A stretch of 64,000 nt of DNA from Acidobacteriota bacterium (GTDB lineage: Bacteria > Acidobacteriota > CAIWXX01). Positions within the stretch are counted from its first letter, which is position 1; every line of letters starts with the position of its first letter. The position numbers and the translations under genes are program-made. The DNA lies in NCBI GenBank assembly GCA_040755995.1, contig JBFMAF010000008.1, positions 1-64,000 on the forward strand. The letters are read 5' to 3'. Positions 1-64,000 of this stretch are shown one piece after another. Under the pieces are notes generated by a model. That model did no database searches. It was not told the origin of the DNA and was given only the letters and a program-made list of their open reading frames with translations.

Positions 1-34
1 AAGTCACGCACCCGCGCTTGGCTCGTTTGGCCAT
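1..34 (-). CDS. 5' end of a divergently transcribed gene running off the window (MAKRAKRGCVT...)
   Basis: Minus-strand AGGAGG (41-46) lies 6 nt before an ATG at 34, and the frame is open to the window edge. Product unknown. Confidence 0.55.
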   Translation of the reverse strand, partial: MAKRAKRGCVT

Positions 35-142
35 GAATCACCTCCTGCTCGATCGCACCTGCGCTCGTACAGGAGGATATCAGAACTCTGAGTAAATGCA
101 ACATTATATACGGAACGTTCTACTAGTAGGGCCGGGCACTCC

Positions 143-158
143 TGGCACGCTCTTTGCG
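143..158 (+). promoter_or_regulatory. Sigma-54 (-24/-12) promoter of the efflux operon
   Basis: TGGCACG-CTCT-TTGCG with GG at 144-145 and GC at 156-157 (GG-N10-GC), about 25 nt upstream of the adaptor start, with an AT-rich tract further upstream. Confidence 0.8.
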
Positions 159-181
159 TATAGCAGGTTGAGGACAATCGG

Positions 182-1432
182 ATGGGCATGGATCGACAGC
201 TAGAGAAGAAGAAGTGGCCACCGCTGCGGATCGCGCGGTGGGGAGGATCCGGGATGTTCGCGATTGTGGTTACCTATCTGGTCCTCAGCAACACGGCCTC
301 GACATTGAACGTCCAGGGCGAGCGGCTCACGATATTCAGTGTGAAGGATGGCCCGTTCCAGGAGTTCATCCCGATCATCGGCACCGTCCAACCGATCAAG
401 ACCGTCTATCTGGACCCGGTGGAAGGGGGTCGCGTCGAGAAGCTGTTCCTGGAGGCCGGGGCGATGGTGAAGGAGGGCGACCCGATACTGCTGCTCTCGA
501 ACACGGCGCTTCTACTCGACATCATGTACCGCGAGGCCGAGCTTTATCAACAGAGCAATAACCTGCGGACGACACGGCTCGCGCTGGAACAGAACCGTCT
601 GGCCTTGACGCGCGACCAGGAGCAGGCGGACTACGAGTTCGAGAGGGCGCAACGCAGGTTCCAACGGCAGAAGGAGCTCCACGAGAAGGGCATCATATCG
701 ACCCAGGACTTCGAGGATAGCCAGAAGGAGTACGAGTACATGAGCCGCCGCAGGGAACTCGCCGTGGAAAGCCGCGAGCAGGACCTGCGGTTCCGCGAGA
801 CGCAGGTGCTGGAGCTGGAGCAGTCTTTGAGGCGCATGGAGGCGAATCTGGCGGTGGCCAAGCAGAAGCTGGAGAACCTGACGATCCGCGCGCCCGTGAC
901 CGGACAGTTGACGAGCCTGAAGGCGGAGGTCGGGCAGTCGATGTCGCCCGGCGAGCGGCTCGGGCAGATCGACATCCTGGACGGCTTCAAGGTGCGCGCA
1001 CCGATCGACGAGCACTATATCGACCGGGTCGAGGTCGGCAAGGTGGGCGATTTCGAGCTCAGCGGGCAGACATACAGGCTGGTGGTCAAGGTGGTGTTCC
1101 CGGAGGTCCGTGAAGGAAGGTTCGAAGTCGACATGGAGTTCAGCGGCACGGAGCCCGAAGGGATACGCCGAGGCCAGAGCCTGCACATCAGGCTGGCGCT
1201 GAGCGACACGACGCGTGCAATCCTGCTCCAGCGAGGCGGCTTCTACCAGAAGACCGGCGGTAACTGGGTGTACGTGCTGGACAGCGACAAGGAAGCCGTC
1301 AAACGAGGCATCCGCCTGGGCAGACAGAACAGCGATTTCTTCGAGGTGCTGGAAGGGCTCAAGCCGGGCGATCGCGTCATCACGTCCAGCTATGACAGCT
1401 TCGGCGACATGGAACGACTCGTGATCCAATAG
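182..1432 (+). CDS. Efflux periplasmic adaptor (HlyD/MacA-like membrane fusion protein)
   Basis: N-terminal TM segment, lipoyl-like halves (GGRVEKLFLEAGAMVKEGDPIL; IRAPVTGQL), long coiled coil, and C-terminal EVLEGLKPGDRVI. Confidence 0.92.
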   Translation: MGMDRQLEKKKWPPLRIARWGGSGMFAIVVTYLVLSNTASTLNVQGERLTIFSVKDGPFQEFIPIIGTVQPIKTVYLDPVEGGRVEKLFLEAGAMVKEGDPILLLSNTALLLDIMYREAELYQQSNNLRTTRLALEQNRLALTRDQEQADYEFERAQRRFQRQKELHEKGIISTQDFEDSQKEYEYMSRRRELAVESREQDLRFRETQVLELEQSLRRMEANLAVAKQKLENLTIRAPVTGQLTSLKAEVGQSMSPGERLGQIDILDGFKVRAPIDEHYIDRVEVGKVGDFELSGQTYRLVVKVVFPEVREGRFEVDMEFSGTEPEGIRRGQSLHIRLALSDTTRAILLQRGGFYQKTGGNWVYVLDSDKEAVKRGIRLGRQNSDFFEVLEGLKPGDRVITSSYDSFGDMERLVIQ

Positions 1433-1455
1433 ACGTTCGTGAGGAGGCGGCAGAG

Positions 1456-2145
1456 ATGATCGAAACCAGAGACATGAGGAAGATCTACACGACGGAGGAG
1501 GTCGAGACCACGGCATTGAGCAACGTGAACCTCGGCGTCCGCGACAAGGAGTTCGTGGCCATCATGGGCCCATCCGGGTGCGGAAAGTCGACCCTGCTCA
1601 ACATCCTGGGGCTGCTCGACAACCCGTCCGACGGCGAGTACCGGTTCATGGGGACGGAGGTGTCGAAGATGAAGGAGCGGCAGCGGGCCAACCTGCGCAA
1701 GTCCAACATCGGGTTCGTCTTCCAGAGCTTCAATCTGATCGACGAGCTGACGGTGTATGAGAACATCGAGCTGCCGCTGCTCTACCTGAAGTACTCCGGC
1801 ACCGAACGCAAGAAGCGGGTCAACGAGATCATGGACCGCATGCAGCTGGTCCCGCGGAAGAACCACTTCCCGCAGCAGCTGTCGGGAGGCCAGCAGCAGC
1901 GCGTGGCCGTGGCCCGGGCCCTCGTGGCCAAACCGAAACTCATCCTGGCGGATGAGCCCACCGGCAACCTCGACTCGGCCAACGGCGAGGAGGTCATGAA
2001 CCTGCTCACGCAGCTCCACGAAGAGGGCACAACCATCGTCATGGTCACGCACTCACCCGCCTACTCCGAGTACTGCCAGCGCGTCATCCACCTGTTTGAC
2101 GGGCATATCGTGACAGAGAACATCCGCGAGGAGTTCAGGCTGTAG
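1456..2145 (+). CDS. ABC transporter ATP-binding protein (MacB/LolD-type NBD)
   Basis: Walker A GPSGCGKS, signature [13 protein letters not shown], Walker [13 protein letters not shown]-loop VTH. Confidence 0.96.
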
Positions 2146-2180
2146 GCGCGACGCGGTCTCGCGCGAGACGAGGAGGCAGG

Positions 2181-4589
2181 ATGCTGAGGAACTACTTGAC
2201 CGTCGCGCTGAGGCAGACGGCCCGCCACAAGGCTTACTCGTTCATCAACCTGTTCGGGCTGTCTATAGGTCTGGCCTGCACGCTGTTGATCCTCCTCTGG
2301 GTGAAGGATGAGCTGAGCTACGACCGTTTCCACTCCAATGCGGGATCGCTGTTCCGTGTCGAGCAGGATCAGACGGGCCCGCAGGGCACCTTCCATGTAA
2401 ACGCCACGCCGTACCCAATGGGCCCCGGGCTCAAGGACGAGATCCCGGAAATCCAGGACGCGACCCGCCATGCCTTCCCGGGCGTGCTGCTCGTCCGCCA
2501 GGGGTCGAACGTCTTCTTCGAAGAGCGTGTTCGGGCCGTGGACCCCTCATTCCTGAAGATGTTCACGTTCCCATCGATCCGGGGAGACGCCCAGACCGCG
2601 CTCAATCATCCGCGATCCATCGTGCTCACAGACGAGATGGCCCGGAAGTACTTCGGCAACCAGGATCCCCTCGGCAAGACCCTCACGGTCAACAACGACT
2701 ACCCGTTCTCGGTCACCGGCGTCGTGGCGAAAGTCCCGGCCAACTCGACCGTGCGATTCGACATGCTGGTGCCGCTCGACTTCATCAAGGAACTGGGCCT
2801 CTACAACGACTCCTGGGGCGACAACGAGATCTTCACCTGGGTGCAACTCCAGCCTGAGAGTCGGGTGGCCCTTGTGAACGAGAAGATCACACGGCTGAGG
2901 AGAGACCGACAGCAGCAGGAGTTCGCGGGCGATGCCGAGACCCTGGAGGCGATACGGAAGAGGGCGGGTCCTCAGTTCATGCTGAGGCCTCTCACCGACA
3001 TCCATCTGTACTCCGTTTTCGGATTCGGCCGGCGCACGGGCACGGTGCAGTACGTCTACATCTTCTCCGCGATTGCGGTGTTTGTTCTCCTGATCGCTTG
3101 CATGAACTTCATGAATCTGGCCACGGCGCGTGCGGCGAACCGTGCCAAGGAGGTCGGGCTTCGCAAGACCCTGGGCGCCTTTCGTGCGGATATCGCAAGA
3201 CAGTTCCTCGGCGAATCGATGGTCACGACGCTGCTGGCGGCCGGCATCTCGATGGTCTTCGCGGCACTTCTCCTCCCAACCTTCAATAGACTGTCGGGGA
3301 AAGAGTTGACTGCCAGTGCGCTCCTGACGTGGGACTACCTCCTGGGAGTCCTCGCCGTGGCGGTCGTCGCCGGGACCGTCTCGGGCAGCTACCCGGCAGC
3401 GCTCCTTTCCGCCTTCCAACCTGTTCGAGTGCTCAGAGGCGGGCCGGCCGCCGGGCAGCGAGGGGCCCTCTTCCGCAAAAGCCTCGTGGTGCTGCAGTTC
3501 AGCCTGTCGGTTCTGCTGCTGGTCGGGACCGGTGTCGCCTATCGCCAATTTAACTACATGCGTAGCAAATCGCTGGGGTACGACAAGGAGCATCTGATCT
3601 ACGTGCCGTTGCGGGGCGATGCGCCCAAGGCCTATCTGGCCTTCAAGGAGGAGCTCCTGCGAGATCCGAGAGTGCTCGGAGTGACCGGGACATACCAGGA
3701 ACCCACCTATATGAGCAGCAACTCGTGGGGGGTCGATTGGGACGGGAAAGACCCGAACCAGCGGGTGCTCATCGGATCCGCCTTCGTCGATTTCGACTAC
3801 ACGGAAACGATGGGAATCGAGATGGTGGCGGGCCGGCCGTTGTCGAGGACATTTGCAGTGGATAACGGAGAATCATTCCTGGTCAACGAGGAAGTGCCGA
3901 AGCTGATGGGGCTCGACGCGGCGGCCGCCGTCGGCAAGCGGTTCTCGTTCCAGGGTGTGGATGGAACGATCGTCGGGGTGATGAAGAACTACCACTACCA
4001 GCCTCTGCAATATGCCATCGAGCCGCTGGCCGTTCTCGTGGCCCCGGAGGCCCTGCAGTTCGCAGTCGTGAAGCTGCGACCAGGCGACATCCCCGGGGCG
4101 CTCGCCTATGTCCGGTCGACCTGGGAAAAGGTCGTTCCGTCGTATCCCTACGAACAGGTGTTCTTCGATCAGGACTTCGGGCAGATGTACGCCTCGGACG
4201 AGCGCCTCGCGACAATTCTCAAGTACTTCGCAGCGATGGCCGTGGTCATCGCATGCATGGGGCTGTTCGAGTTGGCTTCGTACGCGGCCCAGCAGCGCAC
4301 CAAGGAGATCGGTGTCCGCAAGGCGTTGGGGGCGTCCGTCCCTGGAATCCTGCGCCTTCTTCTCAAGGATTTCGCCCGGTGCGTGCTGCTCGCCAACGCG
4401 ATCGCCTGGCCGGTCGCCTATGCCGCGGCGCAGATGTGGCTCCAGAGCTACGCCAATCGCACCACCGTCGGTGTCTGGACGTTCGCGGGGGCGTGTGCCC
4501 TGACCCTGGTCGTCGCCCTGATCACCGTGAGCCTTCAAGCTCTGAAGGCCGCGCGAACCAATCCCGTGGATAGTCTGCGATATGAGTGA
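2181..4589 (+). CDS. MacB/FtsX-type duplicated ABC permease, copy 1
   Basis: N-term YSFINLFGLSIG..ELSYDRFH, two RxKExGxRKxLGA motifs, C-term NPVDSLRYE; 802 aa. Confidence 0.93.
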   Translation: MLRNYLTVALRQTARHKAYSFINLFGLSIGLACTLLILLWVKDELSYDRFHSNAGSLFRVEQDQTGPQGTFHVNATPYPMGPGLKDEIPEIQDATRHAFPGVLLVRQGSNVFFEERVRAVDPSFLKMFTFPSIRGDAQTALNHPRSIVLTDEMARKYFGNQDPLGKTLTVNNDYPFSVTGVVAKVPANSTVRFDMLVPLDFIKELGLYNDSWGDNEIFTWVQLQPESRVALVNEKITRLRRDRQQQEFAGDAETLEAIRKRAGPQFMLRPLTDIHLYSVFGFGRRTGTVQYVYIFSAIAVFVLLIACMNFMNLATARAANRAKEVGLRKTLGAFRADIARQFLGESMVTTLLAAGISMVFAALLLPTFNRLSGKELTASALLTWDYLLGVLAVAVVAGTVSGSYPAALLSAFQPVRVLRGGPAAGQRGALFRKSLVVLQFSLSVLLLVGTGVAYRQFNYMRSKSLGYDKEHLIYVPLRGDAPKAYLAFKEELLRDPRVLGVTGTYQEPTYMSSNSWGVDWDGKDPNQRVLIGSAFVDFDYTETMGIEMVAGRPLSRTFAVDNGESFLVNEEVPKLMGLDAAAAVGKRFSFQGVDGTIVGVMKNYHYQPLQYAIEPLAVLVAPEALQFAVVKLRPGDIPGALAYVRSTWEKVVPSYPYEQVFFDQDFGQMYASDERLATILKYFAAMAVVIACMGLFELASYAAQQRTKEIGVRKALGASVPGILRLLLKDFARCVLLANAIAWPVAYAAAQMWLQSYANRTTVGVWTFAGACALTLVVALITVSLQALKAARTNPVDSLRYE

Positions 4590-4612
4590 GGGAGCCGGGG
4601 GAGGAGGTTCAT

Positions 4613-4915
4613 ATGAGAGAAGTCGTTCTTCAGATTCCGACGCTCGAGGCCGAGCAGAACGTGGACATCGAGGTCAAGATCAACGGCCGCAAGAGGACGC
4701 TCATGTACCGGGTGGAGATCATATCGTGGAGGGACTACTCGGAGGAGCGGGAGGATCGGGTCGAGGTCATCCGGCGCGTCATTCGGGAACACGACCCGGA
4801 CTGGCAGCTGGTCCAGATCGGCATCCCCTCAGAGAAGAGTATTCCCATCATGTTCCGCCGCAAGAGGGTGGATGAAGCTGCGGCCGAGGAGAAGGCCGGG
4901 GTTTGCTGTACGTAA
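4613..4915 (+). CDS. Small hypothetical protein inside the permease array
   Basis: GGAGG RBS before ATG 4613 (MREVVLQIPTLEAEQNVDIEVKINGRKR...); operon-like spacing. Confidence 0.75.
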   Translation: MREVVLQIPTLEAEQNVDIEVKINGRKRTLMYRVEIISWRDYSEEREDRVEVIRRVIREHDPDWQLVQIGIPSEKSIPIMFRRKRVDEAAAEEKAGVCCT

Positions 4916-4925
4916 GGAGGATTCC

Positions 4926-5156
4926 ATGGTACTCAAAGACATTCTCAGGAAGATCGCCGACAGCGGTGAGCCGGTCTTGCTGAAGGACGGCAGGGGGGAG
5001 TGGCAGGCGGGGGACTTGCTCGAACAGCTTTCCGATGCGCGCCTGCGCACTTCGGCCTACATGCAGCCGGGACTCTACATCGCCGAAATCAACGAGTCGG
5101 GGTATCTCGGCCGTGTCCTCTACCGGTTCGGGGCGAAGTCCGAAACCCCGCACTGA
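4926..5156 (+). CDS. Small hypothetical protein inside the permease array
   Basis: AAGGAGG RBS before ATG 4926 (MVLKDILRKIADSGEPVLL...). Confidence 0.75.
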   Translation: MVLKDILRKIADSGEPVLLKDGRGEWQAGDLLEQLSDARLRTSAYMQPGLYIAEINESGYLGRVLYRFGAKSETPH

Positions 5157-5251
5157 CGAGGGCGGGCGGAGTTGCAGCGCGCTGCACAGGGGCTGCGCGC
5201 GGGCTGCAGGGCTTGGCGATTCGGCTCGCATAGGAAGTTGAGGGGGGCATC

Positions 5252-7630
5252 ATGTGGAGGAACTACTGGACCGTCGCGTTCCGCTACCTTGTTCGACACA
5301 AGGGATGCGCAGTGCTCAACATCGTGGGGCTGTCGGTCGGCATTGCCTGCTCGACGTTGATTCTTCTCTGGGTCCAGGATGAGCGTGCCTTCGACCGATT
5401 CCATAGGAACCTCGATCGCATCCACCTGGTCGCCACGGTGCATCAGTATGGGAATGAAACCGGGATGAGCCCCGGTTGTCCGCCGGCTGTGGCGAAGGCG
5501 CTTCGGGAGGAGTATCCCGAGATCGTCAACTCCACGCGCTACACGCCCCCATGGGGCGAAGCGCTGATCCGATACAAGGACAGGGCATTCACCGAGAAGG
5601 TGGGGCATGCCGACGCACAGCTCTTCCAGATCTTCACGTACCCCTTCGTCGAAGGGAGCGCGCTGACGCCGTACCGGTCGACACACTCCATCGTGATGAC
5701 CAAACGCATGGCCCGGAAGTACTTTGGGGACGAGCCCGCCCTGGGCAAGGTCGTCACGATCGACAACCAGAACGACTACACGGTCACTGGTGTGGTCGAA
5801 GATGTGCCCACGAATTCCACGCTACAGTTCGACTTCTTGATGCCGATGGAGCGACTGCGGGAGGTGACACGACCCAACTACATCGATACCTGGTATAACT
5901 GTGCGTTCCGCACTTTCGTGCAGCTGCGCGAAGGTGCCGATGGCTCGCGCGTGAGCGAGAAGATCGCCGGACGGGTGAAGGAGTCGGACAAGGAATCGAT
6001 CATCACTCTGTTCCTCGCGCCGTTCAAGGACCTCCACCTTCATGGCATCTCCGGCCGGCACGGGAATGCCCAGCGGGTGTGGGCTTTCAGCATCATCGCC
6101 GTCCTGATTCTGCTGATCGCCTGCGTCAACTTCATGAACCTTGCCACGGCCCGGTCGGCCAGTCGCGCCAGGGAGGTCGCCCTGCGCAAGGCTGTCGGGG
6201 CGGGGAAACGGGACCTCGTCTTCCAGTTCTACGGTGAGGCGTTTCTCACCACCCTCGCCAGCCTGTTCATTGCCATCGTGCTGGTGAGCCTGTTGCTCCC
6301 GTCCTTCAACTCCCTCGCAGACAAGACGCTGAGCCTCCTTGGAACCGACCACACAACGGCTCTACTCGGAATCTGCGCGGTGGCCGTCCTTGCCGGTCTC
6401 ATCTCCGGAAGCTATCCGGCGCTCCTGCTTTCCTCATACCGGCCGGCGGCGGCGTTGCGGGGCACGTTGAAGTCCGGGGCCAGGGGATCGACGCTCAGAA
6501 GGGTCCTGGTGGTCGGGCAGTTCTCCATCTCCATTGCCCTGATCACCTGCACGATCGTAGTGTTCAGCCAGCTTCAGTTCATCGAGAAGCGGGACCTGGG
6601 TCTGGAGAAGGACCAGATCGTCTACGTCGCGCTGAATGGCAACCTCTTGACCGACTACGACATCGCGAAGCGGGAGCTGATGAGGCACCCTGACATACTG
6701 GGCGCGGCCGTGTCATCACATCTCCCCACCGGAATTTATAGCAATGGATCCGGTTGGTGCTGGGAGGGGAAGAGTCCGGAAGTAGATCCGTTCGTCACCA
6801 ACCTGGCGGCAGATGCCGACTTCCTGAAGACCTACCAGATTCAGATGGCTGATGGTGAGTACTTCCGGCCGGATCTTCCGCCCGACGCACCGCAGGTCGT
6901 GCTGAACGAGCGGTTCGCCAGGGAGCTCAGTAGCCGATCCGTCGTCGGTAGGACGTTATGGATTCGGGACGACGACGACAAGAACAAGATTCACACATTC
7001 ACCATCATCGGGGTGGTGAAGGACTTTCACTTCAAACCACTCTCGACTGAGATCGAGCCACTGATCATGTTCCCCTCGAATTCCATGGAGAAGTTCCGGT
7101 ACCTCTCGGTGCGGATCCGGCCCGAGGGAATGCGAGCGGCGCTCGACCACATGGGCAAGACCCTCACCTCGCTCAACTCCGGCTTCCCTTTCGAATACCG
7201 CTTCCTGGATGAGGACTACGGGGGCCTGTACGAGTCCGAACAGAAGCTGGGGAGGATCTTCAACTCCTTTGCCATACTGGCGGTCTTCATCTCGTGCCTC
7301 GGCCTCTTCGGGCTGGCATCGTTCATGACCGAGCAGAGGACCAAGGAGGTCGGGATCAGGAAGACCCTCGGGGCGTCTGTTTCCAGCGTCGTGTCGCTGT
7401 TCTCCTGGGACTTCGTCAAGTGGGTGATCGCGGCGAACATCATTGCCTGGCCTGTCGCCTACGTCTACATGAACGAGTGGCTGAAGACCTTTGCTTATCG
7501 GGTCGAGATGAACGTCTGGATCTTCGCGTCCGCGGGCACGATTGCGCTGCTGGTCGCGGTTCTCACCGTAAGCGCACACACCATCCGCGCTGCCCGCGCC
7601 AATCCGGCGGCGGCGCTGCGGCACGAGTGA
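5252..7630 (+). CDS. MacB/FtsX-type duplicated ABC permease, copy 2
   Basis: Same architecture: IACVNFMNLATARS, RTKEVGIRKTLGA, NPAAALRHE. Confidence 0.93.
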   Translation: MWRNYWTVAFRYLVRHKGCAVLNIVGLSVGIACSTLILLWVQDERAFDRFHRNLDRIHLVATVHQYGNETGMSPGCPPAVAKALREEYPEIVNSTRYTPPWGEALIRYKDRAFTEKVGHADAQLFQIFTYPFVEGSALTPYRSTHSIVMTKRMARKYFGDEPALGKVVTIDNQNDYTVTGVVEDVPTNSTLQFDFLMPMERLREVTRPNYIDTWYNCAFRTFVQLREGADGSRVSEKIAGRVKESDKESIITLFLAPFKDLHLHGISGRHGNAQRVWAFSIIAVLILLIACVNFMNLATARSASRAREVALRKAVGAGKRDLVFQFYGEAFLTTLASLFIAIVLVSLLLPSFNSLADKTLSLLGTDHTTALLGICAVAVLAGLISGSYPALLLSSYRPAAALRGTLKSGARGSTLRRVLVVGQFSISIALITCTIVVFSQLQFIEKRDLGLEKDQIVYVALNGNLLTDYDIAKRELMRHPDILGAAVSSHLPTGIYSNGSGWCWEGKSPEVDPFVTNLAADADFLKTYQIQMADGEYFRPDLPPDAPQVVLNERFARELSSRSVVGRTLWIRDDDDKNKIHTFTIIGVVKDFHFKPLSTEIEPLIMFPSNSMEKFRYLSVRIRPEGMRAALDHMGKTLTSLNSGFPFEYRFLDEDYGGLYESEQKLGRIFNSFAILAVFISCLGLFGLASFMTEQRTKEVGIRKTLGASVSSVVSLFSWDFVKWVIAANIIAWPVAYVYMNEWLKTFAYRVEMNVWIFASAGTIALLVAVLTVSAHTIRAARANPAAALRHE

Positions 7631-7643
7631 TAGGAGCCGAAGA

Positions 7644-9965
7644 ATGCTGAAGAGCCATCTCAGGATTGCATGGCGGGGCATCATCCGTCACAAGGGCTAC
7701 TCCTTGATCAACATCGTGGGACTCGCCGTCGGGATGGCCGTCTGCATCCTGATCCTGCTGTGGGTGGAGGACGAGATCTCGTTCGACCGCTTCCACACCG
7801 ATGCCGATCGGATCTACCGGGTCGTGTCCGAGAACGAAGGCGAGTGGTGGTTGAGCAGTCCCTGGGCCATCGGTGGTGTCCTGAAGAAGGACTTCCCGGA
7901 GATTCTGAAGACATCGCGGTACACGGCGCGAAGTGCTCTCGTCAGCTACCGGGACAGCAATTCCTACGAATCGGTCGCCCTGGTCGATCCGGACTTCCTC
8001 TCTATCTTCACATTCCCACTGGTGCGCGGCGATCCGCGAACCGTACTCGAGGCCGCGCAGTCGGCGGTGCTTACGGAGAAGACGGCGAGACAGTATTTCC
8101 GCAATGAAGACCCGATCGGGAAATCCATCAGGCTGAACAGGGAGCACGACATGATCGTGACGGGGATCATCAAGGACGTGCCCGGGAATTCGTCGTTGAG
8201 CTTCGACGTTCTGGCGCCGGTGCAGATGCTGCCCAAGGACGTGCTGGACTCGTGGGCGGTGGAGTGCGAGACCTATGTCCTCCTGGACAAGAACGCGTCC
8301 CTGCCCAACCTGAGGACGAAGATGGCCGGCACGACCGTCAAGTACGACAAGCGCACCGAGGTCAAGGTCGTCAACGATCTGGAACCGTTGCGCCGTATCC
8401 ACCTTTACTCGCTCAACGGTACGGGCGCCGTGGTGTACGTGTACATCTTCTCGGCCATCGCCCTGCTGGTCCTCGTTCTCGCCTGCGCCAACTTCATCAA
8501 CCTCACCACGGCGCGGTCGGGGAAACGCGCCAAGGAGATCGGCATCAAGAAGGTTGTCGGGGCCACGCGCGCCGCGCTGATCAGGCAGTTTTTGGTGGAA
8601 GCGATGGTCCATACGGTTCTCGCCTTCGTTCTTGCCCTTCTGCTCGTCTTGTTGTTCCTCCCGTCATTCAACAACCTGGCGGGCAAGAACATCTCCTGGA
8701 GCATCTTCCGGGATGCGCGGCTACTGACGGCGATGCTTGGCGTCGCGCTGCTCACCGGGCTGCTCGCCGGGGGCTACCCCGCGCTCGTACTCTCGATGCT
8801 AAAGCCGATAAGGACCCTCCGCCAAGTCTCGGCCACCGCGTCCCACCGCTCTCTCCTCCGCCGAATGCTCGTCGCATTCCAGTTTACCGTGGCGATCACG
8901 CTCACCATTGGCGCGATGGTCATCCACAGGCAGCTCGACTACATTCGCAACAAGGACCTCGGCTTCGACAGGTTACAGATTGTCACACTCGAGATGAATC
9001 CCGATCTCCTCAAGGGCTACGAGTCGCTCAAGAATGAGCTCAAGCAGCACGCCAACGTGCTCAACGTGACCTCGGCGAACAACCTGCCCACCGGCGTCGG
9101 CAACATCAACCCGGTGTACTGGGAAGGACGCGGGCCTGAGCAGTATGTGATCATGAATTTCGATGCCGTCGACCATGACTACATCGATACGTTCGGCATG
9201 AAGATCGCAGCGGGTCGGGACTTCTCCGAGGATCTCGAGACAGACAGGCGGAACTACATCGTCAACGAGGCCGCCGTCCGGTTCATGAAGCTCCAGGATC
9301 CGGTGGGGAAGCTCTTTTCAATCTGGGAGAACGAGGGCCGCATCGTGGGTGTCGTCAAGGACTTCCACTCGACCTCTCTGCACGACGAGATCCGGCCTCT
9401 CGTGCTGACGCTGAACCAGGAGTGGCAGCCGGCCTACGTGTTCGTAAAGATCCGGGCCGCAGACGTACGGCGGACCCTCGAGTTCATGGAGAGCGTCTGG
9501 AAGAGATTCGCGAAGAACTATCCCTTCGAATACCAGTTTCTGGACGACAAGTTTGCAGCGCAGTACAGCTCCGAGGAGCGAATGGGACAGCTCTCGAACT
9601 ACTTCTCGGCCCTGGCGATCCTGATCTCCTGCTTCGGACTCGTGGGCCTCTCCTCGTTCATGGCCGCGGAGCGCACGAAGGAGATCGGTGTCAGAAGAGC
9701 GCTCGGCGCCACGGCGTCCAGCATCGTGGGCCTTCTTTCCAGAGAGTTCATGCTGCTGGTGCTGGCCGCCAGTGCTATTTCCTGGCCTGTGGCCTTCTGG
9801 GCCGCGAGCAGATGGCTGCGGGAATTCGCCTACCACACTGACATCGGGCTGCAGGCGTTTCTCGTCTCCTCTGCGCTGGTGGTCGGCACTGCCCTGTTGA
9901 CGCTGAGCTACCAGACCATCCGCGCCGCGCGCGCCAACCCGGTGGAGAGCCTGCGGTATGAGTAG
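7644..9965 (+). CDS. MacB/FtsX-type duplicated ABC permease, copy 3
   Basis: YSLINIVGLAVG, RAKEIGIKKVVGA, NPVESLRYE. Confidence 0.93.
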   Translation: MLKSHLRIAWRGIIRHKGYSLINIVGLAVGMAVCILILLWVEDEISFDRFHTDADRIYRVVSENEGEWWLSSPWAIGGVLKKDFPEILKTSRYTARSALVSYRDSNSYESVALVDPDFLSIFTFPLVRGDPRTVLEAAQSAVLTEKTARQYFRNEDPIGKSIRLNREHDMIVTGIIKDVPGNSSLSFDVLAPVQMLPKDVLDSWAVECETYVLLDKNASLPNLRTKMAGTTVKYDKRTEVKVVNDLEPLRRIHLYSLNGTGAVVYVYIFSAIALLVLVLACANFINLTTARSGKRAKEIGIKKVVGATRAALIRQFLVEAMVHTVLAFVLALLLVLLFLPSFNNLAGKNISWSIFRDARLLTAMLGVALLTGLLAGGYPALVLSMLKPIRTLRQVSATASHRSLLRRMLVAFQFTVAITLTIGAMVIHRQLDYIRNKDLGFDRLQIVTLEMNPDLLKGYESLKNELKQHANVLNVTSANNLPTGVGNINPVYWEGRGPEQYVIMNFDAVDHDYIDTFGMKIAAGRDFSEDLETDRRNYIVNEAAVRFMKLQDPVGKLFSIWENEGRIVGVVKDFHSTSLHDEIRPLVLTLNQEWQPAYVFVKIRAADVRRTLEFMESVWKRFAKNYPFEYQFLDDKFAAQYSSEERMGQLSNYFSALAILISCFGLVGLSSFMAAERTKEIGVRRALGATASSIVGLLSREFMLLVLAASAISWPVAFWAASRWLREFAYHTDIGLQAFLVSSALVVGTALLTLSYQTIRAARANPVESLRYE

Positions 9966-10028
9966 CTCCGCCGTGAGCTCACGTCGCGGTGCGTTCCATC
10001 CGCGCCCCCGAACTTCAGGAGTTGTCCC

Positions 10029-12419
10029 ATGCTCAGGAACTACCTGACCGTTTCCTTCCGCAACATCGTCCGGTACAAGGGATACTCGCTGGTCAACATC
10101 CTCGGACTGGCGTCCGCACTGGCGTGCTGTACCTTCATCGCGCTGTACGTTGTCCACGAGCACAGCTACGACCGCTACCACCGCAACTCGGACCGTCTGT
10201 TCCGCGTGACCTTGCGTATCGAGAATAGCGCCGGAGCGACAGGCTATGCGATCAACGTGCCTCCGCTGGCGCCGGCCCTGAAGCGCGAGATACCCGAGGT
10301 GGAGGAGTCGGCGCGGGTCTTCCCCTTTGACCAGACTCGGCTGGTCAGACGCGGCAACGTAGCCTTCTACGAGGAAGGCTTCTGCTACGCAGACCCGGAG
10401 CTGTTATCAGTTCTGACATACGAGTTCGAGGAGGGGAGCTCGCAGACGGCTCTGGTTGGGCCCGAATCCATCGTGATCCCCCGCCGTCTGGCGGAGAAGT
10501 ACTTCCCTCGTGAGAGTGCGCTGGGGAAGAGACTGACGGTCAACGGCAAGGACCGCACTGTCACCGGCGTGGTTCGCGACGCTCCACCGAACACACATCT
10601 GCCGTACGACATGTTCACCCCGATGGCCGATCTCCGAGATCCGCCCTGGATGGCTGACTGGACCTGGCCAGGCATGATCACCTACGTCAGGCTCCGGAGC
10701 GGTGCGGACCGCGATGACGTGGAACAGAAGATGCGGTCGCTGCTTGCTCAGCACTACGTTGGGAATCCCAGGGCAGATGGGCAGAGCTTTCACTTCTTTC
10801 TGCAGCCAATTCGTGACATCTACTTGGACTCCCCCCTGGAGTACGAGTTTGGCCCTTCGGGGAATGCGGCCTATCTGCGATTGTTCACCGCCATTGGAAT
10901 CGCCGTCTTGCTTCTCGCCTGCTTCAATTTCATCAATCTCGCCACCGCACGGGGCGCCCTGCGTATCAAGGAGGTCGGCATCCGCAAGGTGGTAGGCGCC
11001 TCGCGTCGCAAGCTGCTCGGGCAGTTCATGGTCGAAGCCGCTGTGGTCTCGCTGCTGGCCTCGGCCGCCGCATATGGGCTTGTCTTGATGGGCCGGGGCG
11101 TCTTCGCAGACATCTCCGGAATCGTTGTGCCCACGAGTGCGAGCATGTCCATCGGAATCCTGTCAGGCAGCGCCTGCCTGGCGGCCCTGACCGCGCTGCT
11201 GGCCGGCTTCTACCCCGCTCTGGTCCTCTCCTCGAAGCAACCCGGCTCCTTGGGGAGCGGCTCAGAGACGGGGCGGGGAGGCGTCCTGCTCCGGCGTGCT
11301 CTTGTTGTAGGGCAGTTTGCGGCTACCATGGTGATGGGGATTGGAGCGTTGGTGATCAACCAGCAGCTGCAGTTCATGCAGAGGAAGAACCTGGGCTTCC
11401 AAAAGGAACAGAAACTGGTTATCCCCGTGCACCAGAGACTGCCGCGAGAGATGGGCTTCGATGCCATCAGGAGCGCGTTTCTGCGCCAGAGCGGGATCAA
11501 GGCCGTGACGGCCTCGGCAAACGTTCCGGGGCGCGGGGCGGGGAGCCTGCAGACCCGTCCGGCCGGCGAGAGCGATTCGCAGCACAGAATGATGTACTAC
11601 TACTTCTGCGATGAGGAGTTCGTTCCAGCCTACGGCCTCAGGCTGGCGGCCGGGCGGAACTTCGATCCCGCGATGAGCACTGACGCCTCCGACGCGTGCC
11701 TCATCAACGAGAGCGCTGTGGCGGCGTTCGGCTGGAGAGGCGCCAGTGAGGCTATTGGAAAGAGTATCGAGACCGGTCTGGAAGGACGCCTCAAGCACGT
11801 CATCGGCGTTGTCGCTGATTTCCACTATCGCGGGCTGCAGTACGAGATCGAGCCGCTGATCATCGAACTCGATCGGTCGCAATTCGAGTACATCACTCTC
11901 ACGGTTTCCACCGGCAACCTCGATCGCACCCTGGACTCCGTCCGTGCGGCGTGGCAGCAGGTCTTGCCCGGCAGGCCGTTCGACTGGTTCTTCCTCGATG
12001 AGTCCTTTGCGCAGCTTTACCGCTCGGAGGAACGAGTCGGAAAGCTGGTCTCGGTCTTCACCGGTCTGGCGCTGGCCATCACATGCCTGGGGTTGGTGGG
12101 GTTCACTGCGTTCAGCGCGACACGGCGAACCAAGGAGATCGGCATCCGCAAGACACTCGGCGCCGGCGTCCCAAGCGTGCTGTTCCTCTTGCACAGGGAA
12201 ACCTGTCTTTGCTTGCTGCTCGGGAATCTGACCGCATGGCCGGTGGCTTTCTATGCCGCGAGTCACTGGCTGCAGGCCTTCGCCTACCGCACTCCGCTGG
12301 GGGTGGCTCCGTTTGCCCTCGCAGCCATGCTCACGTTTCTCGTGGCGGTCTGCGCCGTCAGCGTTCCATCCGCCCGGGCCGCGCTGGCCAACCCGGTGGA
12401 GAGTCTTCGTCACGAGTAG
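10029..12419 (+). CDS. MacB/FtsX-type duplicated ABC permease, copy 4
   Basis: YSLVNILGLA, RIKEVGIRKVVGA, NPVESLRHE. Confidence 0.93.
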   Translation: MLRNYLTVSFRNIVRYKGYSLVNILGLASALACCTFIALYVVHEHSYDRYHRNSDRLFRVTLRIENSAGATGYAINVPPLAPALKREIPEVEESARVFPFDQTRLVRRGNVAFYEEGFCYADPELLSVLTYEFEEGSSQTALVGPESIVIPRRLAEKYFPRESALGKRLTVNGKDRTVTGVVRDAPPNTHLPYDMFTPMADLRDPPWMADWTWPGMITYVRLRSGADRDDVEQKMRSLLAQHYVGNPRADGQSFHFFLQPIRDIYLDSPLEYEFGPSGNAAYLRLFTAIGIAVLLLACFNFINLATARGALRIKEVGIRKVVGASRRKLLGQFMVEAAVVSLLASAAAYGLVLMGRGVFADISGIVVPTSASMSIGILSGSACLAALTALLAGFYPALVLSSKQPGSLGSGSETGRGGVLLRRALVVGQFAATMVMGIGALVINQQLQFMQRKNLGFQKEQKLVIPVHQRLPREMGFDAIRSAFLRQSGIKAVTASANVPGRGAGSLQTRPAGESDSQHRMMYYYFCDEEFVPAYGLRLAAGRNFDPAMSTDASDACLINESAVAAFGWRGASEAIGKSIETGLEGRLKHVIGVVADFHYRGLQYEIEPLIIELDRSQFEYITLTVSTGNLDRTLDSVRAAWQQVLPGRPFDWFFLDESFAQLYRSEERVGKLVSVFTGLALAITCLGLVGFTAFSATRRTKEIGIRKTLGAGVPSVLFLLHRETCLCLLLGNLTAWPVAFYAASHWLQAFAYRTPLGVAPFALAAMLTFLVAVCAVSVPSARAALANPVESLRHE

Positions 12420-12428
12420 GGGGATCCC

Positions 12429-14771
12429 ATGTGGAGGAATCACGTCGAGACCGCCTGGCGGAACATCCTGCGTCATCGCGGCTTCTCGTTCATCAACATC
12501 TTCGGCCTCGCGCTGGGCATGGCGGTTTGCATTCTGATGCTTCTGTGGGTGCGGGATGAGCTGAGCTTCGACCGCTTCCATACAAAGGCCGACCGGATCT
12601 ACCGCGTGGTTTACGACGATTCCACCGGAGGGCAGGTGACGCAGGGTTGGCGGACCAGCCCCCCGCTGGCTCCGGCCCTGAAGCAGGGATTCCCGGAGGT
12701 TGAAGCCGCAACCGCTCTCACCAGCAGAGACGACACTCTCCTGAAGGTCGGCGACAGGCACTTCAAGGAGCGGGCTCTCTTCGCCGACTCCGATGTGTTC
12801 GACATCTTCACGTTCCGGTTTGTGGCTGGTGATGCGGCAAGGGCTCTCCACGATCCGGACTCCGTCGTGCTCACCCGGACGCTGGCCCACAAGATCTTCG
12901 GCAATGACGATCCTCTGAACAAGGTTGTGAATCTCAACAACATGAGGGATCTCACAGTTTCGGGCGTGGTTGAGGCGTTCCCTCGCAATTCCGAGATCCA
13001 GTCCGATTTCATCTGCCGATTTGCCATCGTGAACGACTTCCTGGGCCTCGACGGCTGGGAGACCAACTGGGGCATCAACGGATTCCACACGTTCGTGCTG
13101 CTGAGCGAGACGGCGGATGTGGACGCCTTCAACGGCAAGATCGCCGGCCTGTACGTGACGCACAAGCCCGAGCTCAAGCTGAGGCTGGAGCTCCAGCCGC
13201 TGGCGCAGATGCATCTCCACTCTCGGGAGGGACCGGACTCGGCCCCCACGCTATATCTCTTCGCGGCGCTCGCCGCCTTTGTCCTCCTGATCGCCTGCGT
13301 CAACTTCATGAACCTGACGACGGCTCGGTCCATGCGACGCGCCCGGGAAGTGGGGATGCGCAGGGCGATCGGCGCCCAGCGTGCCGACCTCGTCGTCCAG
13401 TTCCTGGGCGAATCTCTTCTTGTGAGCTTCGTGGCCCTCCTCGGTGCCCTGGGGCTCGTGGTGGCCTCGCTGCCCCTGTTCAACGAGCTTGCCGGAAAGC
13501 ATTTGCGCCTCGATATCCTGTCGGTCGAAGGAGCGCTCGGGCTTCTCGCCGTCGCTCTTCTCACGGGACTGGGCGCCGGCAGCTACCCGTCCCTCTATCT
13601 GTCGTCGCTCCGCCCGATGTCCACCCTGAAACCCGTGACGACTGGCCGACCGTCCGTCCTCCGGCGCATCCTCGTTGTCGGCCAGTTTTCGCTTTCGGTC
13701 CTGCTCGTCATCGGCACGATCGTGATTGCGAAGCAGATCCGCTACGTGCGGGGGCGCGACGTGGGATTCGCACGCGAGAACCTGGTGTTCCTGCCTCTGA
13801 ATGCCGAGGCCACCGAGAAGTACGACGCGATGAAGGCCGATCTGTCCGGGCATCCGGGTATCGAGGGAGTGACCCAATCGTCTGTGCGCATCGGTACGCA
13901 GACGAATCTCTCCGGCCTCAAGGCGGACTGGGAGGGGAAGGACCCGAATCAGATCGTCCAGTTCCACCTGGTCTCCGTGGACTACGACTTCGTCAAGACA
14001 TTTCAAATGCAGCTTCTCGAAGGGCGCGACTTCTCCCAGACGCACACCGCGGACTGGAACAACGTGATCCTCAACGAGGAAGCGGTGCGGCAGATGGGGA
14101 TCGAGGCGCCCGTGGGGAAGCGGTTTACGGGCCCGGGCTGGCAGGGGACCATTATCGGAGTAGTGGAGGATTTCAACCTTGTTTCGCTTCACGAGGCCAT
14201 TGAACCCGTGATCGTGGTCATGGCGGAGAACTGGAACCGCCACATCGTCGTGCGGGTCAAGCCGGAGGCGATCAGAGATGCCCTCGGGCACATGGAAAGG
14301 GTCTGGAAGGAGTTCGCGCCCAGCTTCCCCTTCGAGTACCACTTCCTCGATCAGGATTTCGAGGATCTGTATCGATCGGAGGAACGAATGGAGGCCGCGT
14401 TCCGTTGCTGCAGCGGCCTGGCGCTGGTCATCTCCTGTCTGGGCCTGCTCGGCCTGGCATCCTACAGTGTGGAACAGCGCACGAAGGAGGTCGGGATCCG
14501 GAAGGTTCTCGGGGCCACGGTATCAGGGATCGTGATGGATATCGGCGGAGAGTTTGTGAAGTGCGTGATCGCCTCGAATGCTCTCGCGGCCCCGCTGGCA
14601 TGGCTGTTCCTTTCGCGCTGGCTGAGAGGCTTCGCCTATCACACGGAGATCGACTGGCGCGCGTTCTCGCAAGCGGCCGTGCTGACGGTCCTGGTGGCCC
14701 TGCTCACGGTGAGCTGGCACACGATCCGCGCCTCGCGCGCGAACCCGGTCGAGGCGCTGCGGCATGAATGA
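12429..14771 (+). CDS. MacB/FtsX-type duplicated ABC permease, copy 5
   Basis: FSFINIFGLALG, RTKEVGIRKVLGA, NPVEALRHE. Confidence 0.93.
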   Translation: MWRNHVETAWRNILRHRGFSFINIFGLALGMAVCILMLLWVRDELSFDRFHTKADRIYRVVYDDSTGGQVTQGWRTSPPLAPALKQGFPEVEAATALTSRDDTLLKVGDRHFKERALFADSDVFDIFTFRFVAGDAARALHDPDSVVLTRTLAHKIFGNDDPLNKVVNLNNMRDLTVSGVVEAFPRNSEIQSDFICRFAIVNDFLGLDGWETNWGINGFHTFVLLSETADVDAFNGKIAGLYVTHKPELKLRLELQPLAQMHLHSREGPDSAPTLYLFAALAAFVLLIACVNFMNLTTARSMRRAREVGMRRAIGAQRADLVVQFLGESLLVSFVALLGALGLVVASLPLFNELAGKHLRLDILSVEGALGLLAVALLTGLGAGSYPSLYLSSLRPMSTLKPVTTGRPSVLRRILVVGQFSLSVLLVIGTIVIAKQIRYVRGRDVGFARENLVFLPLNAEATEKYDAMKADLSGHPGIEGVTQSSVRIGTQTNLSGLKADWEGKDPNQIVQFHLVSVDYDFVKTFQMQLLEGRDFSQTHTADWNNVILNEEAVRQMGIEAPVGKRFTGPGWQGTIIGVVEDFNLVSLHEAIEPVIVVMAENWNRHIVVRVKPEAIRDALGHMERVWKEFAPSFPFEYHFLDQDFEDLYRSEERMEAAFRCCSGLALVISCLGLLGLASYSVEQRTKEVGIRKVLGATVSGIVMDIGGEFVKCVIASNALAAPLAWLFLSRWLRGFAYHTEIDWRAFSQAAVLTVLVALLTVSWHTIRASRANPVEALRHE

Positions 14772-14784
14772 AGGGAGTCTCGCA

Positions 14785-17193
14785 ATGCTGAGCAACTATC
14801 TCAAGATCGCCTGGCGGAACACCCTGCGTGACAGGGGATACAGCCTCATCAACATCATCGGCCTCGCTCTGGGCATGGCCGCCTGCGGGCTGGTGTTCCT
14901 CTATGTCCGCGAGGAGATCCGCTTTGACCACTTCCACGAGCGAGCCGGGCGAATCTACCGCGTGGCGATGACGTGCACGACCCGGGAAGATACGAGGCAG
15001 CGCGCAGAGACGCAGTTTCCGCTGGTTCACGCACTGCGGGCTGACTATCCGGAGGTCGAGAGGGCGACGCGCCTCTTCTTCCCGGGAACGAGCCTGATCG
15101 AAGCCGGCGGGCAGAGCTTCAACGAGGAGAGCATCGTATTCACCGATTCTGACCTTTTCCGGATCTTCTCATTTCCCGTCCTGCGCGGGCGGACGAGCGA
15201 TCTCCTGGCCGAACCGGACTCGATCGTCCTGACGGAGACGGCCGCCCGGAAGTACTTCCCCGACGGCGACGCCGTTGGGAAGATGGTACGGTTCGACGAG
15301 AGGTTTGTGTTCCGCGTCACTGCCGTGATCAAGGACGTGCCGCGCCTGTCGCATTTCCACTTCGACTTCGCCGCCCCGTTCGCCGCCCTGGACAAGGACT
15401 TCTTTGGAGGATTCACACCGGACACTGTATGGGGCGGCGTCATGAGCAACTACACCTACTGCCTGCTCGTCGATGGCTCTCAGGCCGCCAGCCTCGAAGC
15501 CACACTGAGAGATGTCGTCGCGAATCACCTGCGGAGCAAGGATCCTGGTGTTCTATGGAGTGCGTTTCTGCAGCCGCTCGCATCCCTCCACCTCCACTCT
15601 CATCTGGAAGGCGAGCGTGAGCCCCCCGGTTCCCCTGCCGCCCTCGCTGCGCTCGCCCTGATCGGCGCCTTCATTCTGCTGATCGCGGTGATCAATTTCG
15701 TCAACCTGACCACCGTGCGCGCCGTGCGCCGCCACCGCGAGATCGGGCTCCGCAAGGTCATCGGTGCACGCCGGGAGCAGCTGCTCGCCCAGTTCATGGG
15801 TGAAGCACTCTGCGTGTCTGCGGCGGCCCTGGTGCTGTCGGCGGCTGTCATCGCCGCTGCGCTTCCCGGCTTCTCCGAGCTCGTTGGGCGCCCCGTGGCT
15901 GCCTGGTCAGAACGTCCGTTGGAGCTGGCTGGGTTCCTGATCGTATTGACGCTGCTCGTCGGACTGCTCGCGGGATCCTACCCGGCCTTCTTGCTGGCCG
16001 GACGTTCTCCCACCTCGGCCTTGAAGCGCCAGCTGGCCGGCTCGGCAGGACCTATGCATGGCGGGCTCCTGCGGCGGACCCTGGTCGTGGCCCAGTTCGG
16101 TATCGCTGCAACGCTCATCATCTGCACGCTCGTCGTGCACCGGCAGCTTCAGTACTTCGGGACGGCGCCGATGGGATTCAACCGTGAGGCGGTTGTCAGC
16201 ATCGCGGTGCGCGACCAAGCGCTGGCTCCGCGGCTCGAAACGTTGAAAGCGGAGCTCCTCAAGCTATCCGGCGTGCAGGCCGCCTCCGCCTGCCTGAGGC
16301 CACCGATCAGCAACGGCGGCGTGGTGACCGGTCTCTACAGGGGCGAGGGCGAAAGCGATCGGATCGATGTCACGATGAACTTCATCGATTGCAGCTTCGT
16401 CGATCAGTTCGGCATCCGCCTGCTCTGCGGACGGAACGTGCAGCCGCTGCCGGATCCGGACGCGGATCTCGATCTGCTGCTCAATGAGACATGCGTGCGG
16501 CGCATGGGTCTCTCGAGGCCCCAGGAGGCGCTGGGGCGGAAGTTGAGGACCGGGGTCCGCCGTCGCAGCGGCACGGTCGTCGGAGTGATGGCGGACTTCC
16601 ACTCCCGATCTCTCAAGGAGGGCATGGCATCGGTCGTCATGGCTCACTGGCCCCATTTCTTCTCGAGAATGGCCGTAACGCTTCGCCCCGAGTCCATCCG
16701 CAGCACGATGGGGGAGATTGAACACATCTGGCGTTCGTTCAGCTCATACCCTTTCGAGGCCACCTTCCTGGACGACGACATCAGGGACATGTACACGGAG
16801 GAGCAGAAGACTCTGAGCATAGCCGGCACGTTCGCGGGGTTGGCCATTGGGCTGGCCTGCCTGGGATTGCTGGGGCTCGCCGCGTACACGACGCAGCAGC
16901 GCACGAAGGAGATCGGTGTGCGCAAGGTGCTGGGGGCGTCGGTGGGCAGCATCATCCGCATGCTCTACGGGGACCTCGGCCGCTGCATCCTCATCGCGCT
17001 GATGATCGCGACGCCGACTGCATGCTTCGTCATGAGCCGATGGCTGCGCGACTTCCCGTATCATGCCGGCATCGGGGCTGCGCCCATCCTGTGCGCCTGC
17101 CTGGCGGTAGCCATGATCGCGATGAGCACTGTCGGGGTCCTGTCCGTGCGAGCGGCGTGCGCGAACCCGGTGGATGCGCTGCGACACGAATGA
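14785..17193 (+). CDS. MacB/FtsX-type duplicated ABC permease, copy 6
   Basis: Start set at MLSNYLKIAWRN after a GGAG RBS; RTKEIGVRKVLGA, NPVDALRHE. Confidence 0.92.
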   Translation: MLSNYLKIAWRNTLRDRGYSLINIIGLALGMAACGLVFLYVREEIRFDHFHERAGRIYRVAMTCTTREDTRQRAETQFPLVHALRADYPEVERATRLFFPGTSLIEAGGQSFNEESIVFTDSDLFRIFSFPVLRGRTSDLLAEPDSIVLTETAARKYFPDGDAVGKMVRFDERFVFRVTAVIKDVPRLSHFHFDFAAPFAALDKDFFGGFTPDTVWGGVMSNYTYCLLVDGSQAASLEATLRDVVANHLRSKDPGVLWSAFLQPLASLHLHSHLEGEREPPGSPAALAALALIGAFILLIAVINFVNLTTVRAVRRHREIGLRKVIGARREQLLAQFMGEALCVSAAALVLSAAVIAAALPGFSELVGRPVAAWSERPLELAGFLIVLTLLVGLLAGSYPAFLLAGRSPTSALKRQLAGSAGPMHGGLLRRTLVVAQFGIAATLIICTLVVHRQLQYFGTAPMGFNREAVVSIAVRDQALAPRLETLKAELLKLSGVQAASACLRPPISNGGVVTGLYRGEGESDRIDVTMNFIDCSFVDQFGIRLLCGRNVQPLPDPDADLDLLLNETCVRRMGLSRPQEALGRKLRTGVRRRSGTVVGVMADFHSRSLKEGMASVVMAHWPHFFSRMAVTLRPESIRSTMGEIEHIWRSFSSYPFEATFLDDDIRDMYTEEQKTLSIAGTFAGLAIGLACLGLLGLAAYTTQQRTKEIGVRKVLGASVGSIIRMLYGDLGRCILIALMIATPTACFVMSRWLRDFPYHAGIGAAPILCACLAVAMIAMSTVGVLSVRAACANPVDALRHE

Positions 17194-17206
17194 GAGGAGT
17201 CGAGCC

Positions 17207-18875
17207 GTGTGGAAGAGCCATGTAAGAATCGCCTGGCGCAATCTTGTTCGCTACAAGGGGTACTCGGCCATCAACATCGTGGGACTCGCCTCGGGCATGG
17301 CCTGCTGCATTCTGATCGGGCTCTGGATACTCGACGAGTTCAGCTACGATCGGTTTCACAAGAACGCCGCCTCCATTTGCAGGGTCGAATCGGACCAGAA
17401 TTTCCGTGGCAGGATCCTCCACATCTACTGGACCCCGCACCCCCTCGGACCGGCGCTTCAGTCAGAGATCCCGCAGATCGTGGATTCGGTGCGCGTGTTT
17501 AACCTCGATCAACAGCTTGTGCGCTACAGAGAGAAGACCTTCGACCAGATCGAGGCCTCTTCGGTGGACCCCTCCTTTCTGAAGATGTTCTCTTTCCCGC
17601 TGGTCCGGGGCGAGGCGAAGAGCGCCCTCGCGGGGACCAGATCGGTGGTACTGACACAGAAGACGGCACAGTTGATATTCGGCGCCGAAGATCCCATCGG
17701 CAAGGTCATCAACGCCACGGACGAAGTGGACTTCACGGTGACCGGGGTGCTCGAGAACGTGCCGAGGAACTCGACCCTGCAGTTCGACATGTTGATTCCG
17801 TACAAGGCGATCGAGGCCGCTGGCCACATTGACGACAGCTTCACCAACAACCAGACCTACACGTTCGTTCAGCTGGCCCCGCAGGCGGATGCCGCCGGTG
17901 TGAGCTCCATCATTCGGAACTTCATTCCAAGGCGGGTGCCTGAGAGCGGCATCCAGTTGGAGTTGATGCCGCTCTCCAGAGTTCATCTCCATGGCTACTC
18001 AGGCTATGTCAAGAGTCCCCTGATCCGGTACGTCTACATGTTCGCCTTCGTGTCGGCGCTGGTCCTTCTCGTCGCCTGCATCAACTTCATGAATCTCTCG
18101 ACGGCCCGGTCAGCCAACCGCGCGAAGGAGATCGCCTTGAGGAAGGTCGTAGGTGCCGATCGCATGCACCTCGTGCTGCAGTTCCTCGGCGAGTCTGTGC
18201 TCTACGCCGTCATCGCCCTGTTTTTTGCCGTGGGCGCCGTGAGTCTCATCCTCCCGGCGGTCGGCGACCTCTTCGAAAAGGAGATGTCCTGGAGCTCGGC
18301 AGGCGCCGGCATCCTCGTGCTGGGGCTGGCGGGTATTGCGGTCCTGACGGGGCTTCTGTCGGGAAGCTACCCCGCCCTTCTGCTCACCTCTTTCCGTCCC
18401 GCCGAGACGATGAAAGGTCAGTTGAGGAGGGGGGCGTCCGGATCGCTCTTCCGGAGAATCCTCGTCGTGAGCCAGTTCAGCATGTCGGTGGCCCTGATCA
18501 TCGCGAGCGGGGTTGTGTCGAAGCAGGTCTCGTTCATGAAGAGCACCGACATGGGGTGGGACCGGGAGCAGGTTCTGGCGGTGCCCCTGCAGGACTACAA
18601 TCCGGAAGGTTCTGGGAGCATCGGTCTCCGAGATCGCCGTGGACTTCTGCAGGGAGATCACGAGGTGCGTGGTGCTGGGCAACGTCATAGCGGCTCCACT
18701 CGCCTACCTGGCCATGTCACACTGGTTGGAGAGCTTCGCGTATCGCACGGGAATCGGTTGGACCATGTTTGGGCGGACCGCCGTCTTGACGGTGGCGGGG
18801 GCCCTGTTCACTGTGAGCTGGCACTCTATCCGCGCCGCTCGCGCCAATCCGGTGGAGAGCCTCCGGTATGAGTAA
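17207..18875 (+). pseudogene. MacB/FtsX-type permease copy 7 with internal deletion and frameshift
   Basis: GTG start (VWKSHVRIAWRN). Permease sequence ends at ...VPLQDY (~18599), then resumes in another frame at 18600 as IRKVLGASVSEI...NPVESLRYE. The second periplasmic domain is missing. Confidence 0.88.
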
Positions 18876-19001
18876 GAACAGATCCGGCGCTTGTCGCCGA
18901 GCGCGGCGTACGAGCGGACCGAAGGACGAGGGCACGGATCGGTGCCGGCTCGCCGCCGAGACTCCTCTGGACATCGCTGGAATACATCCAGGAGTAGCAT
19001 C

Positions 19002-21389
19002 ATGTTCAAGAACAACCTGACCATCGCGCTGCGACACATTGGTCGTCACAAGGGCTATTCCTTCGTCAACATCGCCGGCCTCGCGGTCGGCATGGCGAGC
19101 ACGATCCTGATCCTCCTCTGGGTCCAGGATGAGCTCAGCTACGACCGGTTTCACGAGAAGGCGGACCGGATCTACCGGGTGGTTCTCAATACCTCCGATG
19201 ACGGAGCCGGATCGCCAACCAATGCGAACGGCCCCTTCGGCCTGGGACCGGCCTTGAAGAGGGACTTCCCGGAGGTCGTCGAAGCGGTGCGCATCCGCAA
19301 GATGGAACAGAGTGCGAAGAGATACGTGGGATGTGGAAACAAGAAGTTCTATGAATCCAGGTTCTTCTTTGCCGAACCCTCGATCTTCGCGGTCTTTGAT
19401 TTCCCGCTGGTCCGAGGTGATTCCGCCACGGCTCTCGATGCCCCCAACTCCATCGTTCTGACCGAAGACATGGCGAAGAAATACTTCCCGAACGAGGATC
19501 CCATGGGCAGGACGATTGAGGCCGATCCGTATAACGACGGGCAGCTCATGCTCTTTAGAGTGACCGGCATTGCGGGAAACGTTCCGCGCCAGTCACACGT
19601 CCATTTTGATTTTCTCGCCTCCTACAGCAGCCAGCGAGACGACACTAACGAGTTCTCCGGGATCTATCAGCACTACACATATGTTCTCCTGGACAGCCCG
19701 TCGTCAGCCGCATCCTTGGAGCCCAAACTGCTGGATTTCCTCCATAGAAACTGGCGAGAGGATCCGTGGTACACGATCAGCCTCCAGCCTCTACTGGACA
19801 TCCACCTCCACTCCGCGCTCAGATCAGAAGTCGAACCCACCGGCAGCATACTCTACATCTATGCCTTCACCGCGATCGCCCTGCTGGTGCTGGTGATCGC
19901 CTGCATCAACTCCATCAACTTGAGCACGGCGCGCGCGAGCAAGAGGGCGAGGGAGGTAGGAATTCGAAAGGCCGTTGGAGCCCCCAGGAGCCAGCTGGTC
20001 CGGCAGTTTCTCGGAGAGTCTCTGTCATTCAGCGTCGCAGCGGCCTTGGCCGCGGCTCTTCTCGTCGTGCTCACCCTTCCCTTCTTTGACAGGCTTGCCG
20101 GCAAGGACTTCGACTACTCCTCCCTCATCAATCCCTCGTTTTTGATCGGCACCGCAGCCATCGCCCTCGCCGTCGGGATCACATCGGGCATCTATCCGGC
20201 ATTCGTGCTGTCCGCGTTCCAACCGGTCCAGTCCCTCAAGTCCAGAGTCGCGCCTTTCGTCTCGGGAATGGCGCTGCGCAAGGGACTGGTGGTCTTTCAG
20301 TTCGCCATGTCCATCGGGATCATCTGTGCCACCCTCATCGTTCACAAACAGATGAGATACATCCAGTCCCGGAATCTTGGATATGACAAGGACCAGATCA
20401 TGGTGATTCCGTTGAACCCTGAGCTGCGGCTTAAATACGAAGGCTTGAGGAACGAGCTCCTCAAGAATCCCGGAATCGAGAATGCCACGACATCGCAGTA
20501 TGTCCCGGCGGGAGGGAGCGCCCATCTCAACATGCGTTTCGAAGGCAAGGGCGAAGAAATCGGCCAGGTCATCTACGCAGTCGACCGCGAGTTCGTGAAA
20601 ACCTATGGACTCACACTTCTGGCGGGCAACGGCATCGAACGCCCGATCTCAACCGATGAACCTTCGGAGTTCCTGGTCAGCGAAAGGACGACGCGCGAGG
20701 CGGGCTACTCCTCACCTCAGGAGGCCATTGGCAAGAGCGCGGCTCTCGATGACTACAGAGGGCAGATTGTAGGCGTCGTCAATGACATCAACATCTACTC
20801 TCTTCGTCAGGAACCGTACGCGACTTGCTACGCTATCACCTCGATACGAGGTCACAACTACCTGTCCGTGCGATTGCGCGCATCTAACGTACCGGAGACC
20901 ATTTCATACATCCGGCAGGTGTGGCAGAGGATGATCCCGTCGTACCCTTTGGACTACTCCTTTCTCGACGCGAGTTTTGAACAGCTGCATCGATCGGATC
21001 AGAAGCTGAGCGACGTCTTCTCGGTCTTCTCCATTCTGGCGATCCTCGTGGCCTGCCTGGGCCTCTTCGGGCTGGCCGCCTACACGGCCGAGCAGAAGAC
21101 GAAGGAGATCGCCGTCAGGAAGATACTGGGAGCATCGGTGTCTGGCATCTGCTTGTCACTGTCTCAGGAATTCCTCCAATGGGTGGCGCTGGCCAACATC
21201 ATCGCCTTGCCCCTTGCCTACTTTGGCATGCACAGATGGTTGCTGGACTTCGCCTACAAGACATCGGTCGGACCGGGTATTCTCGTATTGTCCGGACTGC
21301 TGGCGCTGCTCATCGCCTGGCTGACCGTCGGCTATCAGGCGATTCGAGCGGCTCGGGCAAACCCAGTGGCGAGCCTCCGCTACGAGTGA
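19002..21389 (+). CDS. MacB/FtsX-type duplicated ABC permease, copy 8
   Basis: AGGAG RBS then MFKNNLTIALRH; RAREVGIRKAVGA, NPVASLRYE. Confidence 0.92.
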   Translation: MFKNNLTIALRHIGRHKGYSFVNIAGLAVGMASTILILLWVQDELSYDRFHEKADRIYRVVLNTSDDGAGSPTNANGPFGLGPALKRDFPEVVEAVRIRKMEQSAKRYVGCGNKKFYESRFFFAEPSIFAVFDFPLVRGDSATALDAPNSIVLTEDMAKKYFPNEDPMGRTIEADPYNDGQLMLFRVTGIAGNVPRQSHVHFDFLASYSSQRDDTNEFSGIYQHYTYVLLDSPSSAASLEPKLLDFLHRNWREDPWYTISLQPLLDIHLHSALRSEVEPTGSILYIYAFTAIALLVLVIACINSINLSTARASKRAREVGIRKAVGAPRSQLVRQFLGESLSFSVAAALAAALLVVLTLPFFDRLAGKDFDYSSLINPSFLIGTAAIALAVGITSGIYPAFVLSAFQPVQSLKSRVAPFVSGMALRKGLVVFQFAMSIGIICATLIVHKQMRYIQSRNLGYDKDQIMVIPLNPELRLKYEGLRNELLKNPGIENATTSQYVPAGGSAHLNMRFEGKGEEIGQVIYAVDREFVKTYGLTLLAGNGIERPISTDEPSEFLVSERTTREAGYSSPQEAIGKSAALDDYRGQIVGVVNDINIYSLRQEPYATCYAITSIRGHNYLSVRLRASNVPETISYIRQVWQRMIPSYPLDYSFLDASFEQLHRSDQKLSDVFSVFSILAILVACLGLFGLAAYTAEQKTKEIAVRKILGASVSGICLSLSQEFLQWVALANIIALPLAYFGMHRWLLDFAYKTSVGPGILVLSGLLALLIAWLTVGYQAIRAARANPVASLRYE

Positions 21390-21400
21390 GAGAGGCCATC

Positions 21401-23752
21401 ATGTGGAGGAATCACTTCAAGACCGCGTGGCGGAACATGCTGCGCTATCGGGGCTACTCGATCGTCACCATCGTGGGTCTTGCCGTCGGCATGGCGTCCG
21501 CCTTTCTGATCCTGTTGTGGATTGTACAGGAGCTGAGCTACGACAGGTTCCACGCGAACGCGTCGAACACCTACCGAGTCGTGGTGGAAGACCACCGACC
21601 GGACGGAATCGATGTGCACCCCTGGCTTCCGTTCCCTACGGGCAGGGCGCTGGCCGAGCGTTTCCCGGAAATCCTCGCGGCGACCCGCACAGCCTCGGAC
21701 GACTTCATGGTGCGCTACAAGGAGCACAGCCACAGCGAGTTGTCCTTTCTCTTCGTGGACCCAGGCTTTTTCGACATCTTCTCGTTCCCGTTCGCACGAG
21801 GGACCCCGGCCGCGGCGCTGGCTGATCCGTCATCGATCGTGATCACCGATCGAATGGCGGCCAAGTACTTCGGCATGGAGGACCCGGTCGGCAGGGTCCT
21901 CAACCTCAGCAACAGGGCCGATTTCACCGTGTCGGCGGTAGTCCGGATCCCCAGCAATTCGGACTTCCAGTATGACTTCTTCCTGTCCTTCCAGTCCTAC
22001 CCTCGGTTCAATGCCGATCTGGCCGCACTGGAATCCAACTGGCGAGCGAACAACTACCCGACTTACGTGCTGCTCGCCGAGGGCTGCGGGCCCGCCCGAG
22101 TTGAGACGAAGATCGCCGGCCTGCTGGATCCGTACTCCCCGGACATGAAGCGTGTGCTCAAGCTGCAGCCGCTGGCCAAGGTCCACCTGTACAACCCCGA
22201 TGGCACTGACGGGCAGGTCCGTTACGTGCGCGCATTCGCGGTCGTTGCTGGACTCGTGCTGCTCATCGCCTGCATCAATCACATGATCCTGGCCTCGGCG
22301 TGTTTCGACCGGAGAGCAAGGGAAGTGGGGCTCCGGAAGATCGCAGGAGGAACCGGCCTCCAGGTGAGCCGGCAGTTCCTCGTCGAATCCATGCTCACGA
22401 CCGGTGTCGCATTTGTGTTGGCCATGGTTCTGCTGGAGGCCGTCCTGCCGCTCGCTCAGGGGCTGTGGCCAAATCCGATCGACCTCCATCGCTCCGATCC
22501 CCGGCTGATCCCGGGGATGCTGGTGATCGCATTCCTGGCCGGGACGATCGCGGGGAGCTATCCGATGGTCTTCTTCTCGCGGTTCCCGCCGGTGGCGGTC
22601 CTGCAGAGATCCTATCGCCTGGGAAAAGGCGCACTCCTGCGCAAGGGGCTGGTGGTCTTCCAGTTCTCCGTCTCGATCCTGCTCACCGTCAGCACACTGG
22701 TCGTCTTTGCACAGATTGACTTCATCCGGCACAAGGACCTTGGCCTGAGCCGGGAGAACCTGGTCTACGCGCAGATGCACGGCGAGAGCCGCAGCCGGGC
22801 GGAGGCGCTGAAGCAGGAGCTGCTCAAGCACCCTGATATCCTCAGCGCCACTGCCTGTCGCTACCTCCCTTCGCAGATCTTTGTCTCCACCGACAGCCTG
22901 TCCTGGGAAGGAAAAGCGCCGAATGAGAAGCTGGTGGTCGCCTACGCCTCGGTGGACTGCGACTACATTCCGACCTTCGGGATGACGATCACGCGCGGGA
23001 GGAACTTCTCCAGAGACTATTCGGCGGACGCTGACAACTTCATCATCAACGAGGAAGCGGCTAGGCGGATGGGTTTCCGTGATCCCATCGGGCAACAGCT
23101 GGTTTACTGGGACAAGCCTGGCACGATCGTCGGGGTCGTCAAGGATTTCAACCACCGGCCTCTCACTGATCCTATCCGCCCGCTCGTGTTGACGCCGCGG
23201 GCCGTAGGCGGGAGCCGCCAGCTGCTGGTGGCAAAGCTCAGGCTAGGCGACCCGGAGCAGGCTTTGGAGCACTTCCGCTCGGCGTGGCAGAAGATCAACC
23301 CCGGGTACAGTTTCGAATACACATTCTATGACGAGGTCTTCAACCGCCTTTACCTGAAAGAGATGCAGCTGGCACGGGTTCTGCTGGGGTTCACCGTGCT
23401 GGCTGTGTTCATCTGCGCCCTGGGCCTGGTGGGGCTCTCCTCCTACCTGGCCAGCGAAAGAACCAAGGAGATCGGCATTCGCAAGGCTTTGGGTGCGTCA
23501 GTCGGCGGCATCGTCGCGCTGTTCTCTCGGGATTTCGCCAAGTGGCTGGCGCTGGCCAACGCCATCGCCCTACCGCTTGGGTTCCAGCTGATGAGCCGTT
23601 GGCTTCAAGGCTACGCCTATCGCACGTCGATCTCGATCTGGATCTTCGTGGTGTGCGTCGCGTTGAGCATCTTGATCGTCCTGGCTTCCGCAAGCTACCA
23701 GACATTCCGTGCGGCCACGGCCTCACCTGTGGAGAGTATTCGCCATGAGTAA
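21401..23752 (+). CDS. MacB/FtsX-type duplicated ABC permease, copy 9
   Basis: Start MWRNHFKTAWRN; RTKEIGIRKALGA, SPVESIRHE. Confidence 0.92.
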   Translation: MWRNHFKTAWRNMLRYRGYSIVTIVGLAVGMASAFLILLWIVQELSYDRFHANASNTYRVVVEDHRPDGIDVHPWLPFPTGRALAERFPEILAATRTASDDFMVRYKEHSHSELSFLFVDPGFFDIFSFPFARGTPAAALADPSSIVITDRMAAKYFGMEDPVGRVLNLSNRADFTVSAVVRIPSNSDFQYDFFLSFQSYPRFNADLAALESNWRANNYPTYVLLAEGCGPARVETKIAGLLDPYSPDMKRVLKLQPLAKVHLYNPDGTDGQVRYVRAFAVVAGLVLLIACINHMILASACFDRRAREVGLRKIAGGTGLQVSRQFLVESMLTTGVAFVLAMVLLEAVLPLAQGLWPNPIDLHRSDPRLIPGMLVIAFLAGTIAGSYPMVFFSRFPPVAVLQRSYRLGKGALLRKGLVVFQFSVSILLTVSTLVVFAQIDFIRHKDLGLSRENLVYAQMHGESRSRAEALKQELLKHPDILSATACRYLPSQIFVSTDSLSWEGKAPNEKLVVAYASVDCDYIPTFGMTITRGRNFSRDYSADADNFIINEEAARRMGFRDPIGQQLVYWDKPGTIVGVVKDFNHRPLTDPIRPLVLTPRAVGGSRQLLVAKLRLGDPEQALEHFRSAWQKINPGYSFEYTFYDEVFNRLYLKEMQLARVLLGFTVLAVFICALGLVGLSSYLASERTKEIGIRKALGASVGGIVALFSRDFAKWLALANAIALPLGFQLMSRWLQGYAYRTSISIWIFVVCVALSILIVLASASYQTFRAATASPVESIRHE

Positions 23753-23762
23753 CAGATCGATC

Positions 23763-23898
23763 ATGCTCAGGAACTCCCTGACCGTCGCCTGTCGAAACAT
23801 CGCCCGCCACAAGGGCTGCTCGTTCATCAACATCGCATGCCTGGCCCTGGGGATGAGCGGCCCGCAGCAAGCCGGTGGAGAGCCTGCGGCATGAGTGA
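23763..23898 (+). pseudogene. Collapsed permease relic (N-terminus joined to C-terminus)
   Basis: MLRNSLTVACRNIARHKGCSFINIACLALGMS is followed out of frame by ARSKPVESLRHE-stop. Confidence 0.85.
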
Positions 23899-23996
23899 CC
23901 GACTCGCGCGTACAGTTGATGAGGGACGGACTGCCGTCGCGGGCTCTGACGTGGTGCGTCGTTGACCCGCCGGCAGAAAAGCGCAGGAGGAGTCGC

Positions 23997-26480
23997 ATGA
24001 TCAGAACCTCTCCAGTGGCACGGCGTCGCCTCATTCACGGAACCCGGCGTCCCCTGGTGGGCTGCCTGACTGTACTGGTTCTACTGAGCCTGGAGTCCAG
24101 CACAAGTCGGCCTCTCGTCGCGTGGCGTGATGCCGGCGGCTCGGCTGTTACATCGCCGGCACGTACGCCCTCGGCGGCATCCTGTTCGGCCATCTGCCTG
24201 CGGAACAACGGCTACGCGGTCTTCGGTGCCAACATGGACTGGGCCGTGTCCGATGCCGGGTTCATCTTCTTCAACAAAAAGAATGTGAGGAAGACCGGGT
24301 ACGTGACGAGTACGAACGGGAAAGTCGCCGAATGGGTCTCACGCTACGCCAGCATCACCTTCAATCTCGTCACGTATGAATTCGCATGGGGCGGGATGAA
24401 CGAGAAGGGATTGGTGTTCAGCACGATGAGTGGGCGTCCGTGGACCACCTCGCCCCCGCGGGACGAGCGGCCTCCGCTGGACTCAGGATGCTGGTTTCAG
24501 TACGCCCTGGACACCTGCGAGAGCCTCGATGAGGTCATTGCAGCCCACTCCAGAGCCAGAATCGTGACGGAGGATCACTATCTGGTCTCGGACAGATATG
24601 GCCACTGCGCCGTGATCGAGTTCGCGAATGGAGCGATGCTTGTGCATCGAGGCCGGAGTCTGCCAGTGGCGGCGTCATCCAACACAGCCTACGCTCTCGC
24701 CCTCGAGAACTGGTACAACAAGAAGCGGGGTCTTCCATGGCGGAGCCAGGACGGTTCCGTATGTCGCTTCGTCACGGCCGCCGACCGGGTTGAACAGTTC
24801 CGGTCGCGGGACCTGACGGGGGCGATCGACTATGCATTCGACACACTGCACGCAATTCGAGGCGAGCTGTATTCGCCACATGTCTCCCAATGGAGCATCG
24901 TCTTCGACGCGAAGAGTCTTCGCGCGTATTTCCGGACAGCCGCGAATCAGAACATCCGGTATGTGAATTTCTACGACCTCGACGTGAACTGCGATTCCCC
25001 GGTGAAGATGCTGCGGACACCGTCGGATCTGTCGGGCGGCGTTTCGGACAGATTCACCGATATTGACTATGCAACCTGCCTGGACCAGTTTGAGACCTTC
25101 TGCAGAAACTGGGGGATTGACTACACGCGCGAGGGGCTTGCTGCGATCATAAGGCACTTCGAAGGCTACTCGTGCACAGCAAATGATCCCCCTGAAGAGA
25201 TGCTCATATCAGCAGGGGTCCGGAGCCGGAACACCGAACCAAGGTTCGCGGTGAACCCAACGACTGGGAACATACTCGTGGTCTGGACTCAATCGGATGC
25301 TGCCGATGCCGCCTACAGTCACATCCGAAGCGCGATGCTCATGCGAAGTCTGACAGGACGCTATGTGCGGGCGGAATCCAACCTCCTTTCGGCCGACAAG
25401 AAGCACGCCTCGCACCCGTTCCCGATCTTCCAGGAGGATGAGGATCGTTTCCTGGTTGTCTGGGATGAGGCAGATCCGGGCAAGCCGGGCTCGCGGAGTC
25501 CGATCGCAGGGAGATTCGTCTCCGCCAACGGCATCCCCGAGGGCAGTATCACAAAGGTCATCTCCAACCGCGACAGGAACGAGTCCCCCGTTCTCGTATG
25601 GAGGCCCCAGGATGGGCTTGCATCGAGAACAGGCGGTCCCGGCATGGACCTGTTGGTGATTTTCAACGCCACCAGGCTGGACCGCGCGTCCCGCATGCAG
25701 TCTGTGTTGAAGATGGCTCGCCTCTCTTCCCAGATCAAGCCGAAGGAGGTGTGGGCGTTGATTCGGAGCGATGCGAAGCAGGTGGCGGGTGACTGGGTGC
25801 CGCAGAGGGTATTGCCTGTTGGAGCCGTTCAGGTGCACGCCCCGCACGTCCTCATCCCGGTTGCCCAGGAAGTAGTGGATGGCAACGGCTCCGCGCTGGA
25901 CCAGCACCGGATTGTGGCGGTTGACGGGGACGGCAGATGTACCGACGTCGAGAACCTCGGAGGAGTCGGTGCCGTGCAGCCCGACCTGACCTCTTTCGAA
26001 ACTGCGTCTGGGGGAATCACCGTTCTCGGATCGGTCGTTCAGGATCAGACCGTCGGTAACTATGTCATGAGTCTGTCCACGGAGAATGACGTCCCGCTTC
26101 TGACTCCTCTCTTCAGCTACACCGAGGGGATGACATCCACGGACTCGTTCTTCACACTTCTCCGACCGCCGGCTCCGCGTTCGAGCGGCCAGATCGCTCC
26201 GGGTGGGAGGCCCATCGTGGGATTCCAGATCTGCTCGGGCACCGATGGGACCGCCTATCTTCGGAGGATCCTGGATAGCGGGAGGACGTCGGGCCCCTGC
26301 CGGAATCTGTTCGACCAGGGACGCACAATAGAAGCCATGGTCGGATCCACGCTGAATCTGGAGGAGGAGCCCGACCGTTCGAAGGCAGGGAAGGGGGAGG
26401 AGCTGCTGATCGTCTGGCAGAGCAGAGTGACAGACTCGAATCGCGAGATCCGGGCACGGGTGCTCGATGTCATCCGCTAG
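23997..26480 (+). CDS. Secreted linear amide C-N hydrolase (choloylglycine hydrolase/penicillin V acylase, Ntn family) with long C-terminal extension
   Basis: AGGAGG RBS; signal/pro-region then CSAICL..GANMDW, GGMNEKGL, SVCRF, SQWSIVFD; about 430 extra aa with recurring LVVW strands. Confidence 0.82.
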   Translation: MIRTSPVARRRLIHGTRRPLVGCLTVLVLLSLESSTSRPLVAWRDAGGSAVTSPARTPSAASCSAICLRNNGYAVFGANMDWAVSDAGFIFFNKKNVRKTGYVTSTNGKVAEWVSRYASITFNLVTYEFAWGGMNEKGLVFSTMSGRPWTTSPPRDERPPLDSGCWFQYALDTCESLDEVIAAHSRARIVTEDHYLVSDRYGHCAVIEFANGAMLVHRGRSLPVAASSNTAYALALENWYNKKRGLPWRSQDGSVCRFVTAADRVEQFRSRDLTGAIDYAFDTLHAIRGELYSPHVSQWSIVFDAKSLRAYFRTAANQNIRYVNFYDLDVNCDSPVKMLRTPSDLSGGVSDRFTDIDYATCLDQFETFCRNWGIDYTREGLAAIIRHFEGYSCTANDPPEEMLISAGVRSRNTEPRFAVNPTTGNILVVWTQSDAADAAYSHIRSAMLMRSLTGRYVRAESNLLSADKKHASHPFPIFQEDEDRFLVVWDEADPGKPGSRSPIAGRFVSANGIPEGSITKVISNRDRNESPVLVWRPQDGLASRTGGPGMDLLVIFNATRLDRASRMQSVLKMARLSSQIKPKEVWALIRSDAKQVAGDWVPQRVLPVGAVQVHAPHVLIPVAQEVVDGNGSALDQHRIVAVDGDGRCTDVENLGGVGAVQPDLTSFETASGGITVLGSVVQDQTVGNYVMSLSTENDVPLLTPLFSYTEGMTSTDSFFTLLRPPAPRSSGQIAPGGRPIVGFQICSGTDGTAYLRRILDSGRTSGPCRNLFDQGRTIEAMVGSTLNLEEEPDRSKAGKGEELLIVWQSRVTDSNREIRARVLDVIR

Positions 26481-26520
26481 TGAGACCGCGCCGCTGAGCG
26501 ACCAGCTCCTTGGCGACCCG

Positions 26521-26640
26521 GATTCGGGCTTCGGCGCATTCGCACTCTCTGCCTTGCTGGCCATGCCGGTCGCCCTCGCCTCCGTCGGCTGTCAGGCGCT
26601 CCGCGCTGCACTGGCCGGCCCCGCCGGGAGCCTGAAAGAG
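26521..26640 (+). pseudogene. C-terminal permease relic
   Basis: GFGAFALSALLAMPVALASVGCQALRAALAGPAGSLKE aligns by eye with the array C-termini (e.g. LLTLSYQTIRAARANPVESLRYE). Confidence 0.65.
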
Positions 26641-26790
26641 CCTCTGGGAGGGCGCACCTGGAACGGAGCGGCCGGGCTCCCTATAATCACCATGATTCGG
26701 TCCTCCCGGCCGGCCTCGGCCATATGCCGGCCGCAAGATCGTTCGGCCCGGGAGAACCTCTCGACCCGATTTCGAAGGAGCATGTTGACG

Positions 26791-28656
26791 ATGAAGAACT
26801 TGTCCCGGCTGGAAAGGGAATTCGGAACCTGCATCATCATCTGTTTGTCTATCGGCGGATACGCCGTTGCGGACGGAACGAAGATCCCGTTCGACGCGGA
26901 GCACTGGGACCTCGGTCGGGCTAGGATTGCGGACCATCTCGGCCGGAATGCCCTGATGGGCACGGCGTTCCTCAAGGACACGGCCTTCGCAGACGGCGCG
27001 ATCGACGTGGACATCGCCACGACCGAGCGGACCCGGTCCTATCCCGGCGTTCTCTTCCGGGTGGCGGATCCGGCGAACTACGAACGATTCTACATCCGGC
27101 CGCACCGCTCCCCGTTCTACGACGACGCCCTGCAGTACGGACCCGTTTTCAACGGCGTTGACAGCTGGCAGCTGTATTACGGGCCCGGAAGGACCTCCGG
27201 CCTCGAGATCCTCCCCGGCCGGTGGAACCGTTTGAGAATCGTCGTGACCGGACGAATGGCCCGGGTCTTTTGGAACGATTCCGCCGAGCCGGTCCTGACG
27301 GTTTCAAACCTGGCCCGGGGAGTTTCCGCCGGATCGATCGGGCTGGCCGGGCCCATGGACGGAACGGCCTATTTCTCCGAGGTATCGGTCGCCGCCGGAG
27401 AGACACTGGGCCCCCCATCCCTCCCGGCGCCGGACATCATGCCCGGCCTGATCTCGGACTGGCGGATTTCGGACCCCTTTTCGCTGGCCGCAGCGGATTT
27501 CACCGTCTACCCCCAGGAGGTCGTAGATAGGTCCTCCTGGAAGATGATCCCGGTCGACGAGCGCGGACTTGCGGACGTGTCCCGGCTGTATCCGCGCAAA
27601 TTCCGCCTGGGTGACGCCGTCGTAGCGAAAACCGTCTTGACAGCTGAAGACGACTCGTTGCTACGGGTCGGGTTCGGGTACAGCGACTTCATCACCGTCT
27701 TCCTGAACCGCCGTCAGGTCTATTTCGGCAATTCCGCCTACCAGTCCCGCGACCGGTCCTTCCTGGGGATCGTTGGCTACAACGACAACCTCTTCCTCCC
27801 ACTGGACAAAGGTGAAAACGAGCTCCTGATCATGGTCGGAGAAGGGATGGGCGGCTGGGCCTTCTGCTTCCGGAAGGAGGACGAGATCCTGGCCGATCCG
27901 TCCCTGAAGAAAGAATGGACGATAGAGGAAGGCGTCGCTCTTCCGGAAGCTGTCGTCTATGATCCGGAAAGAGACGTCCTCTACGTTTCCAACTATTTCA
28001 ATGAGGGCAGGGAATTCATCTCCAAGGTTTCGACGAGCGGCCGGATGATCGAGAGGGAGTGGATCAAGGGCCTCAGCATGCCGACGGGGATGGCCGTCAA
28101 AGCCGACACCCTGTATGCCGTCGACCGCTCCGGCTTGAAGGTCATCGACACGTCCGAAGGCCGGATCAGGGAGACGATTCCGCTAGCCGGCATGCGCGTT
28201 CCCAACGACGTCGCCCTGGCTGCAAACGGTGACCTGTTTCTCTCGGACCTTCCCGGAGATGCCGTCTTCCGGTATTCCGGGGGAAAGCTTGAGCGCTGGC
28301 TGGATGGCCTGGACGGCCCCAATGCCCTGCTGGCCGACAAGGAGCGCCTCCTGGTGGGCCAGAATGGGATGCTGCTTTCCGTTGATCTGGCCGATAAGTC
28401 CATCAGCGTCCTGGCCCGGTTCGACCCGACCGCAAGCATCGACGGAATCGCGGCCGACGGCCGGGGCGGCTACCTGGTGTCCGACTACCACGGCAAGCTC
28501 TACCGGCTCTCCTGCGACGGGGACAAGATCCGCCTCCTCGACACAACCAACCCGGGTGAAAAGATCGCCGACTTCGCGCTCATCCCGGGACGGGGCCTTC
28601 TTGTCGTCCCCACGTTCGACGCCAACGGCCTCACGGCCTATTCCATCAAGGACTGA
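26791..28656 (+). CDS. Secreted multidomain protein: lectin/jelly-roll-like N-terminal domains plus SMP-30/gluconolactonase-like beta-propeller
   Basis: AAGGAG RBS; signal-like segment; C-terminal PEAVVYD, PTGMAV, PNDVAL, PNALL, IDGIAAD blades. Confidence 0.7.
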   Translation: MKNLSRLEREFGTCIIICLSIGGYAVADGTKIPFDAEHWDLGRARIADHLGRNALMGTAFLKDTAFADGAIDVDIATTERTRSYPGVLFRVADPANYERFYIRPHRSPFYDDALQYGPVFNGVDSWQLYYGPGRTSGLEILPGRWNRLRIVVTGRMARVFWNDSAEPVLTVSNLARGVSAGSIGLAGPMDGTAYFSEVSVAAGETLGPPSLPAPDIMPGLISDWRISDPFSLAAADFTVYPQEVVDRSSWKMIPVDERGLADVSRLYPRKFRLGDAVVAKTVLTAEDDSLLRVGFGYSDFITVFLNRRQVYFGNSAYQSRDRSFLGIVGYNDNLFLPLDKGENELLIMVGEGMGGWAFCFRKEDEILADPSLKKEWTIEEGVALPEAVVYDPERDVLYVSNYFNEGREFISKVSTSGRMIEREWIKGLSMPTGMAVKADTLYAVDRSGLKVIDTSEGRIRETIPLAGMRVPNDVALAANGDLFLSDLPGDAVFRYSGGKLERWLDGLDGPNALLADKERLLVGQNGMLLSVDLADKSISVLARFDPTASIDGIAADGRGGYLVSDYHGKLYRLSCDGDKIRLLDTTNPGEKIADFALIPGRGLLVVPTFDANGLTAYSIKD

Positions 28657-28662
28657 ATCCCC

Positions 28663-30798
28663 GTGAGAATCTTCGCTCCGGTCATCCTCCTCGGTCTCAT
28701 TGGTACTATCTTCAATCCGGCCGAAGGCGCGTCTCTTCCGGCGGCCCAGGGCGGTCTGAAATCGAAGGTGGCTGTCGTCACATTCATTTCCGCGCCCGAG
28801 CAGGAACGGGCGGTCAAGGCCCTGGTTCAAAGCATCCGGAAGTGGGGCGGCGAGTACCGCAACAGCCAAGTCTACGTCGTGTCGACCGACATCAAGGAAC
28901 TGCCGGGGAATTCCCTCAGGATGGACGGGGTGGAAGTCCTGGCCCTCGAGATGGACCCGGCCTACCTTTCCTATCCCCTGGCGTTCAAGGCCTTCGCTGC
29001 GGCCCAGGTCGAAAACAAGGTGAAGGGTGCGCTCTCCACGCTGATCTGGCTCGACCCGGGCGCGGTCGTCTTCAGGCCGCTCGCGCTTCTCGACCTGGCG
29101 GGACGGTACGACGCCGCCGTTCGGCCGGTCACCCTGGCCAACACCATCGGTCTTCCGCCCCAGACGCCGCCGAACGACTACTGGAAGCCGATCTACGGGG
29201 AAACCGGCCTGGATTTCGCGAAGCTCCCGACAATCGAAACCGTCGTCGACGGCGTGCGAATCCAGCCCTACTACAATTGCGAGTCCTTCTCGTTCAATCC
29301 CGACCTCCGCCTGGCCCGGGAGTGGGCCCGTCTCCTGACCGGGCGCCTTCAAGACGAGGTCTATCAAGAGCAGGTCTGCACGACGTTCCTCCGGAGACTC
29401 TTCCTCCATCAAGCGGTCTTGAGCGCCGTCATATCAGCCAACGTCCGGCCGGATCGGCTCAAGGCCCTGCCGCTGGCCGGCGGATATCCATTCGCCCAGC
29501 ATGAACGCGTTTCGGCGCCGCACAAAGCGGCCCGCCTGAATGACCTGACCGTGGCGATCTTCGACACGACCTGGGACACGGCTCCGGGGTGGATGAAAGC
29601 CGTCCCGATCGACGAGCCGCTGAGATCCTGGCTTGCCGGGATCTACATGGAATACATCGAGATCGCTCCCGGGATCTATCGAATCGAAGGCAGCTGCAAT
29701 TCCTACCTCGTCGCCGGGGACGGCGGCTCCGTCCTGATCGACCCTGCCGGGGCGGCGGTCGCCCCGGAGTATTTCGAGCGGATTCTGGCCGGATCCCCGC
29801 TGCGGGCGATTCTTCTCACTCACGCCCACCGGGACCATTCCGACGACATCGCCCGCTGGCGGCAGGGCCGGGACATTCCGGTCGTCGCCCAACGCGGGTA
29901 CAAGCGGTATTTCGAATACCTGGACGAAATGAAGGGCTTTTTCGCCAGGCGGAACGCCATCTGGGCCGGAGGCATGCCGGACCAGGCCATGCCCGAGGCA
30001 CCGGCGGTCAGGGAGAACCCGACTGTCTTCTTCTCCGACGAGTACGAAATCAACGCCGCAGGCCTTCGGATCCAGATGCTTCACCGGCCGGGCGAGACGC
30101 CCGATCATGCCGTGATCTGGATCCCCGGGCGGAACGCCGTTTTCGTCGGGGACAATTACTACGAGTACTTCATCAACAACTCCACCTTCCGGGGAACCAT
30201 GATCCGTCCCGTAGGCGGATACATCGATGCCCTCGAAACCGCTATTGCCTTCGAGCCTGAATACTTCCTTCCCGGACACGGGGCTCCTCTCCTCTCGAAG
30301 AAGGAGGTGACCGGGACAGCTGGATCCTTCCTGGAAGCCCTGAAGTTCATTCATGACGAAACCCTCAAAGGGATCAACGCTGGGAAAGACCTGCCCACTC
30401 TGGTGCGAGAAATCCGCCTGCCCTCCACGTATCGGATCATCCAGGCCTACGGAAAGGTGGAATGGACGGTCCGGGGCATCTGGCAGGAGTACGTCGGCTG
30501 GTTCGACGAGAACCCCGAGACGATGTACGCCGCCCCCAGTTCGGATGTCTTTCCCGATCTGGTGAGCCTGGCTGGCGGGGAGAGGATCCTGGAGCGGGCC
30601 CGGGTCTATCTCGAGAGCCGGGAACTCCAGAAGGCGCTCCACCTGACGCATGTCGTCCTTGAAGCCGAACCGCGGAACCGGAGCGCCAACGAGATCCGCC
30701 TGTCCGCGCTTGAGCGTCTCCTCGCCGGGACGAACAACTATGTCGAGAAGATTTGGCTGAGCTACGCGATCCGCCAGTGCCGCGACAACCTGAAATGA
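28663..30798 (+). CDS. MBL-fold metallohydrolase (alkyl/aryl sulfatase-like) fused to an N-terminal GT-A-like domain
   Basis: THAHRDH motif, PGETPDH, VGDN, PGHG, alkylsulfatase-like YGKVEWTVRGIWQEYVGWFDENP; signal peptide; N-domain with LIWLD/PYYN/HQAVLS. Confidence 0.8.
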   Translation: MRIFAPVILLGLIGTIFNPAEGASLPAAQGGLKSKVAVVTFISAPEQERAVKALVQSIRKWGGEYRNSQVYVVSTDIKELPGNSLRMDGVEVLALEMDPAYLSYPLAFKAFAAAQVENKVKGALSTLIWLDPGAVVFRPLALLDLAGRYDAAVRPVTLANTIGLPPQTPPNDYWKPIYGETGLDFAKLPTIETVVDGVRIQPYYNCESFSFNPDLRLAREWARLLTGRLQDEVYQEQVCTTFLRRLFLHQAVLSAVISANVRPDRLKALPLAGGYPFAQHERVSAPHKAARLNDLTVAIFDTTWDTAPGWMKAVPIDEPLRSWLAGIYMEYIEIAPGIYRIEGSCNSYLVAGDGGSVLIDPAGAAVAPEYFERILAGSPLRAILLTHAHRDHSDDIARWRQGRDIPVVAQRGYKRYFEYLDEMKGFFARRNAIWAGGMPDQAMPEAPAVRENPTVFFSDEYEINAAGLRIQMLHRPGETPDHAVIWIPGRNAVFVGDNYYEYFINNSTFRGTMIRPVGGYIDALETAIAFEPEYFLPGHGAPLLSKKEVTGTAGSFLEALKFIHDETLKGINAGKDLPTLVREIRLPSTYRIIQAYGKVEWTVRGIWQEYVGWFDENPETMYAAPSSDVFPDLVSLAGGERILERARVYLESRELQKALHLTHVVLEAEPRNRSANEIRLSALERLLAGTNNYVEKIWLSYAIRQCRDNLK

Positions 30799-31001
30799 GA
30801 TTGTTGCGCTCGATGCAAACACAGGGCGGTCCGCGCCTATGCAATGAATGCCTTCTGCGGTCATTGAGAACTCCCCGCCTCGTCAACAGCGGATGACGCC
30901 GCATGGAGACACGAGCCCGCAGATCCGGCGCCTCGCTCCCGGGATCCCTCATCGGTCCCCTTCCTGGCGCGTTTCTTGATTCTACTTCTTATGGAGGTTC
31001 C

Positions 31002-32510
31002 ATGAGCATGCGCGCTCTATACACTGCGTCTACTTCTCGAATCCCTTGCGGACATACGACGCGCTGTATAGGAACGACCCTTTCATTTGCCATCGCCTAC
31101 CTTCTCCTGAATCCGTCTTTGCATGCGCGGGCGCCGCTCCGGGACGACCCAGCCGCTGAGATCGACGCCCTCTTCAAGGAATACGACAACCAGAATTCGC
31201 CCGGCGCGGCGATCGTCGTCGTTCGCGATGGAAATGTCATTTTCAAGAATGCATACGGTTCGGCCGACCTGGAGCACGGGTTTCCGATCACATCCGGCAC
31301 AGTGTTTCATGTCGGCTCTGTGTCGAAGCAGTTTACGGCTTTCTCCGTCCTTCTGCTCGAGCAGCAGGGCAAATTGTCCTTGGACGACGACGTCAGAGAA
31401 TACCTGCCCGAGGTGCCGGACTTCGGCAAGGTGATCACGCTGAGACACCTGCTCCATCATCAGAGCGGTCTTCGGGAGCAAGAGACGCTCTTTCAAATGT
31501 CCGGGATCTCGACGGCCGACGTTGTTGAGACGGCGCACATACTGAAGCTGGTCGGCCGGCAACGGGAGCTCGATTTCGATCCCGGAGAGAACATCAGCTA
31601 CAGCAATACCGGCTATGTCCTGCTGGCGCAAGTCGTGGAGAAGGTGACCGGCGTATCGTTCAGAAAATGGACTCAAGAAGACCTCTTCGCTCGGCTGTCC
31701 ATGAAGGACAGTCAATTCAACGACAACGCCGCAAGAGTCGTGAGAAATCGCGCTTGTCCGTACTATATCGACGACGGAGGCGATATCCAAAAGGGGATTC
31801 TCAGCTACTTCTTCGTTGGTTCCACCGGACTGCAGACGACCGCGGATGACATGGCCAAATGGCTCAGCAATTCCGCCCGACCCAAGGTGGGAAACCAGAC
31901 CATCACCCAGAAGATGCTCTTCGAGTCCGGCAGGCTCAAGAGCGGCGAGGATCCAGGTTACGGGTACGGGATGGGCGTGTTGAGATACCGCGGACTGCGT
32001 GTCGCATGGCACAGCGGGCACGACGCCGGGTACAGGGCTCTTACGGCTTATGTTCCAGACGAGAAATTCGGCGTAGCGGTCCTGAGCAACTTCTATTCGA
32101 TAGATCCTTCGAGCCTGGGGAAGAAGATAGTGAGCATCTATCTTTCCGATTCGCTGTCTCCCGAACCACTCAAACCCTCAACGCCCGAGGCAGCGGAACA
32201 TAGTGCCGAGCCGGAGAAACCGTTCGCGGTCGACCAGAAGATGCTGGTTGAATGCGCTGGCGACTACATTAGCGAGGAGTTGGACACCACATACCATTTG
32301 CTTGTGGTCGACGGCGCACTGGTGATTCGGCACTGGAGAAATGAAGACGTGCGGTTGAGGCCAAAGGGCCCGGACCTGTTTGCAGGGGATCGGGAGTGGG
32401 CGGAGACGGTCCGATTCCTGAGAGACGCCCAATACGGAATAACCGGTTTTAGGCTGACCGCCGGCCGGGTGAGGAGCATTCTGTTCAAGCGGTTGGCGCA
32501 ACATCGATAG
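31002..32510 (+). CDS. Serine hydrolase, class C beta-lactamase/D-aminopeptidase family
   Basis: GGAGG RBS; FHVGSVSK (SxxK), LLHHQSG, YSN, HSG; small C-terminal beta domain. Confidence 0.9.
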   Translation: MSMRALYTASTSRIPCGHTTRCIGTTLSFAIAYLLLNPSLHARAPLRDDPAAEIDALFKEYDNQNSPGAAIVVVRDGNVIFKNAYGSADLEHGFPITSGTVFHVGSVSKQFTAFSVLLLEQQGKLSLDDDVREYLPEVPDFGKVITLRHLLHHQSGLREQETLFQMSGISTADVVETAHILKLVGRQRELDFDPGENISYSNTGYVLLAQVVEKVTGVSFRKWTQEDLFARLSMKDSQFNDNAARVVRNRACPYYIDDGGDIQKGILSYFFVGSTGLQTTADDMAKWLSNSARPKVGNQTITQKMLFESGRLKSGEDPGYGYGMGVLRYRGLRVAWHSGHDAGYRALTAYVPDEKFGVAVLSNFYSIDPSSLGKKIVSIYLSDSLSPEPLKPSTPEAAEHSAEPEKPFAVDQKMLVECAGDYISEELDTTYHLLVVDGALVIRHWRNEDVRLRPKGPDLFAGDREWAETVRFLRDAQYGITGFRLTAGRVRSILFKRLAQHR

Positions 32511-33028
32511 CCGGCGTGAGATGCATAGTAGCAGGGATTCCGGGACGGTGCCCGGACTGATGCCGTTGGAGGAATGCTGGAGCGTGAGGCCGGCATCGGG
32601 TCGGTACTCACGGCTAACGCGGTGCGTCGATTGAATGCCAGTCTTCAGGCACATCGAAAAGGTACATGAGTCGCTGAATCAATGCGCCGGATGTTCTCTC
32701 GCTTGTCGCTTGCCACACTGATCGACTCGAATCACAAAGACGGCCACGTCAGCGGACATGGCCGGCACGAGGCACTCGACCAAGAGAGGCGTGGAGGGGA
32801 GCAAAGGGGAAATGACGCATCGCGTCTGGCCCCCCCGCTCGCGGGAACCCGCGGTAGCGTTTCCTCCCGGCCACCCGGAGCCGATTCCATACGTTTGGAG
32901 GGAATATTGTGCTGTTGCCCTTCGCCCGACGTATTCATGAGTAGCGGATGGAACGCCATGTTCTTAGCCGGGAAGGAAACGCCGCCGAGCTCTTCAGCGG
33001 TAGCCTGCTGGCCCGGCCGAGGTTCTTC

Positions 33029-34564
33029 ATGATCAAGCGCAGAATTTCTTTCTACCTTCTCGCGTGCGGATTGGGGGCGCTCCTTGGGTCGGCTTCGTAT
33101 ACCGCTGAGAACAGCGGGCATCTCGCCTCAGGGCGCAACGCCGTCGGGTTCAAGCTCATCGTCGCCGCCGATCCCACCCGGTCCTATCCGGCCGCCGCCG
33201 GAACCTCGGTTCAAGACCGTCCGATGCGGGTCTATCTCTGGTACCCGGCCGTCCCGGATCAGGGGAAGCCGCTGACGATCGGCGACTTCGTCCGGTGGGC
33301 GGGGGAGGATTTCGGCGAGACAACCCGCGGCCGACCAGCGGGGGAGCCGGCCCTTCCAGTCCCCTTGAAGCGAGGGCTTGAAGCGGAGGATATCGGCCCG
33401 CTCTTGGCCCGACCGCTGAGATCGCATCTCGGCCCGTCCGCCGCTTCCGGAGAGTTTCCGCTTCTCGTCTTCGGACAGGGGCTCTATTATGAATCCCCGC
33501 TTTCGAACGCCGTGCTTTGCGAATATCTGGCCAGCCGCGGCTTCATTGTTGCGACCTGTCCCCTAGTCGGGACGCGATACCGCCTGACGAACTTGAACGC
33601 CGAAGACCTCGAGACGCAGGTCCGGGACCTGGAATTCGTCCTGGCCGAGGCTCGCGCGGCTTTCCCCGGAAGAACCGCCCGCTTAGGTGTTGTCGGCTAT
33701 GACCTCGGGGGTATGGCCGGCCTGCTCCTCGCCATGCACCGCCCCGAAATCGCGGCTTTTCTTTCGATCGATTCCGGCATTCACATTCCCCATCCCTCCG
33801 GCCTGCCAGGGGCCCATCCGAGCTACAGGGAGGAGTGCTTTACCATCCCCTGGATGCACGTAACCCAGGCCCGGTTCCTGGAAGCCGCCCGGACCGAGAA
33901 GCCGGAGGCGACCCTCAGCGGTCGCAGGAAATACGGCGACAGCTGGATGGTCGGTCTGCCGACGGTCAATCACGGCGGTTTCACCTCATACGCCACGTTT
34001 GGAATCCGCAATCCGGTTCGGGGATACTGGGAGGGATTCGGCGACGAGGCGCGGAATGTCCATGATGCGATGTGCCGCCTGGCTGGGGATTTCTTCGAAG
34101 CGACTCTGAAAGACGCCCCAGCCGCGCTGTCCTTGTGGACATGCGGGACAGACGCCGCCGGCCGGGGAGGGCTGGAGGTCGAATTTCTCAGGGGAGCCGC
34201 CGCCCCGGAATCGTCGCGGTCCCTGCTCCGCCGGATCATGGAGGCCGGGTTGGATGCGGTCCGTCCCGACATCGACCGAATCCGGGCGGCGAATCCCGGG
34301 GCCGAGATTCTGAACGGGCAAGAACTCAGGTGGCTGGCCTACCATTTCCTGCTGTGGTGGGGAAGGGAAAAGGAGGCCCTGGATGCCTTCCAGCTGAACG
34401 TGGAATTGCATCCGAAATCGGCGGAGGCCTGGGCCGGCCTCGGCGAGGCCTGTCTCCTCAGCGGCGAGAACGAAGAGGCCATCACTTCTTTCCGCAAAGC
34501 CCTGGAGCTCAATCCGGATCTTCCAAACGTCAAGGCGGCCCTCGAAGCCTTGACGAAGAAATGA
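33029..34564 (+). CDS. Secreted alpha/beta hydrolase (dienelactone hydrolase/PAF-AH-like) with C-terminal TPR
   Basis: LWYPA, FPLLVFGQG, YLASRGFIV, elbow GYDLGG, NHGGF; TPR (AWAGLGEAC..FRKALELNP). Start codon uncertain. Confidence 0.8.
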   Translation: MIKRRISFYLLACGLGALLGSASYTAENSGHLASGRNAVGFKLIVAADPTRSYPAAAGTSVQDRPMRVYLWYPAVPDQGKPLTIGDFVRWAGEDFGETTRGRPAGEPALPVPLKRGLEAEDIGPLLARPLRSHLGPSAASGEFPLLVFGQGLYYESPLSNAVLCEYLASRGFIVATCPLVGTRYRLTNLNAEDLETQVRDLEFVLAEARAAFPGRTARLGVVGYDLGGMAGLLLAMHRPEIAAFLSIDSGIHIPHPSGLPGAHPSYREECFTIPWMHVTQARFLEAARTEKPEATLSGRRKYGDSWMVGLPTVNHGGFTSYATFGIRNPVRGYWEGFGDEARNVHDAMCRLAGDFFEATLKDAPAALSLWTCGTDAAGRGGLEVEFLRGAAAPESSRSLLRRIMEAGLDAVRPDIDRIRAANPGAEILNGQELRWLAYHFLLWWGREKEALDAFQLNVELHPKSAEAWAGLGEACLLSGENEEAITSFRKALELNPDLPNVKAALEALTKK

Positions 34565-34565
34565 C

Positions 34566-35591
34566 ATGGACAGCCTTCGGCGCGTCTTCCGGACGGGTTG
34601 CTCAGAAGCCGGTATTCCCCTTGCCCTGGCGTTCGTTCTCCTATGCACAGCCGGCCCGAGTCCGGGCGCGAGGCCGATCGCCCAGGCCTTTGACCTCACG
34701 GCGCCGCCTGCTGTCCCGGCGATCTTCGCCCCCGGGGTCGTTTCGCTCGGCCATCATGAACACCATCTCTCCCTTTCTCCCGACGGCCGGACGTTGCTTT
34801 TCGTCATGGCTGACAAACACCGGAAGCACCATGTCATCGTCGAAATGAACCGGATCGGGGACGGATGGACAGAGCCCGAGGTCGCGGCGTTTTCCGGGAT
34901 GTTCTCCGATTTCGCTCCGGCCTACTCCCCGGACGGAATGTATCTCCTGTTTTGCTCGGACCGGCCGACGGCCGATGAGGAGGATCAACCGGGCGACGTC
35001 AATATCTGGAAGGTCGTCCGGGACGGGAGGAAATGGGGGACGCCCGAGCCCCTGCCCTCTCCGGTCAACGATGAGTCGCCCGAATACAATCCGTCGGTGG
35101 CCGCTTCAGGAAACATCTATTTCCAGGACCACGACGCGGGCGGGGCGGATCTCTATCTGGTCCGGCGGACGGAGAGCGGCTACGGATTTCCCGAGAAGCT
35201 CCCGGCGGAAATCAATTCGCCCTATCCGGAAATCGGCCCCTGGATCAGCCCCGATGAGACGCTGCTTCTCTTTTCCTCCGAACGGCCCGGAGGCAGGGGC
35301 GGGATGGATATGTATCTTTCCCGCCGGACACCTAATGGTCCCTGGTCGCCAGCCGTGAATCTCGGGCTCCCCGTCAATACGCCTTTCGGCGAGGCGATCC
35401 CGACGCTTTCGCCCGACGGACGCGCCCTCTTTTACGTGGGCTTCCAGGGGCTGGACCCGGCCGAATTGCGAGGAAGAGGCTATGGGGACTTGATCCGTTT
35501 GCTCGCCTCTCCCCGGAACGGGGACGGGACACTGTATTGGGTGGATTTCGGAAGAGCGTGCGGTGCCCCGGAGGTGAGAAAGGAGGAATGA
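34566..35591 (+). CDS. TolB-like/PD40 beta-propeller protein
   Basis: Repeats LSPDGRTLLF, YSPDGMYLLFCSDRP, ISPDETLLLFSSERPGG, VNLGLPVNT. Confidence 0.85.
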   Translation: MDSLRRVFRTGCSEAGIPLALAFVLLCTAGPSPGARPIAQAFDLTAPPAVPAIFAPGVVSLGHHEHHLSLSPDGRTLLFVMADKHRKHHVIVEMNRIGDGWTEPEVAAFSGMFSDFAPAYSPDGMYLLFCSDRPTADEEDQPGDVNIWKVVRDGRKWGTPEPLPSPVNDESPEYNPSVAASGNIYFQDHDAGGADLYLVRRTESGYGFPEKLPAEINSPYPEIGPWISPDETLLLFSSERPGGRGGMDMYLSRRTPNGPWSPAVNLGLPVNTPFGEAIPTLSPDGRALFYVGFQGLDPAELRGRGYGDLIRLLASPRNGDGTLYWVDFGRACGAPEVRKEE

Positions 35592-35794
35592 ACGTTTCTG
35601 TACTCGCCACATTATCATCGCAAGCAAAGGGATATCGAGGCCCGTTCGACGGCCCGCGAGATCAGGATAAGGACAGGAGCAGACGGGCGAGGCCTGGCCC
35701 TGTCCGGCGAGAGGGAAAAGGAGCCGTTGGGAGGCGGAATGTGATCTTTCCCCGTGATGCGCGCGTCATGGGAGGAGATGAAAGGAGAATGGCC

Positions 35795-37582
35795 ATGATG
35801 CGGTTCGTTCTTTCGTTCCTCTCTTTTCTCACGGCCGCGGCCGTCTTCGGCTCCGGGACCCCGGCCGTCGATTTCTCCGGCCGTTGGATCGTCAATCTCG
35901 AAGAGACCGGCATTCCGGGCCTCCCCGTCTTTGTCCTCGCGTTCGTGCAAAGCGCCGATTCGATCGAGGTGTCCTCCTATTTCCCGGGTGAGGAAGAAAC
36001 GCCCGGGCGGACTATGGTCCTGCCGCTTGATGGACGAGAGGTCACCTACGCCGACCGGACCGGCAAGGCCCTGCCCTGTTCCGCTTCGCTTTCTGGCGGC
36101 GAGCTCCGGATCCGCTACCAAAGCGAGCAGGTGAGAAAGGGGAAGAAGGTCGTTCTACAGATCGAGGAGGATCACACGATAGCCGATGACGGCCGGTCGA
36201 TGAGCGTCGTTCATCGGGAAGGCCCTCCGGGCGCGCTCGGGGCATATCCCCGGCCGATCGTCCTCGACCGTTATGAAGGCGCTTTGAAGGCGCCGGGAGC
36301 GGCAGCTGCGGCCGTCCGCTCCGACATGCCCTTGCGGGCGGATGTCCTCGGCTCGATCGACGCGGAAACCGACGCCCTCCTCCGCCGACTGGTCGCCGAG
36401 GGAGGAGTTCCCTCGGCTTCGGCGGCGGTCATCTCAAACGGAAAGCTTGTCTGGGCGGCTAATTACAACGGTCCGGCCGGGTTGCTGACACGCTATTCCG
36501 TCGGCTCGATCACCAAGCCATTCACCGCGGTCGCCCTCCTCCAGCTTCTCGAGCGGGACCTGCTAGACCTGGACGCGGATGTCGGCCGCTATCTGCCCTT
36601 CAAGGTCCGCCATCCCCAGTATCCGGACGTTCCGATCACGACGCGGATGCTTCTGACCCACCAGTCCGGCTTGAACCGCGAGACGCAGGCCTTTGTCAAG
36701 TATTCGACGTTCATGGACCGCGACCTTGTCACCTTCGGCGCCCGGCTCGGCGTCGAACTCCCTCACTTCGAGAGGCAGCCGTCCGCGGAGGAGTTCTACG
36801 GCGGACTCCTCACCCCCGGCGGGACATATTTCACCCCCGACGTGTGGGCAGACAAGCCGGGCACTCTGATGTATTCGAACGCGGCTTTCGGTTTGCTGAC
36901 GTATCTCGTGGAGCGCCTCACCGGAGAAACGTTCGAAGCATACGTCGAGAAGCACATCTTCGCCCCCCTGGCCATGAACGAATCGAGCTTCAGCAAGACC
37001 GCGCATCCGGAGCGGAACGCCCCGCCGTGCGAGCGGGCCGTCGGCCCGGCCCTCTCAGTCCTCGGGCGGTCCGTCCCTCTCAACGAATCCATGAAAGCGG
37101 TCGTTCGGGAAGATGCCCTGACTTTCCCCATGTACAACGTCGCTCCGGGGCCGGTGGGGGTGCGGGCGACGGCCGCCGATCTGGCCAAGTTTCTGGCAGT
37201 CCACATGAACGCCGGCCTGGCCGCCGACGGCCGCCGGCTTCTCAAGAAATCGACGATCGACATGATGCATGCGGTCGCTGCCCCGGCTTCGGGAGCGGCC
37301 ATCGATGTCTTTCCCCTAATCGGCCACGGCATGGGATGGACGGTTTGCACCGAAGGTGTGGCCGGTCATATCGGCGGCCAGCTCGGATATACCTCGGCCA
37401 TGATCCTCAAGAAGACGGAACGCGGCTTCGCCGGCTTCATTCTCTTGATCAACTATGCACGGCGGCTGGATCCGGATTCCCGGGCCAACATGGCCTGGTC
37501 CAAGACATACTACACCCCCCTCGAACAGCGGCTCCTGGACGCGGCCGGAGCTTATCCGTCCGCGCCGAAGGTGAGAGAATAG
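35795..37582 (+). CDS. Secreted serine hydrolase (class C beta-lactamase family) with an extra N-terminal beta domain
   Basis: AAGGAG RBS; signal peptide; SVGSITK, LLTHQSG, YSN, GHIGG. Confidence 0.85.
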   Translation: MMRFVLSFLSFLTAAAVFGSGTPAVDFSGRWIVNLEETGIPGLPVFVLAFVQSADSIEVSSYFPGEEETPGRTMVLPLDGREVTYADRTGKALPCSASLSGGELRIRYQSEQVRKGKKVVLQIEEDHTIADDGRSMSVVHREGPPGALGAYPRPIVLDRYEGALKAPGAAAAAVRSDMPLRADVLGSIDAETDALLRRLVAEGGVPSASAAVISNGKLVWAANYNGPAGLLTRYSVGSITKPFTAVALLQLLERDLLDLDADVGRYLPFKVRHPQYPDVPITTRMLLTHQSGLNRETQAFVKYSTFMDRDLVTFGARLGVELPHFERQPSAEEFYGGLLTPGGTYFTPDVWADKPGTLMYSNAAFGLLTYLVERLTGETFEAYVEKHIFAPLAMNESSFSKTAHPERNAPPCERAVGPALSVLGRSVPLNESMKAVVREDALTFPMYNVAPGPVGVRATAADLAKFLAVHMNAGLAADGRRLLKKSTIDMMHAVAAPASGAAIDVFPLIGHGMGWTVCTEGVAGHIGGQLGYTSAMILKKTERGFAGFILLINYARRLDPDSRANMAWSKTYYTPLEQRLLDAAGAYPSAPKVRE

Positions 37583-37592
37583 GAGTTCATGC

Positions 37593-38147
37593 ATGATCGC
37601 GAAAAAAGCGCTCTCCCTGGCGGTTCTCTTCCTGGCGGTGCTTTCGCCGGCCGTCGCGGCTCAAGCCCTCGACCCGAGGATGTCGGCCCTCGAGCCCCTC
37701 CTCCACAAGGAGTGGAAGGGGATGATGAAAGCCCCGGACGGCTCGACGGTGTGGGAAGTCGTCTGCCGTTTTGAGGCCGTCGGGTCCGGCCTGCTGGTCA
37801 AGTACGACCGGAGGACGACGGGCCGGGCCGATTTTGAAGAGGGCTATTTCTACTGGGACGACCCGGCCAAGAAGCTCGCCCTCTTCGCCGTGCACAGCGG
37901 CGGTTCCTTCCGGACCGGACTCGTCAAGGCCGAGAGCGGGGTTCTCACGATCGAGGGCAGGATGGCATGGCCGGTGGCGCCTCCAGATCCGCGGGTCAAG
38001 CAGTCTTATGATTTCCGGAACACCTTCACTCTCGTTTCCGAAACCGAGATGACAGACCGCTGGTTCCAGAACGCCTTCGGGCCGTGGCGTCCCGGGCACG
38101 AAATCGTCTTCAGGGGGGAGGTGAAAACCCCGGCTCGCCCGGATTGA
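37593..38147 (+). CDS. Secreted hypothetical protein (beta-barrel-like)
   Basis: AGGAG RBS, signal peptide ending AVAAQA, Trp/Gly-rich strands. Confidence 0.75.
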   Translation: MIAKKALSLAVLFLAVLSPAVAAQALDPRMSALEPLLHKEWKGMMKAPDGSTVWEVVCRFEAVGSGLLVKYDRRTTGRADFEEGYFYWDDPAKKLALFAVHSGGSFRTGLVKAESGVLTIEGRMAWPVAPPDPRVKQSYDFRNTFTLVSETEMTDRWFQNAFGPWRPGHEIVFRGEVKTPARPD

Positions 38148-38197
38148 GGACGGTTTTTCTCCCGGGCGGCGGAATGGGGTATGATTCCCGGAGAGAG

Positions 38198-40015
38198 ATG
38201 AAACGCCATCCGCGGATTGCGGCCCTGGCTGTGCGGACGGCGGGCTTGCTCGCCCTCGGTGGATTCCTCCTGTCTTGCGCCCCGCTCTCCGCCGAAGCGG
38301 TTCAGGACCCTGGGGAGGACGCGCCTCCTCCGCTGATCAGCCTCACCAAATGGAACCTCAAGACCGGCGACGATCCGGCCTGGTCCCGTCCAGACTTCGA
38401 CGACTCCTCGTGGGGCCGGGTGGAGGTGGCTGGGCGCTTCGAGGGCCACGGGCTGTTCTGGCTGCGCGCCACCGTCGATGTGGCCGGGCCGTTTCCCGAT
38501 TCCGATCCGCCGATGATCTCCGTCTACAACCTGCCGTCGGCTTTTGAGGTGTACTGGGACGGGAGACTGGTCGGCCGGAACGGCCGCTGCGACTCCAGGC
38601 ACAGCGGGGAAATCCCGGGCCGGGTGAGGTTCGTCCTGATCCTCGGCACCAGCCAGGTTCAACCGGGAACGCATCTCCTTGCCCTTCGCGTTTCCAATTT
38701 CCACCTCAAGGGCAAGACCGTCGTCACCGGGATCGGCCTCGGTCCGCAGAGCGCCTTGGCCGGCTACATCGACCGCATGGTCGATCGTCGGTTGGTTTCG
38801 ATGGGTCTGTATTTCGTGGCCGCCCTTTGCGGCCTGTTCCTCTTCGTCGGGCGGAGGAAGAACACCGCCTTCCTGTTCTTCGGCGGATTCGCCCTCCTGT
38901 TTTTCCTCCACAGCCTCTGGATCTATCTCATCGAAAGAATGGGGCTCAGCCTTCCCCCATTTGCCGTGATCGAGATCCTCGTGATCTTCGGGATTCCCGC
39001 CGCCTTCGTCTTGCTGGACGCTTTCTTGCTCTGGCACCACGAATTCCGCCGCCGGTCGACGTATCTGGCCGTCCTGGCCGTGGCCATGGCCGGGGCGGCC
39101 CTCTGGGGTTCCGGTCTGGGCGATGTCCAGGCCCGGCTCATCGGCCTTCCGGTCGCTTTCGGCTTGGGCTTGGCCGTTGCCCTGGCAGTCCAGAGAAGGC
39201 GGGGATGGGGAATGGCGCTGGTCGGAACGGCGGTTCCCGCCGTCAACCATGTTGGGATCTTTTTCATCCCGGGGTTGCTACCGTTTCTGGAGAGTCTGCC
39301 GGGATTCGCTGAAATGGCCCTGACCGCGCTGGTTCTGGCGATGTTCATTGGGATCATCGCCCTTCGCATCCGCGATGAGAACCAGGCCCTTGAGATCCTG
39401 CGCGTCCGGTCCCAGCGGCTCGCGGCCGAGCTTCTGAAGAAGAGTATCCAGCCCCATTTCATCATGAACACCCTGCTGTCCGCGCAGTCCTGGTTCGGCC
39501 GGGACCCGGACAAGGCGGGACGGTTGATCGAGGCCCTGGCTGGAGAGTTCCGGATCATCAGCCGGATCGTTTCCGAGCCGGAGATCGACCTGGCCCAGGA
39601 AATCGCCCTGTGCAGGAGCCACCTTGAACTGATGGGATATCGGCGGGACGCGATCTACCGGCTGGTCGTCAACGGCGACGTCTCCAGCTTGAAGGTCCCT
39701 CCGATGCTCTTTCATACATTGATTGAAAACGGTTTGACCCACGCCTATGAAGCCCGGGAGAACGGGACGTTCATCCTGACCTGCGAAGAGAGGAACGGGA
39801 GCGTCGAACTCCGGCTGGAGAACGACGGGTCCCGGCTGTCTCGGATCTCGGAGATGCCAGGCGACAAACTGGAAGAAGGCTTGGGCTTGAAGTACATCCG
39901 GACGCGCCTGGAAGAGAGCTTTTCCGGCCAGTGGGAGCTGGAGTACGGGTTGAAGGAGTCCCTCTGGCGCGTCCGGATCGTCATTCGCGGAAGGATGGAG
40001 CGATGCGGGTCCTGA
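38198..40015 (+). CDS. LytS-like membrane sensor histidine kinase with N-terminal sugar-binding-like domain
   Basis: H-box IQPHFIMNTL, VPPMLFHTLIENGLTH, GLGLKYIRTRL; multiple TMs; N-domain GDDPAWSRPDFDDSSW. Confidence 0.9.
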   Translation: MKRHPRIAALAVRTAGLLALGGFLLSCAPLSAEAVQDPGEDAPPPLISLTKWNLKTGDDPAWSRPDFDDSSWGRVEVAGRFEGHGLFWLRATVDVAGPFPDSDPPMISVYNLPSAFEVYWDGRLVGRNGRCDSRHSGEIPGRVRFVLILGTSQVQPGTHLLALRVSNFHLKGKTVVTGIGLGPQSALAGYIDRMVDRRLVSMGLYFVAALCGLFLFVGRRKNTAFLFFGGFALLFFLHSLWIYLIERMGLSLPPFAVIEILVIFGIPAAFVLLDAFLLWHHEFRRRSTYLAVLAVAMAGAALWGSGLGDVQARLIGLPVAFGLGLAVALAVQRRRGWGMALVGTAVPAVNHVGIFFIPGLLPFLESLPGFAEMALTALVLAMFIGIIALRIRDENQALEILRVRSQRLAAELLKKSIQPHFIMNTLLSAQSWFGRDPDKAGRLIEALAGEFRIISRIVSEPEIDLAQEIALCRSHLELMGYRRDAIYRLVVNGDVSSLKVPPMLFHTLIENGLTHAYEARENGTFILTCEERNGSVELRLENDGSRLSRISEMPGDKLEEGLGLKYIRTRLEESFSGQWELEYGLKESLWRVRIVIRGRMERCGS

Positions 40016-40931
40016 TCGTGGAAGACGAGCCTCCGATCGCGGATTACATCGAGGAGAGCATCCGCGCGGTCCTTGGGGCCGAGCTCAAGGACGTGGAGAC
40101 GGCCTATTCGCTCGATGATGCAGTGGGCCTCCTCGCGCAGAAGAAGATCGACGTCTGCTTCTTGGACCTCAACCTCAGCGGCCGGGACGGCTATGAAATA
40201 CTGGAACGGGCCATGTCCCGGCCGTTCCATACGATCATCATTTCCGCCCACACCGAGCAGGCCGCTCGCGCATTCGAGTACGGCGTCGTCGACTTCGTTC
40301 CCAAGCCCTTCAGCCGGGAGCGGCTGCGCCAGGCCCTCGACCGCTGTCTCAGCCTCCAGAGAAGCCCGTCCCCGGCGAGGTTTCTGACTTTCCGGAAGAA
40401 CAACCGGAACGGCCTCCTGCCGGTCGGGGAGATCCTCCTGTTGAAGGCCACGCGCTACCTGGTCGAGGTCTGGATGAAGGACGGCCGCCGCGAGCTGATC
40501 GAGAAGCCCTTGAACCGCCTGCAAAAGATCCTTCCCGAATCATTCGCCCGGATCCACCGGACGTATATCGTCAACCTGGATCAGGTCGAATCGTACAGGC
40601 ATCTCGGAGGGAGCCGTTATGCGATACGGTTGAAGAACGGCGACATCCTCCCGATGAGCCGCCATCGGCTCCGGGAACTCAAGCGCGTGTTCGGGAAGGA
40701 TTGTCCGGGACGGATTTGATCAGATGGTTCGTTGACAGTGACGGTCACCTGATCATGAAGTTCCCAAGTGAGACTCGTAAGATCAGGCCAGTGGGATCTG
40801 CTCGTCGAACGCCTGATCGATGATTGCGTTCGACACCACCCCATGTTCGCCGGACGACAGTCCGCACCTCGGCGGCGTGGAGCCGGCTCCGCTGCAGGCG
40901 CCGGGGATGATGTCGAGGACCAACTGCTTCC
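39081..40931 (+). repeat. Source of a diverged direct repeat (39081-39399 and 40526-40931 are copied at 45402-46119)
   Basis: Colinear near-identity at offsets 6321 and 5188, with scattered substitutions. Confidence 0.93.
40003..40719 (+). CDS. LytTR-family response regulator
   Basis: Receiver IVEDE/FLDLNL/PKP; LytTR FARIHRTYIVN; overlaps the kinase stop. Confidence 0.93.
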   Translation: MRVLIVEDEPPIADYIEESIRAVLGAELKDVETAYSLDDAVGLLAQKKIDVCFLDLNLSGRDGYEILERAMSRPFHTIIISAHTEQAARAFEYGVVDFVPKPFSRERLRQALDRCLSLQRSPSPARFLTFRKNNRNGLLPVGEILLLKATRYLVEVWMKDGRRELIEKPLNRLQKILPESFARIHRTYIVNLDQVESYRHLGGSRYAIRLKNGDILPMSRHRLRELKRVFGKDCPGRI

Positions 40932-40932
40932 T

Positions 40933-41583
40933 GTCCTGAAGAGCATCGTGCCGGCAGGCGCCTTCTGCTGCGGTTCAATTCTGGGGAGGAGCCCCGTGCG
41001 CCTGCGTGCGGAATCCCTGTCGGAGGTCGGGACCCCCGGGGAACAGGCCTGGGTCCCGGACTTGGAGCGGCGAATGATCAAGAGGTCCGAGTCCCCAGGA
41101 TGGGTCAAAGCGGAGAAGGCGGAGTATTGGATCAAGGATCTGATGGCGAACATGGACGAGATGCTCGATCGCGAGACCACCGTCAGATTGATGCAGGCCT
41201 GCGGGCGTTCATGCTTCCGCCTCGCCTTTGGCGTCACCGACGAGAACAAGTCTTCACGCGAAGATGTCCAGAAGTACCTGCGCTTCCTTGAGCAACGTGG
41301 CACTGGGCTCAAGCGCGAAGGCCATGTCGTAACTCTCACCTTCAATTGGGGAAGAGATCATCAGAACCCGTGGGGACTCACCATGCGTGATGGCTACTGT
41401 ATGTGCCCGCTGGTCGAGTCGGGCCCGCCGGGGCTTTCCCCCACATAATGCCTCTGCTCGACCGGATATGTGAGGGAGAGCTTCGAGCGCCGGGTCGGTG
41501 TCCCCGTGAAGGTTGAACCACTGGAGTCCCTCAAGATGGGGTGCCGGGACTGCGTGTTCAAGGTCACGATCACGGGGGTGTAG
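40933..41583 (+). pseudogene. Cys-containing exported protein (DUF6144-like), apparently 5'-truncated, with an in-frame TAA
   Basis: MQACGRSC...YCMCPLV...SPT-TAA(41446-41448)-CLCSTGYVRESFE...LESLKMGCRDCVFKV-TAG. The frame continues with family-like sequence. The start abuts the repeat end. Confidence 0.7.
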
Positions 41584-41606
41584 CGGCCCTCACCTCACTT
41601 GGAGGT

Positions 41607-41714
41607 CACGCCCTCATCGCCCAGCTGTGCATCCGCCACGAGTTCCGGTTGCTCACGAGCGATCTCGACTTCCAGCGCCTTGCGAGACACGCTCCTCTCG
41701 TCCTGATGGAGTGG
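41607..41714 (+). pseudogene. C-terminal relic of a PIN-domain (VapC) toxin
   Basis: ALIAQLCIRHEFRLLTSDLDFQRLARH matches the VapC C-terminal pattern (DxLIA...LLTxDxDF). No N-terminus or antitoxin seen. Confidence 0.7.
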
Positions 41715-42959
41715 CGGCAATCTCCTCAACAGATCTGGGCAACGGCACCGTTTCGCCGTCTCCTCACTCGGCCGGGGCGAGGCCATCGGCGCCGGGAAGA
41801 ACCGTCAGCGAGACTGAGCCGACCAACGCCTAGCCGATATCCCTCGCAGGTGCCAGCTGCAGTCCGTGCCTCTGCAAGGGGTTAAAGTCGTGCGGTACCA
41901 CCGTCTCGGGGTTTTTCGACGGGATTGGGGAAAACCTCCGACGCGATCCGATCGGCTGCGGCTGAGCAGAGATGTGAGTATTGCGGGGCGCGGTACGGAC
42001 TGTGAGGCTACAGTGCAGGAGCAGGGCGAGCCCCGGAGGGGCGGCACAACTGCGCTCCGATTGTCTCACCCCTCCGGCTCCGGCCGCCTGGATCACAAAC
42101 AGCTACCGGTTCCGGCTGCTCTGGCAGACCGATGAGAGTAGATCAGATATACATCACCTCGTCCTCCGGCCTCCTCGCCCGTGCCTCCCAGATCGTGCTG
42201 AGCCTCCAGCCGACTCGGCGCCGGGCGCCGCTGGTACGGACGTCTGCACCGCCTCCTCCTCAAACCGGCTGGAGTTTCTGGAACCCGCAGACCGTCTGGC
42301 GGGACTCAAGGGACTCCTGGGCATGTTCTGAATTGCACCGATACTCGCTCGCTGACCTCGCCTCCATACCTCCTTGCCGGCCCCGTCGACGCCTGCAAGG
42401 CGTGACAAGGGTCTGTGGCCTTGGCGGCCTCTGTCAGGTACCCGTCTCAGATGATTCACAGCGGGGACGGGTAGAGCCGCCTTCAGAGGGAAGTAGAACC
42501 GGTGGTCACTGTAGGACGCGACGCAGTCGTTCCGGCTGCTATCTTCGGAGCGACAGAGGGCGCAGGGCACGGTGACCTGGTTGGCCCCCCTGTAGCCGGG
42601 AGCCTGTTCTGGCAGTTGGGAGGATTCGCCGCAACCCGCTCAGTGGAACGACATTGTACCTGGTGTGGTGGTTAGGGACATCGCGTCGGTGAGAATCAAA
42701 ACGGACGGCGCATCGACCTCCGGACTGAAATCGGGGAGGATCGCGCGACACGGCTTGTGAGGGAAAGGGTTCTTCGATTGAGTCAATTCTTGCGCAACGC
42801 GTCATCCGCTCCGAGTACTCACGGTGGTCTCTCTCAACTCTCGACTGTTGACGCTCGACGCGCGGCGGGGCCGGAGCAGCATTGCAGGAATCGCCAGTCT
42901 GAGACCCCGCCTCGCCAGGTCTTGGAATGATCAGGAGCACCAGGAGATGACCTGCTTCG

Positions 42960-43427
42960 ATGGGCGTCGATTGGCTCAGTGCCGCCATCGAGGAGTTGCC
43001 CAGGATCGCCTGCCTGCGCGACGCCACATTCGAGTCGCGGGTGCAGAGAATGGGCAATTGCGGTGTGGGCATCACGAACCTGATCCTGGCTCCCACGGGG
43101 CAACTGAAAGCCTGCCTCTACCTGGAAGAGGATGAGTGCTTCGGGGATCTGAGAATCCAGACACTGGAAGACGTGTTCAACAGCCCGAGGGTGCGGGCGC
43201 TGGGAGAGCTGAGGGCGCCCGGAGGCGCCAGTTGCGCAGCCTGCACCTACGAGATGTTCTGTATGGGGTGTATCGTCAGGGGCATGAAGATCGTGGCCAA
43301 GCACAAACGGCAGTGCCGCTGGGCCCAGGAGAGAGAGTTGGGCCGGGCATTTCCCTCGTGCACTGACTATCCGTTTCAGGGAGGCGAAGGAATCTTCCGG
43401 GTGAACCCGAGTCAGTCCGTGTGCTAG
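42960..43427 (+). pseudogene. SPASM domain without a radical SAM core (truncated peptide-maturase-like gene, or a stand-alone domain)
   Basis: NCGVG..KAC..SCAACTYEMFCMGC..QC Cys pattern. In-frame TGA at 42948-42950; no CxxxCxxC seen upstream. Confidence 0.7.
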
Positions 43428-43451
43428 GCCCCGTCTGAGGCCGATTCCGAG

Positions 43452-45311
43452 ATGTGGGAAGCGTATTCGCTTGTCAAGCGGGCTCTCTTAGGACCGGTCG
43501 CATCGTGTTCGAGCCCTGGGGTTTTCGAGACACCGCGGCACCTGGGCTACCGCGACCTGGGGAGACTCCGGCCGTTCCTGGCCTCTCACTGGCGAAACGG
43601 GGCGGTGGCCGTTGCAGCGATGCTCGTGAGCACGCTGCTCTCGTTGCCGCAGCCGATGCTGGCGAAGTACGTTGTCGACGTTGTGATCGCAGGGCACGAC
43701 ATGCGGTTGCTCAACGTTGTTGGGCTCGGGATGATCGCCCTCGCAGTCGCAACCGCCCTGACTGGCCTCGTCCAGAACGTCCACCTGCTCCGATTCCAGC
43801 AGGATCTCATCTGCGAGATTCAGCAGAGGCTGCTGGATCGGGTCCTGCGCCTGCCGAAAGCGCTGCTGGACTCGAAGCAGACCGGGTACCTTGTCTCCCG
43901 GGTGGTGAGCGACGTCGCGCGGTTGCAGGCGCTCTTCTCGACGGGTGTGATCATGGTATTGCCCTCGGCGGTGAAGCTGACGTTCTGGCTCGGGGTGATG
44001 TTCTGGCTCAACTGGCGGCTGTCGCTGCAGGCGCTGGCGATCCTGCCGCTGATGATGTTGATAGCTCATCGGGCGGGAGGCCGCGTGAGGACTCTGAGCC
44101 GCGTGGCGATGGAGCGCGCGGCGGTGCTGTCTCGGGAGCTGCAGCAGTCGCTGGCGGGCCTGATGGTGATCAAGACGTTTGCCACTGAGTCCCGCGAGAC
44201 CCTGCGGCTGAAAGGAATTCTGCGCGATTCGATCGAGGTAGGAGTGGATCACGGTGTAGCCTCGACGGTCGCCACCCTGACGATCGGCCTGGTTGGAACG
44301 GTTGCACTGAGTTTGGTGACATGGGCTGGAGCGGGCCAGATCATCGCAGGATCGATGACGCTGGGAGATTTCGTCGCGTTTAACGCGTGTCTGGTAGCCA
44401 TTTACGGTCCGGCGCAGGCGCTGGTCTCGTTGAATGTCGCGGTGCAGGCCTCGTTTGCCGCACTAGAGCGGGTGTTCCAGTTGCTAGACCTGGTGCCCGA
44501 GGACGAGGACGACGATTCGAAAACGACCGTGCGGACCATCCGGGGTGACATCGCCTTCGAACACGTGATGTTCTCGTACGACGGCGTGAAACCGGTCCTG
44601 ACGGACATCTCGTTTGCCGCGAGACCGGGCGAGATGATCGCGCTGGTCGGTCCGAGCGGGGCGGGCAAGACGACGCTGGTCAGTCTGCTGGTGCGGTTGT
44701 ACAGCCCGTCCAGCGGTCGGATCCGCATCGACGGCACAGACGTCGCCGAGCTGAACGTGAGGTCGGTCCGGGAGCGGATCGCGGTCGTCTCCCAGGACGT
44801 ATTCCTCTTCGACGCCACGATTCGCGACAACATCCGGTACGCGAGGCCCTCGGCGTCTGATGCGGACGTCCGAGAAGCCGCGGCGCTGGCGGGCGCGCAG
44901 CAGTTCATCGAGGAGTTGCCGGACGGGTACGAAACGCGGGTCGGAGAGAGAGGCCAACGGCTGTCGGCAGGACAGAGACAGCGGTTGTCGCTGGCGCGGG
45001 CGTTTCTGAAGAGCCCCGATGTACTCGTCCTCGATGAGCCGACCTCGGCGCTGGATCCGTTGGCCGAGGGAGAAGTCAAGACGGCGATGACGCGGTTTGC
45101 CGAGGACCGGACCACGTTCGTGATCGGCCATCGTCTTTCCACGGTGGCCTGCGCGACGCGGATTCTGGTGCTCGACAAGGGGGTGATCGTCCAGGCGGGC
45201 TCGCACAGCGAGCTGATTCGACAGGAAGGGTTGTACAAGTCGATGTGCCGGAATCGGATGATCGCGGATCTCGTGCCTGCCGCGGCTGTGTCCAGGAAGA
45301 CAGGGTGCTGA
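43452..45311 (+). CDS. ABC exporter, fused TMD-NBD (MsbA/peptide-export type)
   Basis: TM domain plus GPSGAGKT, LSAGQRQRL, LVLDEPTSALD, GHRLST. Confidence 0.93.
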   Translation: MWEAYSLVKRALLGPVASCSSPGVFETPRHLGYRDLGRLRPFLASHWRNGAVAVAAMLVSTLLSLPQPMLAKYVVDVVIAGHDMRLLNVVGLGMIALAVATALTGLVQNVHLLRFQQDLICEIQQRLLDRVLRLPKALLDSKQTGYLVSRVVSDVARLQALFSTGVIMVLPSAVKLTFWLGVMFWLNWRLSLQALAILPLMMLIAHRAGGRVRTLSRVAMERAAVLSRELQQSLAGLMVIKTFATESRETLRLKGILRDSIEVGVDHGVASTVATLTIGLVGTVALSLVTWAGAGQIIAGSMTLGDFVAFNACLVAIYGPAQALVSLNVAVQASFAALERVFQLLDLVPEDEDDDSKTTVRTIRGDIAFEHVMFSYDGVKPVLTDISFAARPGEMIALVGPSGAGKTTLVSLLVRLYSPSSGRIRIDGTDVAELNVRSVRERIAVVSQDVFLFDATIRDNIRYARPSASDADVREAAALAGAQQFIEELPDGYETRVGERGQRLSAGQRQRLSLARAFLKSPDVLVLDEPTSALDPLAEGEVKTAMTRFAEDRTTFVIGHRLSTVACATRILVLDKGVIVQAGSHSELIRQEGLYKSMCRNRMIADLVPAAAVSRKTGC

Positions 45312-45326
45312 GGCCCGGCAGGCGAT

Positions 45327-45388
45327 TGGACACGCCCATGGTCCAGCAGACCTGGCGCTCTTGCAGCGTGTTCTCCGCCGGTACGGAA
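45327..45388 (+). repeat. 62-bp inverted copy of 47007-47068 (Ntn hydrolase gene segment)
   Basis: 57 of 62 positions identical by manual comparison with the reverse complement. Confidence 0.85.
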
Positions 45389-45907
45389 TTCCCCGGCGCC
45401 TTGGCCATGACCGGGACGGCCGTCTGGGGTTCCGCACTCGGCGATGTCCAGGCCCGGCTCATCGGCGTTCCGGTAGCTTTCGGCGTCGGCTTGGCCGTTG
45501 CCCTGGCAGTCCAGAGGAAGCGGGGATTGGGAATGGCTCTGGTCGGAACGGGGGTTCCCGCCGTCAACCATGTCGGGGTCTTTATCATCCCGGGGTTGTT
45601 ACCGTTTCAGGAGAGTCTGCCGGGATTCGCTGAAATGGCCCTGACCGCGCTGGTTCTGGCGATGTTCATTGGGATCATCGCCCTTCGCATCCGCGATGAG
45701 AACCAGGCACTTGAGATCCTTCCCGAATCATTCGCCCGGATCCACCGGACCTATGTCGTCAACCTGGACCAGGTCGAATCGTACAGGCATCTCGGAGGGA
45801 GCCGTTATGCGATCCGGTTGAAGAACGGGGATATTCTCCCGATGAGCCGCCATCGGCTCCGGGAACTCGAGCGCGTGTTCGGGAAGGATTGCCCGGGACG
45901 GATTTGA
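45338..45907 (+). pseudogene. Chimeric in-frame ORF: Ntn fragment + kinase TM segment + LytTR C-terminal part
   Basis: MVQQTWRSCSVFSAGTE / LAMTG...RDENQALEIL / PESFARIHRTYVVN...CPGRI, with no stops across either junction. Confidence 0.75.
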
Positions 45908-46119
45908 TCAGATGGTTCGTTGACAGTGAAGGTCACCCGGTCATGAAGTTCCCAAGTGAGACTCGTAAGATCAGGCCAGTTGGATCTGCTCGTCGAACGC
46001 CTGATCGATGATTGCGTTCGACACCACCCCATGTTCGCCGGCCGACAGTTCGCACCTCGGCGGCGTGGAGCCGGCTCCGCTGCAGGCGCCGGGGATGATG
46101 TCGAGGACCAACTGCTTCC
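45402..46119 (+). repeat. Diverged, internally deleted direct repeat of 39081-40931
   Basis: Junction at AGATCCT (45714-45720), which is shared by 39393-39399 and 40526-40532. Confidence 0.93.
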
Positions 46120-46190
46120 GGTCGAGCACAAACAAAGCCGCGGGTACGGGTGCCGGCCTTCGGCCTGGGTACGGTGCGTTGTGTCATGAT

Positions 46191-47330
46191 TCATCGCTCT
46201 GAGGCACCGCCTCGCTGGGTGCTGTCGGAGGCCGGGCCAGTGCTGTCTCCTTGCCGCGGCCAGAGTCCTTCCAGATGATAAAGAACATCCCACTTCTGAT
46301 ACACCGAGAAATGCAGATCCAACGTCTTCGGTGCATAGACGACAGACCACGTGGTGCCCTTCTGCGCAACTTCCTGAAGGAGTTTCATTCCGGCACTCCG
46401 GTCCGCGTTTCCTCTGGTCTTGTCGAGGGCTTCTGAGATGGTTCGGAAGCGCCAGCACTGTTCTCGAAGACTCGCATCCGGCACGCCGAACACCGGTTTC
46501 GTTGTGAGGACCTGCCAGGACCTCTGGGGGCGCACTATTCTCCACTGATCCTGCTCGTGTTCCAGGATCACCGAACGCCCCGATGCATCGGCGACCAGGA
46601 AATGCGCGTTGAACGAGTTTCGATCGAGGTCGAAGGGGATGAAGTCATTGATGAATGCCACCGCCTCCTCGACACTCCTCGTCCGGTCGAGGATCATGCG
46701 TATCAAGAAGGTAGTGAAGACCAATTGCTTGTTGGCTCTCGGCGCATGAGTGGTGGGTCTCACGCCGGCGACTGCAACAGTCAAGCCGTGCTCGTTGATG
46801 CCGTCCATGGCATAGAACGGGGCCAGAAGGAGCCTGTTCCCCATCTCACTCCCTTTGACCTGCTCGAGGTCAACGTTCAATGGAAATCCAATATCAATTG
46901 CCCTGGTAAACGAAATAGAGGAGTACCCGTTGGGAGGTTGATAGAAACTGACGATGATCGAGCCGACATTCTGATTGTCCCAATTCCTTCCGATGATTGG
47001 ACAGTGTTCCGTGCCGGCGGAGAATACGCTACAAAAGCGCCAGGTCTGCTGGATCATGGGCGTGTCCAGTGCTTTCTGGTTTTCCTTCCGGAACAGCTCC
47101 TCGCGATCGCCGAAATGTGTGATGAGGTAGAGCCCGTCCTGGCACATTCCCCCTGTTCCCTGGACCTTCACAATGCTCTGCTGCGTTCTGGCCTCATCTG
47201 ACATCGACCGCGGAGGCTGTTGGAATCTCACCTCGACGATCTCCTGCTGCGCACGCGCGAGCCCGGCGATGATGAACAGGGAAATCAATGACGACGCCCA
47301 GACCCTCCCCGGATCTCGATTGAATGACAT
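46191..47330 (-). CDS. Secreted linear amide C-N hydrolase (Ntn/choloylglycine hydrolase-like)
   Basis: AGGAGG RBS before MSFNR; signal peptide; CSVF..GRNWD, MDGINEHGL, HFLVADASGRSVILE, TTWSVVY. Confidence 0.85.
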   Translation of the reverse strand: MSFNRDPGRVWASSLISLFIIAGLARAQQEIVEVRFQQPPRSMSDEARTQQSIVKVQGTGGMCQDGLYLITHFGDREELFRKENQKALDTPMIQQTWRFCSVFSAGTEHCPIIGRNWDNQNVGSIIVSFYQPPNGYSSISFTRAIDIGFPLNVDLEQVKGSEMGNRLLLAPFYAMDGINEHGLTVAVAGVRPTTHAPRANKQLVFTTFLIRMILDRTRSVEEAVAFINDFIPFDLDRNSFNAHFLVADASGRSVILEHEQDQWRIVRPQRSWQVLTTKPVFGVPDASLREQCWRFRTISEALDKTRGNADRSAGMKLLQEVAQKGTTWSVVYAPKTLDLHFSVYQKWDVLYHLEGLWPRQGDSTGPASDSTQRGGASER

Positions 47331-47486
47331 CTGGGACCTCCTCTCCATCTCTGTACGTGGGTCCATGTTTTCGCGTTCCACTCGGCCTTCTCATGAGTGT
47401 ACGGTTGCGGAGCGGAGAGAAGTCGAGAAAAGACTCCGAATCGCTCTTTGAGACTCCCAGCTGCGTCCGCATGCCTGAACGCGCGA

Positions 47487-48650
47487 TTACCCGGCGGGTC
47501 TGGGGATTTCAGGTGGGCGGGCGTTTCGTGCGAGATCGACGAGCCGCCGGCAACTGGCAGCCAGGTCCGGACCGTGGCGATGCAAGTCGCCGCCGATAAG
47601 CAACACGACGTCAGGGCCGTAGAACGAGATCAGCTCGGGGACGCGCGGCAGGCTCATGCCGCCGGCCGGCACGGGGAAGATGGGATTGAGGCCCCCCAGG
47701 TCGCACTCGGTGCACTGCACGATATCGAGACACTCCTCGCGGCTGAACGAGAAGCGCCCGCGGAAACTGGGGAAGATCGTGGCGTCTGCGCCGGCGAGCC
47801 GCGCGATGCGACCGAATATCGTGCCATGAGAAATACCCGAGTCCCCGCTCACGATCGCCCAACCCTGCCACGCCGGATGGCTGAAGATCGGCAGGGCGAT
47901 CGAGTCGTCCTCGGCGATCCGCCGCATGAAGTCGAAGCCGCTGAGACCCGGCGAGAGTACGAAGCCGCCCGCTCCCCACTCAACCGCCTTGTGCACGCGC
48001 TCGATGAGCTCGTCGCACGGTGCCGTGACGTTAGGCAAATAGATGCAACGCCCGCCGTGCTTGGCGTTGGCCTCGTTCACGGCTGCGGCGCAGCGTCTCA
48101 CACGCTCCTCGAAGCGGCAGAAGCTCTGGTCGCAGAGGCCGTGGTCATCCTTGACCGCATCAATGCCGCCCGCTGCGAACTGGCCAGCAAGGATGGCCAG
48201 CTCGTGCGGCGAGAGCCCCATCGGCTTGACGGCGGTGCAGAGCAGCGGACCGGCCGGGCGACCGACCAGCCCGCGCACCCCCTGCCGGCCGAAGCGCGGC
48301 CCCTTGTACAACGCAGCCAGCCCCGGCGGCAGATCGAAGCCGACGAGCCTGATTCCCCTCTTCAGGCTTATGTTGCCCATGAGGACATTGAGCAGTTGTG
48401 TAAGCTCGCGGCCTGCGACCTCGATCGGATAGTCTACTTCCGCGCGATGCAGATCTTCTCCGAGCGGCCTGAGGTCCACTAGCCGGCCGATGATCCCCTC
48501 GCGCACGTCCTCGCGGTGGATCAGCTCCACCGGGAACTCCACTGTCTGCTCGACGCAGATCTCGCGCGCGATTTCCCCGGCCTCTGCCGCGTTCCCGCGC
48601 AGGTGGTAGACCGCCCGTAGGCGTTCACCGCTCAATGCCGGCGTTCCCAA
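47487..48650 (-). CDS. RuBisCO-like protein (form IV RLP; motifs resemble the DeepYkr clade)
   Basis: EQTVE, GNISL, GPRFG, TAVKPMGLS, KDDHGL, YLPNVT, SHPA, IFPSFRGRF, PVPAGGM, IGG. TTG start at 48650 after GAGG. Confidence 0.92.
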   Translation of the reverse strand: MGTPALSGERLRAVYHLRGNAAEAGEIAREICVEQTVEFPVELIHREDVREGIIGRLVDLRPLGEDLHRAEVDYPIEVAGRELTQLLNVLMGNISLKRGIRLVGFDLPPGLAALYKGPRFGRQGVRGLVGRPAGPLLCTAVKPMGLSPHELAILAGQFAAGGIDAVKDDHGLCDQSFCRFEERVRRCAAAVNEANAKHGGRCIYLPNVTAPCDELIERVHKAVEWGAGGFVLSPGLSGFDFMRRIAEDDSIALPIFSHPAWQGWAIVSGDSGISHGTIFGRIARLAGADATIFPSFRGRFSFSREECLDIVQCTECDLGGLNPIFPVPAGGMSLPRVPELISFYGPDVVLLIGGDLHRHGPDLAASCRRLVDLARNARPPEIPRPAG

Positions 48651-48660
48651 TGCTGCAGCC

Positions 48661-49680
48661 TCAAAGGTCCTCGACCACGCCGCCGCGGACCGGCTCAGGC
48701 GGCTCCGCCGCTGCCAGATCCTCCTCGCGCACACCCAGGGACTCGCCTGCCAATTCCTCAATTGCCCGCAAGAGGCCGAGGGCGTCGAGGCCATACTCGC
48801 GCATCAAATAGGTCCTGCTCGCACCGTGGGCGTAACAGTCCCTGAGCCCGAGGCGTACGAGCTTGCGCCCCACACCCGCCCCGGCCATCAGCTCGGCCGT
48901 CGCCGAGCCGAGTCCGCCGATTGTCGAGTGGTTCTCCAAGGTGATCACGCCGAGGCGTGCCGTCTGAACCGCATCGATCACTTGCGGATCGTCGAACGGC
49001 TTGAGTGTCGAGACGTGCAGGTGCGTAGCCGAGAGACCCCGGCGCTCGGCGGCCGCGATCGCCCGCACCGCCTCCTCGGTGCAGATGCCGCTCGTGATCA
49101 CAGCCAAATCGGTCCCCCGACGCAGCGTGCGAGCCTTGCCGATCTGGAGCGGCTCGTCGCGCGGGAACAGGCGAGGCACTTCGCCGCGCAGCATCCTCAC
49201 ATAGACAGGCCCATCGACCGGGTGAACCGCGTCGAGCACCGACTCCACATCGGTTGCGTCTCCGCAGTCGGTGACCGTCATGTTGGGCAGGGCCCGCATC
49301 AGCGCCACGTCGTCGATCGCCTGATGAGTCACGCCCCCAGGGGTGGTGACTCCTGGCAGGAAGCCGATCAGCCGCACCCTCAGATTCGGATAGGCAATCG
49401 ACATGGCGACCTGGTCCAGAGCCCGGCGGCAGATGAAGACGGCGAAGGTGTGGACATACGGGACAAAGCCCTCGCGGGCCAGGCCGCCTGCAAAGCCGAC
49501 CATGTTCTGCTCGGCCATGCCGAAAGAGAAAAAGCGCGCAGGGTAGGTCTCCCGAAAGTCGTCGGCCTCACACGACGATGTCAGGTCTGCGCTGAGCACG
49601 AGCAGCTCGGGATGATTCGCGGCGAAGCGAACCAAGTTGCGGGCGTGGGGCCGCTGCACCATCTCCATCTCAGGCCTCAC
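48661..49680 (-). CDS. Transketolase-like C-terminal subunit (pyrimidine-binding and C-terminal domains)
   Basis: LSADLTSS, FGMAEQNM, THQAIDD, PVYVR, STLKPFD, ENHSTIGGLG. Confidence 0.92.
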   Translation of the reverse strand: MRPEMEMVQRPHARNLVRFAANHPELLVLSADLTSSCEADDFRETYPARFFSFGMAEQNMVGFAGGLAREGFVPYVHTFAVFICRRALDQVAMSIAYPNLRVRLIGFLPGVTTPGGVTHQAIDDVALMRALPNMTVTDCGDATDVESVLDAVHPVDGPVYVRMLRGEVPRLFPRDEPLQIGKARTLRRGTDLAVITSGICTEEAVRAIAAAERRGLSATHLHVSTLKPFDDPQVIDAVQTARLGVITLENHSTIGGLGSATAELMAGAGVGRKLVRLGLRDCYAHGASRTYLMREYGLDALGLLRAIEELAGESLGVREEDLAAAEPPEPVRGGVVEDL

Positions 49681-50599
49681 TCAGATCGACCAGTGCGCGC
49701 CTGTAGGCCTCCCGCTCTGCCTCTGACTTGAAGCGCACGTAGTGGAGCCGCGGGCGGCGCTCCTCCAGCAGCGCGAGGCCGCGGCAGGGATCGGTGCGGC
49801 AAATCACCGCCAGTGGCCTGCCGGGCGCGAAGCCCTCACCTGCACTCGCGAGCGCCTCCAGGTCGTGGCCGTCGACTTCCTCGACCCGGGCTCCGAATGC
49901 TTCGAGCCGTGCCCGGAGCGGTTCGATGCGCATGACGTCGTCTATCTTGCCGTCGCACTGCTGCCCGTTGGCGTCGATGTAGACGCCGAGGTTGTCGACA
50001 CTGTGGTAGCTGAGCGCGGCAAATGCCTCCCATGTCTGCCCCTCTTGAAACTCGCCGTCGGACATGAAGACCCAGACCCGGCCTGTGTCGCCGCGCAGCT
50101 TGCGCGCAAGGGCGATGCCGCCCGCCTGGCTGATCGCCTGGGCGAGCGATCCGGCGGTGATTTCGTGGCCCGGCGAGTGCTCGGCGCCGATCATCTCCAA
50201 CGTACTCCCATCCTTGTTGAAGTCGTCAAGGGCGCAGTCGCCAAGGCGGCCGACCTCTATCAGCGCGGAGTAGAGTACAAGCGCGTAGTGCACGGGCGAG
50301 AAGATGAAGCGGTCGAGCTCAGGAGCTCTCTGCCCGTTGTAGTCGGCGCCGGTGAAAGCCCGAAGCTCGCCGGCCCGGGGCGTGGCGACGAACGGCCCAG
50401 GCACGAGCGGGCCCTGGCTCGGCCCCAGGCGCATCACTTTAAGGTAAAGAGCGGCCAGGATCTCCGCGGAGGAGCACGCCTGACTGAGATAGCCGCCGTT
50501 GTTTCTAAGCGTATGCTCCAGCACTCGCCGTCGAACCCCTCGCGCCATCCGGGCAGCTCGCGCTTGCCAGTCGTCAGCTGTGCCGTTGTGCCTCGTCAT
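49670..50599 (-). CDS. Transketolase-like N-terminal (ThDP-binding) subunit, divergent
   Basis: DRFIFS..H, GSLAQA, ThDP motif SDGEFQEG...DANGQQCDG, VDGHD; overlaps the C-subunit start. Confidence 0.9.
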   Translation of the reverse strand: MTRHNGTADDWQARAARMARGVRRRVLEHTLRNNGGYLSQACSSAEILAALYLKVMRLGPSQGPLVPGPFVATPRAGELRAFTGADYNGQRAPELDRFIFSPVHYALVLYSALIEVGRLGDCALDDFNKDGSTLEMIGAEHSPGHEITAGSLAQAISQAGGIALARKLRGDTGRVWVFMSDGEFQEGQTWEAFAALSYHSVDNLGVYIDANGQQCDGKIDDVMRIEPLRARLEAFGARVEEVDGHDLEALASAGEGFAPGRPLAVICRTDPCRGLALLEERRPRLHYVRFKSEAEREAYRRALVDLSEA

Positions 50600-50770
50600 C
50601 TGCTCGCTCCGCGCCAACCCTCGTCTGCCTCAATCTACACCACTTCCCTCGTGCCACGCCACCGCCTCCGCCATGAATGCCGGAGGCACCGAGGATGGCC
50701 GAATGGCCGAGGATGATGTTGACACACCGTTCGTCCAGCGGCAAGGATCGCGTGCGAAGGGGCTTCCAGC

Positions 50771-52059
50771 GTGCGCGTCTGGTCACGATTCCTTTGCGCG
50801 TCCTTGGCCGGAGGGCTGCTTCTAGCATCGATCACAGAGGCTGAGCGGCTGCCCATAAAGATGTTCACAACAGCCGACGGGTTGGCGCGTGACCACGTCA
50901 ACGATATTTTCTGTGACTCGAAAGGCTACGTCTGGCTGTGCACCACCGAGGGGCTGTCCCGGTACGACGGATACGGATTCAGGAATTACGGGATCGCCGA
51001 CGGCCTCCCGCATCCCTTGGTCACAGACATGGTTGAGGCCGGGGAGGGCCGGTACTCGGTGGCCACGGCTGGCGGGCTCTGCATGTTCGATGCAACGCGA
51101 GGCGGGAAGTTCACGGTCTGTGGACCTACTAGTGAGGCCGCGGGGGGCAGGTTCGTCGGAGCGATCACACCGAATAGGTCCGGATGGCTGTGGTGTGCCA
51201 CTGGCGCCGGTCTCCTCAGGATGCGGTTGGAGCGGAACAAACCGCGATTCGAAAAGGTTGATTTCGGCATGGCCTGGCCAACCAAAGAAGGCCCGCGAGT
51301 TCTCGACGTCGTCGAAGATCGGCTTGGCAGACTATGGATTGCGGCAGAGGGTGAGCTCTACAGCTACGATACCAACGCTCGCGCCGGCACCCGCGTCCCC
51401 GGCTTCGGCTCACCGTCCAATGGCGTCGGTGTGCTCCTGGCCGATCGAGACGGTAGCACATGGGTAGGGACAACAAATGGCGTCTACAAGCTGGCCGTGG
51501 ACGCGGCTGGTGAGGTTGCGGTGGAGCAGTCCTGGGGAGCCGCGACAGGGCTTCCTGTGGCGCACGTCGGGTCGCTGTTCCAGTCTTCGGACGGCAGCGT
51601 CTGGGTGGGCACGTTCGGCGGCTTGACATCATTCCGTCCGAATCGGGACGCAGGCGGATTCGATCTGCGATCCTACACGACGGCCAATGGTCTCAGCGAC
51701 GTCGGAATCGGGAGCATCACAGAAGACAGGGATGACAACCTGTGGGTCGGTACCGAGGTCGGCGGCGTGATGAAGATCTCGCAGAGCGGGTTCATGTCCT
51801 ACGACGGGGCCGACGGGCTGGGAGGCATTCGAATCGATGCAATCTTCGAGGACCTGCAGGGGGAACTCTGTGCCTACACCACCCTGCGAGACAGCATCAA
51901 CATATCGAGGTGGATGGGAAACGCCTTTCGAGTCACGCGGCCGAATCTTCCCTGCGGGATCACCTACACGGGGTGGGGCACCCACCAGCTCGCTCTACAG
52001 GACCACACGGGTGAGTGGTGGATACCCACCGGACAGGGGCTCTGCCGCTACCCGGGTAG
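50771..52059 (+). pseudogene. Truncated two-component sensor with ligand-binding beta-propeller (Reg_prop repeats)
   Basis: Signal peptide, FTTADGL, DSKGYVWLCTTEGLSRYDG, EDRDDNLWVGT repeats. It breaks mid-propeller with no TM or kinase; the ORF formally stops at 52138. Confidence 0.8.
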
Positions 52060-52493
52060 TCAGCCCCAAAGAGACCGCTCACGGGGAGCTCGGCCGCAGG
52101 GAGGAATGAATCGGGCTGGTCATGATCGGCATTGTTGACCAGGATGTCGACCTTTCCGAGAAGCGCTTCAGCCTTGTCCATGAGGCGTAGGATGTTGTCG
52201 GGGTCGGCAAGGTCAACCTCCCATGCCTCGCAGCGGCCTCCGAACGAGTCGACAGAGCGGATGACACCTTCGGCGCCCTGGGCAAGTATCTTGTGGTAGA
52301 GGTTGGGGCCTGGGTCCTCCGACGCTTTGAGTTCCCCATTACATCCCACTCCGAGCCACTCTGGAAAGAGCCGCAGGTACGTCACGAAGATGTCCGCCCC
52401 TTCGCTGGCCAGCGCGATGGCCGTGGCTGCGCCAATGCCGTGATTGGCGCCTGTCACCAGCGCCACCTTGCCATTGAGTCCAGTGTCCATCAT
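52048..52493 (-). pseudogene. Truncated short-chain dehydrogenase/reductase
   Basis: AAGGAG RBS; GKVALVTGANHGIG, DILVNNA. The catalytic YxxxK half is missing. Confidence 0.82.
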
Positions 52494-52837
52494 GGTCGTT
52501 CTCCTTTGAGGAATGACAGAATGCACGGATCGCCATGCCCGCCGACAGCGGGTCGAAGGAGGAGTAACTCAGGATAGGCTTACTTCATCGTCTTCTGGAC
52601 CAGACAATAGGCCGTTCGAGCAGGCATGTCAATCCATGCGCGATGAGACACAATGCAAGCGAGATGGGGCCGCGAGTCTCCGCGGGTGCACAACGTCGCA
52701 ATCACGCGACTAGCTCCCGCCGGACCGTCGCAGTGGCGCGGCTCCTAACACGTCCACGGCGCTCCGGACCCTCTCCAAGCGCTTGATCAGCAACTGCCTG
52801 ATTCACCTCTGCCAAGACCCCCTGCCGCACGGCCCAT

Positions 52838-52853
52838 CGGCACGTGAATTGCA
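52838..52853 (+). promoter_or_regulatory. Sigma-54 (-24/-12) promoter
   Basis: CGGCACG-TGAA-TTGCA with GG-N10-GC spacing, just upstream of the NifX-like gene. Confidence 0.75.
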
Positions 52854-52876
52854 GGGCTACCAAGGGGAGGCGTACC

Positions 52877-53428
52877 TTGAGCAAGGTGGCGGTTACGCAA
52901 TGGCTGGGTAGAGTTGCGCCCTTGTTCGACACGGCCCGTAGGGTCGTAGTCGTGGACGTGCGGGACGGCGCGAGGGGTTCGAGCCAAGAAGGGGAATTGC
53001 CGGACGGAGGGCCGAGCCACAGAATCCAGGCACTCTGCACCCTCGGCGTCGACGCGCTGATCTGCGGGGCGATATCGAGGCCGATCGCCCGGATGCTCGG
53101 TGCATGCGGCATCAGCGTTATCCCTTTCGTCGCCGGGTCTGTCGACGATGTCCTAAACGCTTACACCTCTGGAAGACTCCAATCGCCCCAGTTCGCTATG
53201 CCGGGGTGCGGCCAGGGGCGAGGCCGCGGTGGCCGGGGGCCGGGGGGTCAGTGCGTTTGTCCGAAGTGCGGCCGCCGAGAGCCGCATCTGAGGGGCAGCC
53301 CGTGCAGCGATGAGGCATGCCCCGTGTGCGGGTCACAAATGATGAGGGGGAGAGGGCCCTCTCGCGGGAAGGGAGGAGTACCATGGCAGGAACAGCCAGA
53401 ACAGGGCAGTGGGAATGGGGACCGATGA
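52877..53428 (+). CDS. NifB/NifX (FeMo-cofactor-binding family) protein fused to a Cys-rich GPGG-CxCPxCG domain
   Basis: GGAGG RBS with TTG start; RVAPLFD, VDALICGAIS; GPGGQCVCPKCG..PHLRGSPC..CPVCG. Confidence 0.82.
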   Translation: MSKVAVTQWLGRVAPLFDTARRVVVVDVRDGARGSSQEGELPDGGPSHRIQALCTLGVDALICGAISRPIARMLGACGISVIPFVAGSVDDVLNAYTSGRLQSPQFAMPGCGQGRGRGGRGPGGQCVCPKCGRREPHLRGSPCSDEACPVCGSQMMRGRGPSRGKGGVPWQEQPEQGSGNGDR

Positions 53429-53730
53429 GCGGCCGGCCCGTCGGGTACGGCGGAGGAGCTGGCGGTGGAGGCGGCGCCGGATACGGTGGCTCGCACACAC
53501 GGCACGCCGCCGGGCACGGTTGGCGCCACATCTTCCGCACATCCTGGATCCCTGGATGGATGCGATTCGGGCCGGGCTGGGAGCCGCTCTCCCCCGCCGG
53601 GCGCACCGAGCTCACCCACGAGTCGGAGAAGGAGTATTTGCAGCAGGAAATCGCCGCACTTCAAGACCAGCTCGATATCGCCAAGAGGCGCCTGGAAGAG
53701 CTCTCAGCCGCCGATCAGAAAGAGGGATGA
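53383..53730 (+). CDS. DUF5320-like Gly-rich protein with C-terminal coiled coil
   Basis: GGAGG RBS; GPMSGRPVGY, PGWMRFG, EKEYLQQEIAALQDQL; paralog of 57010-57378. Confidence 0.75.
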   Translation: MAGTARTGQWEWGPMSGRPVGYGGGAGGGGGAGYGGSHTRHAAGHGWRHIFRTSWIPGWMRFGPGWEPLSPAGRTELTHESEKEYLQQEIAALQDQLDIAKRRLEELSAADQKEG

Positions 53731-53886
53731 GAGGCAGAAGGCGCGGCTGCCCGAGCATTCGCTCGAACAACCTCCGCGATTGGATTCCCCGGGGTCGAGG
53801 TCTCCGTCGACGAGGACTTGGGTGTAGTCTGGCAGCCGCGATCGGCCCCTGCCTCTCGTCATCGGTGCGGGAACGCGGAGGTCTCT

Positions 53887-53918
53887 TCACCGCGTCACCG
53901 TGTCTCCGCGTCTCCGCG
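53887..53918. repeat. Short tandem repeat, 4 x 8 bp (TC[A/T]CCG[C/T]G)
   Basis: tcaccgcg tcaccgtg tctccgcg tctccgcg in an intergenic region. Confidence 0.55.
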
Positions 53919-54142
53919 TCTACTTCAATGGAGCGCCGCGTCCCCGTCCGCTCCACCCCAACAAGTGGTCGGGGATCGGGAGCCCTTGTTGCTACCCGCG
54001 CGGCGCATCTCGGGGAGGGGCGGTGAGCAGTGCTCCTCCGGTCTCGCCGTCCCTCCCCATTCTTTTCGGGACCTCGGAGCGCGCGCTCAGGCTCGCACTC
54101 CGCCCCTGCCGCCGACTATAATCGATGCGAGGTGGCGGAGGA

Positions 54143-55066
54143 GTGAAGTCGCGACCTGGACTTGAAGCAGCGCTGGCCGCTCTCCTGTCCGCGTGGTTTG
54201 GCGCCGCGGGATGCTGCGAAGGTTCGCCTGTCATCATCGACACGGATATGGCGCTGGACGATGTGCGCGCCATCGCTCTGCTCGCCTGTTCGAAGACACT
54301 GGAGATCAAAGCCGTCGTCACCTCTGACGGCGCAGCCGGTGCAGCTGCTGGATACGAGAACGCACTGGCTGTACTCGCGATCCTCGATCTCGATCACGTT
54401 CCGGTCGGGATGGGTCGGCCGCTGGACGCGCCACCGCCGCCTTGGCGCGGGCTTTCCGACGCGCTTGGATGGTCTCCGATGGGCTCGGCGGGTACACCGG
54501 GCCGATCACCGGCCGAGACGGTCGCGGTGGTGTCCAGCACTCTGGATGGCTCGGCCGCTCCCGTTGACTACATCTGCCTGGGACCACTCACGAACCTGGC
54601 GCAGGTGCTGCGGGAGAAGCCTGCGTTAGCGACCCGAATCGCAAGGGTGCTCTATGTTGGATCGAAGCGCGCCGATCCAACACCAGGCTGGAACACGCTT
54701 CGCGACACGGAGGGCGCCGATCGGGTCCTCGGGGCAGACCTCACCGTCTACCAGTTCGACTTGGAAGAGCCGAACGTGCTCCGATTCGATTCCGGCCTGT
54801 GGCAGGAGGTCGGTCGGATCGATACGGTCCCTTCAAATCTCATCTACGACCTGCATCGCGACAGCCGCGTCCAGGCGCTGCTGCGGGAACGGCATTTCTG
54901 TGCGTGGGACGAGACTGTCGCCCTCTACTTGCACGCTCCGACCATCGCCAGCACAGAACCACTCCCGGGTCGACCGCGCGGGCTCAGGATAGGCGGAGTA
55001 GACGTCGATGCCGCCCGGAACACTTACCTGGCGATCCTGAGACGGGGTCGAGCGGGACGATCGTGA
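54143..55066 (+). CDS. Nucleoside hydrolase (IU-NH family) with signal-peptide-like N-terminus
   Basis: IIDTDMALDD Asp cluster, LGPLTNLA, GWN, AWD. Start uncertain (54125 or 54143). Confidence 0.82.
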   Translation: MKSRPGLEAALAALLSAWFGAAGCCEGSPVIIDTDMALDDVRAIALLACSKTLEIKAVVTSDGAAGAAAGYENALAVLAILDLDHVPVGMGRPLDAPPPPWRGLSDALGWSPMGSAGTPGRSPAETVAVVSSTLDGSAAPVDYICLGPLTNLAQVLREKPALATRIARVLYVGSKRADPTPGWNTLRDTEGADRVLGADLTVYQFDLEEPNVLRFDSGLWQEVGRIDTVPSNLIYDLHRDSRVQALLRERHFCAWDETVALYLHAPTIASTEPLPGRPRGLRIGGVDVDAARNTYLAILRRGRAGRS

Positions 55067-55223
55067 TCGCCTACGAGGCACCGACCGGAACCCCCATCGA
55101 TCAGCAACCGCATTCTCCGCCCAGTGCGTGTCCGGCGTCTCACACGCCCCCAACGCGGCAGCCGGGCCTTCTCGGCGGGCAATGCCTCGCATACAACGTG
55201 GCCCCTACTCAAGGAGACGACAC

Positions 55224-56489
55224 ATGGAAGCGTCGAATCGACCGGAGGATCTGAAGAAACATTTCTACCTGGATTGCGGATTCGCCACACGCGCGCTGCA
55301 TGCAGGTGAGCACGTCGGGCAACCGCATTTCACGAACCACACCAACGCGATATTCCAGACGTCCACGTTCACCTTCGAAACGGCGAAGGACGGTGCCGAT
55401 CTGTTCGCGGCGCGGAAGGAGGGATTTGTCTACACGCGCATGGGCAACCCCACGGTGCTCGTGCTCGAGGCCAAGCTCGCAGCCCTCGAAGGGTGCGCCT
55501 ACAAATTGGCGCATCCTGAGAAGACCGTGTCGTGCATTGCGTTTTCCTCGGGAATGGCAGCCATCTCCTCCACGATGATGGCCATCCTGCGCCCCGGCGA
55601 TACACTGATCGCCGGAGAGGTGCTTTATGGCGCCACCGAGGACTTCTTCCGGACCGTCCTGCAGCCGCTTGGGATACGGTGGGTGCCCGTCGAGACCTCG
55701 AACCTGGAACTTCTTGAGGCAGCCCTGCGCCAGCACGACCGCGTGCGTGCTGTCTACTTCGAGACGCCGACCAACCCGTTGATGGGGATCACCGACATAC
55801 AGGCGCTTTCGACTCTCGTGCGCAGCATCAGGCCCGACTGCCACATCGTCGTCGACAACACTTTCGCGACACCGTTCCTGCAGCGCCCCCTCGAGCTCGG
55901 CGCAGACGTCGTGCTGCACTCCACCACCAAGTACATCGGGGGCCACGGCACGGTGATCGGCGGTGCAGTGATCATGGTGGACGAGGAGGTGCGCACTCAC
56001 CTCTACCACATGATGAAGGATTTCGGTGGGTGTCCGTCGCCGTTCGATGCGTGGCTCGTGAACGCAGGGCTGAAGACCCTGCCCCTCCGAATGCGCGAGC
56101 ACTGCGCCAACGCGCAGCGCATCGCCGAGTTCCTCGAACAGCACCCGAAGGTCGATCGCGTCTTCTACCCAGGGCTGCCTTCCTTCCCGCAGCATGACAT
56201 GGCCAAGAAGCAGATGAGCGGGTTCGGCGGCATCCTGTCATTCGAGATCAAAGGAGGCTACGCCGCCGCCGAGAAGGTGATGAACAGCGTGAGGTTGTTC
56301 ACCCTGGCAGTCTCCCTTGGATGCGTGGATTCGCTGATCCAGCATCCAGCGTCCATGACCCACGCCATGATCCCGCGCGGGGAGCGCGAGCGCATCGGGA
56401 TCTCCGAGGGCCTCGTTCGCCTCTCTGTCGGCGCGGAGGACGTGAACGACCTGCTGGGCGACCTCGAAAGCGCGCTCGGCAACGCGTAG
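55224..56489 (+). CDS. Cys/Met metabolism PLP enzyme (methionine gamma-lyase/cystathionine gamma-lyase/synthase family)
   Basis: [46 protein letters not shown] (PLP Lys), LAVSLG, HPASMTH. Confidence 0.92.
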
Positions 56490-56713
56490 CGAAGACTGAA
56501 TCGTCTAATAGCGCGGGTCGAGCACCGCCCCGTGGCCTTGCTGGTTCGGCGCGCACACCTCCCGGCATTCCCCGATCCCCCTCGGAGTCGCAGAAACGCG
56601 ACTCGTCTGGGCGGCCTCGGTATCGCCAGGGCGACCCCGGCGGAAGGATCGAGTATTGCGATTACCCGCGCTATCAAGCGGTCGATCTCCTCTTCGATGC
56701 CCCTGTGCCCCCC

Positions 56714-56729
56714 TGGCACTATCTTTGCT
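56714..56729 (+). promoter_or_regulatory. Sigma-54 (-24/-12) promoter
   Basis: TGGCAC-TATCT-TTGCT with GG-N10-GC spacing, upstream of the ORP-like operon. Confidence 0.82.
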
Positions 56730-56753
56730 ATGCATGAAACCTGGAGGAAAGGA

Positions 56754-56981
56754 ATGAACCAGAGAACAAGAGAAGGACGAGGGGCGATGGGCGGGAGGCG
56801 CAGAGACGTGGGCGGCCCAGGCGGACAGGGCCGCGGCCGGATGGGCGGAGCCTTCGCGGCCGGCCCCGGCGGTGAATGCGTCTGTCCGCAGTGCGGCCAT
56901 CGCGAGCCGCATCAGCGCGGGGTGCCCTGCACCGGACGACTGTGTCCCAAGTGCGGGGTCGCCATGACAAGAGAACCATGA
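56754..56981 (+). CDS. Small Gly/Cys-rich protein (GPGG-CxCPxCG domain)
   Basis: GPGGECVCPQCGHREPHQRGVPCTGRLCPKCGVAMTRE; same domain as the C-terminus of 52877-53428. Start 56754 or 56787. Confidence 0.75.
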   Translation: MNQRTREGRGAMGGRRRDVGGPGGQGRGRMGGAFAAGPGGECVCPQCGHREPHQRGVPCTGRLCPKCGVAMTREP

Positions 56982-57009
56982 CTGGATATGCACGAAAGGA
57001 GAACGACAC

Positions 57010-57378
57010 ATGCCGAGAGGTGACAGAACCGGGCCCGTCGGAATGGGTCCTATGACAGGCCGCGGAGCGGGATACTGTGCTGGGTTCGGCATGCCTGGCT
57101 ACGCGAATGCGGCGCCTGGGCAAGCGTGGGGCTTCGGCCGGACGGGTAGAGGAGCTGGCCGCGGATTCGCTGGGGGGGGTCGCGGACGGCGGCACTGGTT
57201 CCACGCAACTGGTTTGCCGGGGTGGATGCGATTCGGCGGCTGGGTGGGGCCGTACGCGAAAGCGGACCCGGAGCTGGAGAAGCATGCACTGAAGAGCCAG
57301 GCACAAGCCATACAGGCGGAGCTGGACTCGATCCAGAGCCGGCTCTCCGAGTTGGAAGCCAACGCAGGCAAGGAGTAA
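57010..57378 (+). CDS. DUF5320-family protein
   Basis: MPRGDRTGPVGMGPMTGRGAGYC, Gly/Arg-rich middle, C-terminal coiled coil. Confidence 0.85.
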   Translation: MPRGDRTGPVGMGPMTGRGAGYCAGFGMPGYANAAPGQAWGFGRTGRGAGRGFAGGGRGRRHWFHATGLPGWMRFGGWVGPYAKADPELEKHALKSQAQAIQAELDSIQSRLSELEANAGKE

Positions 57379-57387
57379 CTGGAAACC

Positions 57388-57417
57388 GGGCGGGGGGCCC
57401 GAACGGGCTCTCCGTCC
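57388..57417 (+). terminator. GC-rich hairpin without U-tract (attenuator or mRNA-stability element)
   Basis: GGGCGGGGGGCCC-GAAC-GGGCTCTCCGTCC forms a 13-bp stem (3 G-U pairs) right after the stop codon. Confidence 0.5.
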
Positions 57418-57559
57418 ACTGACGAGCCAATGAGGACATTGTGGAACAATCGATGAGACTTCCCCTGATAGGAGAGAAGGCGGCGTCTTACAAGGCCGAA
57501 ACCACGCAGTGCCCGATCACCTTCCCCGACGATTTCAGGGGCAGGTGGTGGAGGAGATG

Positions 57560-57922
57560 ATGAAGGTCGCCTTCAGCACGTCGGGGGAGGCTTTGGATGC
57601 TCCGCTGGATGGTCGTTTCGGCCGGGCTCCCAGGTTCCTTGTCTATGACTTGGACAGTGCAACCTTCGAGCTTGTCGACAACGATCAGGCACTCAACAGC
57701 GCTCAAGGGGCAGGCATACAGGCGGCGGAAAAGGTGAGCCGAGCGGGTGTCGGCTGCGTCGTCACGGGGCATTGCGGTCCGAAGGCGTTTCGGGTCCTCT
57801 CTGCCGCGGGTATCAAGGTCTACAACACGAACTCGGCGACTGTAGCGGAAGCGTTGGAACAACTTCGCTCTGGGAGACTCACTCCGGCGTCCGCCGCGGG
57901 CGTGGATGGGCACTGGTTGTGA
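57560..57922 (+). CDS. NifB/NifX family protein (Orange-protein-like)
   Basis: DGRFGRAPRF, QGAGIQAA, TGHCGPKAFRVLSAAGIKVY. Confidence 0.88.
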   Translation: MKVAFSTSGEALDAPLDGRFGRAPRFLVYDLDSATFELVDNDQALNSAQGAGIQAAEKVSRAGVGCVVTGHCGPKAFRVLSAAGIKVYNTNSATVAEALEQLRSGRLTPASAAGVDGHWL

Positions 57923-58503
57923 GCAAGACGAGCCGTGTTCCCCGCACGATCTCCTATAGACCGATCGGCGTCATACGCAGCGAGCATCGCGACCCGGAGA
58001 AGACGCCGATTCAGCCCTGCTATGCCCGGGGCTGCAAGGGCCGCGCCGTGGTACTCCCCGAGTATGCCAAAGGCCTGAAGGACCTGGACCGCTTCTCGCA
58101 CGTCATTCTGCTCTACCACCTTCACAAGGCCGGCAGTCCGCTACTGACAGTGAAGCCGTTTATGGACGACGTCCCCAGGGGAGTCTTTGCGACGCGACAT
58201 CCGTGCCGCCCAAATGCCATCGGAATGAGCGTCGTGCGCCTTCTGCGGGTGGAGGGCTCTACGCTACACGTGGAAGACGTGGACATTCTGGACGGCACGC
58301 CGCTGCTAGACATCAAGCCCTTCGTCCGCCGGCTGGACTCGGTCCGCCGGTCGCACGGAGGTTGGACCGAACAGGTGGACGCGAAGACGGCGAGGGTGCG
58401 GGGCCGCAGGGGCTACCGACAGCGCAGCGGTACGGGGACAGGCGGCGATCTAACGAAAGGCTTGGGCCATAGGCGTCTTCGCGCCCGGGGCTCGAGTAGC
58501 TGA
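57919..58503 (+). CDS. tsaA: TsaA/TrmO-family SAM-binding protein (tRNA t6A37 N6-methyltransferase-like)
   Basis: PIGVIRS, GVFATRHPCRPNAIG, DILDGTPLLDIKPF; GTGA overlap with the upstream gene. Confidence 0.88.
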   Translation: MSKTSRVPRTISYRPIGVIRSEHRDPEKTPIQPCYARGCKGRAVVLPEYAKGLKDLDRFSHVILLYHLHKAGSPLLTVKPFMDDVPRGVFATRHPCRPNAIGMSVVRLLRVEGSTLHVEDVDILDGTPLLDIKPFVRRLDSVRRSHGGWTEQVDAKTARVRGRRGYRQRSGTGTGGDLTKGLGHRRLRARGSSS

Positions 58504-58512
58504 CCCGCCGAA

Positions 58513-59391
58513 ATGGCCCGACCATTCACGATCGCCATCGCCTCCGGGAAAGGGGGAACCGGCAAGACAACCGTTGCCGTGAACCTGGCGAGCGTGCAGA
58601 GGCAACCGGTCCAACTGATGGACTGCGATGTCGAGGAGCCGAATTGCCATCTGTTCCTGGATGGCGCGATGCGCAGCCAGGAAGCGGTCGAGATCCCGGT
58701 CCCCGAGGTCGATGAGTCGCTCTGCGATGGCTGCGGCGAATGCAGCCGACTCTGCCAGTACCATGCCATCGTCTCGCTCAAGACCAAGCCTCTCTTGTTC
58801 CCCGAACTCTGCCACGGCTGCGGCGGCTGCGCCAAGGTCTGTCCTCCACGGGCCATCCGAGAGGTCGGCCGCCGCATCGGGGTCATTGAGACCTCTGTGT
58901 CAAATCACATCAGCTTGATCCAGGGTCGGCTCGATGTCGGCGTCCCAATCGCGCCGCCCCTGATCCGTGCCGTCAAGGCTCGGCGCAGGAGCGGCATGCA
59001 CGTAATCCTGGACGCGCCGCCGGGGACCTCGTGCCCGGTGATCACCACCGTGAGAGACTCGGACGTCGTAGTGCTGGTCACAGAACCGACGCCGTTCGGA
59101 CTCCACGACCTGGTGCTGGCGGTGCAGCTGATGCGAGAGCTGCGGATACCGTTCGGAGTAGTGGTCAATCGAGTCGGCTCCGGAGACGGCCGCGTCCACG
59201 CTTTCTGCCAGGCCGAAGGAATCCAAGTACTCCTGGAACTGCCGGAAGACCGTAGAGTCGCCGAAGCGTACTCCAGAGGCGAGCTCTTGTCGGACGTGCT
59301 GCCTGAGTACCGGCTGCTCTTCGTACGACTGCTGGAGACGATCCTGGACTGCTGCAATCAGACTGAAGGAGCCACACATGCCCACGTATGA
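58513..59391 (+). CDS. MinD/ParA-type P-loop ATPase with ferredoxin insert (COG1149-type)
   Basis: SGKGGTGKT, DCDVE, CDGCGEC..C, CHGCGGC..CP, DAPPGTSCP, VTEPT. Confidence 0.92.
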   Translation: MARPFTIAIASGKGGTGKTTVAVNLASVQRQPVQLMDCDVEEPNCHLFLDGAMRSQEAVEIPVPEVDESLCDGCGECSRLCQYHAIVSLKTKPLLFPELCHGCGGCAKVCPPRAIREVGRRIGVIETSVSNHISLIQGRLDVGVPIAPPLIRAVKARRRSGMHVILDAPPGTSCPVITTVRDSDVVVLVTEPTPFGLHDLVLAVQLMRELRIPFGVVVNRVGSGDGRVHAFCQAEGIQVLLELPEDRRVAEAYSRGELLSDVLPEYRLLFVRLLETILDCCNQTEGATHAHV

Positions 59392-59641
59392 GTACGAATG
59401 CCGAAAGTGCGGCCACCGATTCGAGCGGATGCAGTCCATCACGGATGCGCCGCTCGACGCGTGCCCGGTGTGCAACGGAGAGATCGCGCGCGTGGTCAGC
59501 GGCGGAGCCGGCTTCATTATCAAGGGGAGGGGGCAGGGCCGCACAGGCGGCCATGGCGACGGCTGCTCCATCGAGCAGCACGGGCACACCTGCTGCGGCC
59601 GTGAAGAGCGATGCGACAAGCCGCCTTGCGACGACAGATGA
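59378..59641 (+). CDS. FmdB-family zinc-ribbon protein
   Basis: MPTYEYECRKCGHRFE...CPVC...; Cys-rich tail. Confidence 0.88.
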   Translation: MPTYEYECRKCGHRFERMQSITDAPLDACPVCNGEIARVVSGGAGFIIKGRGQGRTGGHGDGCSIEQHGHTCCGREERCDKPPCDDR

Positions 59642-60591
59642 TGGTCCCACCCGCCGCTCAGCACGTGTACGGTCCTGTCTCCTCACGACGCCTGGGCCGA
59701 TCCCTCGGGATCGATTTGGTACCATTCAAGACATGCACCTATGATTGTATCTACTGCCAGCTTGGGCGCACCACGCACAAGACGGCGCTGCGTTCAGAGT
59801 ACGTGCCGATCGATGGTGTGTATGCCGAGTTGCGCGGGAGACTGGAGACCACAAGGTGCCTCGACTATGTGACCATCGCCGGCTCAGGCGAGCCGACATT
59901 GAACTCCCGCGTGGGCGACCTGATAGCGCAGATCAAGACACTCACGAACATCCCGGTTGCGGTTCTGACGAATGGGTCGCTGTTGTGGATGCGCGACGTG
60001 CAGGACGCCCTGATGGAGGCAGACCTGGTCCTCCCGTCGCTTGACGCAGGCGACGACAACCTCTTCAGGCATGTCAACCGCCCGCACAGAGATATCACGT
60101 TCGAAACGATGGTCGATGGCCTTGTCCAATTCAGGGATCGATTCGGGAAGCCGCTGTGGCTGGAGGTGTTCCTTCTCGGAGGGATTACTGGAATCCGCCC
60201 GGAAGTCGAAAGAATCGCAGCGCACGTCCGCCGGATCCGCCCGGAGCGAGTCCAGCTGAACAGCGTCTCACGCCCGCCTTGCGAGGACTTCGCCTTTGCT
60301 GTGCCCGCAAAGAGGCTGGAGGGACTCGCAACGCTGTTTGATAGGCGCGCGGATGTCGTCTGCGAAAGCGGGGACAACACATCCCAGACTCACGCCTCCG
60401 AGGCGGCCACCGACCAGGCGATCCTGGCTCTGCTGAGCAGAAGGCCGTGCACCGCGAAGGGTGTGGCCGACGGCCTCGGCATCCACATAAACGAGGCGAC
60501 CAAACGATTGCATCGCCTGGCCCAACAGAGAGAAGTGAGGCTCCTGCGCAGGCAGAGGAAACTGTTCTACCAGGTTGACATGACGCCATGA
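59638..60591 (+). CDS. Radical SAM protein (COG0731-like) with C-terminal HTH-like segment
   Basis: YGPVSSRRLGRSLG, CTYDCIYC (CxxxCxxC), GSGEPT, LTNGS. Confidence 0.92.
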   Translation: MMVPPAAQHVYGPVSSRRLGRSLGIDLVPFKTCTYDCIYCQLGRTTHKTALRSEYVPIDGVYAELRGRLETTRCLDYVTIAGSGEPTLNSRVGDLIAQIKTLTNIPVAVLTNGSLLWMRDVQDALMEADLVLPSLDAGDDNLFRHVNRPHRDITFETMVDGLVQFRDRFGKPLWLEVFLLGGITGIRPEVERIAAHVRRIRPERVQLNSVSRPPCEDFAFAVPAKRLEGLATLFDRRADVVCESGDNTSQTHASEAATDQAILALLSRRPCTAKGVADGLGIHINEATKRLHRLAQQREVRLLRRQRKLFYQVDMTP

Positions 60592-61475
60592 CGAGGGAGA
60601 TCGTGGTCATCAGCGGCAAGGGCGGCACGGGCAAGACTAGTCTGACCGCATCGTTCGCCACCCTCGCCCGCCAGCCGGTGATCGCGGACTGCGATGTCGA
60701 TGCGGCGGACCTGCATCTGGTTCTGGCGCCGCGCGTCATCGAACGGCACGAGTTCTGGAGCGGTCACGAGGCAGTGATCCGGCCGACCGAATGCACAGCC
60801 TGCGGCGCCTGCCTTGAAGACTGCCGCTTCGGAGCGATCAAGACGGACCGCCAGGCGAACGGCCAGATCACGTTCTCGATCGATCCTATGTCGTGCGAGG
60901 GCTGCGGAGTCTGCGTGCGATTCTGCCCCGTGCAGGCGATCGAATTCCGCCAGCGCCGGTGCGGCGAGTGGATGGTGTCGGATACCCGCTGCGGGCCCAT
61001 GGTCCACGCGCAACTGGGCATAGCCGCCGAGAACTCCGGTAAGCTCGTCTCGACGGTCAGGCGCGCAGCCCGCCGCGTCGCAGACGAAAGTGCGCGTACC
61101 ATGGTGATCGTCGACGGCCCGCCGGGCATCGGCTGCCCCGTCATCGCGTCGATTGCCGGCGCCGACGGCGTGTTGGTCGTCACCGAGCCTACGCGGTCAG
61201 GAGAACACGATCTTCGGCGAGTTCTGGAGCTGGCCCGTCACTTCCGAATCCCCTCGTGGGTGTGCGTGAACAAGAGCGACATCAATCCGGAGCTCACGGC
61301 GCGAATCGAAGAGGAAGCCAGGCGCCTCGGATCCGAAGTCGCCGGGCGGATCCCCTGGGACCCGTCGGTCACCGGAGCGCAGCTTGCGGGAGCATCGGTG
61401 GTCGAGTACGAAGACGGACCCGCCTCCAATAGCATAAGGACGATATGGGAGAGGTTGGAGAATGCGATTCTGTGA
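60588..61475 (+). CDS. Second MinD/ParA-type P-loop ATPase with ferredoxin insert (COG1149-type)
   Basis: SGKGGTGKT, DCDVDAAD, CTACGAC..C, CEGCGVC..CP, ENSGKLV, DGPPGIGCP. Confidence 0.92.
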   Translation: MTREIVVISGKGGTGKTSLTASFATLARQPVIADCDVDAADLHLVLAPRVIERHEFWSGHEAVIRPTECTACGACLEDCRFGAIKTDRQANGQITFSIDPMSCEGCGVCVRFCPVQAIEFRQRRCGEWMVSDTRCGPMVHAQLGIAAENSGKLVSTVRRAARRVADESARTMVIVDGPPGIGCPVIASIAGADGVLVVTEPTRSGEHDLRRVLELARHFRIPSWVCVNKSDINPELTARIEEEARRLGSEVAGRIPWDPSVTGAQLAGASVVEYEDGPASNSIRTIWERLENAIL

Positions 61476-61535
61476 TCGGCTTCGGCTATCCGAGCGAGCG
61501 GGCACCCGCGCCGCTACGATCATGAGGAACAGTTG

Positions 61536-62339
61536 ATGACGTATCCAGAACAGCTCCGCCTTGCCGGCTTGTTGACCGAGCCGGCGGTTCGCCACGCGAT
61601 CGACGACATGCAACTGCCGCGCGGAAGCACCGGCATCGATGCGGGATGCGGAATCGGGCAGCACGCGCTGTGGCTGGCCGAAGCGATCGGGAGCGGTGGA
61701 AAGGTTACCGGTGTGGACATTTCCACCGAGAACCTGACCGCCGCGGCGGCGACAGCGGAGGAGAGAGGATTCACGGGCCGCGTGAAGTTCCGCCAGGGGG
61801 ATCTTCTGCACCTCCCATTCGAGGACAGCTCATTCGACTGGGCCTGGTGTGCCGACACCCTCTGGCCCGTAGCGGGAATGGACCCCGTGGCTGGAGTCCG
61901 AGAGCTACGCCGAGTGGTCAGACCGGGAGGCAAGATCGGCGTCCTGTTCTGGTCGGGTCAGACGGTTCTACCCGGGTATCCGCTACTGGAAGCACGTCTG
62001 TACCTGGCTCATGCGGCCGCCAATCCCTATCTCAAGGATGTCCCGCCGGAGCTTCACTTTGTGCGGGCCAACAGCTGGCTTCGATCGGCGGGGCTCACGG
62101 AAATCCGCGTGCGGACCTATGCAGCAGAGACGCAGGCGCCGCTGTCCGCAGATAGACGGGATGCCCTCGCGTACTGGTTCTCGATGTTCTGGGGTGACCT
62201 CGAAGCACACGTTTCTGAAGAGGTCTGGGCTCAATTCCGGCGTCTATGCGATCCGGGATCCACTGAATGCATACTCCGTGATCCTGACTACCACAGCCTC
62301 ATCACGTATACGCTGTTCCGTGCAACGGTGCCAGTATGA
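61536..62339 (+). CDS. Class I SAM-dependent methyltransferase
   Basis: IDAGCGIG, GVDIS, GDLLHLPFEDSSFD, RVVRPGG. Confidence 0.9.
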   Translation: MTYPEQLRLAGLLTEPAVRHAIDDMQLPRGSTGIDAGCGIGQHALWLAEAIGSGGKVTGVDISTENLTAAAATAEERGFTGRVKFRQGDLLHLPFEDSSFDWAWCADTLWPVAGMDPVAGVRELRRVVRPGGKIGVLFWSGQTVLPGYPLLEARLYLAHAAANPYLKDVPPELHFVRANSWLRSAGLTEIRVRTYAAETQAPLSADRRDALAYWFSMFWGDLEAHVSEEVWAQFRRLCDPGSTECILRDPDYHSLITYTLFRATVPV

Positions 62340-62433
62340 ATCATCGGGAGATTGGAGCGCAGGCAGGGCGATAGATCAGGAGCATCGCATTCCGGGCCGA
62401 TCGCGGACCCGGCTGGCGATACTGGAGAAGAAG

Positions 62434-64000
62434 ATGAATTCACAAGATCAACTTGAATTGACACCGACGGCGCTCGAGCACGCGCAGAACCCGAGAAACT
62501 ACGGACCGCCGGGATCATTCAACGGGCATGCCAGAATCACTGGGCCTTGCGGAGACACGATGGAGTTCTGGCTTCAGATTCGGCACAACAGGGTGCTCAA
62601 GGCATCCTTCATCACCGACGGATGTGCTCCGTCGCTTGCCTGCGGAAGCGTGGCCACGTGCCTGCTCGATGGCAAGTCCCTCAGCGATGCACGTGCGCTC
62701 CGGCAACAGGACATCCTTGGCGCACTGGGCGGCCTTCCTGACGAGGTCGCGCATTGCGCGCTTCTCGCCGCTGACACACTGAGGGCTGCCTGCGAGGATT
62801 ACAATCGGGACAAGCCAACAGAAGCGCAGCCGACAGCCGGGGCGACATGCGAATCCTGCAACGATTCGTCGTCTTCTCCCCAGCAGCCCCGCCCCGGTGA
62901 GAGCGAGAAGGATTTCGAGGATCGTCGAAAGCTCGCGGCGCGGCTCTGCCGAATCCGCCACAGAATCGTGGTGCTCTCAGGCAAGGGCGGCGTAGGGAAG
63001 AGCATGCTGGCGGTCAATCTCGCGGTCGCACTAAAGCTGGCCGGCCGGCAGGTAGGGCTTCTCGACGTGGACATCCACGGCCCCAGCGTGCCGACCATGC
63101 TGGGGCTGGAGGGGACCAACGTGCACGGAGCAGACGGAGAGATGATCCCCGTGGACCTGGGTGGGCTGAAGGTCCTTTCCACGGGCTTCTTCCTCAGAAG
63201 CCAGGACGACGCCGTGGTCTGGAGAGGACCCCTGAAGATGGGTGTGATCAAACAGTTCTTGCAGGACGTCGCCTGGGGCGACCTGGATTTCCTGATCGTA
63301 GACTCACCACCAGGCACCGGCGATGAGCCGTTGAGCGTCTGCCAGCTGCTGGGGAAGATGGATGGAGCGATCATCGTAACAACCCCGCAGAAGGTAGCTG
63401 CCGTCGACGTCCGCAAGTCGATTTCGTTCTGCAGACAGGTCGGCGTGCCCGTGCTTGGAGTGGTGGAGAACATGAGCGGCTTTGCCTGCCCGCATTGCGG
63501 TGAGATCACCCATATCCTGCGTACAGGCGGAGGAAGGCGCATAGCGGAGGACATGAACGTGCCGTTTCTCGGCTCGATCCCGATTGATCCGATGATCGCA
63601 GCAACCGGGGACGAGGGAGAGGTGCTCGTCGAGCACCAGCCCGACTCGGCAACCGCACGTATCCTGCGGGAGATCATCAGGCCCATCCTGGCGCTGGACG
63701 GTGCGGACGAACTGGAAGGCAGTGGAGTGGATTCGGAGAAAAAAGAGGAGAGAACCATGCGGATCGCGATACCCCTGGCAGACGGAATGCTGGCGATGCA
63801 TTTCGGTCATTGCGAGAAGTTCGCCCTGCTCGACGTGGACATGACAAAGAAGGAGATCGTCAAACGGGACGATGTAGAGGCGCCCCCGCACCAGCCGGGC
63901 CTGTTGCCGAACTGGCTCGCCCAGCGCGGCGCGCACGTGATCATCGCAGGCGGGATGGGACAGCGCGCGCTGGGGCTGTTCAGCCAGCAGGGCATAAGAG
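62434..64000 (+). CDS. IscU/NifU_N - Mrp/NBP35 ATPase - NifB/NifX triple fusion (Fe-S carrier, MrpORP-like); 3' end outside the window
   Basis: Manual translation (absent from the ORF track): NPRNYG..GPCGD..DGC..HCA (IscU), SGKGGVGKS, DVDIHGPS, DSPPGTGD, ENMS..CPHC (Mrp), then MRIAIP..HFGHC..AGGMGQRA (NifX); no stop to the window edge. Confidence 0.88.
   Translation, partial: MNSQDQLELTPTALEHAQNPRNYGPPGSFNGHARITGPCGDTMEFWLQIRHNRVLKASFITDGCAPSLACGSVATCLLDGKSLSDARALRQQDILGALGGLPDEVAHCALLAADTLRAACEDYNRDKPTEAQPTAGATCESCNDSSSSPQQPRPGESEKDFEDRRKLAARLCRIRHRIVVLSGKGGVGKSMLAVNLAVALKLAGRQVGLLDVDIHGPSVPTMLGLEGTNVHGADGEMIPVDLGGLKVLSTGFFLRSQDDAVVWRGPLKMGVIKQFLQDVAWGDLDFLIVDSPPGTGDEPLSVCQLLGKMDGAIIVTTPQKVAAVDVRKSISFCRQVGVPVLGVVENMSGFACPHCGEITHILRTGGGRRIAEDMNVPFLGSIPIDPMIAATGDEGEVLVEHQPDSATARILREIIRPILALDGADELEGSGVDSEKKEERTMRIAIPLADGMLAMHFGHCEKFALLDVDMTKKEIVKRDDVEAPPHQPGLLPNWLAQRGAHVIIAGGMGQRALGLFSQQGIR

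Follow-up and report, generated by a model that had tools for sequence, protein, structure and literature searches.

A RuBisCO-like protein operon with a remodelled transketolase as a candidate route of methylthioadenosine recycling

We analysed a window of 64,000 nucleotides from an Acidobacteriota genome, in which three adjacent minus-strand genes encode the two chains of a transketolase-like enzyme (TK-N and TK-C, together TK) and a RuBisCO-like protein (RLP). Comparison with other genomes points to a common route for recycling SAM waste, present in many bacteria and in diatoms, in which a rebuilt thiamine-dependent enzyme would be the partner of the RLP. From distribution, gene fusions and residues, TK probably acts on the substrate of the cupin methylsulfurylase, 1-methylthio-xylulose-5-P, cleaving it between C2 and C3 in place of that enzyme. 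A bolder and considerably less certain proposal is that ThDP chemistry of a new kind is at work, in which an enzyme of transketolase fold would cleave 1-methylthio-xylulose-5-P and eliminate methanethiol without reductant or oxygen. No publication on the RLP-TK pairing was found in a literature search that took in key subscription papers short of their full text.

The operon and its RuBisCO-like protein

TK-N (49670..50599, minus strand; ATG at 50599, TGA at 49670) is the ThDP-diphosphate-binding chain of the remodelled enzyme (309 aa). TK-C (48661..49668, minus strand; ATG at 49668, stop at 48661) is the pyrimidine-binding and C-terminal chain (335 aa). The third gene (47487..48650, minus strand; TTG at 48650, TAA at 47487) encodes the RLP, a form IV protein of DeepYkr type (387 aa). 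An earlier note on this DNA had described a tight operon in this order, and the three open reading frames were confirmed and are intact. Its account of the spacing holds for the RLP, whose start lies 10 nt past the TK-C stop, but the overlap of TK-N and TK-C exists only if TK-C starts at GTG 49680 (339 aa). From ATG 49668, TK-C begins 1 nt past the TK-N stop; this is the likelier start, since the resulting 335 aa is the length of most homologues. GC content by codon position is 0.70/0.48/0.81 in the operon genes, as expected of real genes. The copy shows no decay, since each gene has only 2-3 departures from conserved columns, at or close to the median of its relatives.

No Rfam RNA, riboswitches included, was matched in positions 40000-60000 of the window, and an Rfam search of 11 loci returned group II intron pieces only. 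A promoter scan gave 0 sites; terminator-like sites numbered 3 against 1.6 expected. A methionine gamma-lyase-like gene (55128-56489) and a nucleoside hydrolase gene (54125-55066) were rejected as parts of the operon: both lie in a block that is duplicated on another contig (C38) without the operon.

The motifs KPMG, KDDH and FPSFRGRF, listed earlier for the RLP, were each found. The last one does not serve as a family marker: its Arg, at residue 297, is a Gly-to-Arg change private to this copy, Gly being present in 113 of 116 relatives. KPxG, KDDH and (F/Y)P(N/S)xGGRF are common to the RLP and to 3QFW, which is titled as an R. palustris RLP and is the best PDB match by sequence (E 2.8e-72; next match 9.4e-48) as well as the first-ranked by fold comparison. 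It follows by elimination that 3QFW is RLP1 of R. palustris, since two RLPs are named in PMC5893883 and 2QYG bears the title rlp2.

Apart from the RLP, the genome yielded no gene of the RuBisCO family. Three identities were considered and rejected: MtnW enolase (204.7 of 409 and 157.4 of 513.6 bits, below the curated cut-offs), the 3-oxo-isoapionate-4-P decarboxylase OiaX (95.7 of 700 bits, below the curated cut-off) and a carboxylating RuBisCO of forms I-III (KDDH instead of KDDE; 141 of 497 and 131 of 438 bits, likewise below the cut-offs). Scores and PDB matches thus place the protein outside the MtnW and apionate types, as the earlier reading presupposed. We assign it to the R. rubrum/R. 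palustris DeepYkr type, with a predicted activity of methylthioribulose-1-P 1,3-isomerase.

Partners of the RLP in other genomes

Fifty RLP genomes were compared, a hand-picked and non-independent set consisting mostly of drafts of unknown completeness: 34 carry TK, 14 a methylsulfurylase-type cupin, none both and 2 neither. The earlier suggestion that TK replaces the cupin is supported by this mutual exclusion across whole genomes. Likewise, no cupin was found beside TK in 80 TK loci. Raw E-values do not separate the two groups of cupins, whose ranges meet near 1e-14 to 1e-19, so cupins were assigned by trees and PDB best hits. In a quick RLP tree, built without the R. rubrum sequence, the 14 cupin-partnered RLPs are interleaved with TK-partnered ones in one clade (SH-aLRT 100), and the same interleaving is seen inside one Chromatiaceae clade. 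No column of the RLP alignment separates the two groups. The two RLP genomes with neither partner (L031 and L041) have the RLP in a sugar-kinase cluster, next to an FGGY kinase, an NAD dehydrogenase and a sugar importer; this clade of RLPs may therefore have more than one substrate.

MtnA is present in 49 of the 50 genomes and MtnB, expected upstream of an MtnW enolase, in none. The genome studied here encodes MtnA and an MTAP over the cut-off, both away from the operon, and in it neither MtnB nor MetY exceeds its cut-off. No methylsulfurylase-type cupin was found in it with four cupin queries, one of which matches Rru_A2000 at E 1.5e-61. MetY, by which methanethiol would be fixed again, occurs in 22 of the 34 TK genomes and is absent from 12, so that sulfur recovery is not assured here.

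The linkage of RLP and TK is conserved in both directions. A TK subunit adjoins the RLP in 45 of 80 RLP loci (both subunits in 40), and the RLP is found in 35 of the 45 informative TK loci, those metagenome loci of TK-N whose downstream flank spans 1500 nt or more. The other 10 have no RLP nearby; some resemble contexts in which the RLP is encoded at another genomic site, and four (L216 and L232-L234) are left without explanation. The commonest upstream genes encode MtnA and MtnK, each scoring above its curated cut-off; neighbours in the 80 TK loci are distributed as mtnA 11, mtnK 5, purine phosphorylase 4 and upstream metY 3. Natural fusions join MtnA to TK-N (three proteins) and, in diatoms, the RLP to TK-N and TK-C. 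The system is not confined to the anaerobes that the earlier note had in view, being also present in Myxococcota, Planctomycetota, purple sulfur bacteria and diatoms. Culturable hosts of TK are Thiorhodococcus, Marichromatium and Imhoffiella, with Thiobaca as a cupin-using relative.

Residues of TK and the proposed reaction

The substrate residues H26, H100, H461 and D469 are given in E. coli transketolase numbering, transferred through alignment rather than from a ligand-bound structure. TK-N keeps D181, N211, E186, H104 and H286, and TK-C the equivalents of E411, S385, H473 and R520. Throughout the clade the ThDP and metal site (the Asp and Asn of GDG..N, E411, H66, H261, H473) is kept in 126-128 of 128 TK-N and in 111 of 111 TK-C, with Ser or Thr in place of the first Gly of the GDG motif. 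Four substrate residues are replaced: TK-N has Y37 for H26 (Tyr in 127 of 128) and no His at the H100 position (128 of 128), while TK-C has Leu for H461 (110 of 111) and Gly for D469 (111 of 111). TK-N further has C215 for I189, a new invariant pair, E140-H141, and the clade-specific cysteines C42 (127 of 128) and C215 (120 of 128). An invariant His four residues beyond the H100 position could substitute for H100. In transketolase, D469T favours non-polar acceptors (PMC10787763). According to PMC7661550, His100 of transketolase is Phe in DXS, and the H100L enzyme accepts a donor without the C1 hydroxyl. TK is a natural instance of changes at H100 and D469 such as are engineered to broaden the donors and acceptors of transketolase.

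The earlier view that TK is no ordinary transketolase agrees with these residues, whereas a split chain is no defining trait, many relatives being single-chain. That an ordinary transketolase adjoins an RLP by chance is hardly credible: relatives do bear the database name 'transketolase', the only one of the ESM Atlas clusters for TK, but four substrate residues are replaced clade-wide, a distinct, canonical split transketolase is encoded on a different contig of the same genome, and linkage to the RLP is conserved and accompanied by fusions.

The operon is best explained as part of an oxygen-independent pathway for methylthioadenosine (MTA), of which it would form the lower half. MtnA and an MTA phosphorylase, encoded elsewhere in the genome, would supply 5-methylthioribulose-1-P, which the RLP, by homology with R. 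rubrum and R. palustris, would convert to 1-methylthio-xylulose-5-P. The TK-N/TK-C enzyme would take this compound where a cupin methylsulfurylase otherwise would. ThDP would add to C2, and breakage of the C2-C3 bond would release glyceraldehyde-3-P. The ThDP-bound two-carbon unit would lose methanethiol, giving acetyl-ThDP, whose acetyl group would leave as acetate, acetyl phosphate or a thioester. The chemistry that we tentatively favour thus yields three products: methanethiol, glyceraldehyde-3-P and an acetyl unit. In contrast with the cupin step it would need no glutathione and make no DXP. The earlier note had included 5'-deoxyadenosine as a source; the methylthio branch is supported, the 1-deoxy branch less well. 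Such a reaction would provide a large family, at present annotated as 'transketolase', with a function open to experiment, and would account for MTA disposal where MtnA and a DeepYkr RLP occur without MtnB or cupin (34 of the 50 sampled genomes). If true, it would add to MTA salvage a route that outnumbers the cupin route in the sampled genomes; should methanethiol be formed, this gas would have a biological source hitherto unrecognised, also within diatoms through their RLP-TK fusion.

Two other outcomes would leave TK with the same substrate and fall within the broader claim. The enzyme might free methylthioacetaldehyde or acetaldehyde along with glyceraldehyde-3-P, as a two-enzyme equivalent of the DHAP-shunt aldolase serving mainly carbon supply or detoxification. 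We regard this as unlikely, though it draws on microcompartment genes and an acylating acetaldehyde dehydrogenase adjoining the operon at one locus (L219) and microcompartment vertex genes at another (L222), on the sugar ABC importers, MtnK and SorC-type regulators of many TK loci (the latter in 14 of 80), and on the missing MetY. However, the microcompartment link concerns two related loci out of 80, the exclusion between TK and cupin best fits a shared job on a methylthio compound, and dxr is present in 24 of the 34 TK genomes, where destruction of DXP would drain the MEP pathway. Slightly less probable still is a true transferase moving a methylthio-C2 unit to an aldose, or a thiol-using reductive methylsulfurylase yielding DXP and methanethiol. 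The transketolase fold with H473, R520 and S385, the cysteines C42 and C215, and the presence of dxr without dxs in this genome and two other Acidobacteriota speak for it, but the acceptor-binding Asp is gone in every TK-C, ten TK genomes have neither dxs nor dxr, and a crude search for CxxC motifs in 1570 called neighbour genes revealed no thiol-redox gene.

Departing from the methylthio substrate, the pair might mainly catabolise another imported sugar, a deoxy- or branched pentose, with a secondary link to SAM by-products. The sugar-kinase clusters at L031 and L041 and the class II aldolase, LsrF-type thiolase and aldolase-SDR genes at some TK loci would suit this rather improbable reading, which leaves the cupin exclusion without explanation and is opposed by the predominance of MtnA and MtnK upstream and by the fusion of MtnA to TK-N. 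Finally, TK might be a split DXS, making DXP from pyruvate and glyceraldehyde-3-P in place of a missing dxs: the genome, 99.84% complete, has dxr and no dxs over the cut-off, and the H100 equivalent is lost as in DXS. TK-C reaches 150 of 466 bits against TIGR00204 (DXS), a full-length cut-off that a split chain cannot reach. A bypass of DXS was nevertheless rejected as the purpose of the operon, because dxr without dxs occurs in 17 of 41 genomes of the phylum, only 2 of which carry RLP and TK. Nor does TK track the loss of dxs elsewhere (dxs in 22 of the 34 TK genomes, no dxr in 10), and the tie to RLP and MtnA is left without explanation; a split DXS is thus very unlikely.

Comparison with known systems

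For the favoured release of methanethiol, phosphoketolase and sulfoacetaldehyde acetyltransferase are precedents, both forming acetyl-ThDP by elimination from a ThDP-bound C2 unit. The likeness is one of mechanism only: TK proteins matched neither family in Pfam or NCBIfam. A transketolase of another sugar pathway is AptAB, the apulose-4-P transketolase of apiose catabolism.

The best solved match of both chains is the split-gene transketolase of Carboxydothermus hydrogenoformans (PDB 6YAK/6YAJ; E 2.4e-34 and 1.2e-61). The domain split is the same (PMC7661550) and the metal and ThDP residues are kept, but in our enzyme the equivalents of H26, H100, H461 and D469 are replaced, Pro stands for Lys before H66 and Cys for Ile under the thiazolium, and TK-N has an insert of about 30 residues. 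The sulfo-transketolase SqwGH (PMC11659671) is, as TK would be, a two-chain transketolase adapted to a sugar that carries sulfur. In SqwGH the head-group site is altered and the residues that orient the sugar are retained, whereas in TK it is the sugar-orienting residues that differ.

The DHAP shunt (10.1101/2023.08.10.552779) consists of MtnP or MtnK, MtnA and a class II aldolase. It shares the upstream enzymes and, also independently of oxygen, breaks the pentose into C2 and C3 fragments, but uses one aldolase on the 1-phosphate, whereas here an isomerase and a ThDP enzyme would proceed via the 5-phosphate and free glyceraldehyde-3-P. The MTA-isoprenoid shunt, known from Rhodospirillum rubrum and Rhodopseudomonas palustris, comprises MtnP, MtnA, a DeepYkr RLP and a cupin methylsulfurylase (PMC5893883). 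Our genome resembles it in having MtnP and MtnA, no MtnB and an RLP closest to that of R. palustris, and differs in having a ThDP enzyme where the shunt has its methylsulfurylase-type cupin; the products here are therefore probably other than the DXP and methylthio-glutathione of the shunt.

Gene content of the operon and its surroundings

The operon described in the earlier note, three genes in tandem on the minus strand, was confirmed by coordinates and Pfam domains. It comprises the two chains of a remodelled transketolase-like (TK) ThDP enzyme, TK-N (50599-49670, Transketolase_N) and TK-C (49668 or 49680 to 48661, Transket_pyr and Transketolase_C), followed by a RuBisCO-like protein (RLP; 48650-47487, RuBisCO_large). 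TK-N and TK-C are separated by 1 nt (with the 49668 start), TK-C and RLP by 10 nt. The genes look intact, since they depart from columns conserved in at least 90% of relatives at few positions (3 in TK-N, 2 in TK-C and 2 in RLP), near the relatives' medians (2, 2 and 3). The host genome is 99.84% complete and contains one RuBisCO-family gene. It very probably belongs to Acidobacteriota, since a genome of the phylum sample (G142) matches at contig coordinates identical to those of L052, a locus named as Acidobacteriota.

The RLP scores far under the curated cut-offs for MtnW, for OiaX and for true RuBisCOs, and it does not group with the MtnW or apionate (OiaX) types, a grouping that the earlier note gave as a refuting result. 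Among solved structures, sequence comparison puts 3QFW, titled R. palustris RLP, first (E 2.8e-72; next match 9.4e-48), and 3QFW also ranks first when folds are compared using a confident structure model (pLDDT 93.8). PMC5893883 describes how this DeepYkr type of RLP converts methylthioribulose-1-P to 1-methylthio-xylulose-5-P in R. rubrum and R. palustris, a cupin methylsulfurylase acting next to give DXP and methylthio-glutathione. Both enzymes that precede RLP in this route, MTAP (above cut-off) and MtnA, are found in the host genome. In the same genome a single query gave no match for MtnK, no MtnB was over cut-off, no methylsulfurylase-type cupin was found, and the one class II aldolase domain lies at the end of a 1233-aa protein.

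The operon is flanked on both sides by duplicated stretches. Positions 50718-61472 form a block paralogous to 1711-24442 of C38, another contig of this genome, with 74-80% identity; it includes a propeller protein, a nucleoside hydrolase, a methionine gamma-lyase-like gene and ATPases, and its propeller gene, at 50771-52138, does not reach half the length of the C38 copy. Positions 45398-46123 are a chimeric copy (93-96%) of two sensor kinase/response regulator gene pieces located at 39077-39399 and 40526-40935. Directly downstream of the operon, a C45-family autoproteolytic acyltransferase/hydrolase (46191-47381, minus strand) is not kept beside it in other loci. The position between two duplications, together with the nearest RLP in the tree, which comes from a Myxococcales genome, hints at lateral gain.

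Linkage of RLP with TK or cupin

The linkage of RLP and TK is conserved in other genomes, a possibility that the earlier note raised for other anaerobes. Among the best 80 of 181 genome loci for RLP, a TK subunit adjoins the RLP in 45 (53-74% identity) and both subunits do so in 40; these loci belong to Pseudomonadota, Planctomycetota, Myxococcota, Bacillota, Acidobacteriota, Spirochaetota and Calditrichota. A cupin is present in five of the same 80 loci, and none of these five has TK. Conversely, among the best 80 of 452 metagenome loci for TK-N, 45 extend 1500 nt or more downstream, with RLP in 35 of them and TK-C in 43; cupin queries matched none of the 80. Neighbours in these 80 include mtnA (11 loci), mtnK (5), purine nucleoside phosphorylase (4), a SorC-type regulator (14) and, immediately upstream of TK-N, metY (3, with metX too in the locus checked); the examples scanned are over NCBIfam cut-offs. 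TK is rare in the host's phylum (4 of 251 genomes), each time with RLP alongside.

Several loci show further arrangements. In L133 (5100-5400; genome G002, of the host's family, which has dxs) the start of TK-N is fused directly to a middle piece of RLP; this is a remnant of an internally deleted operon. The genome of L134 (G021, same phylum) has a divergent DeepYkr-clade RLP and no TK. Upstream of TK-N, L217, L227 and L238 carry an LsrF-type thiolase (over cut-off) together with an aldolase or aldolase-SDR gene, near mtnA/mtnK, and LuxS lies close to the operon in L228; these neighbours may form a branch that handles other SAM by-products in parallel. The TK-RLP operon is continuous with bacterial microcompartment genes in L219 (1896-10228), which has an acylating aldehyde dehydrogenase, and in L222 (146-8536), which has a second RLP copy.

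Whole-genome searches covered 50 genomes chosen from the best 80 of 181 RLP loci (TK-N alongside in 22, not in 28). TK-N was found in 34, being distant from RLP in Thiohalocapsa, Thiococcus and Planctomycetes. Two cupin queries gave 29 rows from 26 genomes, and their midpoint-rooted tree splits into two groups with 99/99 support. One group holds 15 rows from 14 genomes, all lacking TK, and a member matches Rru_A2000 (E 1.5e-61); the other, with a TM1459-like member, holds all 13 rows from TK genomes, to which one TK-lacking genome adds its second copy. In six of the 14 cupin genomes the cupin resembles the Rru_A2000-like query closely (E 1e-25 or better); the cupins of the remaining eight were placed by the tree, four of them also lying in the RLP locus. 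TK alone is thus found in 34 genomes, methylsulfurylase-type cupin alone in 14, both in none and neither in 2; the set includes related genomes, which are not independent, and the completeness of the 50 genomes is not stated. Without the unpublished cupin genome G052 (locus L046) they become 34, 13, 0 and 2 of 49. MtnB occurs in none of the 50 genomes and MtnA in 49; MtnA is common generally (8 of 14 control genomes).

A tree of 68 RLP rows, made with a quick search, mixes RLPs partnered by cupin with those partnered by TK. One 97% clade, for instance, unites the TK users Thiorhodococcus, Imhoffiella and Marichromatium with the cupin users Thiobaca and Thiodictyon, and no column of the RLP alignment separates the two sets. 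The simplest reading is one isomerase with two interchangeable followers. DeepYkr-clade RLPs with neither TK nor cupin are also seen, in L031 (4326-7863) and L041 (2667-9641), where genes for a sugar importer, an NAD dehydrogenase and an FGGY kinase precede the RLP. In L041 it is followed by the E1 alpha, E1 beta and E2 genes of a 2-oxoacid/acetoin dehydrogenase, which may offer a third means of cleaving a 1-deoxy-ketose.

Active site and fusions of TK

We aligned 128 TK-N and 111 TK-C clade rows with, respectively, 14 and 17 further rows taken from these loci and genomes; a few rows duplicate a gene already present, and the frameshifted TK-N of L018 stands outside the clade set. In TK-N the Asp and Asn that bind the metal are kept, as are E160, H66 (126/128) and H261, and TK-C keeps E411, H473, S385 and R520 (the last two in 109/111). 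The changes are H26 to Tyr (127/128), H100 to Met, Leu or Ile, varying with the alignment, and I189 to Cys (120/128) in TK-N, and H461 to Leu (110/111) and D469 to Gly (111/111) in TK-C. New near-invariant residues are a Glu-His four places beyond H100 (128/128), a Tyr and an Arg following H261, and a His close to the TK-C start (105/111). Position numbers follow E. coli transketolase by alignment, and H26 is taken as a substrate residue. Donor-binding residues of transketolase include H66, H100, G114 and H473; DXS has Phe in place of H100, and the H100L change enables transketolase to use pyruvate (PMC7661550). D469T favours non-polar acceptors (PMC10787763). The residue pattern fits a donor without a C1 hydroxyl and a poor aldose-acceptor site. 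More distant TK-N relatives (P0132, P0135, P0139, P0141-P0149) have the Tyr-for-His change in common and differ further.

Many longer TK-N relatives are single-chain TK-N::TK-C proteins. Three others (P0356, P0367 and P0378) are MtnA::TK-N fusions with the MtnA part above cut-off, and RLP::TK-N::TK-C chains exist, two of them in the diatoms Conticribra weissflogii (P0273, 1130 aa) and Discostella pseudostelligera (P0287, 1066 aa). Fusions thus tie TK to RLP itself and to the preceding step. A full-text literature search found no paper on the RLP-transketolase pair, and "transketolase" occurs 0 times in PMC6302742, PMC6079011 and PMC13474568; provisionally the pairing is undescribed, and neighbourhood figures or supplements of Erb 2012, Warlick 2012, North 2020 and Carter 2018 may mention it.

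DXP supply and the proposed role of TK

The host genome has dxr, and no dxs was found in it. The 41-genome phylum sample (G000, the host, and G001-G040, including the unpublished G025, positive for both genes) has dxr in 38, dxs in 21 and dxr without dxs in 17; among these 17, RLP with TK occurs in 2 and RLP alone in 1. The 34 TK genomes have dxs in 22, dxr only in 2 and neither in 10. These distributions rule out the operon as a general DXS bypass, because TK genomes mostly have dxs and phylum genomes with dxr but no dxs mostly lack RLP with TK. RLP reportedly also converts 5-deoxyribulose-1-P to DXP and could contribute some DXP in the host. The 17 genomes would need a source of DXP other than DXS; most have no RLP.

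The analysis establishes gene content, co-occurrence, fusions and residue pattern; the activity of RLP and the substrate and products of TK are proposals. We consider it likely that TK serves SAM by-product salvage by acting on the RLP product. The likelier substrate would be the methylthio compound, since it is the substrate of the cupin and since dxr, present in 24 of the 34 TK genomes, would let these use DXP directly. Cleavage with methanethiol elimination to acetyl-ThDP is the favoured but tentative proposal, for which phosphoketolase and sulfoacetaldehyde acetyltransferase are precedents. Methanethiol as product is supported by the cupin parallel and by metY beside TK-N; against it stand the limited number of genomes with MetY over cut-off (22 of the 34 with TK and 6 of the 14 with cupin), its absence over cut-off from the host genome, and the aldehyde dehydrogenase and microcompartment of L219. 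Release of a free aldehyde by TK seems unlikely, and transfer or reductive DXP formation slightly less likely. Set beside the MTA-isoprenoid shunt of R. rubrum and R. palustris, where the cupin follows RLP, the operon, which is real and conserved, probably forms a further branch of methylthioadenosine (MTA) salvage, with a putative ThDP step.
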